A stretch of DNA of 64,000 nucleotides from positions 13,764,001 through 13,828,000 of the forward strand of contig CAIIXF020000001.1 of NCBI GenBank assembly GCA_903813345.2. Reading direction: 5' to 3'. Under the pieces are notes generated by a model. That model saw only the letters and a list, made by a program, of their open reading frames with translations, had not been told where the DNA came from and did no database searches. The stretch's first letter is position 1, and every line of letters starts with the position of its first letter. Source of the DNA: Owenia fusiformis. Lineage: Eukaryota. The position numbers and the translations under genes were made by a program. Positions 1 through 64,000 of this stretch are shown here, piece after piece.

Positions 1-469
1 AAGAGTTCAATAGAATACATGTATATTGGTCAGTTTCAGTTCTGAAATTCCAGTTTGAAAAATACACAAAAATGGCGAAAAGGAAATTAAATGCAGTGTT
101 CTCCCCAAAAAAAATTTTCAACTGGGTGCAAGATTTCAAGTCTAAAAAAATCAGCACTCGCTACGCTCACAATATCTCAGTGTAGGTGCTTACTTCACTC
201 ATTCTTTAAATCAGAAGTTGAAGTGCAGATGCCAACTGGGTGCCAACTGGGTGGCCTTTTGTTTCAAGTAGGGGGAGCCCCCGGTAAAAGTGACATGGGG
301 AGATCACTGAAATGTGACAATTTATTTAATTAGTCTTACCACCACACACAGACATGTATAGTCAACATCATCTGAAAGAATACACCCAAGAAGAATTGCT
401 GTTAAAGGGATTGTTCCTGGTATAAAATCAACTAACACTAACACTCCAGTATGACCATGACAAACTGCA

Positions 470-1160
470 GGGCAAATACATGGCAAATGAAATTCCATCC
501 CTCAAAATGCTATGTACTGAGTATTCATAGACGTAAATCACCCATCACACACAAGTACACTATGTTAGGGGAAGAATTAAAATCTGTGACTCACATTCCA
601 TATCTAGGAATTGAAATAACCAACAACCTCAACTGAACCACACACATACAAACAGTAGTATCAAAATCTAACAAGGGTCTAGGCTTCCTTCCGCTCAACC
701 TCCATCAGTGCCCAGAAAACATTAAAGCCCGGGCATACAAGTCACTAGTACAGCCAAACCTAGAATATGCTAGTGCAGCATGGGATCCTTACCACCAGAT
801 AGATTTCAAAATCCTGGAACAGGTACAAAAGAGAGCAGCCAGATTTGTTACCAAATGTCACTCTAAGGGAACCAGACTGTGTCACCCAAGCTCTCAAAGA
901 CATCTGCAGTGGGAATAGCTACAATCGCGAAGAGAGGCCTCCAGACTTTCCCCTTTCTATAAAGAAACTCACAACTTAGCATCCATCTCTATACCCACAT
1001 ACTTCAGCCCTCAAACAAACACAAGCACTGCCACTAGACTGTTCCATCCATCCAAATTTATCCAAGCAGCTGCCAGAACGGATGTATACAAGTTTAGCTA
1101 CTTTCTAAGGACAATAGTAAAATGGAACCCTCTGTCTAGTAATATTTTGGACAGTGATCA
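470..1160 (+). mobile_element. Degenerate 3' fragment of a CR1/L2-group LINE ORF2 (RT thumb region)
   Basis: Translation WQMKFHPSKC...YLGIEITNNLN*TTHI...LGFL...AYKSLVQPNLEYASAAWDP...LEQVQKRAARF is typical of the C-terminal part of these LINE RTs; contains a stop and frameshifts. Confidence 0.8.
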
Positions 1161-2588
1161 GGTGATAGCTTATACAGTTTTAAAGATCTAATAGCAAAGG
1201 TTTTGCAAAAATAAATCAATGCAGTGTAAAACAAATGTATGTATAATGAAGAAATAAATATTTAATGAAAAAAATAGATATGTGTTTGTAATATTGGTAT
1301 TAACTTAAGATTAAAAAGTGTCACTATCTCTTTCATTTTTCAACAAATATAGGCTCACCTGACATATGACGCGGGGCAGTCAATTTTGATCTATCGTAGA
1401 CCATATCAGTATCAAACTGCCGATATTTCAACCTCGTCTTGCGAGGCCATTTTTATTTGAAACATCTTGAATTTGGTGTCAAAATAAAGCTGGTCACGCC
1501 CACTTTCAGAGTTATCAATGAATCATTTACTACGACTACTATATTCATTTAGGAGGCGTGTAAAGTTAACCAATCAGAAAGACAATTGCTCCATATATGA
1601 CAGTTCATTAACATATTCAGTGTTTACTATTGTTTTTCGCGTCATGACAACACGAGTAGTAACCAATCAAAATGCCGTATTTTATCACGTGAGTTCAGAG
1701 TGACATGCACGACATGTAAGTTTAGTCTGAGCTGATCGCGATGTTGAACAATTTCTTCTCGGAATTTGTCCAGAGAAATCAGCGATTCTAAATTAAGGTA
1801 GGATCTCCCATTTCTTCCTGTACAAGTTTTAACTTATCTCTATCGAATCCTAAAGTTTTGGATGAAGATATGAAGCATACGTTTAAAAACGAAGCGATTA
1901 ATTTGACGATCTGATTTTGCAATTTGCAATGGCCAATTTACTGCAAGTCTGCGTGTATTTGACAAGAGATAGCGCCAAGTCTTGTATCCGAATGCTTGTT
2001 AAGCCACTCAAAAACAAGATCCATATTTTCTAAATTTGATAACTTTGCAGAGAGCCCGTTTTCATAACCTGTTTTCCGCGTCTAAATTCAAACTGAGTAG
2101 GATTATAGGATCGCTGGGATTCTCAGTCAATGGCAACGGGTCTTCATTCCAGAACGCACATTTTTTTAGTTGATTCTCCGTCATAGTACTTGTCTAAAGT
2201 CCATATCTGCTCTTTTACTGGCATACTTGGACATATTTCCCCTCCTTAAATTGTCCTCCTTAAATAACACCCTCTCGCCGATTTATATATAGCCATTTCC
2301 CAGAACCCGGGAGTCAGAATCGCTGATGTTTGCCATATTGAACATGTTGAAATATGTACTGTAATATCTGTAATACTAGGCATTGCCTGCTACGCGTAAG
2401 GGTCACGTGACTAGCGCGATACAGGAAAAATGGGGAATTTCGAAACAACAATTTTTGGGCACTTTTATTGCAAATTTCAGGTATTTATAAGTGTTTGTGG
2501 TATAAAATATAATCCACAGACATAAATGAACATCCAAACTACATATTTTATTACGTTTTGGAGCCTTTTTTGCTTTTAAAATGACATC

Positions 2589-2973
2589 TTTAAGGTAAGT
2601 CTGCATGTTCAGAATTTTGCTGCAATCTTCAATTGAGTGACACATGTTATTTTTCAAATAGAAATCACTTCTTCTCCACATTGTCTACACTATTGTCTCT
2701 TTTGCAAAAAGAGTGCACTTATGTGCCTAGAAGACAGTAAAGAAGTTTTTTTGTAAAATGTATAAAAAAGAGAAAATTCAGTGAGAATTTTTTTTAATAT
2801 ACATTTTACAAAACAAATCTTCTCACCAGTATTTTCTAGGTTCATTAGTGCACTCTTTGTGCAAAACTGAAAGATGTAGACAATTTGGGGAAGGAGTGAT
2901 TCCTATTTGAAAAATAAAATATGACTCAATTGAGGAATGCAGCAAAATTCTGAACATGCAGACTTAACTTTAA
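2589..2973. repeat. Imperfect foldback palindrome / MITE (~190 bp arms)
   Basis: taagtctgcatgttcagaattttgctgca at ~2597 is the reverse complement of tgcagcaaaattctgaacatgcagactta at ~2938; complementarity continues to a centre near 2780. Confidence 0.85.
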
Positions 2974-4019
2974 TCTGTCAGCAAGCAGCTTAACAATTAA
3001 GCTTTGTGTTTTAGCAATAGGTCTATGGTAAATGGGCCAACCAGGGAGTTTCCTTTCAATTTTAAAATGAGTTGTAACCAAACCATAGAGGCATAGATCT
3101 ATTATCTGATTATTTAAATGTTAGGTTTAAATTATATTTCATTCAAATTCTATCACTGTTAAACTATATATCTGCTTCAAATGGGCTTATTAGCCTTCAG
3201 CAGATTATTAATGTACATGTAGATGATTTCATGACAACGTTTTTAGGTTGTATTGGCCAGATATCAAAATTGAAGCTTTTTAGGTGTATCTCACTGTCAG
3301 CCCATAATAATGAACTTACTCCTAGCACCATTTTGACCAGAAGTTATTGTGATCAACTCTTTTTATGGTTTTATTTACTCGAGTCTCTAGCCAATACTTG
3401 GCTAGAGGGGATTTCATCTGGAATACGTGAACTCTATTTGAAAAAAGCTGGCCGGGGTGTCATAAATTAATTGAATATTTTAAAAATCGCCAGATAAATA
3501 AATCATTAATCAAACCGGACCCAGCTCGGCTCCTTGATGAGATATGACATGATTTCGACAGGATTTCGTCTAAAATTAAAACAAAATGGCTCCAAGAAAA
3601 ATGGCAATGTTCGAAAACTGGACGAAATGTCGTTAACGTCTGACATTAGTAACTGGCTGTAAATTCTAAGTTAGCGATCCAGAAAATGTGAACTAATACA
3701 CTGATCACTTTATGTGTGTTTTGGAATTTTTGGTGAGGTAATAAGACCAAAACTCGCAATTCAAATTGTGATGTGGAAAAATGGCGTACATATGATTTCA
3801 AATTTTATGATTACGACATGACCAGTTGTTCATGCAGGAATATATCTGTACTGGAAGGCCACGATACAGTGGCCTTAGAAAAAGGTAAGGTTTTATATAC
3901 TGGGTTAGTCATTTTGACTGGAAGTGTCTCAAGTCTGAGATACAGGGTGGACGAGTTTTTGTTTCCAAAATATTGCATAGTTCATTTTTGAGCCACCTTT
4001 CTGTGTTGTGTTTGCAGGA

Positions 4020-4049
4020 CCCCCCCCCCCCCCACACACACACACACAC
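4020..4049. repeat. Poly-C run plus (CA)n microsatellite
   Basis: Seen directly. Confidence 0.9.
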
Positions 4050-6191
4050 TGTACCCAGGCCAGGAGCACCGGTGAAACGCAGAGGTTGAATCTTCACCTA
4101 AATATTGGATTTAAGCAACCAACCATTTCAACGAGTCTATGGAATCAATTTGTGAGCAGGAAGCACTAAAAACCACATACAACATATGTATATAACCCCC
4201 ATGAGATCGACATGACGACGTCTTCAAAAATTAAAAATTATTTCGACATATGGAATTTTTAACTTCCATTTATGGAGTGTTTTGGGAAGTATAAGCTCTA
4301 TAAATCAATCAAGACGATGGAGTAAGTGGTTGTGTATTGAAATATTACGAACTAATATAAGCAGCTGTCCCCATACGTATACAATAACCAAATCTTACCA
4401 CTTTTCTTTTACTTTTGGTCTTTCTCCGTTCAGCCATTTTGGTTTTTACTAAATTTAAAACTCCACTGAACGAAAAAAGATTCAGACAATTTTTATTCCC
4501 GGGTGGATTTGAGCGGCTCTCAATGCCTTTGATTCATTTGTACTGTAGGTTAGTCCCAGGAGGTTAGTCCTACCACGACTCTACTTGAATTGGTACATTT
4601 AAGGTGAATCCCAACTATGGCATTTATTATGGTTGAGAAATAAGGATCGAAACCAGCCAAAGTGTTAAATGTGGGGGGGGGCACTTGAAATGTGACGGTG
4701 TGTCATTGAGTCCGCCTTTCGTCCTGTCACACAGGCTGAATGCTACATGTAGATGTATTATAGGAAATATGATGTACTAAGAATTTGCAACTATCTTTGA
4801 TTTTAAGAGTATTGGTTCTCAGTTTAAACATTAGGCCCATTCTTCAACACGCATGATATTAAAAGTGCAGTGTCTAATAAAAGCACAATTAGACTGTAAC
4901 CCCCTGATGTTTTTGGATCTAAAAGATGTATAAAAAGTTGGCCAGTCTACTGATCAACTTTGAGGCTTCAACCACTTCGTAACGCGATCAATTTGACGAT
5001 TGTCCACAGATATTACTTTTCTACTGGCTAGTAACAGTCGAAATGAAATTGAAAAAATTTGTTCGTTTTGTTTTTTTCATTTAGAATCACAACACATTTT
5101 TTGTTATCTTTCCACATGACTTAAGAAAAAAATTAGTCATATTTATTACTTTCAAGAGTTTCATAATTATCTATCTATCTACTTAGAAAAATGGTTGTAC
5201 GCTTTGGGCTTACTGCGTTTTATCTGACAGTTGGTTGTTCTGATGGCTTTTCTGTTAATTTCCCAATATATCGGAGATATTTTACCCTCAATTTGTTCTC
5301 AAGATATATATTTTAGGTATGTAAGATATTACATGAGCAATTATAATGGGACATCACTGATTGTCTGGGGCCGGGGGAGAATCCTAGGCGATATTCCCCC
5401 TTTAATGACATCACTGTTGCCGAATGAAGGTCCGGGATGAAGGTCCCTTGGTGTTGTGAACTTGAATTGTGGTCGATCGAATGGTACTTGAATGGCGGGG
5501 AGGGAGCATCAAACATTGTTCCTCCTACATTACATCGTTGCCGGTTGAGACTAGTTTACCATATAGCCGGTGTGCCCTTAGATCTTTTCTTTTCTGTACA
5601 ACTTTTGCTCCTTTCCCTTTAGAAGGCCACCTGTGGATATCATTTTGCAGTGATGGAGGGAGATAATTTCATAGTTTTCCTCCGCTCCCCGGGCCACGAA
5701 TATGATATGACTGGAATTGTTGTTCTCAGTCCAAGAATGCATTATGGTAATAGGACGTACATTTGTGCATCAAAATGGGGCAGACGAACTGTTTTATTTC
5801 AATCAATCCCACCACTCAAAAGAACACGAAACAGCATTATTCAGTTTAGGTTATTTTTATTCATCCTATGCAATATATGCAATTTATTAATAATTTTACA
5901 CGGCAGGCACAAAGGCCTACGTCAGGAATCCAAGCTTATAAGTAAAATCCTCAACATAACTGATACACTTTTAAATAATAATTCTATTCTGCTATCTAAA
6001 TTGTATTTAATTACTAACTGATTAAATAATTGACTAATTATGACAAATGGACATCAAAATGCAGGGACGATTCTCCATTCTCCAAGGAGAACATAGGCTA
6101 AGAATATGATAAGCCACAACAAAATGACTTCATGCACCGTATAAACATCTAAATAACTAAAACGTCACGAATTTCTTCTAGTTCGGAACTC

Positions 6192-6703
6192 AACAAGGCA
6201 ATACATGTCACCAACTGGTTAGTTATTGCAAATGATTAAACATGTTAAAAATCTACTTATTTGTTGCCATGGTAACATTTTAGGTCAATGTGTCTATGCA
6301 TTCTTAAGTTACAATATATAACAAATTTGAGAAATGTTTAAAGACAAATAGTCTGTTTCCATGGTAACAGATATTCATTGCCATGGTAACTGAATCTGCC
6401 AAAATATGTTAAAAGTCGTCAATGTCTTTATGTTTTAACAAAAAAATTAATGACCATGTGAACACTTCTTTTTAAATTACTACAAATGGTAACAAACGGT
6501 AACAGGTCCACTTATTTGTTGCCATGGTAACAGAAATGTATTGGAACCTCAGATATTCACAGTAAAAAATCAAGTCACTCTAAAAAGTACTTGTTAAAGT
6601 TATTGGAAGTTGTAAGAATTTGTTACGTGCGCCGACCGCCGAACATCGTCCACAAGTTGGAGACTATAACAACATGTTACCACTTCTGGTGGTGACATAA
6701 AAA
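6192..6703 (-). mobile_element. Non-autonomous Helentron/DINE-like element (HINE)
   Basis: Minus-strand head ttttatgtcaccaccagaagtggtaacatgttgttatagtctcc matches the head at 60537; tail tggtgacat...gccttgt matches 61685-61714; internal gttgccatggtaac repeats. Superfamily inferred from architecture. Confidence 0.6.
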
Positions 6704-6923
6704 TGGATACATATACAGCGGATCGAGACATAATATAATATGTATATCTGTAGTACAAGTCTCTGGTGTCAGTAAGGTTCAGATACATATAAACACCCAT
6801 GTCAAGAAACTAATGATGGTAATGATAATCAGTACAATTAGTTTCTAAAACTATATACACATTCAAACAAAATATTAATATCACTATTCATTCTTAAACT
6901 ATTCCTGAAGCATAGTCACGGTG

Positions 6924-7191
6924 ACTATCCAGGCCCCGTATATCCCGTGCAAGTTCCCGCTGACATCGCGTGCAATAAGTTCATGTTAGAAGCGGGGTTT
7001 GAGAGATATGATAAATATAGTTAAGTTGAAGAACGTCGTTGCACTGCAATTAAAATAGCCATTGTACAATGAAATAAATTTTGTCCTAAAGTTTCATAGA
7101 AAATGTTATATATCAACTTCATCATATCTCTCAAGGCCCCGCTTCTAACACATGAGCTCATTGCTCGTGATGTCAGCGGAGCCTGGATAGT
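6924..7191. repeat. Foldback palindrome downstream of the gene A stop codon (probable 3' UTR)
   Basis: actatccaggc...gctgacatc...tgttagaagcgggg..tgagagatatga pairs with tcatatctctca..ccccgcttctaaca...gatgtcagc..gcctggatagt. Confidence 0.85.
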
Positions 7192-7367
7192 TGGTTGGCC
7201 AATAGACTTGCTTTTAAACTCGCTCGTTATTCAATCCGTTCATTCAAAGAAGCTATAACATATGTTGATATTCCATTGGAAAGGCATCTTGATTAGCAAT
7301 AAACTGATAAAGAAGTCTGGGTCTCGACAGATATTGCCTCTTAAAAATTATTCCTTAATTCAAAGTC

Positions 7368-7814
7368 TCACTTTTCATTAGGATTAAATATATGTGGAAT
7401 AGAGAAGAATACGGCAAGTGTTGAGGCCAACGTAAACGTAAGAAACACCCATAGGCACATTCTGTCAATAACCATTGCTGCAAATTTCCAATCGTTGATT
7501 TCCTCACCACTTTCATTATCCTCTTTGATTTTGTTAGTTATGGATCTTAATTCCCTGAGGATCATTTTTAGTTCTGTTTTAGTGATAAAGTTATCGTCCT
7601 GTTGCATGGATGGCATATCCCCGAAACTTGATGGTGTGTACGGATAGTAATCATCATCATCTTTAATGTTCATTATCAGGCTTTTAGAGGGCTGTAGTTG
7701 TTTTTCTAAGTCTCTCATAGCTGATTTTCTCTTGAGACTGCGTCTTGAAATGTCTCTGCCTGGGCGATGCAAGCGGACGACCCATGCACCCCACTCGCAG
7801 ATCAACGTTTTCAC
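7368..7814 (-). CDS. Gene A exon 10 (M3-M4 loop, M4, stop)
   Basis: Acceptor ttttaag|[11 protein letters not shown]...[16 protein letters not shown]...FNPNEK*. Confidence 0.93.
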   Translation of the reverse strand: MKTLICEWGAWVVRLHRPGRDISRRSLKRKSAMRDLEKQLQPSKSLIMNIKDDDDYYPYTPSSFGDMPSMQQDDNFITKTELKMILRELRSITNKIKEDNESGEEINDWKFAAMVIDRMCLWVFLTFTLASTLAVFFSIPHIFNPNEK

Positions 7815-10800
7815 CTTAAAATGAATACCGTAGTTGTTATCAATTGAATAGTCTTCTCAGTGGTCTAGGGGTGAAATAAACTTAGTATTTTCAGGTTTTG
7901 TGAACAATGGAACTTAGACTTGAAATATACAGGGTGTTCCAAAAATATGTATCAGGGAATCGGAATCAACTGACATAGGGATAAAGGAGAAGATGACCTA
8001 ATGGTTTTTAACATTGTGTCAATGGGGATTTAGCATATAAGCTTTTTCAGAAAACTTAAAAATCCTTGGAAATTGAATACAGGAAAATAACTGTGCATAA
8101 AGTTGTTTTAACAGAAAAATTCCATACAGAATTCAAATATGTCATCAAATAGAAGAAAATGATAGTCTTTGATGACAAAAATGCATATCTCATAAATGAA
8201 AAGCGAGACTTGAACGAGATTTCAAAGTTATAGTAAAGCCTATTCACCTCAATGTTCCACGGAAGAACTATTCGGAGGAGGTTCAAAATTGCTTTGAACA
8301 TCCATGACATCAAGTTATTGATCACATCAATGGATGCAGTAATCATGTAAATGAATGAAAATGGGTATTTTCCCCCCAAATGAATCGAAATATTTACAGG
8401 GAAAAAACAATTCGAAGAAATGGTATCACGTACCCAGCTTGGCATTATGTACATGTCTGGATTCCTGTGGTGGAAGTTGAGAACTAACACAGTCAGGCAA
8501 ACTGATAAGGTACACATTACCATGATGCAGGCAAAATATACAGCTGCAAAAACATTAGAATCAGCTTGAAATTAAACACGAATATGATTGAATTTAAGTT
8601 TCACAAATGAGTAAAAAAACAAATTACTATTCATTCAGATACTCTGTTACTCAAAAATATTATATAGCGTTATAGGACTTCAGACAAAATGATGGTTTCC
8701 GCAAATGATATACCATTGCATGGAGAAGGTCGTCATTTCCTTTGTTATAACGAACATCTGAGTAAAAAATAAATTGTGTCTGTGAGGTTATCTTAGCATT
8801 TTAAGAAAAATAACTTGATCCCCATAGCGGACAAATGTTCTGATCTCACCCTGTAAATATATTCCCCATCAAACATACCTAATATCGGGACTGATCCTGA
8901 GGTGGCGGGTATCATTTCAGCCACAATCATCATAAACACAGATAAGGCTAGCAGAATTGTCACACCTACATGGTAAAAATATATTGTGATCAGTACTAGT
9001 AGTATTATACAATAAGATATATTTCAATTTACGTGTGTTTTTTAAAAAAGGTACAAAACGTTACAAAAAATAATCGAAAATACATTTCTTACAAGCCCCT
9101 TTTAATCAAGGTGTTAATGTTCTTACCCAATCCGATTTTTTCTCCTGCATCGGGAGGAAGCACAAAGAGAAGAATGGAAATCGAAGAGATCATGAAACAC
9201 GGGATGATCAAATTGAAGCCATAGTACAGTGTCTTGCGTCTTATGTGTAAAGTGAAGGTAACATCAGGGTATTCTTCAATACAGCACTCATATTTAAAAA
9301 TGTTTCTTTCTGCTGGGTGAGCTGAAAAACAAAAAAAATATAACTAGAAATATTAATGATAGTAAAAAATAATCCAGGGAAAATAATACTGCAGGGAAAA
9401 ATAAGTTGAATTTTTTCATTTGTCCGGAGTTTGTTTCCTTCCTTTGCGATTCAATGCTCCATTTACCAATTCTATGGTTTCTTCATTAATTTTTGGATTT
9501 TATTTTCCCATTTGGCAACCGTACTCGTATATCAATACATACTTACAATGACTTATAACTGAATTTATATAAATAGATGATACCTAACACAGCCCATTCT
9601 CCACTCTCTTGGTAGGTTGACATATCAATCTCGTTCCATTTCAGGGTTAGATTAATTTTTCCTGCATCATAAGTCCATGAACCAAATTTCATTATACACT
9701 TTTGTTCATCAAATGGAAACCTATAAACATCACGACTTGTTTTAAATTATAGTTGATTTTCTACAATTGATTAGTAAGAAACAACACAAAATGTCCCTTC
9801 TCATCCCTTTGCTATAACTTTTGTTCTGCTGGTTTTTCCTTTTGAAACTTTCACTGACAATCAGCATATTACCATTAAAGTTATTGTTACTATGGTAACC
9901 GTTGTTAAAGATCAACTCACCATTTAATGTTTATTGAACAGGATGATATGTAGAGTCCAATTGGTACCCAGGTAAGAAGGCCACTAGAATACACAACAAT
10001 GTTTGTCGAAAACTTCGAGTCAATATCTTCGTCAGCACTGAAAAGCATAGAGTGTTTTTTGAAAAATAATTCAACTCATTTTATAGAGAGAAATGAAGGT
10101 TTATATGAGCGATGAATATGATAATGCTAAGTTTAGCAGCAATGGATAAAATGGAAACTTTCAAATTTTGTCAATGACGGTTTATCCGAATATCTACTGA
10201 AAATCGTATCATACAATCGCTTCCACTAAGAGTTTAATCATATAAATAGACAAAATGGAACTAAATTCCTGGAGTAAACACATTGTATTACCTATTATAC
10301 ATTAATATATCTGGTGTCCAGATCTTTTTAGCTGGAAGACGAATACTTGTAATATTTCCATAATCCTCTGGATTCCACTTCAGCTTATAATCGTGCCATG
10401 CCTGGATATATATTTCTATACATTTATATTTTAATGTCTATTCAAATGAAAAAAAGCAATAAAGTAGAATCATCCAGACACAATTACAGTATGGGACTTA
10501 GTAATAGCATAGTATAGTGCAACGCAGTGTTGTTTAATGTTGTGTTTTATTGTGTAGTGTGGTGTAGTGTAGTGTAGTGTAGTGCTGTGCTGTGAAGTAA
10601 AGTATATTATGTTATGGTATGATATGGTATGGTATAGTTTAATATTATTTTTATATAAAAATATACATAAGTATGTACATATGTATAAAAGCCTTTAAGA
10701 AGAAATAAAATATAGCTGATGAATGTAGATATATATTGATAATAATATCTAAATTGATTATTCAATTACTTGAAATATACTTACATAGTCTAGCCATACA

Positions 10801-12647
10801 TTAGTGTTTAATACTTCATTCTTTTCATCCTGTAAAGTTCAATCAATACAAAGAAATACATATCGAAATTACTATTTGATTTCCGAAATTATTACACGGT
10901 TTGTGAAATGAGAGGATGACTAAAATTTATACAAATTTAGAGCTACTTAAATAATTCAGATAAAACTACAAGGTAGACAAATATCCTTGTTTCATTTTGC
11001 TATAATTTTCTTCACAATTCATGAATTTCAATAAAATTGTTTTGCGGATGATGCAAACTTGAATCATCGTGACTAAACTCAAAAATGATTCCTGCACCTT
11101 CATTAAAAGTAATCGCCAAATAAAAATATGGACGTCTTTTGGCTCGCCCCTTTTATAGAAAGTGTTATTGATTAGCACACATTGTAGATATACTCCTCAA
11201 AAAAAGTTAAGGACCAGTATTTTTCCTCATAGGTTTACATGTTAAACCCTATGTATCTTTAAACTCTATTCTCTAAGCCCGAAACGAAAGAAAAACTAAT
11301 AATGTAAATGAATTTGTACCTTGACTCTATTCTCTATATTTCAGAAAATTTTCAATTTAATCTCTCTATTACAATAGGTCAAAAATTGATGTCAAGGAAC
11401 CCATGTTAACCAATGTGAAATGGTGGGTTGGGGGCAAATCAGATTTTTGGATATGTTTTCGGTAAAACATTTATCAAAAATAATTTCTGAGTAGAGAATT
11501 GAATTTGCTAACTTGTCTACAACAAAAAATTGATTTGTTTCTCCAGGTTTTACAAAGTTATTAGTCTCAAATAGTCAAAATCATTTCTCATTAAGCCTCT
11601 CATTGAAATAACACAGGGGGTAAAAAAAAACTTGAAAAAACTGGTCCTTAACTTTTTTTAGGAGTATATGTTAAGTCTGAAATACTACGCATGCTGTAAA
11701 GGATGGCACTAAAACATAACACACAAACCAATCTGTATAAAGAATATTTCAGGACATCCATTCACTATGGGCCTGGAATGGGGTCCAAATGCACCACATA
11801 TACTACCCAAATTAGGCTATTTCTGGTAGAGGTTATTTCTGTATTTTTATTTTAAACAAGAAGTGGAATACCCCAGAATTGATGATTAAAAGATGAACCT
11901 CTCGACAGAATTCATATCTAGGAGATAATTCAATTCTATGGAAATTCCCCATCTATTTCAAACAATAGTAGTGAGAAAGCACAAAAAGAGCAACACCTGA
12001 AAAAACTCCACAATCCCTATATAAGTCACAAAGAAAAATCTAAGAATAGTAGTATATGACCTTTGGATGTAGAACCAGTTGGCTTTGAACGAGTACACAG
12101 GACAATAGCTAGTTTTTGCCAAGGGGGGGGGGTTAAAAAACTCCAGGGGGTCCACATTTGACAATTTTGGCCCAAACCACTTGAAAAATGTGCCTGTTAC
12201 ACCAAATAGTACAACGCTTGAGAGCTTGTCGTCTACTTATCAAAGGTGTACTGAAATGTTCTGTTACAATTTGGGCTTTTAGCAATTACTGAGTGGTAAT
12301 AGGGTTATAGTTTGTAATATTTGGGTATCAGTAGCTGCAATAAGTAAAGAAAGATACACACCAACGCGGAATCATTTCATCTCCTACCATATGTTTAGCA
12401 CTCTTAATATGTAAATATAGGCAGAAAACCATGCATACAATGCAAAAAGACACTCGTTTTGCAATATCCTGTTGTGAGCAAACCATACCACTTACAATTC
12501 CAATGATTTGTTGCAACGATATCCCAAATACGACTTGAAGTGAATCAGTCTCCGTAGCAACAGGCCGCCCAAGCATATTGTAATTACGCTTGTCCTTGTT
12601 AAATATTTCATCTATGAGTCTTTCCTCGTGTGGACCCTGCACGGATT
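7368..12647 (-). CDS. CHRNA7-like: Gene A: alpha7-like nAChR alpha subunit, exons 2-10 (signal-peptide exon not resolved)
   Basis: Nine exons with AG/GT ends join in frame: 12647-12496, 10829-10785, 10401-10292, 10037-9921, 9720-9584, 9321-9127, 8965-8879, 8543-8434, 7814-7368. They encode a Cys-loop ([15 protein letters not shown]), loop B WTYD, loop [12 protein letters not shown] before M2 and an M4 [10 protein letters not shown]. Exon sizes 45/110/195/87/110 equal those of CHRNA7. Confidence 0.95.
8434..8543 (-). CDS. Gene A exon 9 (M3)
   Basis: 110 nt; cag|CT...TGG|gtacgt; [37 protein letters not shown]. Confidence 0.95.
8879..8965 (-). CDS. Gene A exon 8 (M2)
   Basis: 87 nt; tag|GT...G|gtatg; [29 protein letters not shown]. 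Confidence 0.95.
9127..9321 (-). CDS. Gene A exon 7 (loop C, M1)
   Basis: 195 nt; [65 protein letters not shown]. Confidence 0.95.
9584..9720 (-). CDS. Gene A exon 6 (Cys-loop 3' half, loop B)
   Basis: 137 nt; [45 protein letters not shown]. Confidence 0.95.
9921..10037 (-). CDS. Gene A exon 5
   Basis: 117 nt; [39 protein letters not shown]. Confidence 0.95.
10292..10401 (-). CDS. Gene A exon 4 (single copy, 4b-type)
   Basis: 110 nt; [37 protein letters not shown]. Confidence 0.95.
10550..10636. repeat. Degenerate pentamer microsatellites (gtgta)n / (tatgg)n in gene A intron 3
   Basis: Seen directly. Confidence 0.8.
10785..10829 (-). CDS. Gene A exon 3 (loop D)
   Basis: 45 nt; cag|GAT...TAT|gtaagt; [15 protein letters not shown]. 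Confidence 0.95.
11191..11666. mobile_element. Tc1/mariner-type MITE in gene A intron 2
   Basis: TIRs tactcctcaaaaaaagttaaggaccagt / actggtccttaactttttttaggagta, each flanked by TA; interior resembles 59760-60030. Confidence 0.75.
12496..12647 (-). CDS. Gene A exon 2 (single copy, 2a-type)
   Basis: 152 nt; tag|AA TCC...ATT|gtaagt; [50 protein letters not shown]. Confidence 0.95.
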
Positions 12648-15228
12648 CTATAAGCAGTGAATAAGGTACTTAGTCGCTAAACATCCCGCGTACAATGCTT
12701 CTGGTATTATGTTTTATGGATAAACTATGGGTACTGGGTTTTAGGATAATAGCCGAGGGCCTTGGCCCTAGGCTATTCGTTCTCCTTAGATCCAGTACAA
12801 TGGTCTATCTAATTTAAACCCCACACTGACTCTTATGAAAGCTGAATGGTCCATGATCCAATTTTAGGAAAGTTTGATCTATTTTGTATTCACTATGATG
12901 TAAGTGTGTTGAGAATTGAGTGGGTGTAATTAGTTCAGCTTCAGTGCACTGCATATAACAGGCCAGCTACAGTTCAAAATTTGATTTATTTCTTTTGTAT
13001 TTACTATTTAACTATTGGGTGAATGAAAAGGATTTAATCAGGTCAGCTTCAGTGCACTGCATGTGACAGTCCAGGAGAAAACACTGGGCCAAAAACTGTC
13101 AATCGTCCTTTGTGCCACGTTGATTTTGGATAGCTTGCCAAATGTCAATTCTTTAAAAACTAGAAAAATGATCCGATCTTCTTTGTGACAACTGTATATT
13201 CTTTGAGATAAACTACAGTTCATTCTAAATGCTTAAGTGCGATTTAAGTCCAGTTAAACCATTCAGTTGAGCAGAATGCAAAGTGGCTGCTGTCCTGTGT
13301 CCTCTGCTTCAAAATTTGAACACTGGGACACTATTTAGAATGCTATAAAAGATAAACATTTGGACCGCCAGGGCCATATCCGATCTCAGGGCTAAATGAT
13401 TTATTCTTCAGAATGATTGTAATTCTCAAATCATTCTTGGTTCAGCTATCTGCTATATTCTTACACGGTTAAGATCATGAAATACTCTGTGTCCAAGTCG
13501 ATTGTGATTGTGTACGTTTCAATCATTATGAATATCAACATGACTATGGTTATTAACAACCAAAATTACAGCTATTGCGCCCCTTAAAGTGAAACAAAGA
13601 CAATTTGCCACTTCTGCTAAAATGTTCAAGTACAAGGGTTGTTCAAATAGTTTTGCACAAATATATCTAATTATGAGAATAATGAACCAATCTTGTTCAT
13701 ATTTAGTGAGTTTGTGCCCCCATCTTATTCCCTTACACTGTCAAATTTTCATGTATGTATAATTATTACTTAACATTTTATGGTTACTATGGTAACCAAG
13801 GTGATGGCGGCACGGTCCGTATCATTTTAAAGAGAAAACAAGTAATATAAAAAGCAAAATATCAGTAAAGATGCCCTTTACTTACATAAACTATCAACTT
13901 TTTAAGCAATATCTAGTACTGTTCTCGTGGCAAAAATGAATCTTATATCAATACTTCTCATCTTATTTTCTTTGGAAATGCCAAAGAATGACCATAAACA
14001 TACTGTTCAAACATCTTGAATAAATCACTTGATTTTATGACGTTGTCAAAGTTCTCGTATCAATTTCTGAAATATTGGAGAATATGACTCAAAATAATAA
14101 AGTTGAGGCAGAAAACATTGATAGAATACATGTCAAAGAATGGGAAAACAGAATTCCACAAGTTAAAATCATTCATGGATTAAGACATTGCATACAATGA
14201 CTCCTAAAGGCATTGCTAAGTATTCCAAGATGGAATTAGACAATGGGAAATGTATTGAAGATAGCTGTAGTTATATCAGGCTTGACATCCTATAGGTAGG
14301 AGGGTTCAGACTTGGTTTCAAAGACTGGTGGACAAAATGCTTCAAGTAATGCATTCCTGCTTCGGAAGACTACATAAGAACTCTATATTTTGATTGATTA
14401 TAAGTCAATTATAATCATAACCTGACGAACTGTTCAAAGAACACAGACACACAATCTACTCAAATCCCACTGGCATATTATTTTTATGAGTAGTCTTACC
14501 AGTCTGTAGTTTTCTGTATATTCAAAACAACATTTCATCAAAATAGTGAACTTCTAATGTTTTTCTGTAATATTCACCGGACGTACCATTAATAGATATC
14601 GATATGTGACATATCTTGTGAAAACCCATTAGATTCTCCAATTTTGTCACCGTGATCTTAAATACTTTACAGTTCCAAACCAGGAGTTTAATGGGGCGTT
14701 GTAAGGTAAATAGGGCATGGGTAAGTTCTGGGACATGGGATACGCAGTGTATGTTGGGTTTAAAGCAAAATGATACATCGAGGGTGCAAGGGTATATCGT
14801 ATAATTTCTTAACAACCTTCATCAAGTGGGCATATGTAAACATTCATCCATCCATACGCAATATGATTGTTACAATGCTCACGTGGTGAATAGATCTAAA
14901 ATATCAAACGTGACATTCTAAGAACTTACCTTAGTATGTTCAACTATTTTTCTAAAGGTCCCATCGGGATGTCATATCAAAATATTGTAATAAGTAAATG
15001 ATACAACGACATGTACAATATTTATATGTTTTTATTTTTTCAATGTTTCCAATTCTATTATGAGCTATTATCACAGCTGTTATAAGACAAAACAAAACAT
15101 GCATTTATCAGCTTTCCAACGCTCATGTTAAACAACGACTGACATATATTATCAGTGTATCAAAATAATAGTTGTCACATTAAAAAAAAACAGTGACATT
15201 CTGATAGATGGCTGAATCAAAATCATAT

Positions 15229-15247
15229 TTTATTCATAATATTTATT
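15229..15247 (-). terminator. Candidate polyadenylation signals for gene B (AATAAA x2; another at 16054-16059)
   Basis: tttatt on the plus strand downstream of the gene B stop; usage not verifiable. Confidence 0.35.
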
Positions 15248-16795
15248 AATACAAAGTGATCACACTTCAAAAATATTGTGTATGTCTATAGAAGTTATTA
15301 TCAAATAGTGATTATTTACATCACATTGAGGACATTGGGTAAAACACATACAACTCACTCAAAGAAACGTCTATATGAAATGATAATTTCCAATATCATT
15401 ATAACATAATTTAATAAGCAACTTGAGGGTGACCAAACACGGGAATTTAATTCCAAAATATACAATATTATTAAATATAATCGTGACTTTATTTATACAT
15501 TATTATCAATAAATAGTTACTTCCGTACACTGTACACACTTTTTACTCAAAATACATTTCGTATGAATATGAATAGAGTAGTGAAAAATAGCTGTTACAA
15601 CATGTTGCAATCATGTTAAAACTATTGCATGTACAATATATGTGACAAGGGTTTACTGAGTAATCTAGCTGACAAGTTACTACATCGTAGTACCGACTAC
15701 ATGATGTATCATATCATATGGGGTCGTATTCATTTCATACATTCCATTACGTCTCAGCTCTTCTATGGTCCTGGCACATTCAATGGTCTTAGGACCATTC
15801 TGATGATCGAACGCACCCTTATAATTATCCCTTTTGAAATAATCAATGTTAGAATCGACACAAATTAAACTAACAGAAAGGAGAATTAATTCAGAATTTG
15901 TTAGTGTATACATACGAGTATGTATATATATTTATATGTATGGAATAACGAGTCTTAAATTATATTTGTCATAGGTTTTGGGCTGATATAAAGATGGCAG
16001 CAGCGGTAGAATCTCATGGAATTTTCTCAACACAGATTGACTGGCCTGCCCTCTTTATTTGAAAATTGTTTCTATCACCCTTTAGCATAATAATATCATA
16101 ATTATCATATCATTTAAAAGTTGCATAATAATTGGCATTAACAGGTGCAACAATAAAAACAGTTTCGGTATACTTTTTACAAACGTAAACAAATTCGCAT
16201 ATCTGGCAGCCTTGTCTGATATATGCACAGCATAGACTTCCTCTGACGTTAATCCTATACTTCTGATTCCTTCTTTCTTAAACCTTTTCTTCCTTTCTTC
16301 ACCTCTTTCCTCCACATTTTTCTCAGTTAAACGAAATCATTTGATGCAAGCTGCAAATGTTGTCGATCAGAAGAAACATAAAATCACAACAAACACAGGC
16401 ATGCATGTTGGATTGTTGACATATATCATGTTACAAATGAAATATACATTAACATGTATAGTATGAAATAAAAAAAAGTCAACATTATTCCAAACTGAGT
16501 CAGTTCAATCATTGTCTTGGGTCATATCGACCATTACGCTAACTGGTTGGATGTCTCTGAATATACATATCAGTGCCCAATCCATGAGTGAGTTGCTCCA
16601 ATACATCAGCGGAGCTTGTATGGTTTGTCTATCCGTACACAGCACATCATGGTGACAATGTCTTAAAACGATAAACATGGCTACAACACCAAATTCGACA
16701 AAGTTCCTGATGATTGCACAAAGAACTAAAGGTATACTTATAGTTCTGTATTGGTTACTGACTGACCACCTAAACATACTCTAAATCCAAAGACC

Positions 16796-17278
16796 TCATT
16801 TTTCATTTGGATTGAATATATGTGGAATACAAAAGAATACGCCAAGTGTGGAGGCCACTGTATATGCAAGGAACACCCATAGGCACATTCTATCTATTAC
16901 CATTGCTGCAAATTTCCAATCGTTGATTTCTTCACCATTTTCATTATCCTCTTTGATTTTATTTGTTATGAATCTCAATTCTCTGAGAATCATTTTGAGT
17001 TCTGTTTTAGTCATATTAAAATTATCGTCAGGTTGGATATTATGCATTCCTGCGTTTCGCATGTTTGGCATTCCCCCGTTAGTTGCTGGGAAGGGGGATG
17101 GGTATGGATAGTAATCATCATCATCCCTAATGTTTGTGATGAGACTTTTAGACGGCTGTAATTGTTTTTCTAGATCTCTCATATCTGATTTTCTGATAAG
17201 AGTGCGTCTTGAAATATCTCTGCCTGGCCGATGCATGCGAACAATCCATGCACCCCACTCGCAGATCAAAGTTCTCAC
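16796..17278 (-). CDS. Gene B exon 10 (M3-M4 loop, M4, stop)
   Basis: tttcag|[11 protein letters not shown]...[16 protein letters not shown]...FNPNEK*; 12 aa longer than the gene A exon. Confidence 0.95.
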   Translation of the reverse strand: MRTLICEWGAWIVRMHRPGRDISRRTLIRKSDMRDLEKQLQPSKSLITNIRDDDDYYPYPSPFPATNGGMPNMRNAGMHNIQPDDNFNMTKTELKMILRELRFITNKIKEDNENGEEINDWKFAAMVIDRMCLWVFLAYTVASTLGVFFCIPHIFNPNEK

Positions 17279-20200
17279 CTGAAAATATATACTTGCAATA
17301 GTCATTGCACGCAAATAAACCATAATGTAATACAATGGAAGACATGCCCTGTAAATATGAACATATCGCAGAACGTGTGTATGAGAATATTTCCTAAAAA
17401 ATCTAATAATTTGACTTATATTCTAAACTTTAAAACGTTACTTGAAATACGATGCAATTTTCAATCTCCTTCCAATCATCGATGAGTCACTTTGGACCAA
17501 TCAAAAAATAGAACCACACTTTCCTATATAAAATTTTTGTGAAAATACAAAATATCAAATGACGTACCCAGTTTGGCATTCTGTACATGTCTGGATTCCT
17601 GTGGTGGAAGTTGAGAACTAACACAGTCAGACAAACTGATAAGGTACACATTACCATGATGCAGGCAAAATATACAGCTGCAAAAACATGACAATAGAAA
17701 TTAAAACAATTTAAAAGTAAATTATACCATTATACTATATTGTGTAATTGACAAGCTCTATTTTCCATCTATTTGATCATTACCTTAATATATTAGATTA
17801 TATGATGTACAGTAACAAAATAAATATTATCCCTTAAAGCCATCTATTATTTATGACAAACGAGACCACACATGATGTAACAATATCTACAAATACGAAA
17901 CATGCACCTACACTACACAACACATTGAACGTAAAAATATGACAAAAATCTAAATGATAAAAACGGAAGATATCATGATGATATGAGTCAAACGAATGTT
18001 CTTGCGTCTCTCTGTCTCCATGTTATTTGGTTTTACAGTGACATTCGTTTAATTAATGCACATACAGAGTGGTGAAACCCTTTATTTTGACCAGGGTGGT
18101 CGAATTCTGTATATTTCCTCATACCTATGTCACATTAGGGAACACTCCCTGATATTTTAGACATTTGTACATCATTCATGCTACCATATTTCATAACAAT
18201 CAGACTGATAGACTGATAGATGTTACGTCACTTTAAACAACATGTAAGGCATGGCCATCATCGCGCTTTAGGCAAACCTGCACATTTCGCCAAAAGTTGT
18301 CATTGACCCGACTGCATTCTTCAGAAGACATGGTCTGAATGACACATATGATTTCCCCTTTGAGGTCTGCAACTGTCATGAGGTCATTCTCGCACACTCT
18401 TTGTCTTTGGCGAAGATGAATCAGGTACGGACATTTTGGACGATGTGTGCAGGTTTGCGTACGATAGTGGCCACTTGAGCATGTTGTTAAAAGTGTTGTA
18501 ACATTGTGACTATCAATCAGATGGTCATGAGACCCAGTAGAGTACATAGGTAGACTATTGTATGCACATTTCTTGGTTTCAACGGCTTGATATATTGTTA
18601 AAGCAGTTACATGTATGAATGCAGGGCTACGAGTTTCAAAATACATTCGATTACATCCCCCTTTTTGGGACACTTTGGATGGGTTTTGTAAATCTTCGTG
18701 CACAGAATGGTATTCCTACTAGTTCTAATTCTAAATCTAAGCGATTTCTACATGTGTTAGCGCCATCTGTTTGATTGTATAGTATTATACATACTAAACC
18801 TATAGTAATATTGCTGAAACATTAATTGTCAAGGCACTAAACAATTAGTCTACGTATATTCACTTTGATCGTGCACACGGTTTACCTAATATTGGAACAG
18901 CCCCTGATGTTGCAGGTACCATTTCTGCCACTATCATCATGAACACGGAAAGAGCAAGAAGAATTGTTACACCTGAAAATGTTATACCAAAAAATGGTGA
19001 AAAAGAAAATATGGGTTGCCTTTGTGGGACGAAACAGAATTATAATCAAAAAGACAATAAGGCAGTGGGATTCCCAGTGCAGTATGTATATGCACATATA
19101 TGCATCTTAGACCTTAGAAACGCTAGTTTATTACATTTTTCTGCATTCCCCGGCCTAAGATGCACATTATGACCTTCATAATCACATGTAAAAATCTAAT
19201 ATTTCAAGCATTTGGTGAATAGATTTCAGGTGAAAATAAAATACACCTGCCAACAATAGAAAACATTAAAGAGTCAAAACTAAAGATAATTTACTTAAAG
19301 AGAAAAGTAAGAAAACTACACCTACATGTTTATAGAACAATATAAAAATATGAAAGTTATAATTTTGTGTTTGTTAGAAACAATAGCATGTTTCATTTAC
19401 AACACAATAAATATACATTACAACACCAATCAGTGAGCATCCCCAAAAAATCCTGTTCTGTGCAATTTAAATATTGTATGCTAAATAAATAGTTGTACAT
19501 TGGGTGGTTTTAACACAAGATTTTTTGAATGTGCAAACTGATCCCCTTAACCCTATCCTAAAATAATAACAATGAAATAAAATACACAATCGACCAGTCA
19601 TACCTAATATTGGGACTGAGCCCGAAGTGGCGGGTACCATTTCAGCCACAATCATCATAAAAACAGCCAAAGCTAGCAGTATTGTCACGCCTATATGGCA
19701 AAATATTATGATCTTAAATCTGGCACAAGAAATGAATCAGCTATAGGTTTTGTCATGATGGCATTGGTTGGTATTATTGCAATGTAAGTAATATATAATA
19801 TGAGGATTTCAATTATTGATGACTACAACTGAAAAACATTACACTCTTAATTTTTTATCACAGTTTGATGGTCCCATTAAAGGAGGAAAGGAAGTTTACG
19901 GACGAGAGTCGAACTTGGGTACGAAATGCTGTTTAATAATTATTTTAATAAGTACTTCATGCTATACATTTTTATAAAGTGCCCAAGAGCTTTGCATTGA
20001 TTACGTGAATATTTCTCGATTTCAAGGTTAACTGGCATGCATTTTGAAAAAATCCAAAAAGTTTTGCATCTTATATTTGATCATGTTATTTTCTCAGGTA
20101 TTAAATTTTAGCTTTTAACGAATACACATTTGAAATAAATAATTGATCTTGACTCTTACATTTTACACTTGTTGGTAATATTTGCTACGACTTAATAGGC

Positions 20201-23200
20201 ATACCATATGGTTGAAATTAAATTTCAGCCCCAGAAAGTTCAGCCCCATATAAAATGTTCTCAGAAACCTTGCATTAACATTTCAACACTTTTCTAATTT
20301 CGTTTGGGCAACTATCTTATGCTTTAGTATAATATTTGAATTGTTTTATCATTAAATCTTCAACATAACATTTGTCGAATCTTTGGTGTAACTGAAATGA
20401 TCTATGGAATTGTTGTTCTGGATTGTGCCAATTGTTTATTTGCCAATGCTTATGAAATGTGAACACTGTAACTGCATATTCTCCAAAAGGGAATTCTGGT
20501 TTAAACTGACGGCATTGATATTAAATACTCAGTCACCATTTAAGCACAAAATGAAAATACAATCGAGTTTGAGAAAGTGTTAGAAATATCAATGTAACGT
20601 AGGTGATAACGTATTTTGCAATTTACTAGAACATAAAATCACACGAACTTTACCTAATGAGACTTTTTCTCCTGCATCGGGAGGAAGCACAAAGACTAGG
20701 ATGGCAAGAGATGAAATCATGAAACACGGGATGATCAAATTGAAGCCATAATAAAGTGTCTTGCGTCGTATGTGTAAAGTGAAAGTAATATCAATGTATT
20801 CTTCTATACAGCACTCATATTTGAAAATATTTCTTTCTGCTGGGCGACCTGAAAAACAATAATTATTGGTTAGAATTGTACATACAGTAATAGTGCCTAC
20901 ATTTTTTCTATGCAATATTGTTGATATTGCATGTATTAATAAATTAATTTGGTACAGCCCCTGTGGTATCTATAACACCATTCAAAAATGTAAACTTTAT
21001 AAATAAAACTCGATTTTAACAGTTAGTTCAGTCATCTCGCGTATTGTCGTCTTAAACATGTTGAATTTGAGATTAGAATCCAAACACCGTCAGCAGACCT
21101 GCATCGTCAAAGTAAAAACTATGATACTTTAACTATTTTTTTGTAAATCTGGACACATATGATATTACCTATTAATGCCCATTCTCCACTTTCCTGGTAG
21201 GTTGAAATGTCTACCTCTTGCCACTTCAGTGTAAGATTGACATTTGCTCCATCATAAGTCCATGAACCAAATTTCATTATACACTTTTGTTCATCAAACG
21301 GAAACCTGTAACAAATAGTTTAATTCAAATTGATTAACAATAGTACAGCAAAAAATAACACAAATAATAAATCATTATATTTTAATTCTTGAATGTCACG
21401 TTTTCTAAAAGAAATACGTACCATTTAATGTCTATTGAACATGATGATATGTAGAGACCAATTGGCACCCAACTGAGTACCCCAGTAGAGTACACAACTA
21501 TGTTCGTTGAAAATTTTGAATCGATGTCTTCATCGGCACTGAAACAGAGTGTTTAAAAAATGTTAATACAAATTGAATTAAAAGTCCTTTAAAGAAGCAC
21601 ATTTCAAATGACAAGTTTGTTTATTACAATTAACTGATCAAATATTTCATTCTGTTCAGGTTCATCTTTCAATGATTCTAGCAAGGTGTATGTACCAAAG
21701 CCTTAATGGCCATAGGAACAAATTAAACCTTGAAAATCATTGAAAGTGCAATATTTGTTTTTATTCACTGATAATAACTTTTCTTTGAGATTATCAAACT
21801 ATGATCAAACTATATATACTATCTAATCGTACTGAATATAATATTTCATGAAATATAAAAGAAGGATCATTTAAAGCTAATATATAAAAATATTAATCTG
21901 AACAAAGCTTGCTATTAGGTAAACTGTTATGCCTTTAATGCATGTAATAATGATAAATATGATAATCTGAACAGCCAATAATTTATTATCTAGTAGTGAT
22001 TTTATATATATTAAACTCCACGACAAAGCTTTGTATGGAATGACATAATCATATAATCACTAATTCACATACCATATAATTTATGGCATTGTGTTCTGGC
22101 GCATATTCCCATAAGATTGATATGTGTCTATTAGTGATTTATCAATATGAAATACCTGGATATTTCGTTTATATTATACTTTTAAAGGGCACATGCAATA
22201 TACCTTTCAAAAACAGAAAAACAAGTGAAGAAAATATCAAAATAGAATTTCAAAATGATCGTATAACACAGATGAGGCAAAGTTGGATACAATAGATGGA
22301 TTGTGATAGTTTTAATGATGTTCAATGATCGCAGGAGATGAGTGCACAAGCTACTCCATATTATATGATCATAATAGGCAACGTTATACCTTGCAAGGAA
22401 GGATGGAAGATATATTATCATATCAAAATATCAATGTTAGTTTGAGGACTAAAACCACCGTCTGTTACTATCGAAGAAGGGGGTTATAATGTCCAAGCGG
22501 CAACCTAGCCATACTTACCGTTTGCAAAAGAGTCAGTGATAAAAGTAAACTAAAGTCCTTCTAATAAGCATAAATCGAGGCATTGCAATCATATTTAGGC
22601 CTATAGCGAGGACAGCTTAAATGATTTCAATGCAACTGTTAGCTCTTGTATTACCCAGAAGATTACCTATTATACATAAGAATATCTGGCGTCCAAATGT
22701 ATTTTGCAGGAAGTCTAATACTCGTGATATTACCGTAGTCTGCAGGATTCCAATGCAGCTTATAATCAACCCATTCCTATGTACAAGGGAAGTAAATAAG
22801 TTCAACTTGACGAAATTGTTGAACTGTTTATTGTGGTTAGTCTTGAAGCATCTGCAATGAAATTGTTGATTTTCTTCTGGCCTAGATATTATATCTGGTA
22901 GGTCTGATATGTCTACGGGGAACTATGGGCCCGGGACAATGGGACTTTCAAATAACGGCCGTTCGGTATTTTCCAAATAATCATTGGAGAATTCAAAGTC
23001 TTGGGGAACCCAGCTGTGTAAAAGAACTATACTTATTATGGATGTGCATGTGCATGTCTCCATTGTCCACATGGTCGTATCTTAAGATATAACAGCATAA
23101 CAATAAATAGTAACTACACATACCCCCTCTTATTGCAAATTATAACCACAAGTTACGACCAAAACGAGGACACAGGGAGTTATATTTTTTGAAATACGTC

Positions 23201-26200
23201 ATGATTTTCCACACAAATCATGCCATTTCTCCATCTATTGTAAAAATAGATGAACGCAACACAACACAACTGCAGCCCAACAGATTTAATGTTTTGTTTA
23301 AATAGTGTTTACAAAACCTTCCATATTTGATTTTAATGACTGCTCAATGACTATAATATTTAAAGGTTATGTCACTATTGTTGCATATATGCCCGAGGGT
23401 TTCAGTGATATATGGCCCGACCTTGGGAGGGACATTGATCACTGAGAACCGAGGGCATATGTGCAACTATAGTGACATAAACGATTTATAACATACCTAT
23501 GATGATATAGTCTGGTCAGAACGTACCGTTTTCTTATCTTATTGACTAGCAATGGTTCGGAAATGATGATTTATTCCCATGTTTGTATCTTACGAATGTA
23601 CGATCAATTTGACCTAGGCCTAATGTATGACGTAGTCCCAGCGCTTGACCAACCAGAAAGTTAGCGGGCGCGGGCTTTTCAAAAGTTATATTGGCCCGCT
23701 GTCTTGTGAACAGTTTACACTATACGTCATCATAGGTATGTTATAATAAATTATATTACATATAATAAACTATTAAATTTTGTATTTGGGAGTTGAATTA
23801 TGTTGCATTCATCATCAACAACTGAACATCTAGTAGAACAAAAATCAAGAATAAATAATTCTGTGCAAAAGGTAATGTGACAACGGGCTGTGGCTACACC
23901 AAAGAATAGTAAGCATGCTGGAACGTCAGAAAATAACAAGAGTAAACAAACAAAATGCTCTTAAACAACTTTCATTTGACTTTTACGACTCATTTCTGGT
24001 AGATCAATGCAGTGTTGTTTTTATTGATGGCTAAATAAGAGCAGTTTGTCAAAAAACGAGAATTCCTGGAGTAAACACGGTGTATTACCTATTATACATT
24101 AATATATCTGGTGTCCAGATTTTTTTAGCTGGAAGACGAATACTTGTAATATTTCCATAATCCTCTGGATTCCACTTAAGCTTATAATCAGTCCATTCCT
24201 GCATAGAAACAAATTTGTGAAATTATGTTAAAATTATCAAAGTGTAGACAATTAAAAAAGCGTAATTGGTCATTCATAAAGCAAAACCACCTTCATGCTC
24301 AACTCGTTATTGCTCAAGTATGATCAGGTGAAGCAAAATTTTGCAGATATAAATAAAAAGGTTAGTGATAATATAAATTTATAATTTCGATACCCATACA
24401 CATTCATAAAGGAACATATATGTAAACGTAACAACAAATTAACTGAAACAAAAATACATCAATTAAAAATGCCACGACAAATGTATGTTCTTCTCTAGAA
24501 ACTCAGTGACAACTACAATAAAAACAACAGCAATCATGCTATATTTATCAGCTGCAGTGCCATTGATCATTTGATTATGTTTACCTATTATACATCAATA
24601 TATCTGGGGTCCATATTTTTTTGGCTGGAAGACGAATACTGGTAACGTTACCATATTCGCTTGGGTCCCATGAGAGTTTGTGGTCACTCCATTTCTGGTT
24701 GGCATTAATTAATGACACATGATGAGAAATTGTTTTTAGTAATGCTATATTTGTCGGAATGAATTCTAAATATTCAAAGTTTAAATATTACATCTTATCA
24801 TAATATTACATTTATATAGAAAATTGGCATTATGTTAAGAAATATACTCACATAGTTTAACCATACGTTAGTATGTAACATCTCGTTCTTTTCGTCCTGT
24901 AAAATCAAGAAATAAAATGTTATATGTGCTATTTAATTCCTCACTTTCTTATTTCCTTGTCACGTGTAGTCAGAGAGTGTGGAATATGACAGTAAATGAT
25001 AATAATGAAGAATATTTATCTTCAATGTCATAATTATTAAAACAGCAATTACTTGATTCATTTACAACTTATATATTGTAATAAAGAATTTCTAAACTAA
25101 CATTTTACTCATATTCAAATAATACAAATAGTTTAGATTAAGAATACTGTGTAAATAAGCACACACACACTTTCTACAGTTACGAAGCATCGCATTAACA
25201 CACGTGCTGAAGACTATGGCACAAAAAACAGTACAAACAAAGAGATACATTTATGATACATTTAGCTCGTGGCATTCCCTATACAGTATACAGAATAGGG
25301 ACCAGGTATGACGTCTAAATGCATCATATATTCCACTCATATTATTGTGGTTATTTTTGGTCAATTAATGATGATAAATAATAAATTCAAAAATAAATAA
25401 ATAATTTGATTAATAAATAATAAATTACGAAAATGATAATAAAAGGTTTGAATGATAAAGCCGATTGTAGGTTCCATATAAATCGTATGGCTAATGTTAA
25501 TCCCATTGGAAATATCTACTAAGTACTAAAGGTAGAATTTACTATTCCTGTTGAGTAAAAATCAAAGTTTGCATCAAATAGTATTGTTTCATACATTATC
25601 TAGTTTATCTAATGTCTACTGAAGTGTTATAAAAGAAATGTAACCTGATACATGGTTATTTCGTCTACAACATGTACAAGTAGTCCAGATAGGAAATAGG
25701 TTATGGAATAATATCAAAATAGTTTTCTACATAATTCAATATCTACTAAAATGAGAGCAAATGTGATTGTTATTATCTAAAGAAAGAGTATCCCACAAAG
25801 GAAATAGGTTATGGAATAATATCAAAATAGTTTTCTACATAATTCAATATCTACTAAAATGAGAGAAAATGTGATTGTTATTATTTATACTAAGTATATC
25901 CCACAAAGGAAATAGGTTATGGAATAATATCAAAATAGTTTTCCACATAATTCAAAATCTACTAAAATGAGAGAAAATGTGATTGTTATTATTGTTATTA
26001 TTTATACTAAGAGCATCCCACAAAGGAAATAATGGAATAATATCAAAATAGTTTTCTACATAATTCAATATCTACTAAAATTAGAGAAAATGTGATTGTT
26101 ATTATTTATACTCAGAGTATCCCACAAAGGAAATAGGTTATGAAATTATATTAAAATAGTTTTCTACATTATTCAATATCTACTAAAATGAGAGCAAGTG

Positions 26201-27087
26201 TGATTGCTATTAATTATACTAAAAGTATCCCACAAAAATAGTTTTCTACATCATTCAATTTTTTTACTAAAATGAGATTAAATGTGATTGTTATTATTTA
26301 TACTAAGTGTATCCCACAAAGAAAATAAGTTATGGAATAATATCAAAATAGTTTTCTACATTATTCAATTTCTACTAAGAGTATTCCGAAAAATGGATTA
26401 TGCCATGGGGGAGTTTGGTGTACATCTACAATGGACTACACTAAAGAATTGTGGTTTAATTTCTCTGTAGTTTTGGGACAGGGTTCCATTAACTTACAAC
26501 ATCAATGATCTGTTGCAAAGATAGCCCATATTTAACTTCAAGCGTGTCCGTCTCTTGGGCAACGGGTCGAGCTAAGGATTGATAATTCCTGCCCTCGGGA
26601 CTAAATATGTCATTTATAAGCCTTTCTTCATGTGGACCTTGCTTTGACTCTGTTAAATAAATGCAAATCAAACAAAATAACTAATATCATAACGACATGT
26701 AAGCTTTCTCTGTACTTTTATATACCTGAAATAAAAGAAAATGGCGAAACAATAAACAAAAATATACATTCAGAGCTGGCAACAAGCAAACCAAGCTTCA
26801 CACCAACGCCATACCATCTCACCTCCTTTTATCTTGATATTGCCCATATAGCGTTTAGGGAAGGTCATGCATATATAGCATTGGTGTGATATACATTCAT
26901 TTTGCAATGTCCTGTTTAAGCACCACATCACTTACAACTCCAATAATTTGTTGCAACGATATTCCAAACTCTACTTCTAGTGATTCACTTTCGTTGGCCA
27001 CAGGCCGCGCAAGATTATTGTAATTGCGCTTTTCTTTGTGGAATATTTCATCTATGAGTCTTTCTTCGTGTGGGCCCTGTTCTGACT
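16796..27087 (-). CDS. CHRNA7-like: Gene B: alpha7-like nAChR alpha subunit with duplicated alternative exons 2a/2b, 4a/4b/4c, 8a/8b
   Basis: Constitutive exons 24896-24852, 21538-21422, 21305-21169, 20848-20654, 17677-17568, 17278-16796 plus seven alternative exons. Any one-per-cluster choice gives an open alpha-subunit frame with Cys-loop, vicinal CC and four TM segments. Confidence 0.95.
17568..17677 (-). CDS. Gene B exon 9 (M3)
   Basis: 110 nt; [37 protein letters not shown]. Confidence 0.95.
18060..18700 (-). mobile_element. Tc1/mariner-family transposon remnant in the intron between exon 8b and exon 9
   Basis: ORF end [55 protein letters not shown] resembles the C-terminus of Tc1/mariner transposases; a TA-CAG terminus-like site lies at ~18063; boundaries approximate. 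Confidence 0.55.
18886..18972 (-). CDS. Gene B alternative exon 8b (M2)
   Basis: 87 nt; ttttcag|GT...G|gtaaac; [29 protein letters not shown]. Confidence 0.9.
19604..19690 (-). CDS. Gene B alternative exon 8a (M2)
   Basis: 87 nt; atag|GC...G|gtatga; [29 protein letters not shown]. Confidence 0.9.
20654..20848 (-). CDS. Gene B exon 7 (loop C, M1)
   Basis: 195 nt; [65 protein letters not shown]. Confidence 0.95.
21169..21305 (-). CDS. Gene B exon 6
   Basis: 137 nt; [45 protein letters not shown]. Confidence 0.95.
21422..21538 (-). CDS. Gene B exon 5
   Basis: 117 nt; [39 protein letters not shown]. Confidence 0.95.
22667..22776 (-). CDS. Gene B alternative exon 4c
   Basis: 110 nt; catag|GAA...AG|gtaatc; [37 protein letters not shown]. 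Confidence 0.88.
23365..23747. mobile_element. MITE-like element with a hairpin (23365-23481) and a 20-bp inverted repeat, between exons 4b and 4c
   Basis: ttatgtcactat..ttgcatatatgccc / gggcatatgtgcaa.tatagtgacataa; ttataacatacctatgatga (23487) vs tcatcataggtatgttataa (23728). Similar hairpins at ~12730-12800 and ~62335-62395. Confidence 0.65.
24089..24198 (-). CDS. Gene B alternative exon 4b
   Basis: 110 nt; tgcag|GAA...AG|gtaata; [37 protein letters not shown]. Confidence 0.92.
24585..24694 (-). CDS. Gene B alternative exon 4a
   Basis: 110 nt; accag|AAA...AG|gtaaac (weak pyrimidine tract); [37 protein letters not shown]. Confidence 0.88.
24852..24896 (-). CDS. Gene B exon 3 (loop D)
   Basis: 45 nt; cag|GAC...TAT|gtgagt; [15 protein letters not shown]. 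Confidence 0.95.
25692..26391. repeat. Tandem repeat, ~108-bp unit, ~6.5 copies, in the intron between exon 2b and exon 3
   Basis: ggaaataggttatggaataatatcaaaatagttttctacataattcaatatctactaaaatgagag... recurs at ~25692, 25800, 25908, 26025, 26129 and 26321. Confidence 0.95.
26498..26649 (-). CDS. Gene B alternative exon 2b
   Basis: 152 nt; taacag|AG TCA...GTT|gtaagt; [50 protein letters not shown]. Confidence 0.9.
26936..27087 (-). CDS. Gene B alternative exon 2a
   Basis: 152 nt; tttatag|AG TCA...GTT|gtaagt; [50 protein letters not shown]. Confidence 0.92.
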
Positions 27088-28352
27088 CTATAAACAGTAT
27101 AGAATAATTGTCTTACAACAACACATATTTGTTATATTGATATATGTCTCGTTTGAGTAGTATAATTTTGTTCTATTTCTTAACCAACAAATAAGTGTAA
27201 CCTCAACATTGTTGAAATTGATCATTTTTTGGTACATGCTAATATAGAACTAAAAACTAGAATGTCTGTGTCGCTAGGCATTCCAACAATGGGTAATGGA
27301 TGAACCACTCCGGAGAGAGCTTCAGGGTTATATAATTTGATGCAAACTGGCATGCTAAATAGCAAATATGTAAGTACAGTAACATAAGCATAATTAAGAA
27401 AAATAGATGGGAATAGGGATACATAATCAAATCCTAATTATTAATTTGTTTCCTGAGGCTAGAGTACATTTCAACTTTTTTGACGAATCCTTAGATTGAA
27501 AGCACCACTCTCAAAGTATCACTTGTATATACTAAAATTCATAAAACTAAGTAGTCATAGACTTTATACGACATCACTTCAAATTATTCATTCACTCCTT
27601 TCCGAAATACTCCCAAAATAATGAATACATACAGGGTGTAATAAATATATGTATTATGTAAATGCAACAAGGTTTGTCTTGTTTTACAAATATTTAAATC
27701 AATAACTTTTGCTGAAAATAACAGATACTGGGTCACTCTTTAAACAATTAATAAATTACTAGTACCTTAATATTCTACAATCTACGAATGTATTAACAGA
27801 CCGAGAAATACGCCAGACAAAATTTTAAACATGTTTGATAGAAACAGCAGTATATAGAGGGCATTGTATATACACCACGTATATGTTGTGAAATTTAAAA
27901 CTAATTATGTCGTATATTATATCCTATATTTTCTAACCTTGGTCCAAGGGTATTTCAATATTTCCATACTGAGCTGCGACAGTAGCGAAGCCCTTTCTTG
28001 AAGGATGAGTTTTGGCATAATATTTGAGACTTCGAATTTGGTTTACTAGTACTAGTTTATTAATACTAGTTTGTAGAAATATTAATAAAATAACAAATAG
28101 TGTAATATAGATCATATCAAGATTCAAAATACAATTGGCTAGAGTGTAAGAGAACGTGTGCAGAGTAAACTATGCAACTTTACTATCGTTTTACAGTTTA
28201 CAAGTGTACAAGTACAAGTATCTGCACATCGGTATATACACTGAACGTGAAAATAGCTGTCTAAAACTATAAACCAACGAAATCTCAAGTTGAAAAACTA
28301 TTCCGGGAATTATAAAGTTATTGCTCTGCGAAACTTTTTGCAAGTGTATTTA

Positions 28353-29201
28353 CACCCTATGCAGACAGAGCCTGTGGGAAATATTGGGTGCGGAGCAAAT
28401 AAACGGAGGGTGCGGAGCTAACGGTCATTTTTGAATTTAAATTTGGGATATTTCTGAAACTAAGCCGTTTTGGGACTTCAAATATACCAAGATATGTGTA
28501 TTTGACACCAAATATCAATACAATTGTGAAAATAGTAGCGCAATTCATTCTATAGCGACGCAGTGTGCCTTAAACCTTTCCCAGACCTATATATTTTGAA
28601 ATTATCCTTTTAATACTGAGTCCCCAGCATTCATAAAAAATGGTGTTCAAGGTGCACTATCTATACAAATTATTTTTGCATCTTGGAAGCCAGGCAGTAT
28701 CTGTGTGATTTTATAAAAATTCGGAAATGTTCTTCAGATATGAGCCCCTCTAAATATTGGGTGCGGAGCAGCTCCATAAACGTAGCTCCGCACCCAATAT
28801 TTAGAGGGGCTCATATCTGAAGAACATTTCCGAATTTTTATAAAATCACACAGATACTGCCTGGCTTCCAAGATGCAAAAATAATTTGCATGGGTAGTGT
28901 ATCTTGAACACCATTTTTTATGAATGCTGGGGACGCAGTATTAAAAGGATAGTCTCAAAATATATAGGTCTGGGAAATGTTTAAGGCATACTGCGTCGCT
29001 ATAAAATGAATTGCACTACTATTTTCACAATTTTATTGATATTTGGTGTCAAATACACATATCTTGGTATATTTGAAGTCCCAAAACGGCTTAGTTTCAG
29101 AAATATCCCAATTTTAAATTAAAAAATGACCGTTAGCTCCGCACCCTCCGCTCATTTGCGCCGCAGCCAATATTTCCCACAGGCTCTGTCTGCATAGGGT
29201 G
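28353..29201. repeat. Near-perfect 849-bp palindrome (foldback element)
   Basis: caccctatgcagacagagcctgtgggaaatattgg ... ccaatatttcccacaggctctgtctgcatagggtg; arms ~415 bp with a short spacer near 28778. Confidence 0.95.
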
Positions 29202-31264
29202 ATTTAGAAATGTTTGAAAATGCCATGATAAAAAATGATAAGGAACCACACGTCATTCTGCTAAGAGGGACGACCAGGGATTGTTAGTTCAAAGTCACGC
29301 AAGTCAAAAGATGTTTTAGTAGAACAGAATATTCCTCTATTACAAAAATATTCTATATCATAATATAATACAATATAATCCATAATTATACTTCAAAGAT
29401 GTTCATAGTTTTATTATTGCAAATATTTACTATTATATATTAGTATATGAAAAATTGCGTTTTTGGTTAATATTGACTGATAAATCAACCTTTGATCAAA
29501 ATCAAGTCAAAAATTTAGAATATCAACTCGTAAAACCGAGATTCTATTATTCATATGATATATGATATTTTATCATATATTAAAATACCGAAGGCGCAAA
29601 GGAGTAGGCTCTTAGGCAAAGGACTATATGAAATTCAATGTCATATACTGCCATAAGTCATAGAATCGAGGTCTTTGTTACGATTCTAATTTGATAAACA
29701 ACTTCAAGGCACTTTCATTTTCAGGTTATCATAACGTCCATTTATCATATTAGAATACAAAAGCTACTTGTCAGTCCTATTTGGGAACTTGGCAAAGCGT
29801 TGAATTCAAAACACTCTTACAGGTGAGTTCTACAAAAGTAATCAGTATTTAGTATATTTTGTTAATTTACATGTTAGGCCATTGTGGACTACACTGTCAT
29901 TGAATTCGTTATATATGTGTATCTTTATGAGACAATAAGTTATAATGATTCTAAAGGAGATAGCTTACGAACTTACATTTAGTTTCGTATCTGGCCTTTG
30001 TATGTATCGCACAAGTCGAGGTTGAGAAAAATTCTGATCTAAAGGCAGTGCTACTGAATCAATGAGTCGATGAACTAACTATAGTTTCTATTCTATCGGA
30101 TTAGTCAGAGTGTAGATATTCCTTTTTGAATATAGCCGGGTCATCAGCGGGGTGCGTCCATAAATCCTGTACAAGCTACGGTGAGCAAGCCGAGCAAACT
30201 TTGAGCAATAAGCTATAGTGAAAATATGCATTGAATCGAAGTAGCCTCTCATCATTTGAGATAACGTTACTGACATCTATTGACGATATATGATATTACG
30301 ATATTGTAAGTAATAAAAATTTAAAATACATGCATGATACATAATTAGAAATGAATCCAGTATTAGAAGCCTAGATATTCATTTAAGACTTTCAGTTCAA
30401 AATATTACTTTAGAAAAAAACAAAAAAGGGGGACATTCGAGATTTGAGAGATTTGGTGGCATCTTAAACAACTACAAAACTAGTGATATGCTAACTCAGC
30501 ATGTACTACGTTGTCGTTATATTACGGCTCCACTCCCCGGCTCCATTATGGTATCTTTAACCTGCACTGGCCGTGATCAAATTATTAGTAGATATAAGAG
30601 TAATTTGTTCAATGGAGACATGGGAGTATTTGTCTCAGCACAAATTATTTTACACCATAAATCAACCAGATTGAGAAGGTAATTGAATACAACATGTATA
30701 AATCGAGAAACTGTATAACTACTGAAACGCGGGGTATTTCTTGAAAGATGTTCTAAACATATCAAAGAGATGATAGGTCAGAATGTTTAATCCTTTTTGT
30801 TTAAAACAACTTATCTGAAATAAAGTTATTAAAGCGAAAAACTGTATTGTGAAAAAGATTTGCTGAAATATGTTATTTTATTGACCCAATATCCAAAGCA
30901 GAGCAACGTAGTCATCTTTGATAATTGATATATCCTTGCTCATAGAACATCGTAGGCTTTTAACCATTTTCATTTTTATTCTGAACTGAATGCTAATTTA
31001 CAATTATAAGCCTAATTAAAAAGCCTGAACTTGTATGGATTGGATGACTTAATTAATTGCAGTTGGCAGGAAGAAAATTTGTGTTTCGATCGGTCAATGG
31101 TCTTCTACATCAGCTTGAGATCAGGGTGACAGTTAATATAGATCTGGTCGACCTGTTTTACCGAGCTAAATAATAACCAAGTACTAATAACCAAAGGACA
31201 TAATTTAGAATTGGTCTTGCTTCACCATGTGATCTTTCAATTGTCTGCCTTCAACATTATGAGC

Positions 31265-31960
31265 TTAATCTTGTCCTGCTTCAATAAGCGATCATCGAGA
31301 TCTTGTCAAGCACTTGTCTGGCTTCCCGAAGCGATCATCGAGATCTTCTTTAAGAATGGTCCTGCTTCAATAAGCGATCAGATCATCTAGATGCTTCCCG
31401 AACCAATCCTCGAGATCTTATTTAAGAGTGGTCCTGATTCAATAAGCGATCATCGATATGCTTCCCGAAGCGATCATCGAGATCTTCTTTAAGAATGGTG
31501 CTGATTCAATAAGCGATCATCGAGATGCTTCCCGAAGCGATCATCGAGATCTTCTTTAAGAATGGTCCTGCTTCAATAAACGATCATAGAGATCTTATCA
31601 AGCAATGGTCCTGCTTCACGCGATCATCGAGCTCTTATCAAGTACTGCTTCACTAAGCGATCATCGAGCTCTTATTTAGTACTGTTTCAATAAGCGATCA
31701 TCGAGATCTTATATATTTAGCAATGGTCCTGCTTTACTAAGCGATCGTCGAGATCTTATTTAGAACTGGTCCTGCTTCATAGTCTTCAACATTTCACGGC
31801 GGCAGGTAAAACTTTAGTCTGAGCTCGATCGGCGCAGGCTTTCTACACTAATCGATGAACGAGATCGAATTTAACACTGGACATGCTTCACTTTAAGCGA
31901 TCATCGAAATCCCCATTAGCAGTGGTCTTGTCTCATTAAACGAGAAAATCTTAGTAGATT
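31265..31960. repeat. Degenerate minisatellite (~25-42-bp units, core aagcgatcatcgagatctt...tggtcctgcttc)
   Basis: Core recurs more than ten times with variable internal deletions. Confidence 0.9.
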
Positions 31961-33734
31961 GGACATGCTTCAGTAAATGATTATTTAAATCAAATTTAGT
32001 TCTATTTCGAACCTCCAGATCCAGTTTCTGTTAACTAAATATAGCAGTTGACTAAAGCGCATCGTTCATCATCACCTCATCAGGGTAAATAAACATCTAT
32101 TAGTATCACGCTTACCTTATGATAGTCTAGGCTACTCTTATTTTGAACTAACATATATTTGTAACACCATTTTGTTATTCCAGTGGAGATCGAGGTGAGA
32201 CCTTGACACTTGGAATTTGGAGGGAACATCACCTTGTATGAGGTTATAGACCCTATCGAATGGCAAGATTAATCTCTGGGGGATTAATGTTACGAAAATC
32301 CCATACTTAGCTCATGATTGAGGTCGGTCAATAAAAAAAACTATAATGCATATTAGATTTTTCCACATAATGAAAATACAGATTGTGAGAGTCTTAGATT
32401 TGTTTGTAATCTAGCTATAATCTGTATGTGAATGTAGTCAGTTGGAGCATCCAGTCTTCGTCATTGAGCAATTAAAAAAGCAAGAAATAAGTTCAGAATA
32501 TCTGATGCATCCTTCAAGATCGGGCTTCACTGCTATGACAGTATGGAAAGAATTGAAAACCCCTTGGACCAAGGATATGACGACTTGTAAATGTAGATGT
32601 AAAATTGTTAATGTAAAAGCACTCTCGTGATTTATCTTATCCGCATAGCACATCTGACAATAAGGGGCACTATCTGAATGAAGATGCATAAGGGACCCAT
32701 TCCAAACATTATCAACTTTTATTAAGTGAAGTTCATAACAATAATTCCATTGAAGTAGATGGGAAAGATTGTTTTAGGGTACTCTTTAGTCTAAGTTATA
32801 GCTCCGGTGAAAATGTCCCGATGGTCCATTTACAAGTTTCGAATTATCCATCACTTCTGGTATTGACTGTTATGGTTTTGTCATAAAATGATCATTTTAT
32901 CGTCCTAACGTTGTAGGGGATTAAATAATTAATGACTGCTTGAGAATACTTTTCTACAATGGAACAGTAACTTCAATTTCCAAAGCAGATGTTGGGATCT
33001 ATTGGTTAGTCGTAAATGACAAAACAATCCACCGGAAATCATCAGACGCAGTACAACAGTTGTTCAAGTTATTCTTCCATATATAAGTGTTTTATAAATA
33101 ATGTATCTAGAAGGTTTCTGACCTGACTAAGGAGATTATTAAAAAGCCGTAACATCTGACATTAAATCAGCCCATTGCCGAAAATATGCTCAACTGCCCG
33201 ATGAGATATTCAATATGGCGTTTCACCAACTGTTGTGTTATTGGGTTCTATCTACCGGAACAGCTTGTTAAACAAATCAGATATTATTATACCTCAGGAA
33301 TCACCATGTTATCTGTTGTAGCAGATCTTCTTTACATTTTGTGTACATTTTCTAGGGTAATTACACAAAGGCGTTTTTTGAGCAAGCATTCTTTACATTT
33401 AATAGACCATTTACCAGCAAATGTTAAGTTTTTGCGGTGATTGTCTCAAGGATATGGCAAACAATATTTTTGTTTCAAACTTAACAGTATGATGTATATA
33501 TGTATATTTGAAATATTCAAAATGCCAGTCAGAATTCAAGATGGCCACTTCAAAGTTGAGTCATCTAACAATGTGGAGAATCCAGTCGGTTTAAATAGAT
33601 CATGGTGACAGGGGATATTAGAAAGAATACAAAACGGTTTCCAAAGCTAATCAACTCTAGAATAGGACAATTCGAAGATCTGGAAGATCAAAATCATGAT
33701 GCCGTGGAAAACGGTACATGACAAGAATGCTAAA

Positions 33735-33902
33735 TACAATGAAACCTGTCTCAGTGAACACCCTCTCTCTAGTGAACACCTGTGTCCAGTGGGCACCCAT
33801 TCTCAGCACATACTCCACTGACCTCTGTATAAAATCACCTCTCTATAGCGAAGACCTAACTACAATGAACTTATTTCTGCGGCTCCATAGATGTTCATTG
33901 TA
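33735..33902. mobile_element. Short pogo/Tigger-like MITE
   Basis: Ends TA-caatgaaacctgt / atagatgttcattg-TA; similar architecture at 57883-58077. Confidence 0.5.
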
Positions 33903-34682
33903 CATAAAGGAGGAGGGAAATTAGCGCAACAGATTTTGGACAGCCATTTGTTTGATTTTGGCCTTTTCCTGGGGATTTAAACAGGTGCATATGTTAGGCG
34001 AATGCATTACCTCCAGGAAAATCACTTCTAGAGATGATAAAATAATTTCGACTTTGAGACAGGGTAGATGCGAACAACCCACCCACATGTTTTTTTAAAA
34101 TGTTTTCCTGATTTTCAACCCCTTCCATCCCTGCTTTTTTAATTAATTTTTCTTGCATCAATATGTCGTGTTTTGACGCACAGTTAATCTTTTAAAAGGG
34201 ATAAATGATTCCTTTTAGATAAAGTGGAAAACAATATTTCCCATGTTATTTTCCCATAGGGAAAAATCATTGCTTTCAGCTAAATTTGGTCACCCATAAT
34301 GGGTATCTTTAAAACCCCTCATGAAGGAATCACTTATTCCTTTGAATTGGTTAACTATGTGTCAAAACGCACCATATTGATGCAAGAAAAATTATAAAAG
34401 CAGGGATGAAAGGGGTCAAAAATTAGTAAAACATTTCAGAAAAAACATGTGGGTGGGTTGTTTGCATCGACCCTGTCTCAAAGTCGAAATTATTTTATCA
34501 TCTCTAGAAGTGATTTTCCTGGAGAAAATGAATTGGCCTAACATATGCAATTGTTTAAATCCTCAGAAAATGGCCAAAATCCAACATATGACTGGCAAAA
34601 ATCTGTTGCGCTAATTTCCCTCCTCCTTTATGTACAATGAACATCTATGGAGCCACAGAAATAAGTGCATTGTAGTTAGGTC
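33853..34682. repeat. ~830-bp imperfect palindrome (foldback element)
   Basis: gacctaactacaatg...tacataaaggaggagggaaattagcgcaacagatttt mirrored by aaaatctgttgcgctaatttccctcctcctttatgta...cattgtagttaggtc. Confidence 0.92.
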
Positions 34683-37600
34683 CTCCTTTAACGGTATCAC
34701 AAAGGTATTCGCATACGAACAGGTATGTATTACTTCCATTTATATACTCTGGCCCATTCTAGACACAGTGGTCATTACCCAAGGTGCTATTTTCGCTGAT
34801 GATATACATATGGATGACTGAACTGAAAAATGATTTGCCTAAGTAGAGAATTCGAATGTGGACAATCGATTAATCATAATAAACACACTTCAGTAACAGC
34901 ATAACCCTTTTAGTTAAAACATCTGTCATTTCTGATCATTCGCATATCCTAGACCCTTTTCGAACGTGAAAAAGCTTATGCTGCCAGTAATATTCGAATT
35001 CCGTCATGCATGGAGTGATACTTCATGGAGTATATCTATATCACATCACCCATCCGTTAAGGTTTTGAGGTGATCATACCATTCAGTTTGCTAATACATA
35101 TAGCCCCGTTTGCTATGATACCTTCAAGCAAACTCAAGGTATCAAGGGTCTGGTATTCTTACATATTCCTTCGGTTACCTGCTCTCGCTTTAGATACAAA
35201 AATTCTCCCCCAAATTGGAAATCTAAACATTCCTGATGCATTGTGGCTAGTTTGTCAGTGCAAAAGAAACAATTTCAAACGTAGTTGAGTGTGTTTGATG
35301 GATAGCTCAAACAACAAGAAATACTCTCAACAACAATAAATAAACACAACCTCAAATGCCGCCCATTTGTAAAATGCGATCCGTTGGTTTTGTAGAAAGA
35401 TAATGGTATCTACCGTATCTATTTGGCCAAATGGTTAAAATTGTCATTTTCAGATTTCGTCTTCCAATGCGAGTGAAAACTATTTTGTCCCAGTACTTCA
35501 TCTCAATCATAAGCCTGAATATAGATGTCACTTTCGTGGTCATTTATTTCGTTTTATATCTTTAGTGACCGATAATTTGGGATTTGATAAGACGATACGA
35601 CAATTAATTAATCGCTAACACTGATACATGTCAAAACAATCGTTTAAAACTCTCTTCATTGATGCTTTGAATTTCTGCTGAGGCCATTCACACTTGTGGT
35701 AACCATTGATTTTTGGCAATTTGAAACAAATAGTTTTTAATGCGGGCGCGGTAATTTGATAAAACACCAGATCGTAGTACTTTATACGTATGTCAGAGAA
35801 AATTGCAACCAGTGGGTCCAGATCTAATTAACAGAATGACTTCCAGTGAAAACAAATATTTACGTCAGAAATGAAGAGTTCCTTAAACGCCAATGCTCTG
35901 CCATAACCAGATTAAAAAACTCTAAAAATCGTTTAGCATCAGAACTCGATGGTTCCCATCTGTTAAATCTGCTGTTATGAATAATCAATGACATGAATCA
36001 CACTTTAATGTCTATTCACTTACATTCTAATGTCTTATTGCAAGTGTTTAGCAGCAAATAAAGTAGGTTTTAAGTAGATCAATTCTCAATACTTGATCGA
36101 ATTGTACGAATGATCAAAACAAAATTGTTTGGCAGAACCAAAGTAAGACCAAATTTCGCCTGGATGGTTAAATTGAAAAACGTTTTGGACTCAGTGTGCC
36201 TGTATGCCTCGGTGCGATTTTTCTTATTTTAATTTGTTCGAATTGAAATTCCAAAAATGTATTGGTTGGTTCTACTTTGATATTTATGTTAGAAGCTTAA
36301 CTAGGGTCTGATGAGGGAATTAGACCTAAGACCTACAATGACCCGGAAAAGACCATTAGCCCTGCTCCAAAGAATTCTCATTTTGGTATTTGGTATTTTA
36401 GTGCGATCAAATCCCTGAGTGATGTATGCTGGTTTCCATCAAGTTTAAGTAATCACCTAAATTAAACCTATAGCCACTTATGCCATTCTTATCCAACCCA
36501 AAAAATCAATGTTCGTATTTGGTTAAGCTTCAATTCCGAGACGGTTAGTTGGTAATGTATTTAGAAGAAGACCTGTTCAATCTAACTATCTGTAGTGCCC
36601 TGTAACCCTATGCCATCAATTTCTCGAGACTTTTAGGCACTCAGAATGACACGAAACTCATAGATCAGCTTTGAACAGTGAATTTGTTAGTGTCGTTTGT
36701 TTGATAGCACAGTCGATTTTACTAATTATTAGGGCATCTAAATCCTACCCTGCGTGCAGATCCTATATAAACTAGACGAAGCTCTATTTTAGAAGCGAAG
36801 TCAAACGAATCTAAAGGGTATCTTAAATCCAAGAACCAAAAAGGCGACCAGTCCATTTAACTGATACAAATATAAAGAGAACAATATCTAATAAAACGTG
36901 AAGACTTGTATTTAGATCTATGTTTTCGCACTTCCTTGACTATTACAGATGGCCACGTCGTAATTTCCAACGACCATCCCATTTCTTCCTTCGAGCTATG
37001 AAAAACAGAGGACAAGGGATCTGATTTATCAAGAATACTCAACAGTCAGTCTCTCTTGCTTTGTAAAGACAATTGTATAATTTGCTCTTTTGAGCCCTAT
37101 TGTATGTTCAGTGTAGTTTCTGTTTAGAAAGTGAGCATTCAGTTTCTGATCCAGAGAAATAATTCTGAATCCCTAAAGCCCAATTTAGGAAAGAGCACCG
37201 AGTCATAAGCAATCGACTAATAGTACATTGGTGTATTATTCTATGCATTGTTGTACTTGGATGGTCAACTCATCATTGATGGAGTCGTAACTTACAAGTA
37301 GATTGTCTTCGTAATTGTATTTTGTGAAGCTGATAATATCAGATATATAGCAAAAGGGGGGCAATTCTCCCTGGAAAGTGCGTTATTCCCATTTCCTTGG
37401 ATTTCAAGATTCAAGATTTTAAATGTGTTTCAAGCCAAAACAATTAACTTCCTCACAAAATCAATTACAAGACATAAATGTAAAATGCAATTGTTAAAAA
37501 TGATTTAAAGCTAGCTAGCTATATTTTGATTTTGAAGACGAAGCACGTACCAAAACCAGTACCATTTGTACCGTTCACAACTTGCGTTTAAAATGTGTTT

Positions 37601-38492
37601 TGGGATCCTAACAAAGACAACTTGAACTTACACAATTCCACTCTTGTCTATTTGAATAGAATCAATAAACTTAAGACTATGAGTTCTAGTCACAGTTTCT
37701 CCTTTTGTACATTATTGGTATTTATTTTACGAAACAGATGTGGAGGATCGGGTAAAAACGATAAAAAAACTATGCCAGGCGTGAACAAGCTCTGTTAAGG
37801 ATGTTAGAATGCATCTATATCCTTTTATATTTAAGCCTGTGTAAAGACGTTGATGGGGTGTGATGAAAAAAGTATTGGTGACAATGGACTACAAAACAGC
37901 CGAAGAGAGGCGAAACTGGACTAGATATAGATTGGGTTCCTTAATACTCATCTTAGTACCACATCCTCTACATAAGTTACATCAATGTTCAAAGGTCACA
38001 CCGTCTATCAGCAAAGGGAAAAATACGATTATTAGTGTCGTTGATGTCAGCAAGAAAAGGCTTAAGTGTATTAACCAGTGTTCATAAATAAGAATGCTAT
38101 TTGTTGATGAAAGAATCTGACCATTTAGATGGATTACCACCATAATGTGAAGAGCTCTATAGCAAATCCATATCAATCCTCACTAGTATATTTTTAATCT
38201 TGGAGTTTTAATTTTCTCAGACAAAATATCTAGCCTCTGTGACCCGCTTGACAAGATATCCCTATACCAGAATAAATATAATAATGTATCTTGCAAAAAG
38301 GTCTGCATGAATATTGTTATTTGATGGATTGCTAGTTGAAGGAATAAACAAACAAGTCATCGTGTATGTTGATGATAGGCTAAGTTACGTAATACCGCAG
38401 CTTGTCAGAAACCAGATTCAAAATCTTTAATGCGCATATTTGTAGCAACGCACTCCAAACCAGATAGAATCATGTTTTAATGAGACATTGAT

Positions 38493-39784
38493 CACGGTGT
38501 ATAACCCAAACGCTCCTACATGCACGACGGAGCGTTTCATTTACGCGGAAACGCTCCGGAGCGAAATAAAATGGCGGCTAATGAAGATTCCACTATGACC
38601 GTAAGTATTGTTCCTCTCGTTTCTCTTACATATCATATGTTATGGTGAAATATTATGTACCATTCGATGAACAATACAATGAGCAAAGATCTGATTTATT
38701 CAACTTCTGGTGGTAAACTGTTATTTGCTTGATCAAAGCTCCGTAGTGTAGATCGAACGAATCTGAAGATGAAGATTTGGCCACAAATTACAAATTAAAC
38801 TAGTATTTCTATGAAAACGTTAATCTTTCTGTTAAAGTAGTAGATCACAAACTCGTATATTCTCATTTCCTAAAATTCCAGTCCAAATCCATTACTTGTT
38901 CTCGAAAAATCGCTTGTTTTCCTCGAAACGCTCCATCGATTTAGAACACAATTTTAGAAACGCTCTTACCATTTTGTTTTGATATAATTTTCAGATTATT
39001 AGAGAAGCGTTTCGAATCGAATCTATCTCTCAAAAACGTGTTGTACTTGTTAGGCAAATTGAATTATCTGAACCTGGTGGTGCTAAACGTGCAACTAGCT
39101 GATTTAAGCCTACATTAGATGATGTCATGCCTACATATGTGCTAAATCATAAAACTATAGAAAAAAACTAAAATTTATATATGAATTAATCTTTCTTCTA
39201 TTGATGCCAAGGGGTATAATAGATCTTTTCTTTCTCTTCCTGAAAAGAAAAGGCAGGCTATATATTTCCTAAACTGATCTAGACTACCGGAGCGTTTCCA
39301 GTTCACTGTGTTAACCAGATCGGAGCGTTTCTTGAATATGAGAATGTCATCATTTTTAAGACTGGATTTTCGGTCATCAAATCACTATACCGATAATGTA
39401 TGGTGCGTTGAATCATTGGAATTTGACTAAAATATACGTTGGTGCTCTAATCTTAGCTCAACTAATCACATGAATCGACAAAAGGGGTTTTGACCGGTAG
39501 AATGACAAATACGTTTTTGAATTTTGATAACTATACTGCTTCGTACAGCTCTTCCTAATTGCTTTAAACGTCAACAGCCAGCCAAGTACAACATGAATAT
39601 CACACCCATCGAATGGTATACTCGAAATATGTAACTCATACCTCTTATTCCCATTATTGGGGAAATCGTCAGACGACTCATCATTCCCGCCAGTCAGTTT
39701 TCCTACTCCGGAGCGTTTCTTTGTTTAATTTCAGTAATGAAACGCTCCGTCGTGCATGTAGGAGCGTTTGGGTTATACACCGTG
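38493..39784. mobile_element. Non-autonomous Transib-like DNA transposon (1292 bp)
   Basis: Perfect 49-bp TIRs starting CACGGTG; 5-bp direct repeat TTGAT on both flanks (38488-38492, 39785-39789); recurring internal gaaacgctcc/ggagcgtttc motifs. Confidence 0.8.
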
Positions 39785-39877
39785 TTGATATGCATTGAAT
39801 ACGCAATGAACAATACTAAATAATTGCGCCGATCGAGAGCCCATTGGTTTGTGTCATTTTTCATATCTGCAACTTAC

Positions 39878-39958
39878 CTCGAACTGTGCAAAAGAACAAA
39901 ACCAAACGAAAAATGTACACCAGGAAATACAACTAATCATGATCTGGTACAATCGCAT
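39878..39958 (-). CDS. Candidate signal-peptide exon of gene B (frame conflict, see findings)
   Basis: Strong donor GAG|gtaagtt; aaaacATG at 39958; T-rich hydrophobic codons; the phase-1 frame ends ...LVLFFCTVRE, which would join SEQGPHEE. Confidence 0.45.
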
Positions 39959-40796
39959 GTTTTGGGATTGACTAAGATCCTCGGGGACTTCCTCTTGCAA
40001 ATTATGATCTGGTTAGCCACTGAGCTACAGAACCAACCATTGATTATTTTCGTATAATTATGGATTTCCCGTACTATCGGAAATCTTGACAGTAATTTTT
40101 ATAGACATTATTTTCATTTCACATAACTACTCTTCCCCTTGTTACACCTCTCAATGTAATCATTAATACGCCTGAATTAAATGCTTCCAAACCCCAAGAG
40201 TCATTCAGCAAATACAATTGCTGTAATTGAATAAATCTCAATAAGCGAACGTTGTGAGAGACAATGGTAGGGGAAGAAGTAACCTTTCCACCTAACAAGA
40301 AAACAATAAAAACACCATCCATATGTATATATTATGAGAAGATAAAGTAGTCACATTTAATCCCCTTATATTTACGACTCTTGTTATTTTAAATGATGTA
40401 CATTCCCAGGGGAGAGGTGAATGGATGCACTAAGTGGTGATATGAAGCAATTTGCTATTTGGTAATAGAGCTACTCTGGTTTATGGTGCTCTCAATTTAG
40501 ACATTACTAGAATTGGATAACTCACTTACAGATTTGATTAACTAGATAAAACATCGTTGCTTTATTAAACTTATATTTTAGAACGTAAATTCGATGTTTC
40601 CATTAGGATAATCAAAGGCAACTCCATTGCCAAGGTCTGTATAGATATCAAGAGGGACGTAAGGCAAAACTGGCCATCAAGATTCATTGAATTATGTTAA
40701 ATGCTCATTTTCACCAATCAAACGAACATCGATAATGAAATCATGTGTTCATATGTGGATTAGCGCGCTTGTAATTTAGAAATAAAGAACGGAGAG

Positions 40797-40966
40797 TAGG
40801 TATTAAATCGACGAATAAATACCGCAGTGCTGGGCACAAACGTTTTCTGTCGCTTTTGTGTCTGGCCCTAAGGTATTTATTACTCGATATAATACCTGAT
40901 CCGAGGTCTATATTACGACTTAAACATGAACAAAAGATCAGGTATTGTATCGACGAATAAATACCT
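40797..40966. repeat. Short element with nested inverted and direct repeats (aggtatt....cgacgaataaatacc)
   Basis: Motif at ~40798 and ~40940, reverse complement at ~40871. Confidence 0.6.
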
Positions 40967-43900
40967 GGTGAAATATTGACTTTGTTCACAGTTTATAGAA
41001 GGTTTGAATACACCTTGGAATAGTCATTTTCGAATAGTGACTACTGCTTTAATATTTGATTATCCAAAGTTTCCTTATAAATATGAATTTACAAGTCTGA
41101 TTTTACATGGTGACCTTATTCGACCTTGTCATGACAGTTGGGGCAAGGTAAGATCCAATATTTTTCTACATCGGCACAACTTGAACAGGAATCTTATTCT
41201 GATAAATTGAGAATGATGGAACAACATAGACGCTTACACCTGCTCTTAACTTCTTTCTTTTTATAATTGTCGACATTATTGTAAGCGAAACAGATGCAAT
41301 TTAAGTGAAAATAAACAAGCAAATGCGAAGTGCCAGGCAAGGTGTACGTGTATCAGTACAGTAATGTAAGAAGTGAGAAGGTAGCATTAACTAAGAAGGA
41401 TAAATGTTCTACCTATATATTGACATTTACCTAAATATTTCTATGTAAAACATATGTAAAGATCAGGTAAGTAAGAAAAGTGCATAAGACTAGGTCCCAG
41501 ACTTGGATGATATCTGCTTTAGAGAAAGGGGTCAAATACACCGATGCCCATTACATAGCCTAGTTCCCCAATACAGTTATTACTCTCTTTTAACTCAGTA
41601 TGAATGGAACTGCAAATGGTCTTGGATATCTTGCTAGTTGATTATGGATGGTGGGGAAGGGGTGTCATGTTAGATACTGTCTCCTTACGTTAGATCAGTA
41701 TTTCGGTTGCCAGTTCCTGGGGATTTGTTTCTTTATGGCCTGTGCGTGCTCTTAGTCATTCTTTTTGTTTTAATATTATTTTGGTCTTTGCCTTCACGAT
41801 AATGTACTTTCTTCTGCTGGAATAGCACATGATCTCGATGGGGAGGATAATGGAGAAGGTTAATTGAATACAGGGTTTAATCTTTTGAATTTGGCCCATT
41901 CAAGCCAGACATTGGTTCAATTTGCATCGAATATTGTGTTTCGGAGAAAAACAAATGAGATCCTCTTCTAAACCTAACCGCAAAACCAAGAGACAATGTA
42001 AGAACTCTGATACATTGATTGATGAAGAGACACTCGTGTAAGTAAGTCGATATTACATCATCATGAAATGAATAACGTTCGAAGAAACAATTGGTCAGAA
42101 GTCTCTCAAACCTGACTGAAACTGCCAAAATACTGACACTCTATTTCATGCATTTTAGAAAGGCAATAACAATGAATATGTAGATGAGTAGATATCATTG
42201 AGTCATCAAGTAAATACTAAGTTGTTTATCAGATGTACTGTATTTTAGTAAAAGTTAGGATTTGTAGACACTTTTATCTCTTTATAAATAGAACATGCGA
42301 GAGCCAGGTCTCTAACTTCAGTCAAAATATTATTCTAGATAATGCAATTCTTCACAATTCTGTTGCATCGGAAGACATTGATTGCCAAATGATTTCCAGT
42401 TAAGGGTGTGGTACCAAAATAAAAACGAAAAAACGAAGATTTTCTGTAGTGGCCTCAACTTTAGCCAACTAAAATTACATACTGATCAGGAACGAAAAAA
42501 CAACAAATTACAATTAACAACCAAAATACATGTATATCACTTGATTATGCTCCATATATGGAATTCAAATCAAACCATAATTACCAAAATGGTCATCCTA
42601 TTTTTGAATATGGAGAATCGAAGTTACCCCATTTAATCTTTTTCCACAGTGTTTTTAAAAATATTTTGTTGTCAGTTGATGGAATGATATTAAAGATTCA
42701 GGTCATAAAGGAATAACATAGTAGCACTGATAAGATGAATGCAACAAGGAAAAGTGGTATATCCATTCTAGGGGGTTGATAACCGGAGGAATTCAACGAA
42801 TTAAATCTTTATTTTCACATACTCTTTTGCTTGGCATTGGGGCAAAATACGCAGTGCGGTTTGGGAGGGAGCTAGCTTAGATTCTTCATATTCAGAAGAA
42901 AATCATCATTACCCCAGCTGAGTAAAAATAGGATTCATCTAACCCTTGGTTCTTCATCTCAGTTATTTTGATTTTGGATGGTATCAGTTTTATTGCCGAC
43001 TGGCGATTACAACCAAGATATGCAGTAAGCTTAAACTCTTAGCAAGAATTTTATAGCCTGACTATAAAACATTATATCTTTCATCACTTGCTATTCTTAC
43101 TCAAAATTATCAAAACACCGATATGATGCAGTTCGAGATATTCAGGAAATCCTTCCAATTACTATAAACTCATATATAAGAAGCTTTTATTTCGCCTCAG
43201 TGTGTGGCGATTCTCTCCTCCGAGAGTTGCTATTTCCTGATAATTAGAGTTGGGGATTTAACCTGTCACTATGATATCGTCATGAAAATAATGAAGTTCC
43301 TTTATTAAAATCAAGAGAAAGCAATATTCTATTAATTTTATCAATCAAACCTACAAGGTTTGATCAGTTGATCGTCGTAATAATACAAGCCGGCAGCTTT
43401 TTTGATAATAAACGATTTAAGATCGGGACCCAATGAATCGTTGGTGTTTTATTGCATGGTGCTCTTGTTTGCAGTTTAAAACGAGGGCTTTGAAACTTGC
43501 ATACAAGGATCGAATTCGAAGTTAAGTCTTGTTGCATGATCCTATACTGCAAGAGGAACTTTGCTTATAAAACCTATAGCTCCTTATCTATTTGGACACA
43601 TTTCTTGGTCATATATCATTGATGCCTTGCGTAGTTTGAAATTGGCATTCAATCTACAATATGTACACCCAAAATAGATTCTGTGTTAAAACTACATACG
43701 AATTGATCGATAATACATTTACTTTCATAAGTAGGACTTAATTTCACTTGTTGCGAATTTTATTTAAACAAAAACATAAGTTTCGCGCAATCTCTTTATG
43801 ATGAAGTAATATATCATCACGATGTTACATTGATTTGATGTAGTTCAAGTGATTGATAGCTTGTTAAAGTGCATTGGTAAATTACACTTGACGTCACCAG

Positions 43901-46900
43901 CAATTTATAAAAGCAAAAAACCAATTGTTTGCAAATGAGGTTTCTAATGAAACTAAGATAATTAATGTTATAGTACATCAATCAGAGAGTGACGTGGATC
44001 TCTTGGGAAGAGTGGTAGCCCTCAAAAGTGTTGGATAAAGGAGAAGTCTGGTAAATCAGAATGACTTGACCCGCTTTCAAAAGTCCCCTACAAGATATGG
44101 TAATACTAAACAGATTCAAGATCAATGATACATGAAATTTGAAATACATATTTCTCAGTCAATTACACAACTAAATATATATGGCGCATGGGCTTTCATG
44201 AGATCAAGACTACTCAAAGTCCATGCATTGTCTATTTCCATAGTAACATGGTAACTAAAGGAAAATATTCAAGATACAAATTTGCAGCTTTCAGAATTAC
44301 GATCTTGCAAACAATCGTTTAATGGAAATGGTTGCATAGCGCATACGACATGGAAAGTAATTTGCATGATTTGGGCAATGATAAGACAAGAATGAATCTA
44401 CTTTATGATAAAAATCACAAAACCCTTTTACAATGTAGAGAAGAATAAAACATAGACTGCAATTTACATCTGTTTACTGACATGTTTTCGTTCTTATTTT
44501 CGTCTTCCACCTGTGGAGCAATACAACAACTCAGTATTATATCATTCCATGGTGTAAAGTAAGCGCTTTAGACAACGCCTGCCTGCTGTGTAAATTCAGA
44601 TAATCTTATTTATTGAAACTCTGAAAGAGTAATTTGGCTTTTGGTATTTGGCTTTCCAATAATTTATCTGAAGCCATGGCCTATATGGTATTTAAAAATT
44701 GTTGTACTTTTAAGTTCTAGAAAATATCTATGTTATTTAACTAAGAATGGTATTATTTCTTACCTTTTATTGCAAGTAGAAAAATTCCTAGGACCAACTG
44801 TCCTTTCCAAGACACCAGTGTCCGAAATCGTATTTCCATTATTGAGTGAGATGCTGGACGTCTAATGCGAATGTCTTAACGCAGTTTACATTCCGTACAG
44901 TTGGTATATGTTCAAATCCGTTGTCCTTATTTACATCATTTCATGCAGTGTTGATCTAATCAAGGACGGTAAACATAATGGTCACATCATCTGAAAGAAA
45001 GCAAAATAATAGTCCAGGTAAAATAATAATGCTAGGATATAGTATTCTCCTTCGCATCCCGATTGGTCACGATATATTACAACTGCATTCTTGTTTGACT
45101 TTCATAATATATATTGAACTGTATTAGTTGGTCCCTAAATCAGGACTAAGCTAGTTGTTGTCACAGCGTGAGAGTTTTGTATCATACCAAAATGCTGACC
45201 CTTTCATGATTATGATATTCTTGGCTAACGTATCCACAATACTGTAATTCTTTTGGGAATTTTTAACCTAAATATCCAAAGTTACCCATTCGCCAACCCC
45301 ACGGAGTTAACAGCTGTTATCGCCCACACTAAAGGTCACATACACTCGGAGAATGTTGATGGAGTTGATGGTGATAACAAAGCCAACAATGATGGAGTCG
45401 ATGAATGATGACTCAATTGACTGATATGCACTTTAGAAACCAGTCTCGCAGGAGTAATTAACAGATTAACTGATCAGATGTGAGACCTACCAAGTGTGGT
45501 TGAGTTAAATAAAAATGATGTATCAATAAGTTCATATTTCAGTGTACCCATACTGTTGAACCAGTGTATTCCTTCAGTCATATGTAATACCTTGAAGGAT
45601 CAAAATGGTGCACCTCACATACAGTGATTCCTAAGATGCTGAGACAGACAGACCAAAGATAAGTGTCCGCTTAAAATAACATTGGCGTAAGATTAATGAC
45701 TTCAAAGAGGTGCAACATTATCATGCACGGTATCATTATCGTATTATTCTAGTCTGTTCCTCTGCCCAATCTGCTACAAATACAAATGGGAACGTCTCGG
45801 ATCAAGGCAACAGACCTACCCCTATTGAATCTGTAACATTATCCGCCATGTTTATTTGGGCATTAAGATTATATGGTTACGTTATCATGGTCAGCGTGTT
45901 ATTCTAATCTTCATCTCTCACCTTTTAAATTGATATAGTAACACTCGCTTAGATCAACCCTTGGTCTCTGTTACTGAGAGGTGGGGTGTAATTTTCTATC
46001 TGTTTCGTTAGTTTTAAATGATATTATTTGGCAAAATCGTAGAATAAAATAAAAGGTCAGCTAAAACATCTCTAGGTGAGTTTAGGTGAGCCAGAATCAG
46101 ACAAAACAATTCGCGTCATCTACTCAGTCCTTTACAGACCCCCAGACGTCTTGATTTCAAGCAACGAACAGTTGCAATGTTGAAATATAAACAATCTGCA
46201 TTTGAGATGAATGTAAGACCAGTTGTTGTGTAACGAAAATATCTCTGTATTAGAGTCGAGGAATTCCCCAATTGGACAATCGGTACAATCATTGGAATGA
46301 TCTACCTTATCCTCGGTTGTAACAGCAATGTGGTAAGCTACCTTAGCCTGTTCTGGGTCACGGCAACTGTTTTGTTTCTTCAAAAACGGTCTCACATGAA
46401 GTCCTGTTGCCCTTAGGAAAGAAATACGAGACTTAGTGATGTAAGACTTCGGAGATACAAATGATCAAATGGCTGAAGATTTAAACAAGAAGTCACTTCA
46501 TCCGATTGATGCATTCGATGCTTATCTCCGACCTCTATCTAAACATCCACGCGACTGCCTTGGGATACTGAGCTATCAAAGCTATATTATCCAATAACAG
46601 ATGAGAGTGGGATATTGCCCATATTGATACAATATTGAACTAGATAACTGGATAAAAACATAACTGTTTGATTTAAGAAAAATATCGAACTCTTATCGAT
46701 AAGGGGGAAATACAAATATAATCATAATGTACTCTACGGAATAATAGTGCCTTTTGAAAATTGTTTAGCAAGAGAAGTAGTCACTTAATATTTATTTTCT
46801 GACTTAATTTAAGATACCTAAATCTAGTAATTTGCTAAATTGTCCAAAGCCCATTCTGATTTATCAGAGTCCCTCTTTACCTAACGTTTTTGAGAACTAT

Positions 46901-47834
46901 TCCAAAAGGATAGTAAAGGCTGTGGATCCCACAATGTCCAAAGCCTATTTACAACTATGGGTACGTCATTGTATGTTATGATTTGTATGTATTCGCGTTA
47001 CATCGAAGAGACTTTCCAAAAAACCCTTGGAGGAATAGAAATCAGAATCTAGAGATTAGATCTGTCAATAAAAAGTCTAATATCAAGGAATCGGTTTCTA
47101 AACAATATCACCGTGACCTCTGAAACAAACGTTTATTATGAAATAGTGCTCAATTTGACATCGTCCCAAAAATTTGGAACTTGTACTAAAGAATAAAGAT
47201 CCATAAAACGTCTTCAATATGAGAAAATGAGAACAAAATTGTTGATACACTTTATACCATCACAAGGTTAAGCATTTGGCAGTTATATTTCGTTCATTCA
47301 AAAACAACTGACATTGAAACTAAGAATCGTATTTACCGAGTGATGGAACATATACAAGATGAAAGTGGCAAACTTGTTAACGCAAAGAACATGCGAATAT
47401 ACAAAACCTCTCTCAACTTTCAAAGAAATGTGATGGGCAGTGGTTCTGTAGCCGCCTTCTCGACTTTCAACATTCTCTTGCGAACATGCTTTAACACAAA
47501 TCTGATCTCTAATTTTGACATGTTTCTCAAAGTCACGGTGGTTCTATTTACGATAGATCAAGATCAATAAATGCATAACTAAAAATGGAAATGAACCACA
47601 CGTTTTTGGCATCGATTTATGGGTGAACATTTTCCAGAGCACAACGACAAACCCGCGTGATCGCTGTCTGGCTCATTTTGCAGAACTGTTGACAGTTGTC
47701 CAATGTCCAGACTAAAATCATTTTGAGTGTTTAAACCGTCACTTAATCGAAGTTGAATGAAAAATGGGTCAGTGTAAGGAAAATTAAGCATGGTATTTTT
47801 TGTGTAAACATCATATTGGTAATATATTAACGCA

Positions 47835-48420
47835 AATAAGAGATGAATTAACAATGATATTTACAAGAAATAGATGAATTAACAATGATACTGTATTTAC
47901 AAGAAAGAGTTGAATTAACAATGATATTTTCAAGAGTTGAATTAACAATGATATTTACAAGAAAGAGTTGAATTAACAATGATATTTACAAGAAAGAGTT
48001 GAATCAAAAAAGTATATTTGAAAATAAGTGATGAACTAACATCGATATTTACGCAAAAAGAGTTAAATTAGTAAAGATATTCGTGAAAACAAGTGATGAA
48101 ATAACATTGGTATTGATGTAAACAAGAGATGAATTAATAAAGTTATGTACAAGTTATGACTTACAATTGTTTGAAAATAAGTGATGAATTAACATTGGTA
48201 TTCACGCAAAATAAGAAATAAATTAATAAAGGTATTTCACAATTACTAACATTGTGTTTTTGAAAAAAAGTAATTAACAATAGCATTTTCCAGTAAAAAG
48301 TCAATTACCATTGGCTTTTAACAAATAAGAGTCAAATAACACAGTTCAGTTTTACGATCATTTAATGAGTTAAACTAACGATGATATTTACGAAAATAAG
48401 GTATGAATTAAAGAAAACTT
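47835..48420. repeat. Degenerate ~30-bp minisatellite (agagttgaattaacaatgatatttacaagaa)
   Basis: Near-identical units at 47835-48000, decaying rightwards. Confidence 0.9.
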
Positions 48421-51400
48421 TGAAATGTACATTTATGTTCAGAAATGATGACGCTTCAATGTAAAACCAAGAAACGCAAATGTTACAGGATTTCCCTTTA
48501 ACTCACTTGGACATGCTATGGTTGTAAAAATGTGGGTAACAAATAAATTCTGATGTTTTGCGTTGCTATTTCAACACTAAACCTTGTTCTGCCAGAATAA
48601 CGTACAGAAACCATCCATTGATAACTGAACTGGTCCCAATGGATGCTCGTTATATTTCTACATGTCATTTATTGGAGAGACCAATGGAACCGAACATATT
48701 GCTCTGCAATATAAACGTGTATGGCATAAAAATCGTAATTGTTGTTCAACATACTCTAGAAAATATAAAACACAACAGTAGTACATATTAATTATATCAA
48801 CCGATCAGAATTTTAATCAGAAAATGATCATTCGAAAAAAATCAGTCAGTGTCACCTTTAACATTTCACAGAAAGTGTTTATTACATAAAAACGATTTTT
48901 AAACACTTGATTTGTGTTGGCCTGTTGAAATCCCTGGTGAAACGGTGGCACGTTCACCGATCAAGTTGAATCAGTTCAAAATTCGCGCAAGAGAAAATAA
49001 TGGAAAAGATCAAACGATATTGCTCAATATAACTGTTATTGAAACCTTAATATATAAGCATTCACTTACCATTTTATTACATATAGATAGAAATAAAGAA
49101 TCCTATAAGAAGTGGCCCGATATTACTCCGCTCTTTGGTGTGAATTCTTCCCGTGATGTGTGTGAAGTGAGCGCTTTTTATCTATTTCAAGTTTGCAGCC
49201 AGAACAGCTGGGAAAGCGGCATTAAGAATCAGACCAGCGAAACAGTAAATGAAAATCCTACCACTAATAACTCGGTTGGATTCCCCCTCACTACGTTAAG
49301 ACTTATCCCATCCAATCGAAGCAATGACTATTTATCTCTTTTAATCCACTAATTCAATATAAAGAGTCGTGGTAAGCCCTTCCTGGGTGAAATTCTAATA
49401 ACGCGGAACTTGGTATACGTACATCTCTGTTTCGCCAGTGATTATTAACATTCAATTGAGTTATGTATTGCGGATACAGTTTTTTGGATTAAGTGAGAGT
49501 AAATTGCATGCGATATATGGAAATTATCCAGCGTTGTTTTAATATCAGTTCCGAGTGTTCTACGCATCATACATATTTAACTCATTATCTGCTATTTGGT
49601 TATGCGTTCATTTGGAGCACATTGTGTTTGTATTAAAATACTATTACAATGTGTTCCTTTAATGTAATTTGATCACAATAATTCACGAGAAAATATAGCA
49701 TTCAGAACTGTAAAATGATATTTCGATAGTGAGTTCAATTTCAATATTGGCACTAGCTAATTGAACCAGAAAGAAGGTTAAAAATATCGGTTTTTTGATG
49801 TCGAAGTCCATAATGTGTCAATTGGTAAGCAGTAGCGAGAGTAAAATATATTCTGCCCCGAATGTAATTACACTTACCGCCTCTCTGTAAACAAAAATGC
49901 TATTCTTCATAGTTGATTTGATGCTTTGGTGGTTTTGGTCAAGCCATCTTTAAACCTTCTCCTAATTGAGTAACTGAGTCACTTTCAGATGAAACACTTC
50001 GATTCATGTTTTTTCGTTCCATGACATTAAACACAAGTTTGGTAGTGATCACGAAATAATACGATTGAGGGGTTGTTAAGTTAGCACGCTGGCACTTGCA
50101 ATTCTTACTAAATTATTTTAACAACGTGCAATGTTTTTGACATTATTCCCGTGTAAAACTGAAAAACATTTGAACGGAAAGAGATACCGCGAAACTTTTG
50201 GCCCACTCTGTATAATTGTCGAAATACAGGCTGTATCAATATGGTCCCGTATTTAGCGTCCTAAGTGGTACTGATAACCTAAACTAAATTAAAGTACGAC
50301 TGTCTTTTGGCTACAAAAAATGACCCGGTGTAAAAGGGTAGGAGGTCCTATCAAATTATGGTCCTACTCTCCATCGATTTATATGGTGACCTAAATACAA
50401 CACTTTCCCTCATTATCTTATACGCAATCAGGGCCAGTAAGGGCCGTTAAGAAAGGGGACCATAATCCCTGGGGGACCATCATTTCTTTCACACCGGGCT
50501 TCCTTCTGGTGTATTTGGGATGCTGATTTCATGAATTGTAGTTTTAAAGTAGTCAAACCCTCCCCTAACTTATACTGCCATGATTCAATGAGCAACTTGA
50601 TCCGAGAATACGTCCGCAAAATGAAACACCCTACACTATCAAAGAAAATAATTAAAAAACTGTTAATGAGCACAAAATGTCCCCGTCTGGTAACAGAAAC
50701 GGATTCTGTATAATGATCAGTTGATACCGTGACTTATCTGTTTCTACCCGTCAATTGAGCTCCCATCGAGTTAGTACACTACCGAAAAGTAGATTATGCA
50801 ATGAGAATCCTTAAGTGTTATATTATATAACGCAATACTTCGGATTTGTGTTGTTTCGAATGTGTTTATAAACAAACTGGCGCAAGACTTGGCCACCTCT
50901 CGTCGAGAGTAGATGATGAAGTGCAACATTATCAATCTACGATTCCTAGGTGTTTACTAAGTACCGTGGAATTTCCAGCAAATTATGAGTTGAACACCCT
51001 TACGAAGTTCTGGCCGAATGCTGTTCAAGAGTAAAAAGCCTCATTTCTTTTCAAATGGACCATTATTGAGGGTCAAAATTTATGGCTAAATAAATTATTT
51101 GATTGTGTATGCTCATGATGCTATCATTTTGAAAAAAACACAAAAGTAGTCCGTTTAACAGAACAATTTGTCCAATCAAAGACTCACTAACTTGCAAGAT
51201 GGACTCGCTACGGGCTAATGGCTTTAACACACATCGCATCCTCTTACCTATAAATGATTATTCAAATGGTTGCCCTAATAGTGCAAGGTACGCCCAGGTA
51301 AATGTACTAAGTATGTACATGTATAATGTGTAGGAGAGCAATTTAAAAAAGCTAACTGATGATGGATCATGCCAAACTGTTGTGTTGTGAAGCATAGGAG

Positions 51401-52169
51401 ATCATCGGTATCAAGTAATCCACAAGAAAACACGTGGGTCTTATAATTTATAAATTACGGTATCTAGAGTATATTGTAACGTTTGTGTTGTCGGCAAAAT
51501 AAGTTACGTACCATTGGATACCGACCAAATCAGCTCTAAATCGGCAATTGTTAATCTATTACTAATAAGGTGATTAACCCACCAATCAACTCTTATAGTT
51601 ACAAAAACTAAAATAATATAATATGGTTGCCCCGTTATGTTATCGTGGCCACAGACATTCTGTTTGCGGTTATTGTGAAAACTTACAACATTTGACGGAA
51701 AGAATCATCAAAAATTACTATGAGGCAGATATGCACATTCTTTTCCATATCCAACATGATGATTCACTCACTCTTTAAAAAAACACACATTTGCAAAATA
51801 TGAAAATGTCGAAACTCAGTAAACCTACCTAACCATAATGATTTTTTAAACGGAACTAAAAAGTTCCACCGAGATTCCTGACTTTGCTAACATTGTTACT
51901 TATATTTTGAACAGCAGAGGCGACCAACAGGTACGCGTTCTCAACTGGCGTTCTACCAGCCTGGTAATTTACCCTTGGTCCCTTATGCAGACCTTTTTGC
52001 CTCGGCTGGACGTGGACGTTGTCTACCATGTATTTACAATTATCCCTTGAAGTCTATGGAAATTAAAATGCTAAATGTTTAGAGATATATGATCACTAAG
52101 CAACATAACACCTAACACCATAGTGATTGGTATACGTACGGCTGTAATTGTCATTAAAAACGAAGCAAA

Positions 52170-53824
52170 AACTAATCTTCAAAATATTGAATCCATTAAT
52201 TTTGAAAATAAAATTCAGGAAATGCAAACTGTAATAAGTAGATATAGAAAAAGAAACTTATCAATAGTAGGAAAAATAACGGTTCTTAAATCATTTGTTT
52301 TGCCTAAAGTAGTACATTTATTTCTAGTGTTACCCAAATTGTCATGTGCAAATCATAAAAGAATAAAACAACTGTTTACTTCTTTTATATGGAATTCCAC
52401 AGTAGCAAAAGTAAGCTTCTCGCAATTAGTTCAAAATGTTGAAGATGGAGGTTTGAGAATGATTGAACAAACGCTCTTTGAACAATCCCTCAAACTTACA
52501 TGGATGCAAAAACTTCTTAGAGATGGCTCTTGGCAAGAAACTGCTTTAAAAATCATCAATGTAAGATCAAGAAACGAGCTTTTTATGTATGATTCAAAAT
52601 CAATTCAAAAAATTGAGGAAAAAATTTCGAATAATTTCTGGAGAGATTTTGTTCATGTTCTGAGAATTTACACACAACAGAAAGAAAAAGAAGCTGAACA
52701 TAATACTAAACTGAGAGCTGAACAAGCTATGTGTAATACATGGGGGAAACATACCAAAAATCAAAATGTTCAATATATACTGCAAAATACAAAGGTTAAC
52801 AATGAAGTAATTGTACTACAGGAGGTATTTCATAATTCAAAAAGACTTCTAACGCTTTTAGAATTCAATGACAAATTCCACAGTAATATTAATTTTTTAG
52901 ACTATTTGAGTCTAAAAAACACTATTCCAAAATCTTGGCTAAGAGACGTCATGGAGAATAATCAGAATACCACTGATTATGAAAGAAATAAAGCACACGT
53001 ACAAAAGTTCCTTACTCAGTCAAAGATTAGTAAAATAATATACTGGGAATTTGTTCAGAATTTAGAAAAGAATTCAAAATATATAGAAGGATGGAATAAA
53101 GATCTGAATTTGTCACTCAATCAAAATGATTGGAAGAAGATAAATAAACTTAACAAACTGAGTAACTATGAACCTAAGTTATCATCCTTCACTTATAAAG
53201 TCCTTCACAGATTTTTAGCAACTAATACATACCTAAAAATGTGTGGACTCGTAGAGTCAAACATTTGCACTTTTTGTAAAGCAAATCCTGAAACGATTTG
53301 CCATCTTCTGTATGAATGTACTATTGTAAGTGCCGTATTAAATGACATTAAACAATGGCTTCCTTTAGAGCTCACATTGCTATGCACTAAACAAAATGTA
53401 TTGATAGGACCTGAGAGTATAAATGAGAAGACAATCATCTTAAATAATATGCTATGTATTTTTAAAAGGTATGTTTATTTGTGCAAATATTCTATGCTAA
53501 AACCAACACTTAAAGGTTTTATAAGTAATGTGAAGGAATATTTTATTATGGACAAACGGGTTGGCAGAGGCGATAAGTGGAAAATCATGGAAACAAAATT
53601 AAACAAATGAAACTGATGATTTTTTCCTTTAAATAAATAAAAAAATGCCAATGGTATAACGTCTCTTAAGACGAAATATTTAACCACTGTACTGTATTGT
53701 AAAATTGTTAAATGTAGGATTACATGTAACTGTACTGTAATTGTTTTTTGCAATTGCTTTAACATGCTTATTCTTTGAAATAAAAAAATTATAAAAAATA
53801 AAAAAAAAAACTAAAAAAAACTAA
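52170..53824 (+). mobile_element. 5'-truncated Tx1/L1-clade LINE (ORF2 C-terminal part, 3' UTR, A-rich tail)
   Basis: Open frame with RNLSIVGKITVLKSFVLPKVVH, GGLRM and the zinc knuckle CTFCKANPETICHLLYEC; AATAAA at ~53779 followed by an A-rich tail; possible TSD aaaaactaa (52167 / 53816). Confidence 0.9.
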
Positions 53825-54414
53825 ATCGCATCATTTTGTAAGATGCAGTTACTGCCGTCGATGAATCCTGATACGAGAAGGTAAGCACCGTTTTGAAGAA
53901 CGTGTACGTGAAACGTGTAAAATGATGGTCCCCTGACTCCTATGGACAATTTTCACTTCATTGGCCTAAAATTATTACCCGTTTGACTATGCATGAAGGT
54001 ATAAGGGGAATCGTTGTAACAAGGCCCCCGTTTAAACCAATTGAGAGTTGGATAACAATTCCTGGTGGTCATAATAGTACACGTTCACGTTAACAAGTTC
54101 TCCCAAATGCGTATAACCAGTGAATTAACTGGGATGGGTGAATAAACTTGAGGCTTTATATACCCAGCGAGGACAGGTGAAACATTTCCATTTTGTATTT
54201 CTTCCACAAAATATCTGGCGCACAGGCTTTTTCTTTCGGCTGTATTTTGACTGCTGCATCTGTTTCCAACCAAGTTCATAATATCAAAATTAGATATAGA
54301 AATAAATAGTTCAGACAACCTGCTAGTCTGTTAAAAGTGTGGCATGTCATCACAATATCTGCTATTAACACATACTAACACTTACTGTTAAGTTATACAC
54401 TGGTGATCCGCTCG

Positions 54415-54880
54415 ATTACGCGTTCGTTTTGGTAACAAAATGTCGGAACGTCGAAGGAACGATTTTTCTTTTTCCCTATTTCACGCGTTGTAGGCAGTCC
54501 CCGCGACGTTTTTTCTCACAAACGTATATCAGTATATTTTAGAAAATGTACATGTTTGCGGAAAAATAACTCAGAAGACAACAGAATCGTCGATTTAATT
54601 CCTCACTTAAGTTACAGAAACGGTTTGGGGTAAAAATGCAGATCTTAACTGTTTTTCGAAATACCGTTTCTGTAACTTAAATGAAGAATTAAATCGACGA
54701 TTCTGTTGTCTTCTGAACTATTTTTTCGCAAATGTGTACATTTTCTTAAACATATGTTATTGATACACGTGTGTGTTAAAAATGTCGTGAGAATTCTGCC
54801 TACAAGGTGTGAAATAAGGAAAAAAGAAAAATCGTAGATTCGATATTCCGACATTTTGTTACCGAAACGAACCGTTGTAA
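54415..54880. repeat. Imperfect foldback palindrome (~230 bp arms)
   Basis: ttcgttttggtaacaaaatgtcggaa / ttccgacattttgttaccgaaacgaa; cagaagacaacagaatcgtcgatttaatt / aattaaatcgacgattctgttgtcttctg. Confidence 0.9.
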
Positions 54881-56207
54881 TGATTAAATATGATCGTTCA
54901 GCTTGTACCAATTAGATAATTCAATTAATCTCCCCGACACGATCTTTTAAAACGCTTCCACCTGTTTAATAGAAGGAAAAAACGTCCATTCAATTTGGAT
55001 TTATTTCCAAAATAATTGGATTTTTATGGATAAATGTTGATCAAGCGTCATTGCATAAATGTAATAAATGGACGATAAAAACTGTTCTAAATGTGGTGTT
55101 CATTTCCGGTATCAATCGTATTTTCTAACTTACAATGCTAAATTATTTTACATGAATGATTTGGAAAATAAAATTCTAATTCTCTTCAGTAAGGCCAATT
55201 ATATGGTAAAGTGAACAATATGTAACATCTTGATATTTTGGCTTTTAGAGTGGTACATATTCGCTTTGCTGGATATGTGTATATGACTCGAATATAGTAC
55301 ACTCCCCTCCAAAAGTATGTAAACTTTGTAAAATCCCATCTCCTCCACTGGACCATGTATTTAGTGTTATGTTTGTCGTTATTCAAGTTGTTGTGATTGA
55401 ATTCGAATTCATAAACAAGCTGCTCAAGCTGTCCAATGAAGAGTCGTGTCGGCATCACAAAACATATTGTGGGCAAAACCCCAACGGAGTTCTGCGGACC
55501 GGATCTGGAATGGACGGTAACCTCATACTCGTCCCAACCCGGATACGACTGTCACGGCAGAAAGTATAAACTGACAGAAAAGCAAGGTTCAGTTATTTCA
55601 GTTTATAAGACCAGTTTAGAAATGTCACGTGGAACGATAGCTCCAAACGATTCGGACATTTTTGTTAGCTCAAATTAAACAATTAGGTATGAACTGGGAT
55701 TCCTCTCATACATGACATGGTCCCAAACATTGATGATATTGGCCTGATCATTGCAAGCCTTGTCATTGATCAGTGACTTTGTCCTATTCAATGATACTAG
55801 ATGTGTTTTGAGGGGGCAAGGTTTCATTCATAATGATGTTGCCTTGTAGAATGACAACATGATCTGACTCACGGTTGTCATTGATCTTTTAATTGATGAT
55901 ATAGCCAGACATCATTTTGGGGGTTAAGATCTCTTCTCATTCATTGCCCGAAACGAGTACGTAGCGTGACTCATTATTTTCTAAATGGCTTCATTCACTG
56001 TTCAAGATATTGCATTGGTCTCAGTTCGAACTTAGAATGATCTCAACGGTTGTATAATTATATTAATTTATGATGGTATTATATTATCTTTTGGTGACAT
56101 TGACTCCGATGTATTAGCTCAACGATGACATATTCCCTTTTATTAGATACCATTACCATGTGAGTAGACATGCATGGCATTAATTTGCTAAGATTAATTC
56201 GTTAAAG

Positions 56208-56538
56208 GACAAATCAGAGGTACCCTACATTAACCATGGTCTACCCAACCAATATTTCAATGACCTACAAATCTGCCCCCCTCACCTCATCAATGATGAC
56301 ATTACCTGCAACAACATCATTGTTGAAAGCAACTTCACGACATCGGTTCGAACCATCCTTCACGTTTAAGAGGTGACAAATCAGAGGTCCCTACATTAAC
56401 AATGGTTACCCGAGCAATGTTTCATTCACATATAACCTGCAAATCTGCCCCCTAATCTCTAATAATTGCATTAACTGTTATAGCAACAACGCCATTGATG
56501 GAAGTAACATAACGACAGCGGTTCAAACCACCCTTCAC
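56208..56538. repeat. Two-copy diverged direct repeat (~167-bp period)
   Basis: gacaaatcagaggt.ccctacattaac at 56208 and 56375; both copies end cggttc.aacca.ccttcac. Confidence 0.8.
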
Positions 56539-57882
56539 CGATCGCTACTACCGCGCAGGAAAGAAGTAAAATACCCTTGAACCAAGGATGGTCCAAACAC
56601 CCCTAAAAGTTTGTTTTGCCCAGTAACACCTAGTCCCTTTTGTAGTAACACGACAAATCCGTTTACTGATCATCACCGAAACACGTGACATGATTAGTTA
56701 CAATCGAGTATTTTGATTTTGTTAGAAAAAAGCATTATGCAAAAAAGTGTCATTTCTGGCATGTTCCTGAGCTTTTCTTTCGTGTTATGCAAAAGATGGC
56801 AAGTGAAAAATAAACTCCACACGATTTTGTTAATCTGAGTATTTATCACACCAGTTCACGATGAACGCTTCAAAAATACATTAATCCATTAAGATAATAT
56901 CCCTAAATTGTGAAAATTTTAATTTTCTTCAAAAATAAGCACATAATTAGACGTGCCGTCGATTGTTATATTAGGAGATTTACTCATATGTGGTCTTAAG
57001 TCCTCGTCAAAATCCTTTTATTAAAACATGGGCGATCATTTGTTCAGTCGTTTCACAAATAATGCCATTTAAAAATTACCTAAAACATTGAATTAGAATG
57101 CATCGAGTGTGAAATATCATAATAGTCTAAAGAATTAGTCTTTTCAGCCAATTTAGCCACTTTGTACTCGACATACAGATTTTGCTGTTTGATAACATAA
57201 TTGAAAAATTTGCGTACTCTCCCATAGTTTGCTTCAACAAAATAGAGTTTCGTATATAAGATAATAGGCTATGGGAATACTTACTTTCGGTGTACTATAT
57301 TTACGTGTACTGTGTTGATTATAAATATGTGTCGAAGCAACGTGCTATCTTTTGTTAATGTCTGTCTTGATAAAAATGTGCACCCCAGTATCGATTTAAA
57401 TGGAGAAATGTGCCAGTTGTGCTCAATTGAAAATTTCTCCTTGTTCAGAAGGAGATAAAGATTCAGATGAGTCTTTATCGATTAAGAAGGAATTCCAACT
57501 AAGTCTTCACTTCCCTGTTAATTGCTCTTCCGAACGCCCAGATGTTCGAACATATTTTGTCTATTTACTTACATTCTTGTATTTCACATGTTCTTTATTG
57601 ACCCGAGAAATATTTCATCTCTAACTACAGCGCATGTATTATGATGGACCAGCTCCGAATTTCAGTTTCTTAAATTTTTCAAATGTTTCATAATTATTTT
57701 GCGAACCCTAGTCCCAGGCCACGTATGTTAACTTGAAATTGAAGCGTCGTTGGAAGAACTGCAGGAATCATTAAAATTGATCCAAAAATAAAGATAACAT
57801 ATTCTGGGGTTTACATATTTCGAAAACACCTGTACGTGTGTTTTTACCTGGCATTTTACTAGTTCTCAGAAGGTCAGGAAAA

Positions 57883-58077
57883 TACAGTAAGACCTGTTTT
57901 ATCCGAACGCCACTTGGCCCATGACTAAAAGTGTTCAGATTAGCAGGTATTCACATTTCAAGGTTTTAAAATATGTGAGCCAATGACGGGAGATAACAAA
58001 TTTGGAACTGAGAAAAAAGTGTTCACATTAAGAGGTGTTCGGGTTATAGAGGTGTTCGGATATACACCTTCTCTGTA
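57883..58077. mobile_element. Short pogo/Tigger-like MITE
   Basis: TA-cagtaagacctg...tccgaac / gttcggat...ctctg-TA with repeated ggtgttcgg. Confidence 0.45.
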
Positions 58078-59577
58078 CAAATAGCACACGTAAGGTAAAA
58101 TGGATCCCGTGGTTATAGATAGTGTAATAAAAGTCATTTAAAAATAATAATTTTATGGTGATAGGAAGTTGTTGGTTTTCATCTTCTTTTTTCATAAACA
58201 TTTTAAACGATTACCGCAAGCGTGTTCAAACCACTTAATCACAAATATACATTTTTTGTTTCTTATATTTAAAATGAATTATAAAGTTCTGAATTTCAAG
58301 ATGACCTGGTATATCTATTGTAAAACCTGTATTTAAAATCGTTCACATCGTGTCTTTATTTTCATAATTTATAACTGTAATCTTCTACTTACCCGTTTTA
58401 ACATGCTATTACGCTCCTTTCAGGAACAACGGGGGTTCAGTTCTAGAATTCTATCAGCCACTGAATTTTTAATAGCATGGAGAAATATTGGTTTAACTTT
58501 CAACTGGATCGATCTTTTGAAAGTTTAACTATCGAACATTTGTTATTTAGCACTTATATTCTACTTCACCGTTCAACACATTAATGAGTCAACATTCCGA
58601 ATGCTTCTCTGTTTTCTGAATGGGAAACTCCTTCAGTATTATGACTTTGAACAGACTGGTTGAAAGCACAGCAAGATCACGAGCAAATTTTCTGATCAGC
58701 CTTACCTTACCGAATTGTTTACAAGGCATTGCGGTATATTTACAATACCTATTCTACAAACTTCTTAGACAAATTAGGAAAAGATTTCAATTGAATAGGA
58801 TAAATGTTCTTGAGGGAGTATAGCAAATTGACATTGTATTGAATTTCTACCCTAACTGAATGGCGCAGTGCGTGTATGCAAGCATTGATAATGCCGAAAT
58901 ACAATAAATGTAGACATTTGAATCAGAAAGTAAGAAAGTATCTGTATTCTCCTGTAACGGGACCTCGACATTCCATCACACCCAAAGTGCAAAGAACTCT
59001 CTGCAACAGAAAGGCTCTTTGTGGCTACTCACTTCCAAATCAAAGGAATTTAAATGTATACAGTCCCAAACAGCACCATGCCCATACTACAAACCTCAAA
59101 TTAAGTCAACGATACTTTTGCTCCTAGTATATTAATTTTTCTATGTCAGAAACCAATACTGAACTTCCTTTAATTTACAAACACTGTGCCAAAATCTAAT
59201 CAAAGGATGAGATTTAATCATTGGATAAAAAATTGCATGTGGTGGAGTTTGACGCAAATGCAATGAGATAATATAAAGAGCCATACTAGCATATCATTAC
59301 AATACTAGTAGTACCCCTGTTCGCGGACATTATTTTGGACCATGCGATATCAATTTATTCTTTATGAATGAATGGAATGTTATGGCCTTACTTTTGTTAA
59401 AAAGGCAGAGCCAATATCATCATTCAACCAGCACGTGGCATAGCACTTGTATAAGTTGCGTCTATAACATTATGGTGGCCCAGTCGCAATTTGTTTTATT
59501 TAACTTTTTTAATTTGATGTAATTTAATGATAACTAATATGCAATACGCGAACTTTGAAATATAGAAAAGCAATGTA

Positions 59578-61901
59578 CACTCCCCTCCATAAGTTTGGCA
59601 ACCTTTTTTCCCCCATTGAACTACGTGTTATGTAAAGCCTCTTTACCTTTGAATTTTATTTACTTAACCTGCGATGAAAATACTTATACTATTGATGGAA
59701 ACGTAATTTGACTTTAATTCCAATAGCTCCAAATTTTCTCATTTTTATCCTCAATTACAATAGATCGAAAATTGATGATAAATTTGGTGAATTTTTGAAA
59801 ATCGACATTCCCATGTTAACCAATGGGAAATGGTAGGTTTGCCGCAAGTCATATGACAGAATATCCATCCATCCGAGTCCTTGCAAAAAATACGAGTTAG
59901 GCAGGCAATTGAATTTGCTAACTTTATTTAACAAAAAAATGATATGTTTCTTCAGGTTCAACAAAGTTATAGGGCTTTAAAGTCAAAATTGTTTTTCAAA
60001 AAACCTCTCCCATTGAAATAACACAGGAGGCGAAAGATTATTTTCAAAAATGACTTTGAAGCGCCGTAACTTCAATATTCATAAAATAAACTAAACACTT
60101 AGTGTTCAAAAAAGTTAGACAATTCAATTTTCTATATAAAAATATTTTTTGCTGAATCTTTTACTGAAAAGATATCCTGATTTCTGATTTGCCCCGAACC
60201 TTTTATTTCCCATTGGATTACATGGGAATGACGATTTTCAAAAATTCATCAAATTTATCATCAATTTTATGTCACCACCAAAAGTGGTGACATATTGTTA
60301 TGGTCTCCGTTTTTTTGCGACGGCGGTTGGCGGTTGGCGTCCGGCGGTTGGCGTCCGGCGGTTGGTGGTTGGAGGTTGGCGTCCGGCGTCTGTAACAATT
60401 TTCTATATAAAAATATTTTTTGCTGAATCTTTTACTGAAAAGATATCCTGATTTCTGATTTGCCCCGAACCTTTTATTTCCCATTGGATTACATGGGAAT
60501 GACGATTTTCAAAAATTCATCAAATTTATCATCAATTTTTATGTCACCACCAAAAGTGGTGACATATTGTTATGGTCTCCGTTTTTTTGCGACGGCGGTT
60601 AAAGGCGGTTGGCGTCCGGCGGTTGGCGTCCGGCGGTTGGTGGTTGGAGGTTGGCGTCCGGCGTCTGTAACAATTTCTTACAACTTCCTATAACTTAACA
60701 AATACTGTTTAGACTGACTTCAATTTTTTTCTAAATCATCTACATGTTCTCAGAAGTTCAAATCTGACTTTAGATTTGACATTTGACCTTCAATGACCTT
60801 CTCAAGGTCAAAAAGGTCTTTTTTCAACTTGCTTCACATTGACTTAATTTTTTTTCAAAATCATCTACATGTTCTCAGAAATTCAAATCTGACTTTAGAT
60901 TTGACACTTGACCTTCAAATCTGACTTTAGATTTGACATTTGACCTTCAATGACCTTCTCAAGGTCAAAAAAGGTCAAAAAGGTCTGTTTTCAACTTGCT
61001 TCAAATTGACTAAAAAAAATTTCAAAATCATCTACGTGTTCTCAGAAATTCAAATCTGACTCTAGATTTGACTTAAGATTTGACATTAGACCTTCAATGA
61101 CCTTCTCAAAGTCAAAAAAGGTCAAAAAGGTCTTTTTTCAACTTGCTTCAAATTGACTAAATTTTTTTTTCAAAATCATCTACGTGTTCTCAGAAATTCA
61201 AATCTGACTTAAGATTTGACATTTGACCTTCAATGACCTTCTCAAGGTCAAAAAAGGTCAAAAAGGTATTTTTTCATCTTGCTTCAAAGTGACTAAATTT
61301 TTTTCAAAATCATCTACATGTTCTCAGAAATTCAAATATGACTTTAGATTTGACTTAAGATTTGACATTTGACCTTCAATGACCTTCTCAAGGTCAAAAA
61401 AGGTCAAAAAGGTCTTTTTTCAACTTGCTTCAAATTGACTTAATTTTTTTTTCAAAATCATCTACATGTTCTCAGAAATTCAAATCTGACTTTAGATTTG
61501 ACCTTTAATGACCTTCTTAATGTCAAAAAAGGTCAAAAAGGTCTGTTTTCAACTTGCTTCAAATTGACCAAATTTTTTTTTCAAAATCATCTACATCTTT
61601 TCAGAAGTTCAAATTTGACTTTACAAGTTCTCAGAAATTCAAATCTGACTTAAGTTTTAACTCTTAATATTGTGAGCAACTAGGTGGTGACATTTTGTCA
61701 TGTTAATGCCTTGTCGACCTATTGTAACTGAGGAAAAAAATTGAGAAAATTTTGACGTATTGGAAATAAAGTCAAGTTAAGTTTCCATCAATATTAAAAG
61801 TTATTTCATCGCCGGTTAAGTAAATAAAAATTCAAACGTAAAGAGGCTTTAACACGTAGTTCAATGGGGGAAAAAGGTTGTCAAACTTATGGAGGGGAGC
61901 G
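59578..61901. mobile_element. Tc1/mariner-like MITE with long TIRs, interrupted by a HINE
   Basis: TA-cactcccctccataagttt ... aaacttatggaggggagcg; ~250-bp arms, the right arm split between ~60205-60270 and 61714-61901. Confidence 0.75.
60537..61714 (+). mobile_element. Helentron/DINE-like element with internal satellite array
   Basis: T-run, atgtcaccacc sub-terminal motif, ggcgtcc/ggcggtt microsatellite, ~7 tandem units of ~130-170 bp, then inverted ggtggtgacat and gccttgt end. Confidence 0.7.
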
Positions 61902-63006
61902 TCACAAATTGCAATTTGCAATCGGCCTATAATACAAGAATTTTTTTAGTTCATTTAGTTACACCATTAGCCCATTATCCAAAATTTGTCGAAAGGCCTG
62001 AACTATGTTCACTACCAAGATTGAAAATACGTGTATTTCATTTTAAAACAAGGCAATTATCATGCAAAATGTCACCACCTGCCATTTGTTACAGACACCA
62101 CGTTTGGAAAGCCCTCTTTACATTTTACTTCTTATTTAGTTCATGTCCAATTGTGGTTTGCAAGTGAAAAAATTATAACTGTCAAATTCTATTTTCTCCT
62201 CTGTCGGCTTCGTCTGACTTAAATATTTCTTAACATGCAATATAACGATTTGTAAAATACGAATTAATGGCTACATTTCTTTTTTTTAGATTATTGATAT
62301 CATATTCACACATAGCCAGACATGATATACGTCATGGATTGTCCCTTCCTAAACCTCGACCTTCGGTTTTTGGTTTAAGGAAGGATCAATCCACTTGTGA
62401 TATATTTTACAAACAAAGCATTGTGTTTAGTGCTTAAATCCTTAAGTCGATCCCAGACGAAACGATATATTTCCAGACTATACCTCCCTTAAGACGGATT
62501 AGTGTCAATTAACTAATCGGTGGATTAAGTGCGAACAATCCTCATCGACTTTTACAATTTAGATATACCTGACGTTTGCCAATTTATCACGGCACTATTA
62601 AAACTAAGCGGAATACCAGAGATGATCTTGAAGGCTCAAAACAGCAAGAACGAGGCAGAACCTTGCAAGATTCATGCGGAAACGCAATTCACGTAACCGC
62701 CTGCAGGGAAACACACATTCTTATCACACCAGCAGCAGTTTTCGTAACCATATACAAAATATGATACATGTTTTCTATTTTTGTGTCCAAGAACATAAGT
62801 TTATCAACACATATAAGTAAGATAGATAGATATGGAAGATATAGTTAATTAAAAATTGATGTTCTCTATTGCCGCTGAGTATGGTATCCCCATGTGGCTA
62901 CTGATTGCCGCCATACTGGCATAAAGAGGGGCAGTGAACGGACCATACTTTATGCCACTAATAGCTGAGCAAAATAGGCAAAGCGAAAATGTTTTATGAT
63001 TTGAAT

Positions 63007-63488
63007 CACTGCTACCCACCTAGTTACACAGACGTATCGTCAGTGTATCATGGCTGAACTACTTCCGGGATTTGAATTTGGTAAGATATTTTTATTTCTC
63101 GATTTACATCTACTTATAAGTCACGATGTGGATTATAATTTGGCTCCAAGTTATGGGAGATAGTCTAGTTTGAGAATGTGTCGATGGTTTTAGGTTTGGT
63201 ACGTTAACGAAGACGCATTTCACATATTTAGTCCCTCGCTTTTGTTACACTGACGATCGGCATTACACTGATATTGGTCGTTCGTCAGTGTAACAAAAGC
63301 GAAAAAACCATCGACACATTCTCAAACTAGACTATCTTCCTTAACTTCGAGCCAAATTATTATCCACAACGTGACTTATAAGTAGGTGTAAATCGGGAAA
63401 TAAAAAAATCTTACCGAAACCTAGTCCCGGAAGTAGTTCCGCCATGATACACTGACGATACGTCTGTGTAACTAGGTGGGTAGCAGTG
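63007..63488. repeat. Foldback MITE-like element (~185 bp arms plus a central hairpin)
   Basis: cactgctacccacctagttacacagacgtatcgtcagtgtatcatggc has an exact reverse complement ending at 63488; inner stem 63236-63302. Confidence 0.9.
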
Positions 63489-64000
63489 TAGAATATTACC
63501 ACTACTGTGAATGAAAATATGTCCTGGTGAGAATCCTTTACCATTAAATCATGGACTTTTGCCAGTTATAAATTGATGACATGGATGACAATTTTTCATA
63601 AAAATCCACATTGAAGAAGATTTTGCATGTATTGTTTACGTCAATTTTATTTGACTAAAACTTTGTACATCCTATTTTTTCATTTGTAGTACTAAAATAG
63701 TTATGACTGAATTATCAAAGTTTTACAAAATATCAAGCATTAATTTTTTGCCCACGACATTCCTTGTCATATCTGTCTTCGAAATAGGTTCACAAGTTCT
63801 GACTTTATTTAATAAATATTCCTTGATTAATAAGATTATTTGACATTAATTCTGAAAAGTGGACGTTGGCCAGATACCGTGACGTCAACCTTTTTCAGAT
63901 ATTAAATTTGGGATAGTAAGTGACACAATTTTGTTGAAAACACCTATATTCGTTAATGCTTCTTATGAGGAAATTAGAAGGGTGCAGAATGTTGGAAACA

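Follow-up and report, generated by a model that had tools for sequence, protein, structure and literature searches.

Tandem exon copies and their proposed mutually exclusive use in an alpha7-like nicotinic receptor gene from Owenia fusiformis (Annelida)

An alpha7-like nicotinic acetylcholine receptor (nAChR) alpha-subunit gene, designated gene B, was found on the minus strand of the analysed window (64,000 nucleotides of DNA of the annelid Owenia fusiformis), and three of its 10 exon positions are occupied by tandem arrays, namely two copies of exon 2 (152 nt), three of exon 4 (110 nt) and two of exon 8 (87 nt). The copies are probably used alternatively, as indicated by their intactness, the open frame of their combinations, the confinement of conservation to the exons and the selection acting on them. 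Mutually exclusive use is the best reading and, in our judgement, a rather likely one: each mRNA would draw a single exon from each of the arrays 2, 4 and 8, which would give up to 12 (2x3x2) subunit isoforms.

Gene B, its duplicated exons and its tandem paralog

Both the ligand-binding and the transmembrane domain were recognised by Pfam in the protein P0128 (PF02931, 1.1e-70; PF02932, 3.2e-52), the exons 1-7 of which are gene B sequence. The translation of gene B shows the C-x13-C Cys-loop (exons 5/6) and the YECC vicinal Cys pair of the alpha type (exon 7). Among the solved structures the best match was human alpha7 (E 5.7e-135 over P0128 residues 27-374); alpha7 accounted for each of the 13 best distinct PDB sequences (E 5.7e-135 to 2.8e-125), with alpha3 and alpha4 next at about 1e-110, and the named database relatives of gene B are alpha-7-like or acr-16-like. 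Gene B is, as judged from its sequence, a nicotinic alpha subunit gene of the alpha7-like group. The first-pass annotation of this DNA had named the gene alpha7-like and taken its host to be a non-arthropod, and both statements hold.

The span proposed there, 16796-27087, holds exons 2-10 and omits exon 1, the coding part of which lies 17.7 kb upstream of the remaining gene B exons (Table 1). Exon 1 was located by tblastn with residues 1-25 of P0128 (100% match) and its sequence was also read directly; its phase, 1, is compatible with the AG-start of exons 2a and 2b.

Table 1. Exons of gene B and position of its tandem paralog, gene A, in the window
Feature	Position	Strand	Remarks
Exon 1, coding part	44764..44839	-	ATG at 44839; 25 codons + 1 nt; donor GTAAGA; signal peptide
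Exon 2a	26936..27087	-	152 nt; Pfam Neur_chan_LBD positions 1-40; present in P0128
Exon 2b	26498..26649	-	152 nt; Pfam Neur_chan_LBD positions 1-40
Exon 3	24852..24896	-	45 nt; single
Exon 4a	24585..24694	-	110 nt; Pfam LBD positions 56-91
Exon 4b	24089..24198	-	110 nt; Pfam LBD positions 56-91; present in P0128
Exon 4c	22667..22776	-	110 nt; Pfam LBD positions 56-91
Exon 5	21422..21538	-	117 nt; single
Exon 6	21169..21305	-	137 nt; single; Cys-loop straddles exons 5 and 6
Exon 7	20654..20848	-	195 nt; single; loop C YECC, M1, start of M2
Exon 8a	19604..19690	-	87 nt; remainder of M2 and M2-M3 linker; Pfam Neur_chan_memb 32-57
Exon 8b	18886..18972	-	87 nt; Pfam Neur_chan_memb 31/32-57; present in partial model P0066
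Exon 9	17568..17677	-	110 nt; single
Exon 10	16796..17278	-	483 nt including stop; cytoplasmic loop and M4
Gene A	7368..12647	-	tandem paralog; exons 2-10, each once; frame open over exons 2-10

All 7 copies are preceded by AG, followed by GT and free of in-frame stops, the frame is open in 12 of the 12 combinations with one exon per cluster, and sister copies match identical Pfam profile positions (Table 1). When the gene was compared with itself by blastn, the copies were alike over the exon plus 2-7 nt only and the introns were without similarity. The polypyrimidine tract of exon 4a was the weakest of the three exon-4 copies (0.56). The copy numbers of 2, 3 and 2, the equal lengths and phases, the AG/GT ends and the lack of stops reported in the first-pass annotation were all borne out. 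So was the single state of exons 3, 5, 6, 7, 9 and 10: tblastn with a spliced gene B isoform as query detected no additional exon copy at E<1 in the 64-kb window, and among 34 open 45-nt windows between AG and GT the sole match to exon 3 was the known exon.

That the duplicates are an artefact of the assembly, or collapsed or expanded haplotypes, is extremely improbable, and no observation speaks for it. Artefactual duplicates would be near-identical, whereas nucleotide identity between the copies is only 64-78% and the introns around them are unrelated. The DNA run X1, which may come from the assembly's own sample, covers 30 of 30 bins with a unique-sequence depth of 1-20 around the clusters, and one 1361-nt contig from it bridges 8a and 8b with 3 differences.

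Gene A was used as an internal comparator outside the cluster system of gene B; blastn and tblastx, applied in search of exon 1, revealed no match between the regions upstream of A and B. The public Owenia models at this locus are B/A chimeras in which 2a, 4b and 8b are the only copies contained, so the expectation that gene predictors would miss or mis-join the exons was correct, each model showing a single form. These models stem from a pipeline of mixed RNA-seq, ab initio prediction and lift-over, as described in PMC9977687. Since the pipeline was mixed, the presence of 2a, 4b and 8b in the models is no proof of their use. Among the 120 matches listed, the three public models were the only proteins to exceed 82% identity with gene A or B. 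For both genes, any expression table or orthology set derived from such chimeric, single-isoform models is wrong.

Divergence, selection and age of the copies

Exons 2a and 2b share 64.5% of their nucleotides. All five copy pairs combine saturation at synonymous sites (pS 0.66-0.91) with conservation at replacement sites (pN 0.05-0.22); pS and pN were 0.86 and 0.22 for 2a-2b, 0.66 and 0.12 for 4a-4b, 0.91 and 0.18 for 4a-4c, 0.74 and 0.10 for 4b-4c, and 0.76 and 0.05 for 8a-8b. The resulting pN/pS is 0.06-0.26, and the earlier count for 8a and 8b was exact, 16 of the 30 codons being changed synonymously and 2 in amino acid. Fisher tests of synonymous versus non-synonymous differences between copies gave p = 4e-6 to 7e-11. 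When the observed number of substitutions was scattered at random over one copy, none of 20,000 trials, made for each of the 5 pairs, produced as few amino acid changes as observed, or fewer, which places the pattern far outside chance. Neutral decay of a single copy, modelled as pN at least half of pS, was rejected for 5 of 5 pairs (P 1.5e-9 to 6.8e-6). The duplicate copies are under purifying selection as coding sequence, as had been proposed from the letters of the DNA. The case is weakest for 4b alone, because this copy and gene A exon 4 are near-identical.

The comparison with gene A also bears on the age of the copies. The single exons of gene A group with 2a (81% of nucleotides), 4b (94.5%) and 8a (87%), while 2b, 4a, 4c and 8b have an identity of 65-78% with every other copy; the pooled pS between the two genes over exons 3, 5, 6, 7 and 9 is 0.41. 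Judged by these distances, the divergent copies are older than the A/B gene duplication, and purifying selection has acted on each copy for longer than the age of that duplication. Exon 4b together with ~30 nt of flank hardly differs from the exon 4 of gene A, hence it may be a recent product of gene conversion, in which case its own history of constraint would not be readable.

Proposed use of the copies

The reading frame itself would enforce exclusivity among productive mRNAs in the case of exons 2 and 4. Since neither 152 nor 110 nt is divisible by 3, double inclusion or skipping leads to a stop that precedes the last junction by 608-920 nt, and nonsense-mediated decay would be expected for such premature stops. 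The isoforms would differ at defined places of the subunit. The N-terminal end of the ligand-binding domain comes from exon 2, with 16 of 50 residues differing between 2a and 2b; the product of exon 4 aligns with residues 81-116 of the human alpha7 precursor, and 4-9 of its 36 residues differ between copies, mostly in the first half; and the two residues that differ between the exon-8 copies lie in a segment comprising most of the pore helix M2 and the M2-M3 linker. By the positions of these residues, most of the variation among isoforms would fall on the outer extracellular domain, with only subtle changes in the channel and the gating linker.

Three RNA runs (X13-X15), sampled at ~6, 6 and 12%, gave depths of 0-0.23 in the bins holding exons, that is, about one read per exon. 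The bin with exon 2b (26305-26971) had a depth of 0.19, that with exon 7 a depth of 0.23 and those with exons 9 and 10 depths of 0.05-0.17, and the first mate of these sparse reads was always on the plus strand. Nearly all of the placed RNA reads fall on intronic repeats.

A single copy per cluster could be in use (e.g. 2a, 4b and 8b), the rest being unused relics of exon duplication. This is what would be read from the choice of copies in the public models, from the weak acceptor tract of 4a and from the three sampled RNA runs (6-12% only), in which no splice joint reached the listing threshold in gene B. It would also agree with the database proteins of 89-2000 aa, none of which is identical to exon 2b (7 matches of 64-68% identity, in metagenome or ENA records). 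However, pN close to pS is expected for an unused copy, in contrast to the low ratios found here at saturated pS, and the decay of one copy was rejected for all five pairs (P<=6.8e-6). The exact length, frame and AG/GT ends are kept in 7 of 7 copies although the flanking introns have lost all similarity, and the divergent copies predate the A/B duplication. Thus we regard the use of one copy per cluster as unlikely and maintain mutually exclusive use as the preferred reading.

The frame argument does not extend to exon 8, where 87 nt, a multiple of 3, can be included twice or skipped with the frame intact; since the exon is frame-neutral, another control must keep 8a and 8b apart. It is conceivable, if quite unlikely, that exon 8 is not strictly exclusive and that 8a and 8b jointly, or neither of them, occur in regular products. 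Annotated models with both exon-8 copies or none exist in Pollicipes and Lepeophtheirus, and models with both or no exon-3 copies in Limulus, Tachypleus, Ornithodoros, Bradybaena and Frankliniella; a silkworm form containing both exon 3 copies is described in PMC1919356. Against this stands the structure of the product: a doubled M2 adds a membrane segment and an absent M2 removes the pore helix, so that a working channel would be improbable in either case. Non-exclusive exon 8 is compatible with exclusive clusters 2 and 4.

Control by docking sites and selectors of the Dscam type is a possible way to keep the in-frame exons 8a and 8b apart under mutually exclusive use. Selector-like intron words shared next to the variants were not enriched in the Owenia introns (0-1 observed versus 0.15-1.03 expected, k-mers against shuffles). 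The exon-8 region (17678-20653) contains 31 pairs of inverted repeats, short or AT-rich and 71-93% complementary, and folding of whole introns yielded only long duplexes of no specificity, with z of -0.99 to +0.97 for the three pairs whose statistics were complete. In these k-mer, inverted-repeat and folding scans of the Owenia introns no sign of a mechanism separating 8a from 8b was detected.

Comparison with related genes and known systems

Annotated isoforms were compared in 21 hand-picked sets from related genes, 10 of them arthropod. The blocks differing between the isoforms of the relatives coincide with the boundaries of Owenia exons 3, 4, 7 and 8. Of the 21 sets, 15 show alternatives at exon 3, 8 at exon 8, 2 at exon 7, 1 at exon 4 (the nemertean Lineus longissimus) and none at exon 2. 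The first-pass annotation had spoken of a different set of alternative exons; this stands for the exon-2 cluster, which is without counterpart in the 21 sets, but not for exon 8, which matches the arthropods, nor for exon 4, an alternative form of which is annotated in Lineus.

The alpha7-like isoforms X1-X6 of Lineus, also a lophotrochozoan, all have 480 aa and differ by whole-exon blocks in combination, and one of these blocks, with 19 differences, corresponds to Owenia exon 4. In contrast to gene B, the automatic models of Lineus have arrays at exons 3, 4 and 7, two forms of each being seen, and none at 2 or 8. A tree of exon 4 (24 sequences, 36 columns) had 1 well supported inner branch out of 21, and the Lineus and Owenia duplications were neither joined nor separated in it. 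Literature searches returned no paper describing the Lineus isoforms, nor any description of the alternative exon system of gene B.

Other relatives share with gene B the gene family and the whole-exon block differences. Gastropods and Tubulanus have an alternative exon 3 and Lingula an alternative exon 8, the forms of which differ by 1 residue; in an Owenia paralog on another chromosome (P0014) exon 7 is doubled, both copies standing in tandem in the model. Each of these is a single-cluster case. Together with the annotated isoforms of nemertean, molluscs and brachiopod, gene B suggests that the mechanism is widespread in protostomes, the exons involved differing by lineage. Human CHRNA7 has ten exons, with lengths of 45, 110, 195, 87 and 110 nt that match those of gene B; we know of no tandem alternative exons in it.

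Alpha7-like subunits form homopentamers, and therefore alternative exons are among the few routes by which functionally distinct receptors can arise from a single gene. If confirmed, the present case would extend the mechanism beyond the arthropods to an early-branching annelid and would add exon positions 2 and 4, altering the outer extracellular domain and not loop D or the pore. A wider reading can be put forward, to which, taken as a whole, we give a small chance: exon arrays would be an old and still active diversifier of homomeric alpha7-like receptors across the protostomes. The exon-8 array of arthropods, brachiopod and early-branching annelid would come from the common protostome ancestor, and further arrays would have arisen later, at different exons, in individual lineages. 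In nicotinic receptors the N-terminal helix is a neighbour of the beta2-beta3 loop; the exon-2 and exon-4 arrays of Owenia would jointly re-model one surface of the extracellular domain, their six combinations serving as a code for assembly or binding partners and not merely as separate adjustments.

The known system closest at hand is nAChR alpha6 of insects (Drosophila Dalpha6 and its orthologues), which is the textbook case of alternative exons, with mutually exclusive exons 3a/3b and 8a/8b/8c, and the target of the spinosyn insecticides. According to PMC1919356, the alternative splicing of its exons 3 and 8 was demonstrated by RT-PCR and the exon duplication predates the insect orders. Insect alpha6 and gene B both belong to the alpha7-like subunit group, carry tandem exon copies of equal length and have an array at the homologous exon 8, the arthropod differences mapping to Owenia exon 8 (residues 251-280). 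Unlike in insect alpha6, exon 3 of gene B is single; arrays at exons 2 and 4 are present in 0 of the 10 arthropod sets; and 8a and 8b of gene B differ by 2 residues, whereas the arthropod exon-8 copies differ at many. The splicing of insect alpha6 is proven by RT-PCR, while that of gene B is proposed from its genomic sequence. The principle is thus already known from insect alpha6, and what is new here is the exon-2 cluster and the triple exon-4 cluster.

Exon arrangement of gene B

The duplicate exons belong to gene B, a minus-strand gene whose protein contains both pLGIC Pfam domains, and whose translation shows the Cys-loop together with YECC, the cysteine pair that marks alpha subunits. 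Among sequences of solved structure its 13 best matches are alpha7 (lowest E 5.7e-135), with alpha3 and alpha4 far behind. These features together justify the alpha7-like identity assigned in the first-pass annotation.

The exon limits were determined from stop-to-stop frames and by inspection of the splice sites. Each of exons 2-10 is preceded by AG and followed by GT, and the frame remains open in all 12 combinations which take one exon from each cluster. Together with the coordinates, this bears out the copy numbers of 2x3x2 proposed earlier for exons 2, 4 and 8. A tblastn search of the whole window with a spliced gene B isoform gave no additional exon copies in the gene, and a dedicated scan gave no second 45-nt exon 3. 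The gene span of 16796-27087 reported previously holds for exons 2-10 but leaves out exon 1, which was located through the N-terminus of the public model, matching 44765-44839 at 100%. Thus the first intron of gene B is 17.7 kb long.

Positions in the window of the exons of gene B and of its tandem paralog, gene A
Feature	Position	Strand	Length	Remark
Gene B exon 1, coding part	44764-44839	-		ATG at 44839; phase-1 GTAAGA donor after 44764
Gene B exon 2a	26936-27087	-	152 nt	
Gene B exon 2b	26498-26649	-	152 nt	
Gene B exon 3	24852-24896	-	45 nt	
Gene B exon 4a	24585-24694	-	110 nt	
Gene B exon 4b	24089-24198	-	110 nt	
Gene B exon 4c	22667-22776	-	110 nt	
Gene B exon 5	21422-21538	-		
Gene B exon 6	21169-21305	-		
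Gene B exon 7	20654-20848	-		site of the B-to-A switch in public models
Gene B exon 8a	19604-19690	-	87 nt	
Gene B exon 8b	18886-18972	-	87 nt	
Gene B exon 9	17568-17677	-		
Gene B exon 10	16796-17278	-		
Gene A exons 2-10	7368-12647	-		open, alpha7-like, exactly one copy per exon
Gene A exon 7	9127-9321	-		site of the B-to-A switch in public models

The intron separating exon 2b from exon 3 carries a tandem repeat with a 108-nt unit (25691-26236, approx. 5 copies, 88% match), and the array reaches about 26378. High-copy intronic repeats were found at 22970-23750, 28306-29700, 33642-34975 and 18233-18715, where the summed contig depth in the DNA run X1 was hundreds to about 70,000. RNA reads lie on both strands over these repeats, with a strand change at 23402-23563, and inverted repeats occur at 18220-18504. 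The high-copy repeats are probably copies of transposable elements, the RNA coming from other places in the genome. Upstream of gene B, a 505-codon open frame on the plus strand (52093-53610) matches PF13966, the reverse transcriptase zinc-binding region (1.6e-8), and is a retroelement remnant.

Selection on the exon copies and their history

The likeness between sister copies stops 2-7 nt past the exon edges, and the introns have no shared sequence. Replacement sites are much better conserved than silent ones: the pair 2a-2b had a ratio of replacement to synonymous differences per site (pN/pS) of 0.26, the exon-4 pairs had 0.14-0.20 and 8a-8b had 0.06, and Fisher tests of replacement versus silent differences in the copy pairs gave p = 4e-6 to 7e-11. 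With the observed number of substitutions scattered at random, none of 20,000 trials per pair gave so few amino-acid changes in any of the 5 pairs. The earlier count of 16 synonymously changed codons and 2 amino-acid changes between 8a and 8b was reproduced exactly. The use of one copy accompanied by decay of the other, which would give a pN no lower than half of pS, was rejected in all pairs (P 1.5e-9 to 6.8e-6), in agreement with the purifying selection suggested by the first-pass annotation. Within each cluster, all copies align to the same stretch of the Pfam profile. In case of 4b, which is near-identical to exon 4 of gene A, recent conversion from gene A could account for the low pN/pS seen in the comparisons with 4a and 4c. 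Judged by their sequence, all gene B copies behave as selected coding exons.

An artefact of the assembly, which had been named beforehand as a possible source of the duplicates, was ruled out, since the copies are 22-35% divergent and one DNA contig bridges 8a and 8b. The duplicate exons of gene B are real and non-random.

Gene A lies on the same strand about 4 kb downstream of gene B; its exon 1 was not found. The gene B copies nearest to the gene A exons are 2a (81% of nucleotides), 4b (94.5%) and 8a (87%), and 2b, 4a, 4c and 8b have 65-78% identity to everything else. The synonymous divergence between sister copies (pS 0.66-0.91) is higher than the pooled A-B value over the constitutive exons (0.41). 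The simplest reading is that the exon duplications predate the A/B gene duplication and that the extra copies were later lost from gene A. The identity between the two genes is patchy: it reaches 95.6% over 137 nt in exon 9 and its flanks and 93.8% over 145 nt between exon 4b and gene A exon 4 including intron flank, against 78-88% elsewhere. This pattern points to putative, ongoing gene conversion between A and B, and such patchy conversion blurs this order of the two kinds of duplication. All gene B copies share traits of the A/B pair, namely two extra exon-2 residues and a common 13-residue form in exon 8, which suggests that the duplications may have arisen within the oweniid lineage; a tree of 36 columns gave good support to just 1 of 21 inner branches.

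Possible choice between the copies, transcripts and public models

The inclusion of two copies or of zero copies of exon 2 or exon 4 shifts the reading frame and brings in a first stop that lies 608-920 nt ahead of the final exon junction. A stop codon so far upstream of the last junction is a classic trigger of nonsense-mediated decay. In clusters 2 and 4, productive mRNA would be expected to contain one copy only, irrespective of the behaviour of the spliceosome. In case of exon 8 the frame is preserved by 8a and 8b together and also by skipping. The introns separating sister copies (286-1312 nt) are too long for steric exclusion, and inverted repeats and shared intron words near the variants gave nothing above chance that would correspond to docking/selector-type RNA pairing. 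Mutually exclusive use of the copies, with up to 12 isoforms, is the best explanation and a probable one, based on sequence evolution and precedent rather than on transcripts. The automatic models of several species (Limulus, Tachypleus, Ornithodoros, Bradybaena, Frankliniella, Pollicipes and Lepeophtheirus) hold both copies, or none, of the in-frame exons 3 or 8. Thus mutual exclusivity is not absolute for in-frame arrays, at the level of predicted models at least.

Three raw-read RNA runs of the species were sampled, 6-12% of each being read. In this sample the depth over a few gene B exon bins amounted to roughly a single read, no splice joints within gene B were listed in the three runs at this sampling, and nearly all matching reads sit on the intronic high-copy repeats. 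The sparse exon trace has a single orientation throughout, which would fit minus-strand transcripts, provided that the library is of the usual stranded type.

The closest database proteins are public models of the annelid Owenia fusiformis, which map in parts to the window at 100% and so identify its source; relatives of the same subclade were also seen in the annelids Ridgeia and Hirudo. Model P0128 (491 aa) follows gene B through exons 1, 2a, 3, 4b, 5 and 6 and into exon 7 as far as GEK, and continues with the final four residues of gene-A exon 7 and with gene-A exons 8-10. P0001 repeats this structure from the end of exon 4 onwards, and the partial P0066 (230 aa) is the remainder of gene B, i.e. 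the end of exon 7, 8b, 9 and 10. Mis-joined gene models had been predicted here, and they were indeed found: P0128 and P0001 are B/A chimeras and gene B is split into P0066. Since the switch point is internal to exon 7, in 21 nt that the two genes have in common, it is not a normal intron. The accessible part of the description of the Owenia pipeline names StringTie, Trinity/GMAP, Mikado, Augustus and PASA, followed by Liftoff lift-over (PMC9977687), and any of these steps could create a paralog chimera. Most likely the switch is an artefact that arose during annotation or lift-over; less probably, a genuine recombinant haplotype of B and A may be its source. The copies present in the public models are 2a, 4b and 8b, which is model evidence and not proof of expression, and no public protein carries 2b. 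In the orthonectid Intoshia linei, the models of this subfamily, P0002 and P0006, join two tandem receptor genes in a scrambled way, and the 913-aa model has a mid-gene start, with the N-terminal part placed after the C-terminal part. This suggests that the tandem arrangement also confuses the annotation of that species.

Protein regions changed and comparison with other receptors

By alignment, exon 4 corresponds to residues 81-116 of the human alpha7 precursor and exon 8 to residues 265-293 of human alpha7, and exon 2 spans the beginning of the ligand-binding domain (positions 1-40 of the Pfam profile). The copies differ at 16 of 50 residues in exon 2, at 4-9 of 36 in exon 4 (mostly within the first 17, with one further Lys/Tyr change immediately before the conserved WTPD) and at 2 of 28 in exon 8. 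The N-terminal helix would lie in exon 2, and the beta2-beta3 loop and loop A in exon 4. The exon-8 changes are at position 12' of M2 and in the M2-M3 linker. In gene B the single exon 3 contains loop D, the region which insect exon 3 varies.

Isoforms from the same species were compared in 20 database clusters, giving 21 sets which were hand-picked from multi-member clusters and contained full-length isoforms only. The differing blocks match the Owenia exon limits in all sets compared. Exon 3 is alternative or doubled in 15 of the 21 (gastropods, two nemerteans, horseshoe crabs, tick, spider, barnacle, copepod and thrips), and exon 8 is alternative in 8 (spiders, barnacles, copepods, thrips and Lingula, the forms of the last differing by 1 residue). 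Alternative or doubled exon 7 occurs in two sets (Lineus and an Owenia paralog), alternative exon 4 in one (Lineus longissimus, 19 differing residues) and alternative exon 2 in none. The Owenia paralog, a second alpha7-like gene on another chromosome, has two tandem copies of a 65-residue exon 7, both of which are in model P0014 and one in P0019; the matching alternatives in Lineus are separate isoforms.

According to the sections available of a study on insect alpha6, this gene possesses two alternative copies of exon 3 and two or three of exon 8, which were demonstrated by RT-PCR and originated before the insect orders diverged (PMC1919356). From this and the isoform survey, the principle of alternative exons is already known. 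A full-text literature search, paywalled work excepted, gave no description of alternative exons of this kind outside arthropods; in the accessible text of a paper on the lophotrochozoan nAChR expansion, 'isoform' has 0 matches and 'splic' 1, in the reference list (PMC6896357).

The exon set of gene B had been regarded as different from the known one. This is upheld for exon 2 and not for exons 8 and 4: the exon-8 array is at the same exon position as in arthropods, and the annotated alternative exon 4 of Lineus longissimus is the one parallel to that of gene B. None of the 21 sets offers a parallel to the exon-2 array or to an exon-4 array of three copies. Gene B and the annotated isoforms of other phyla indicate that the diversification of alpha7-like receptors by exon arrays is not peculiar to arthropods, and that it can extend to the N-terminal portion of the extracellular domain.
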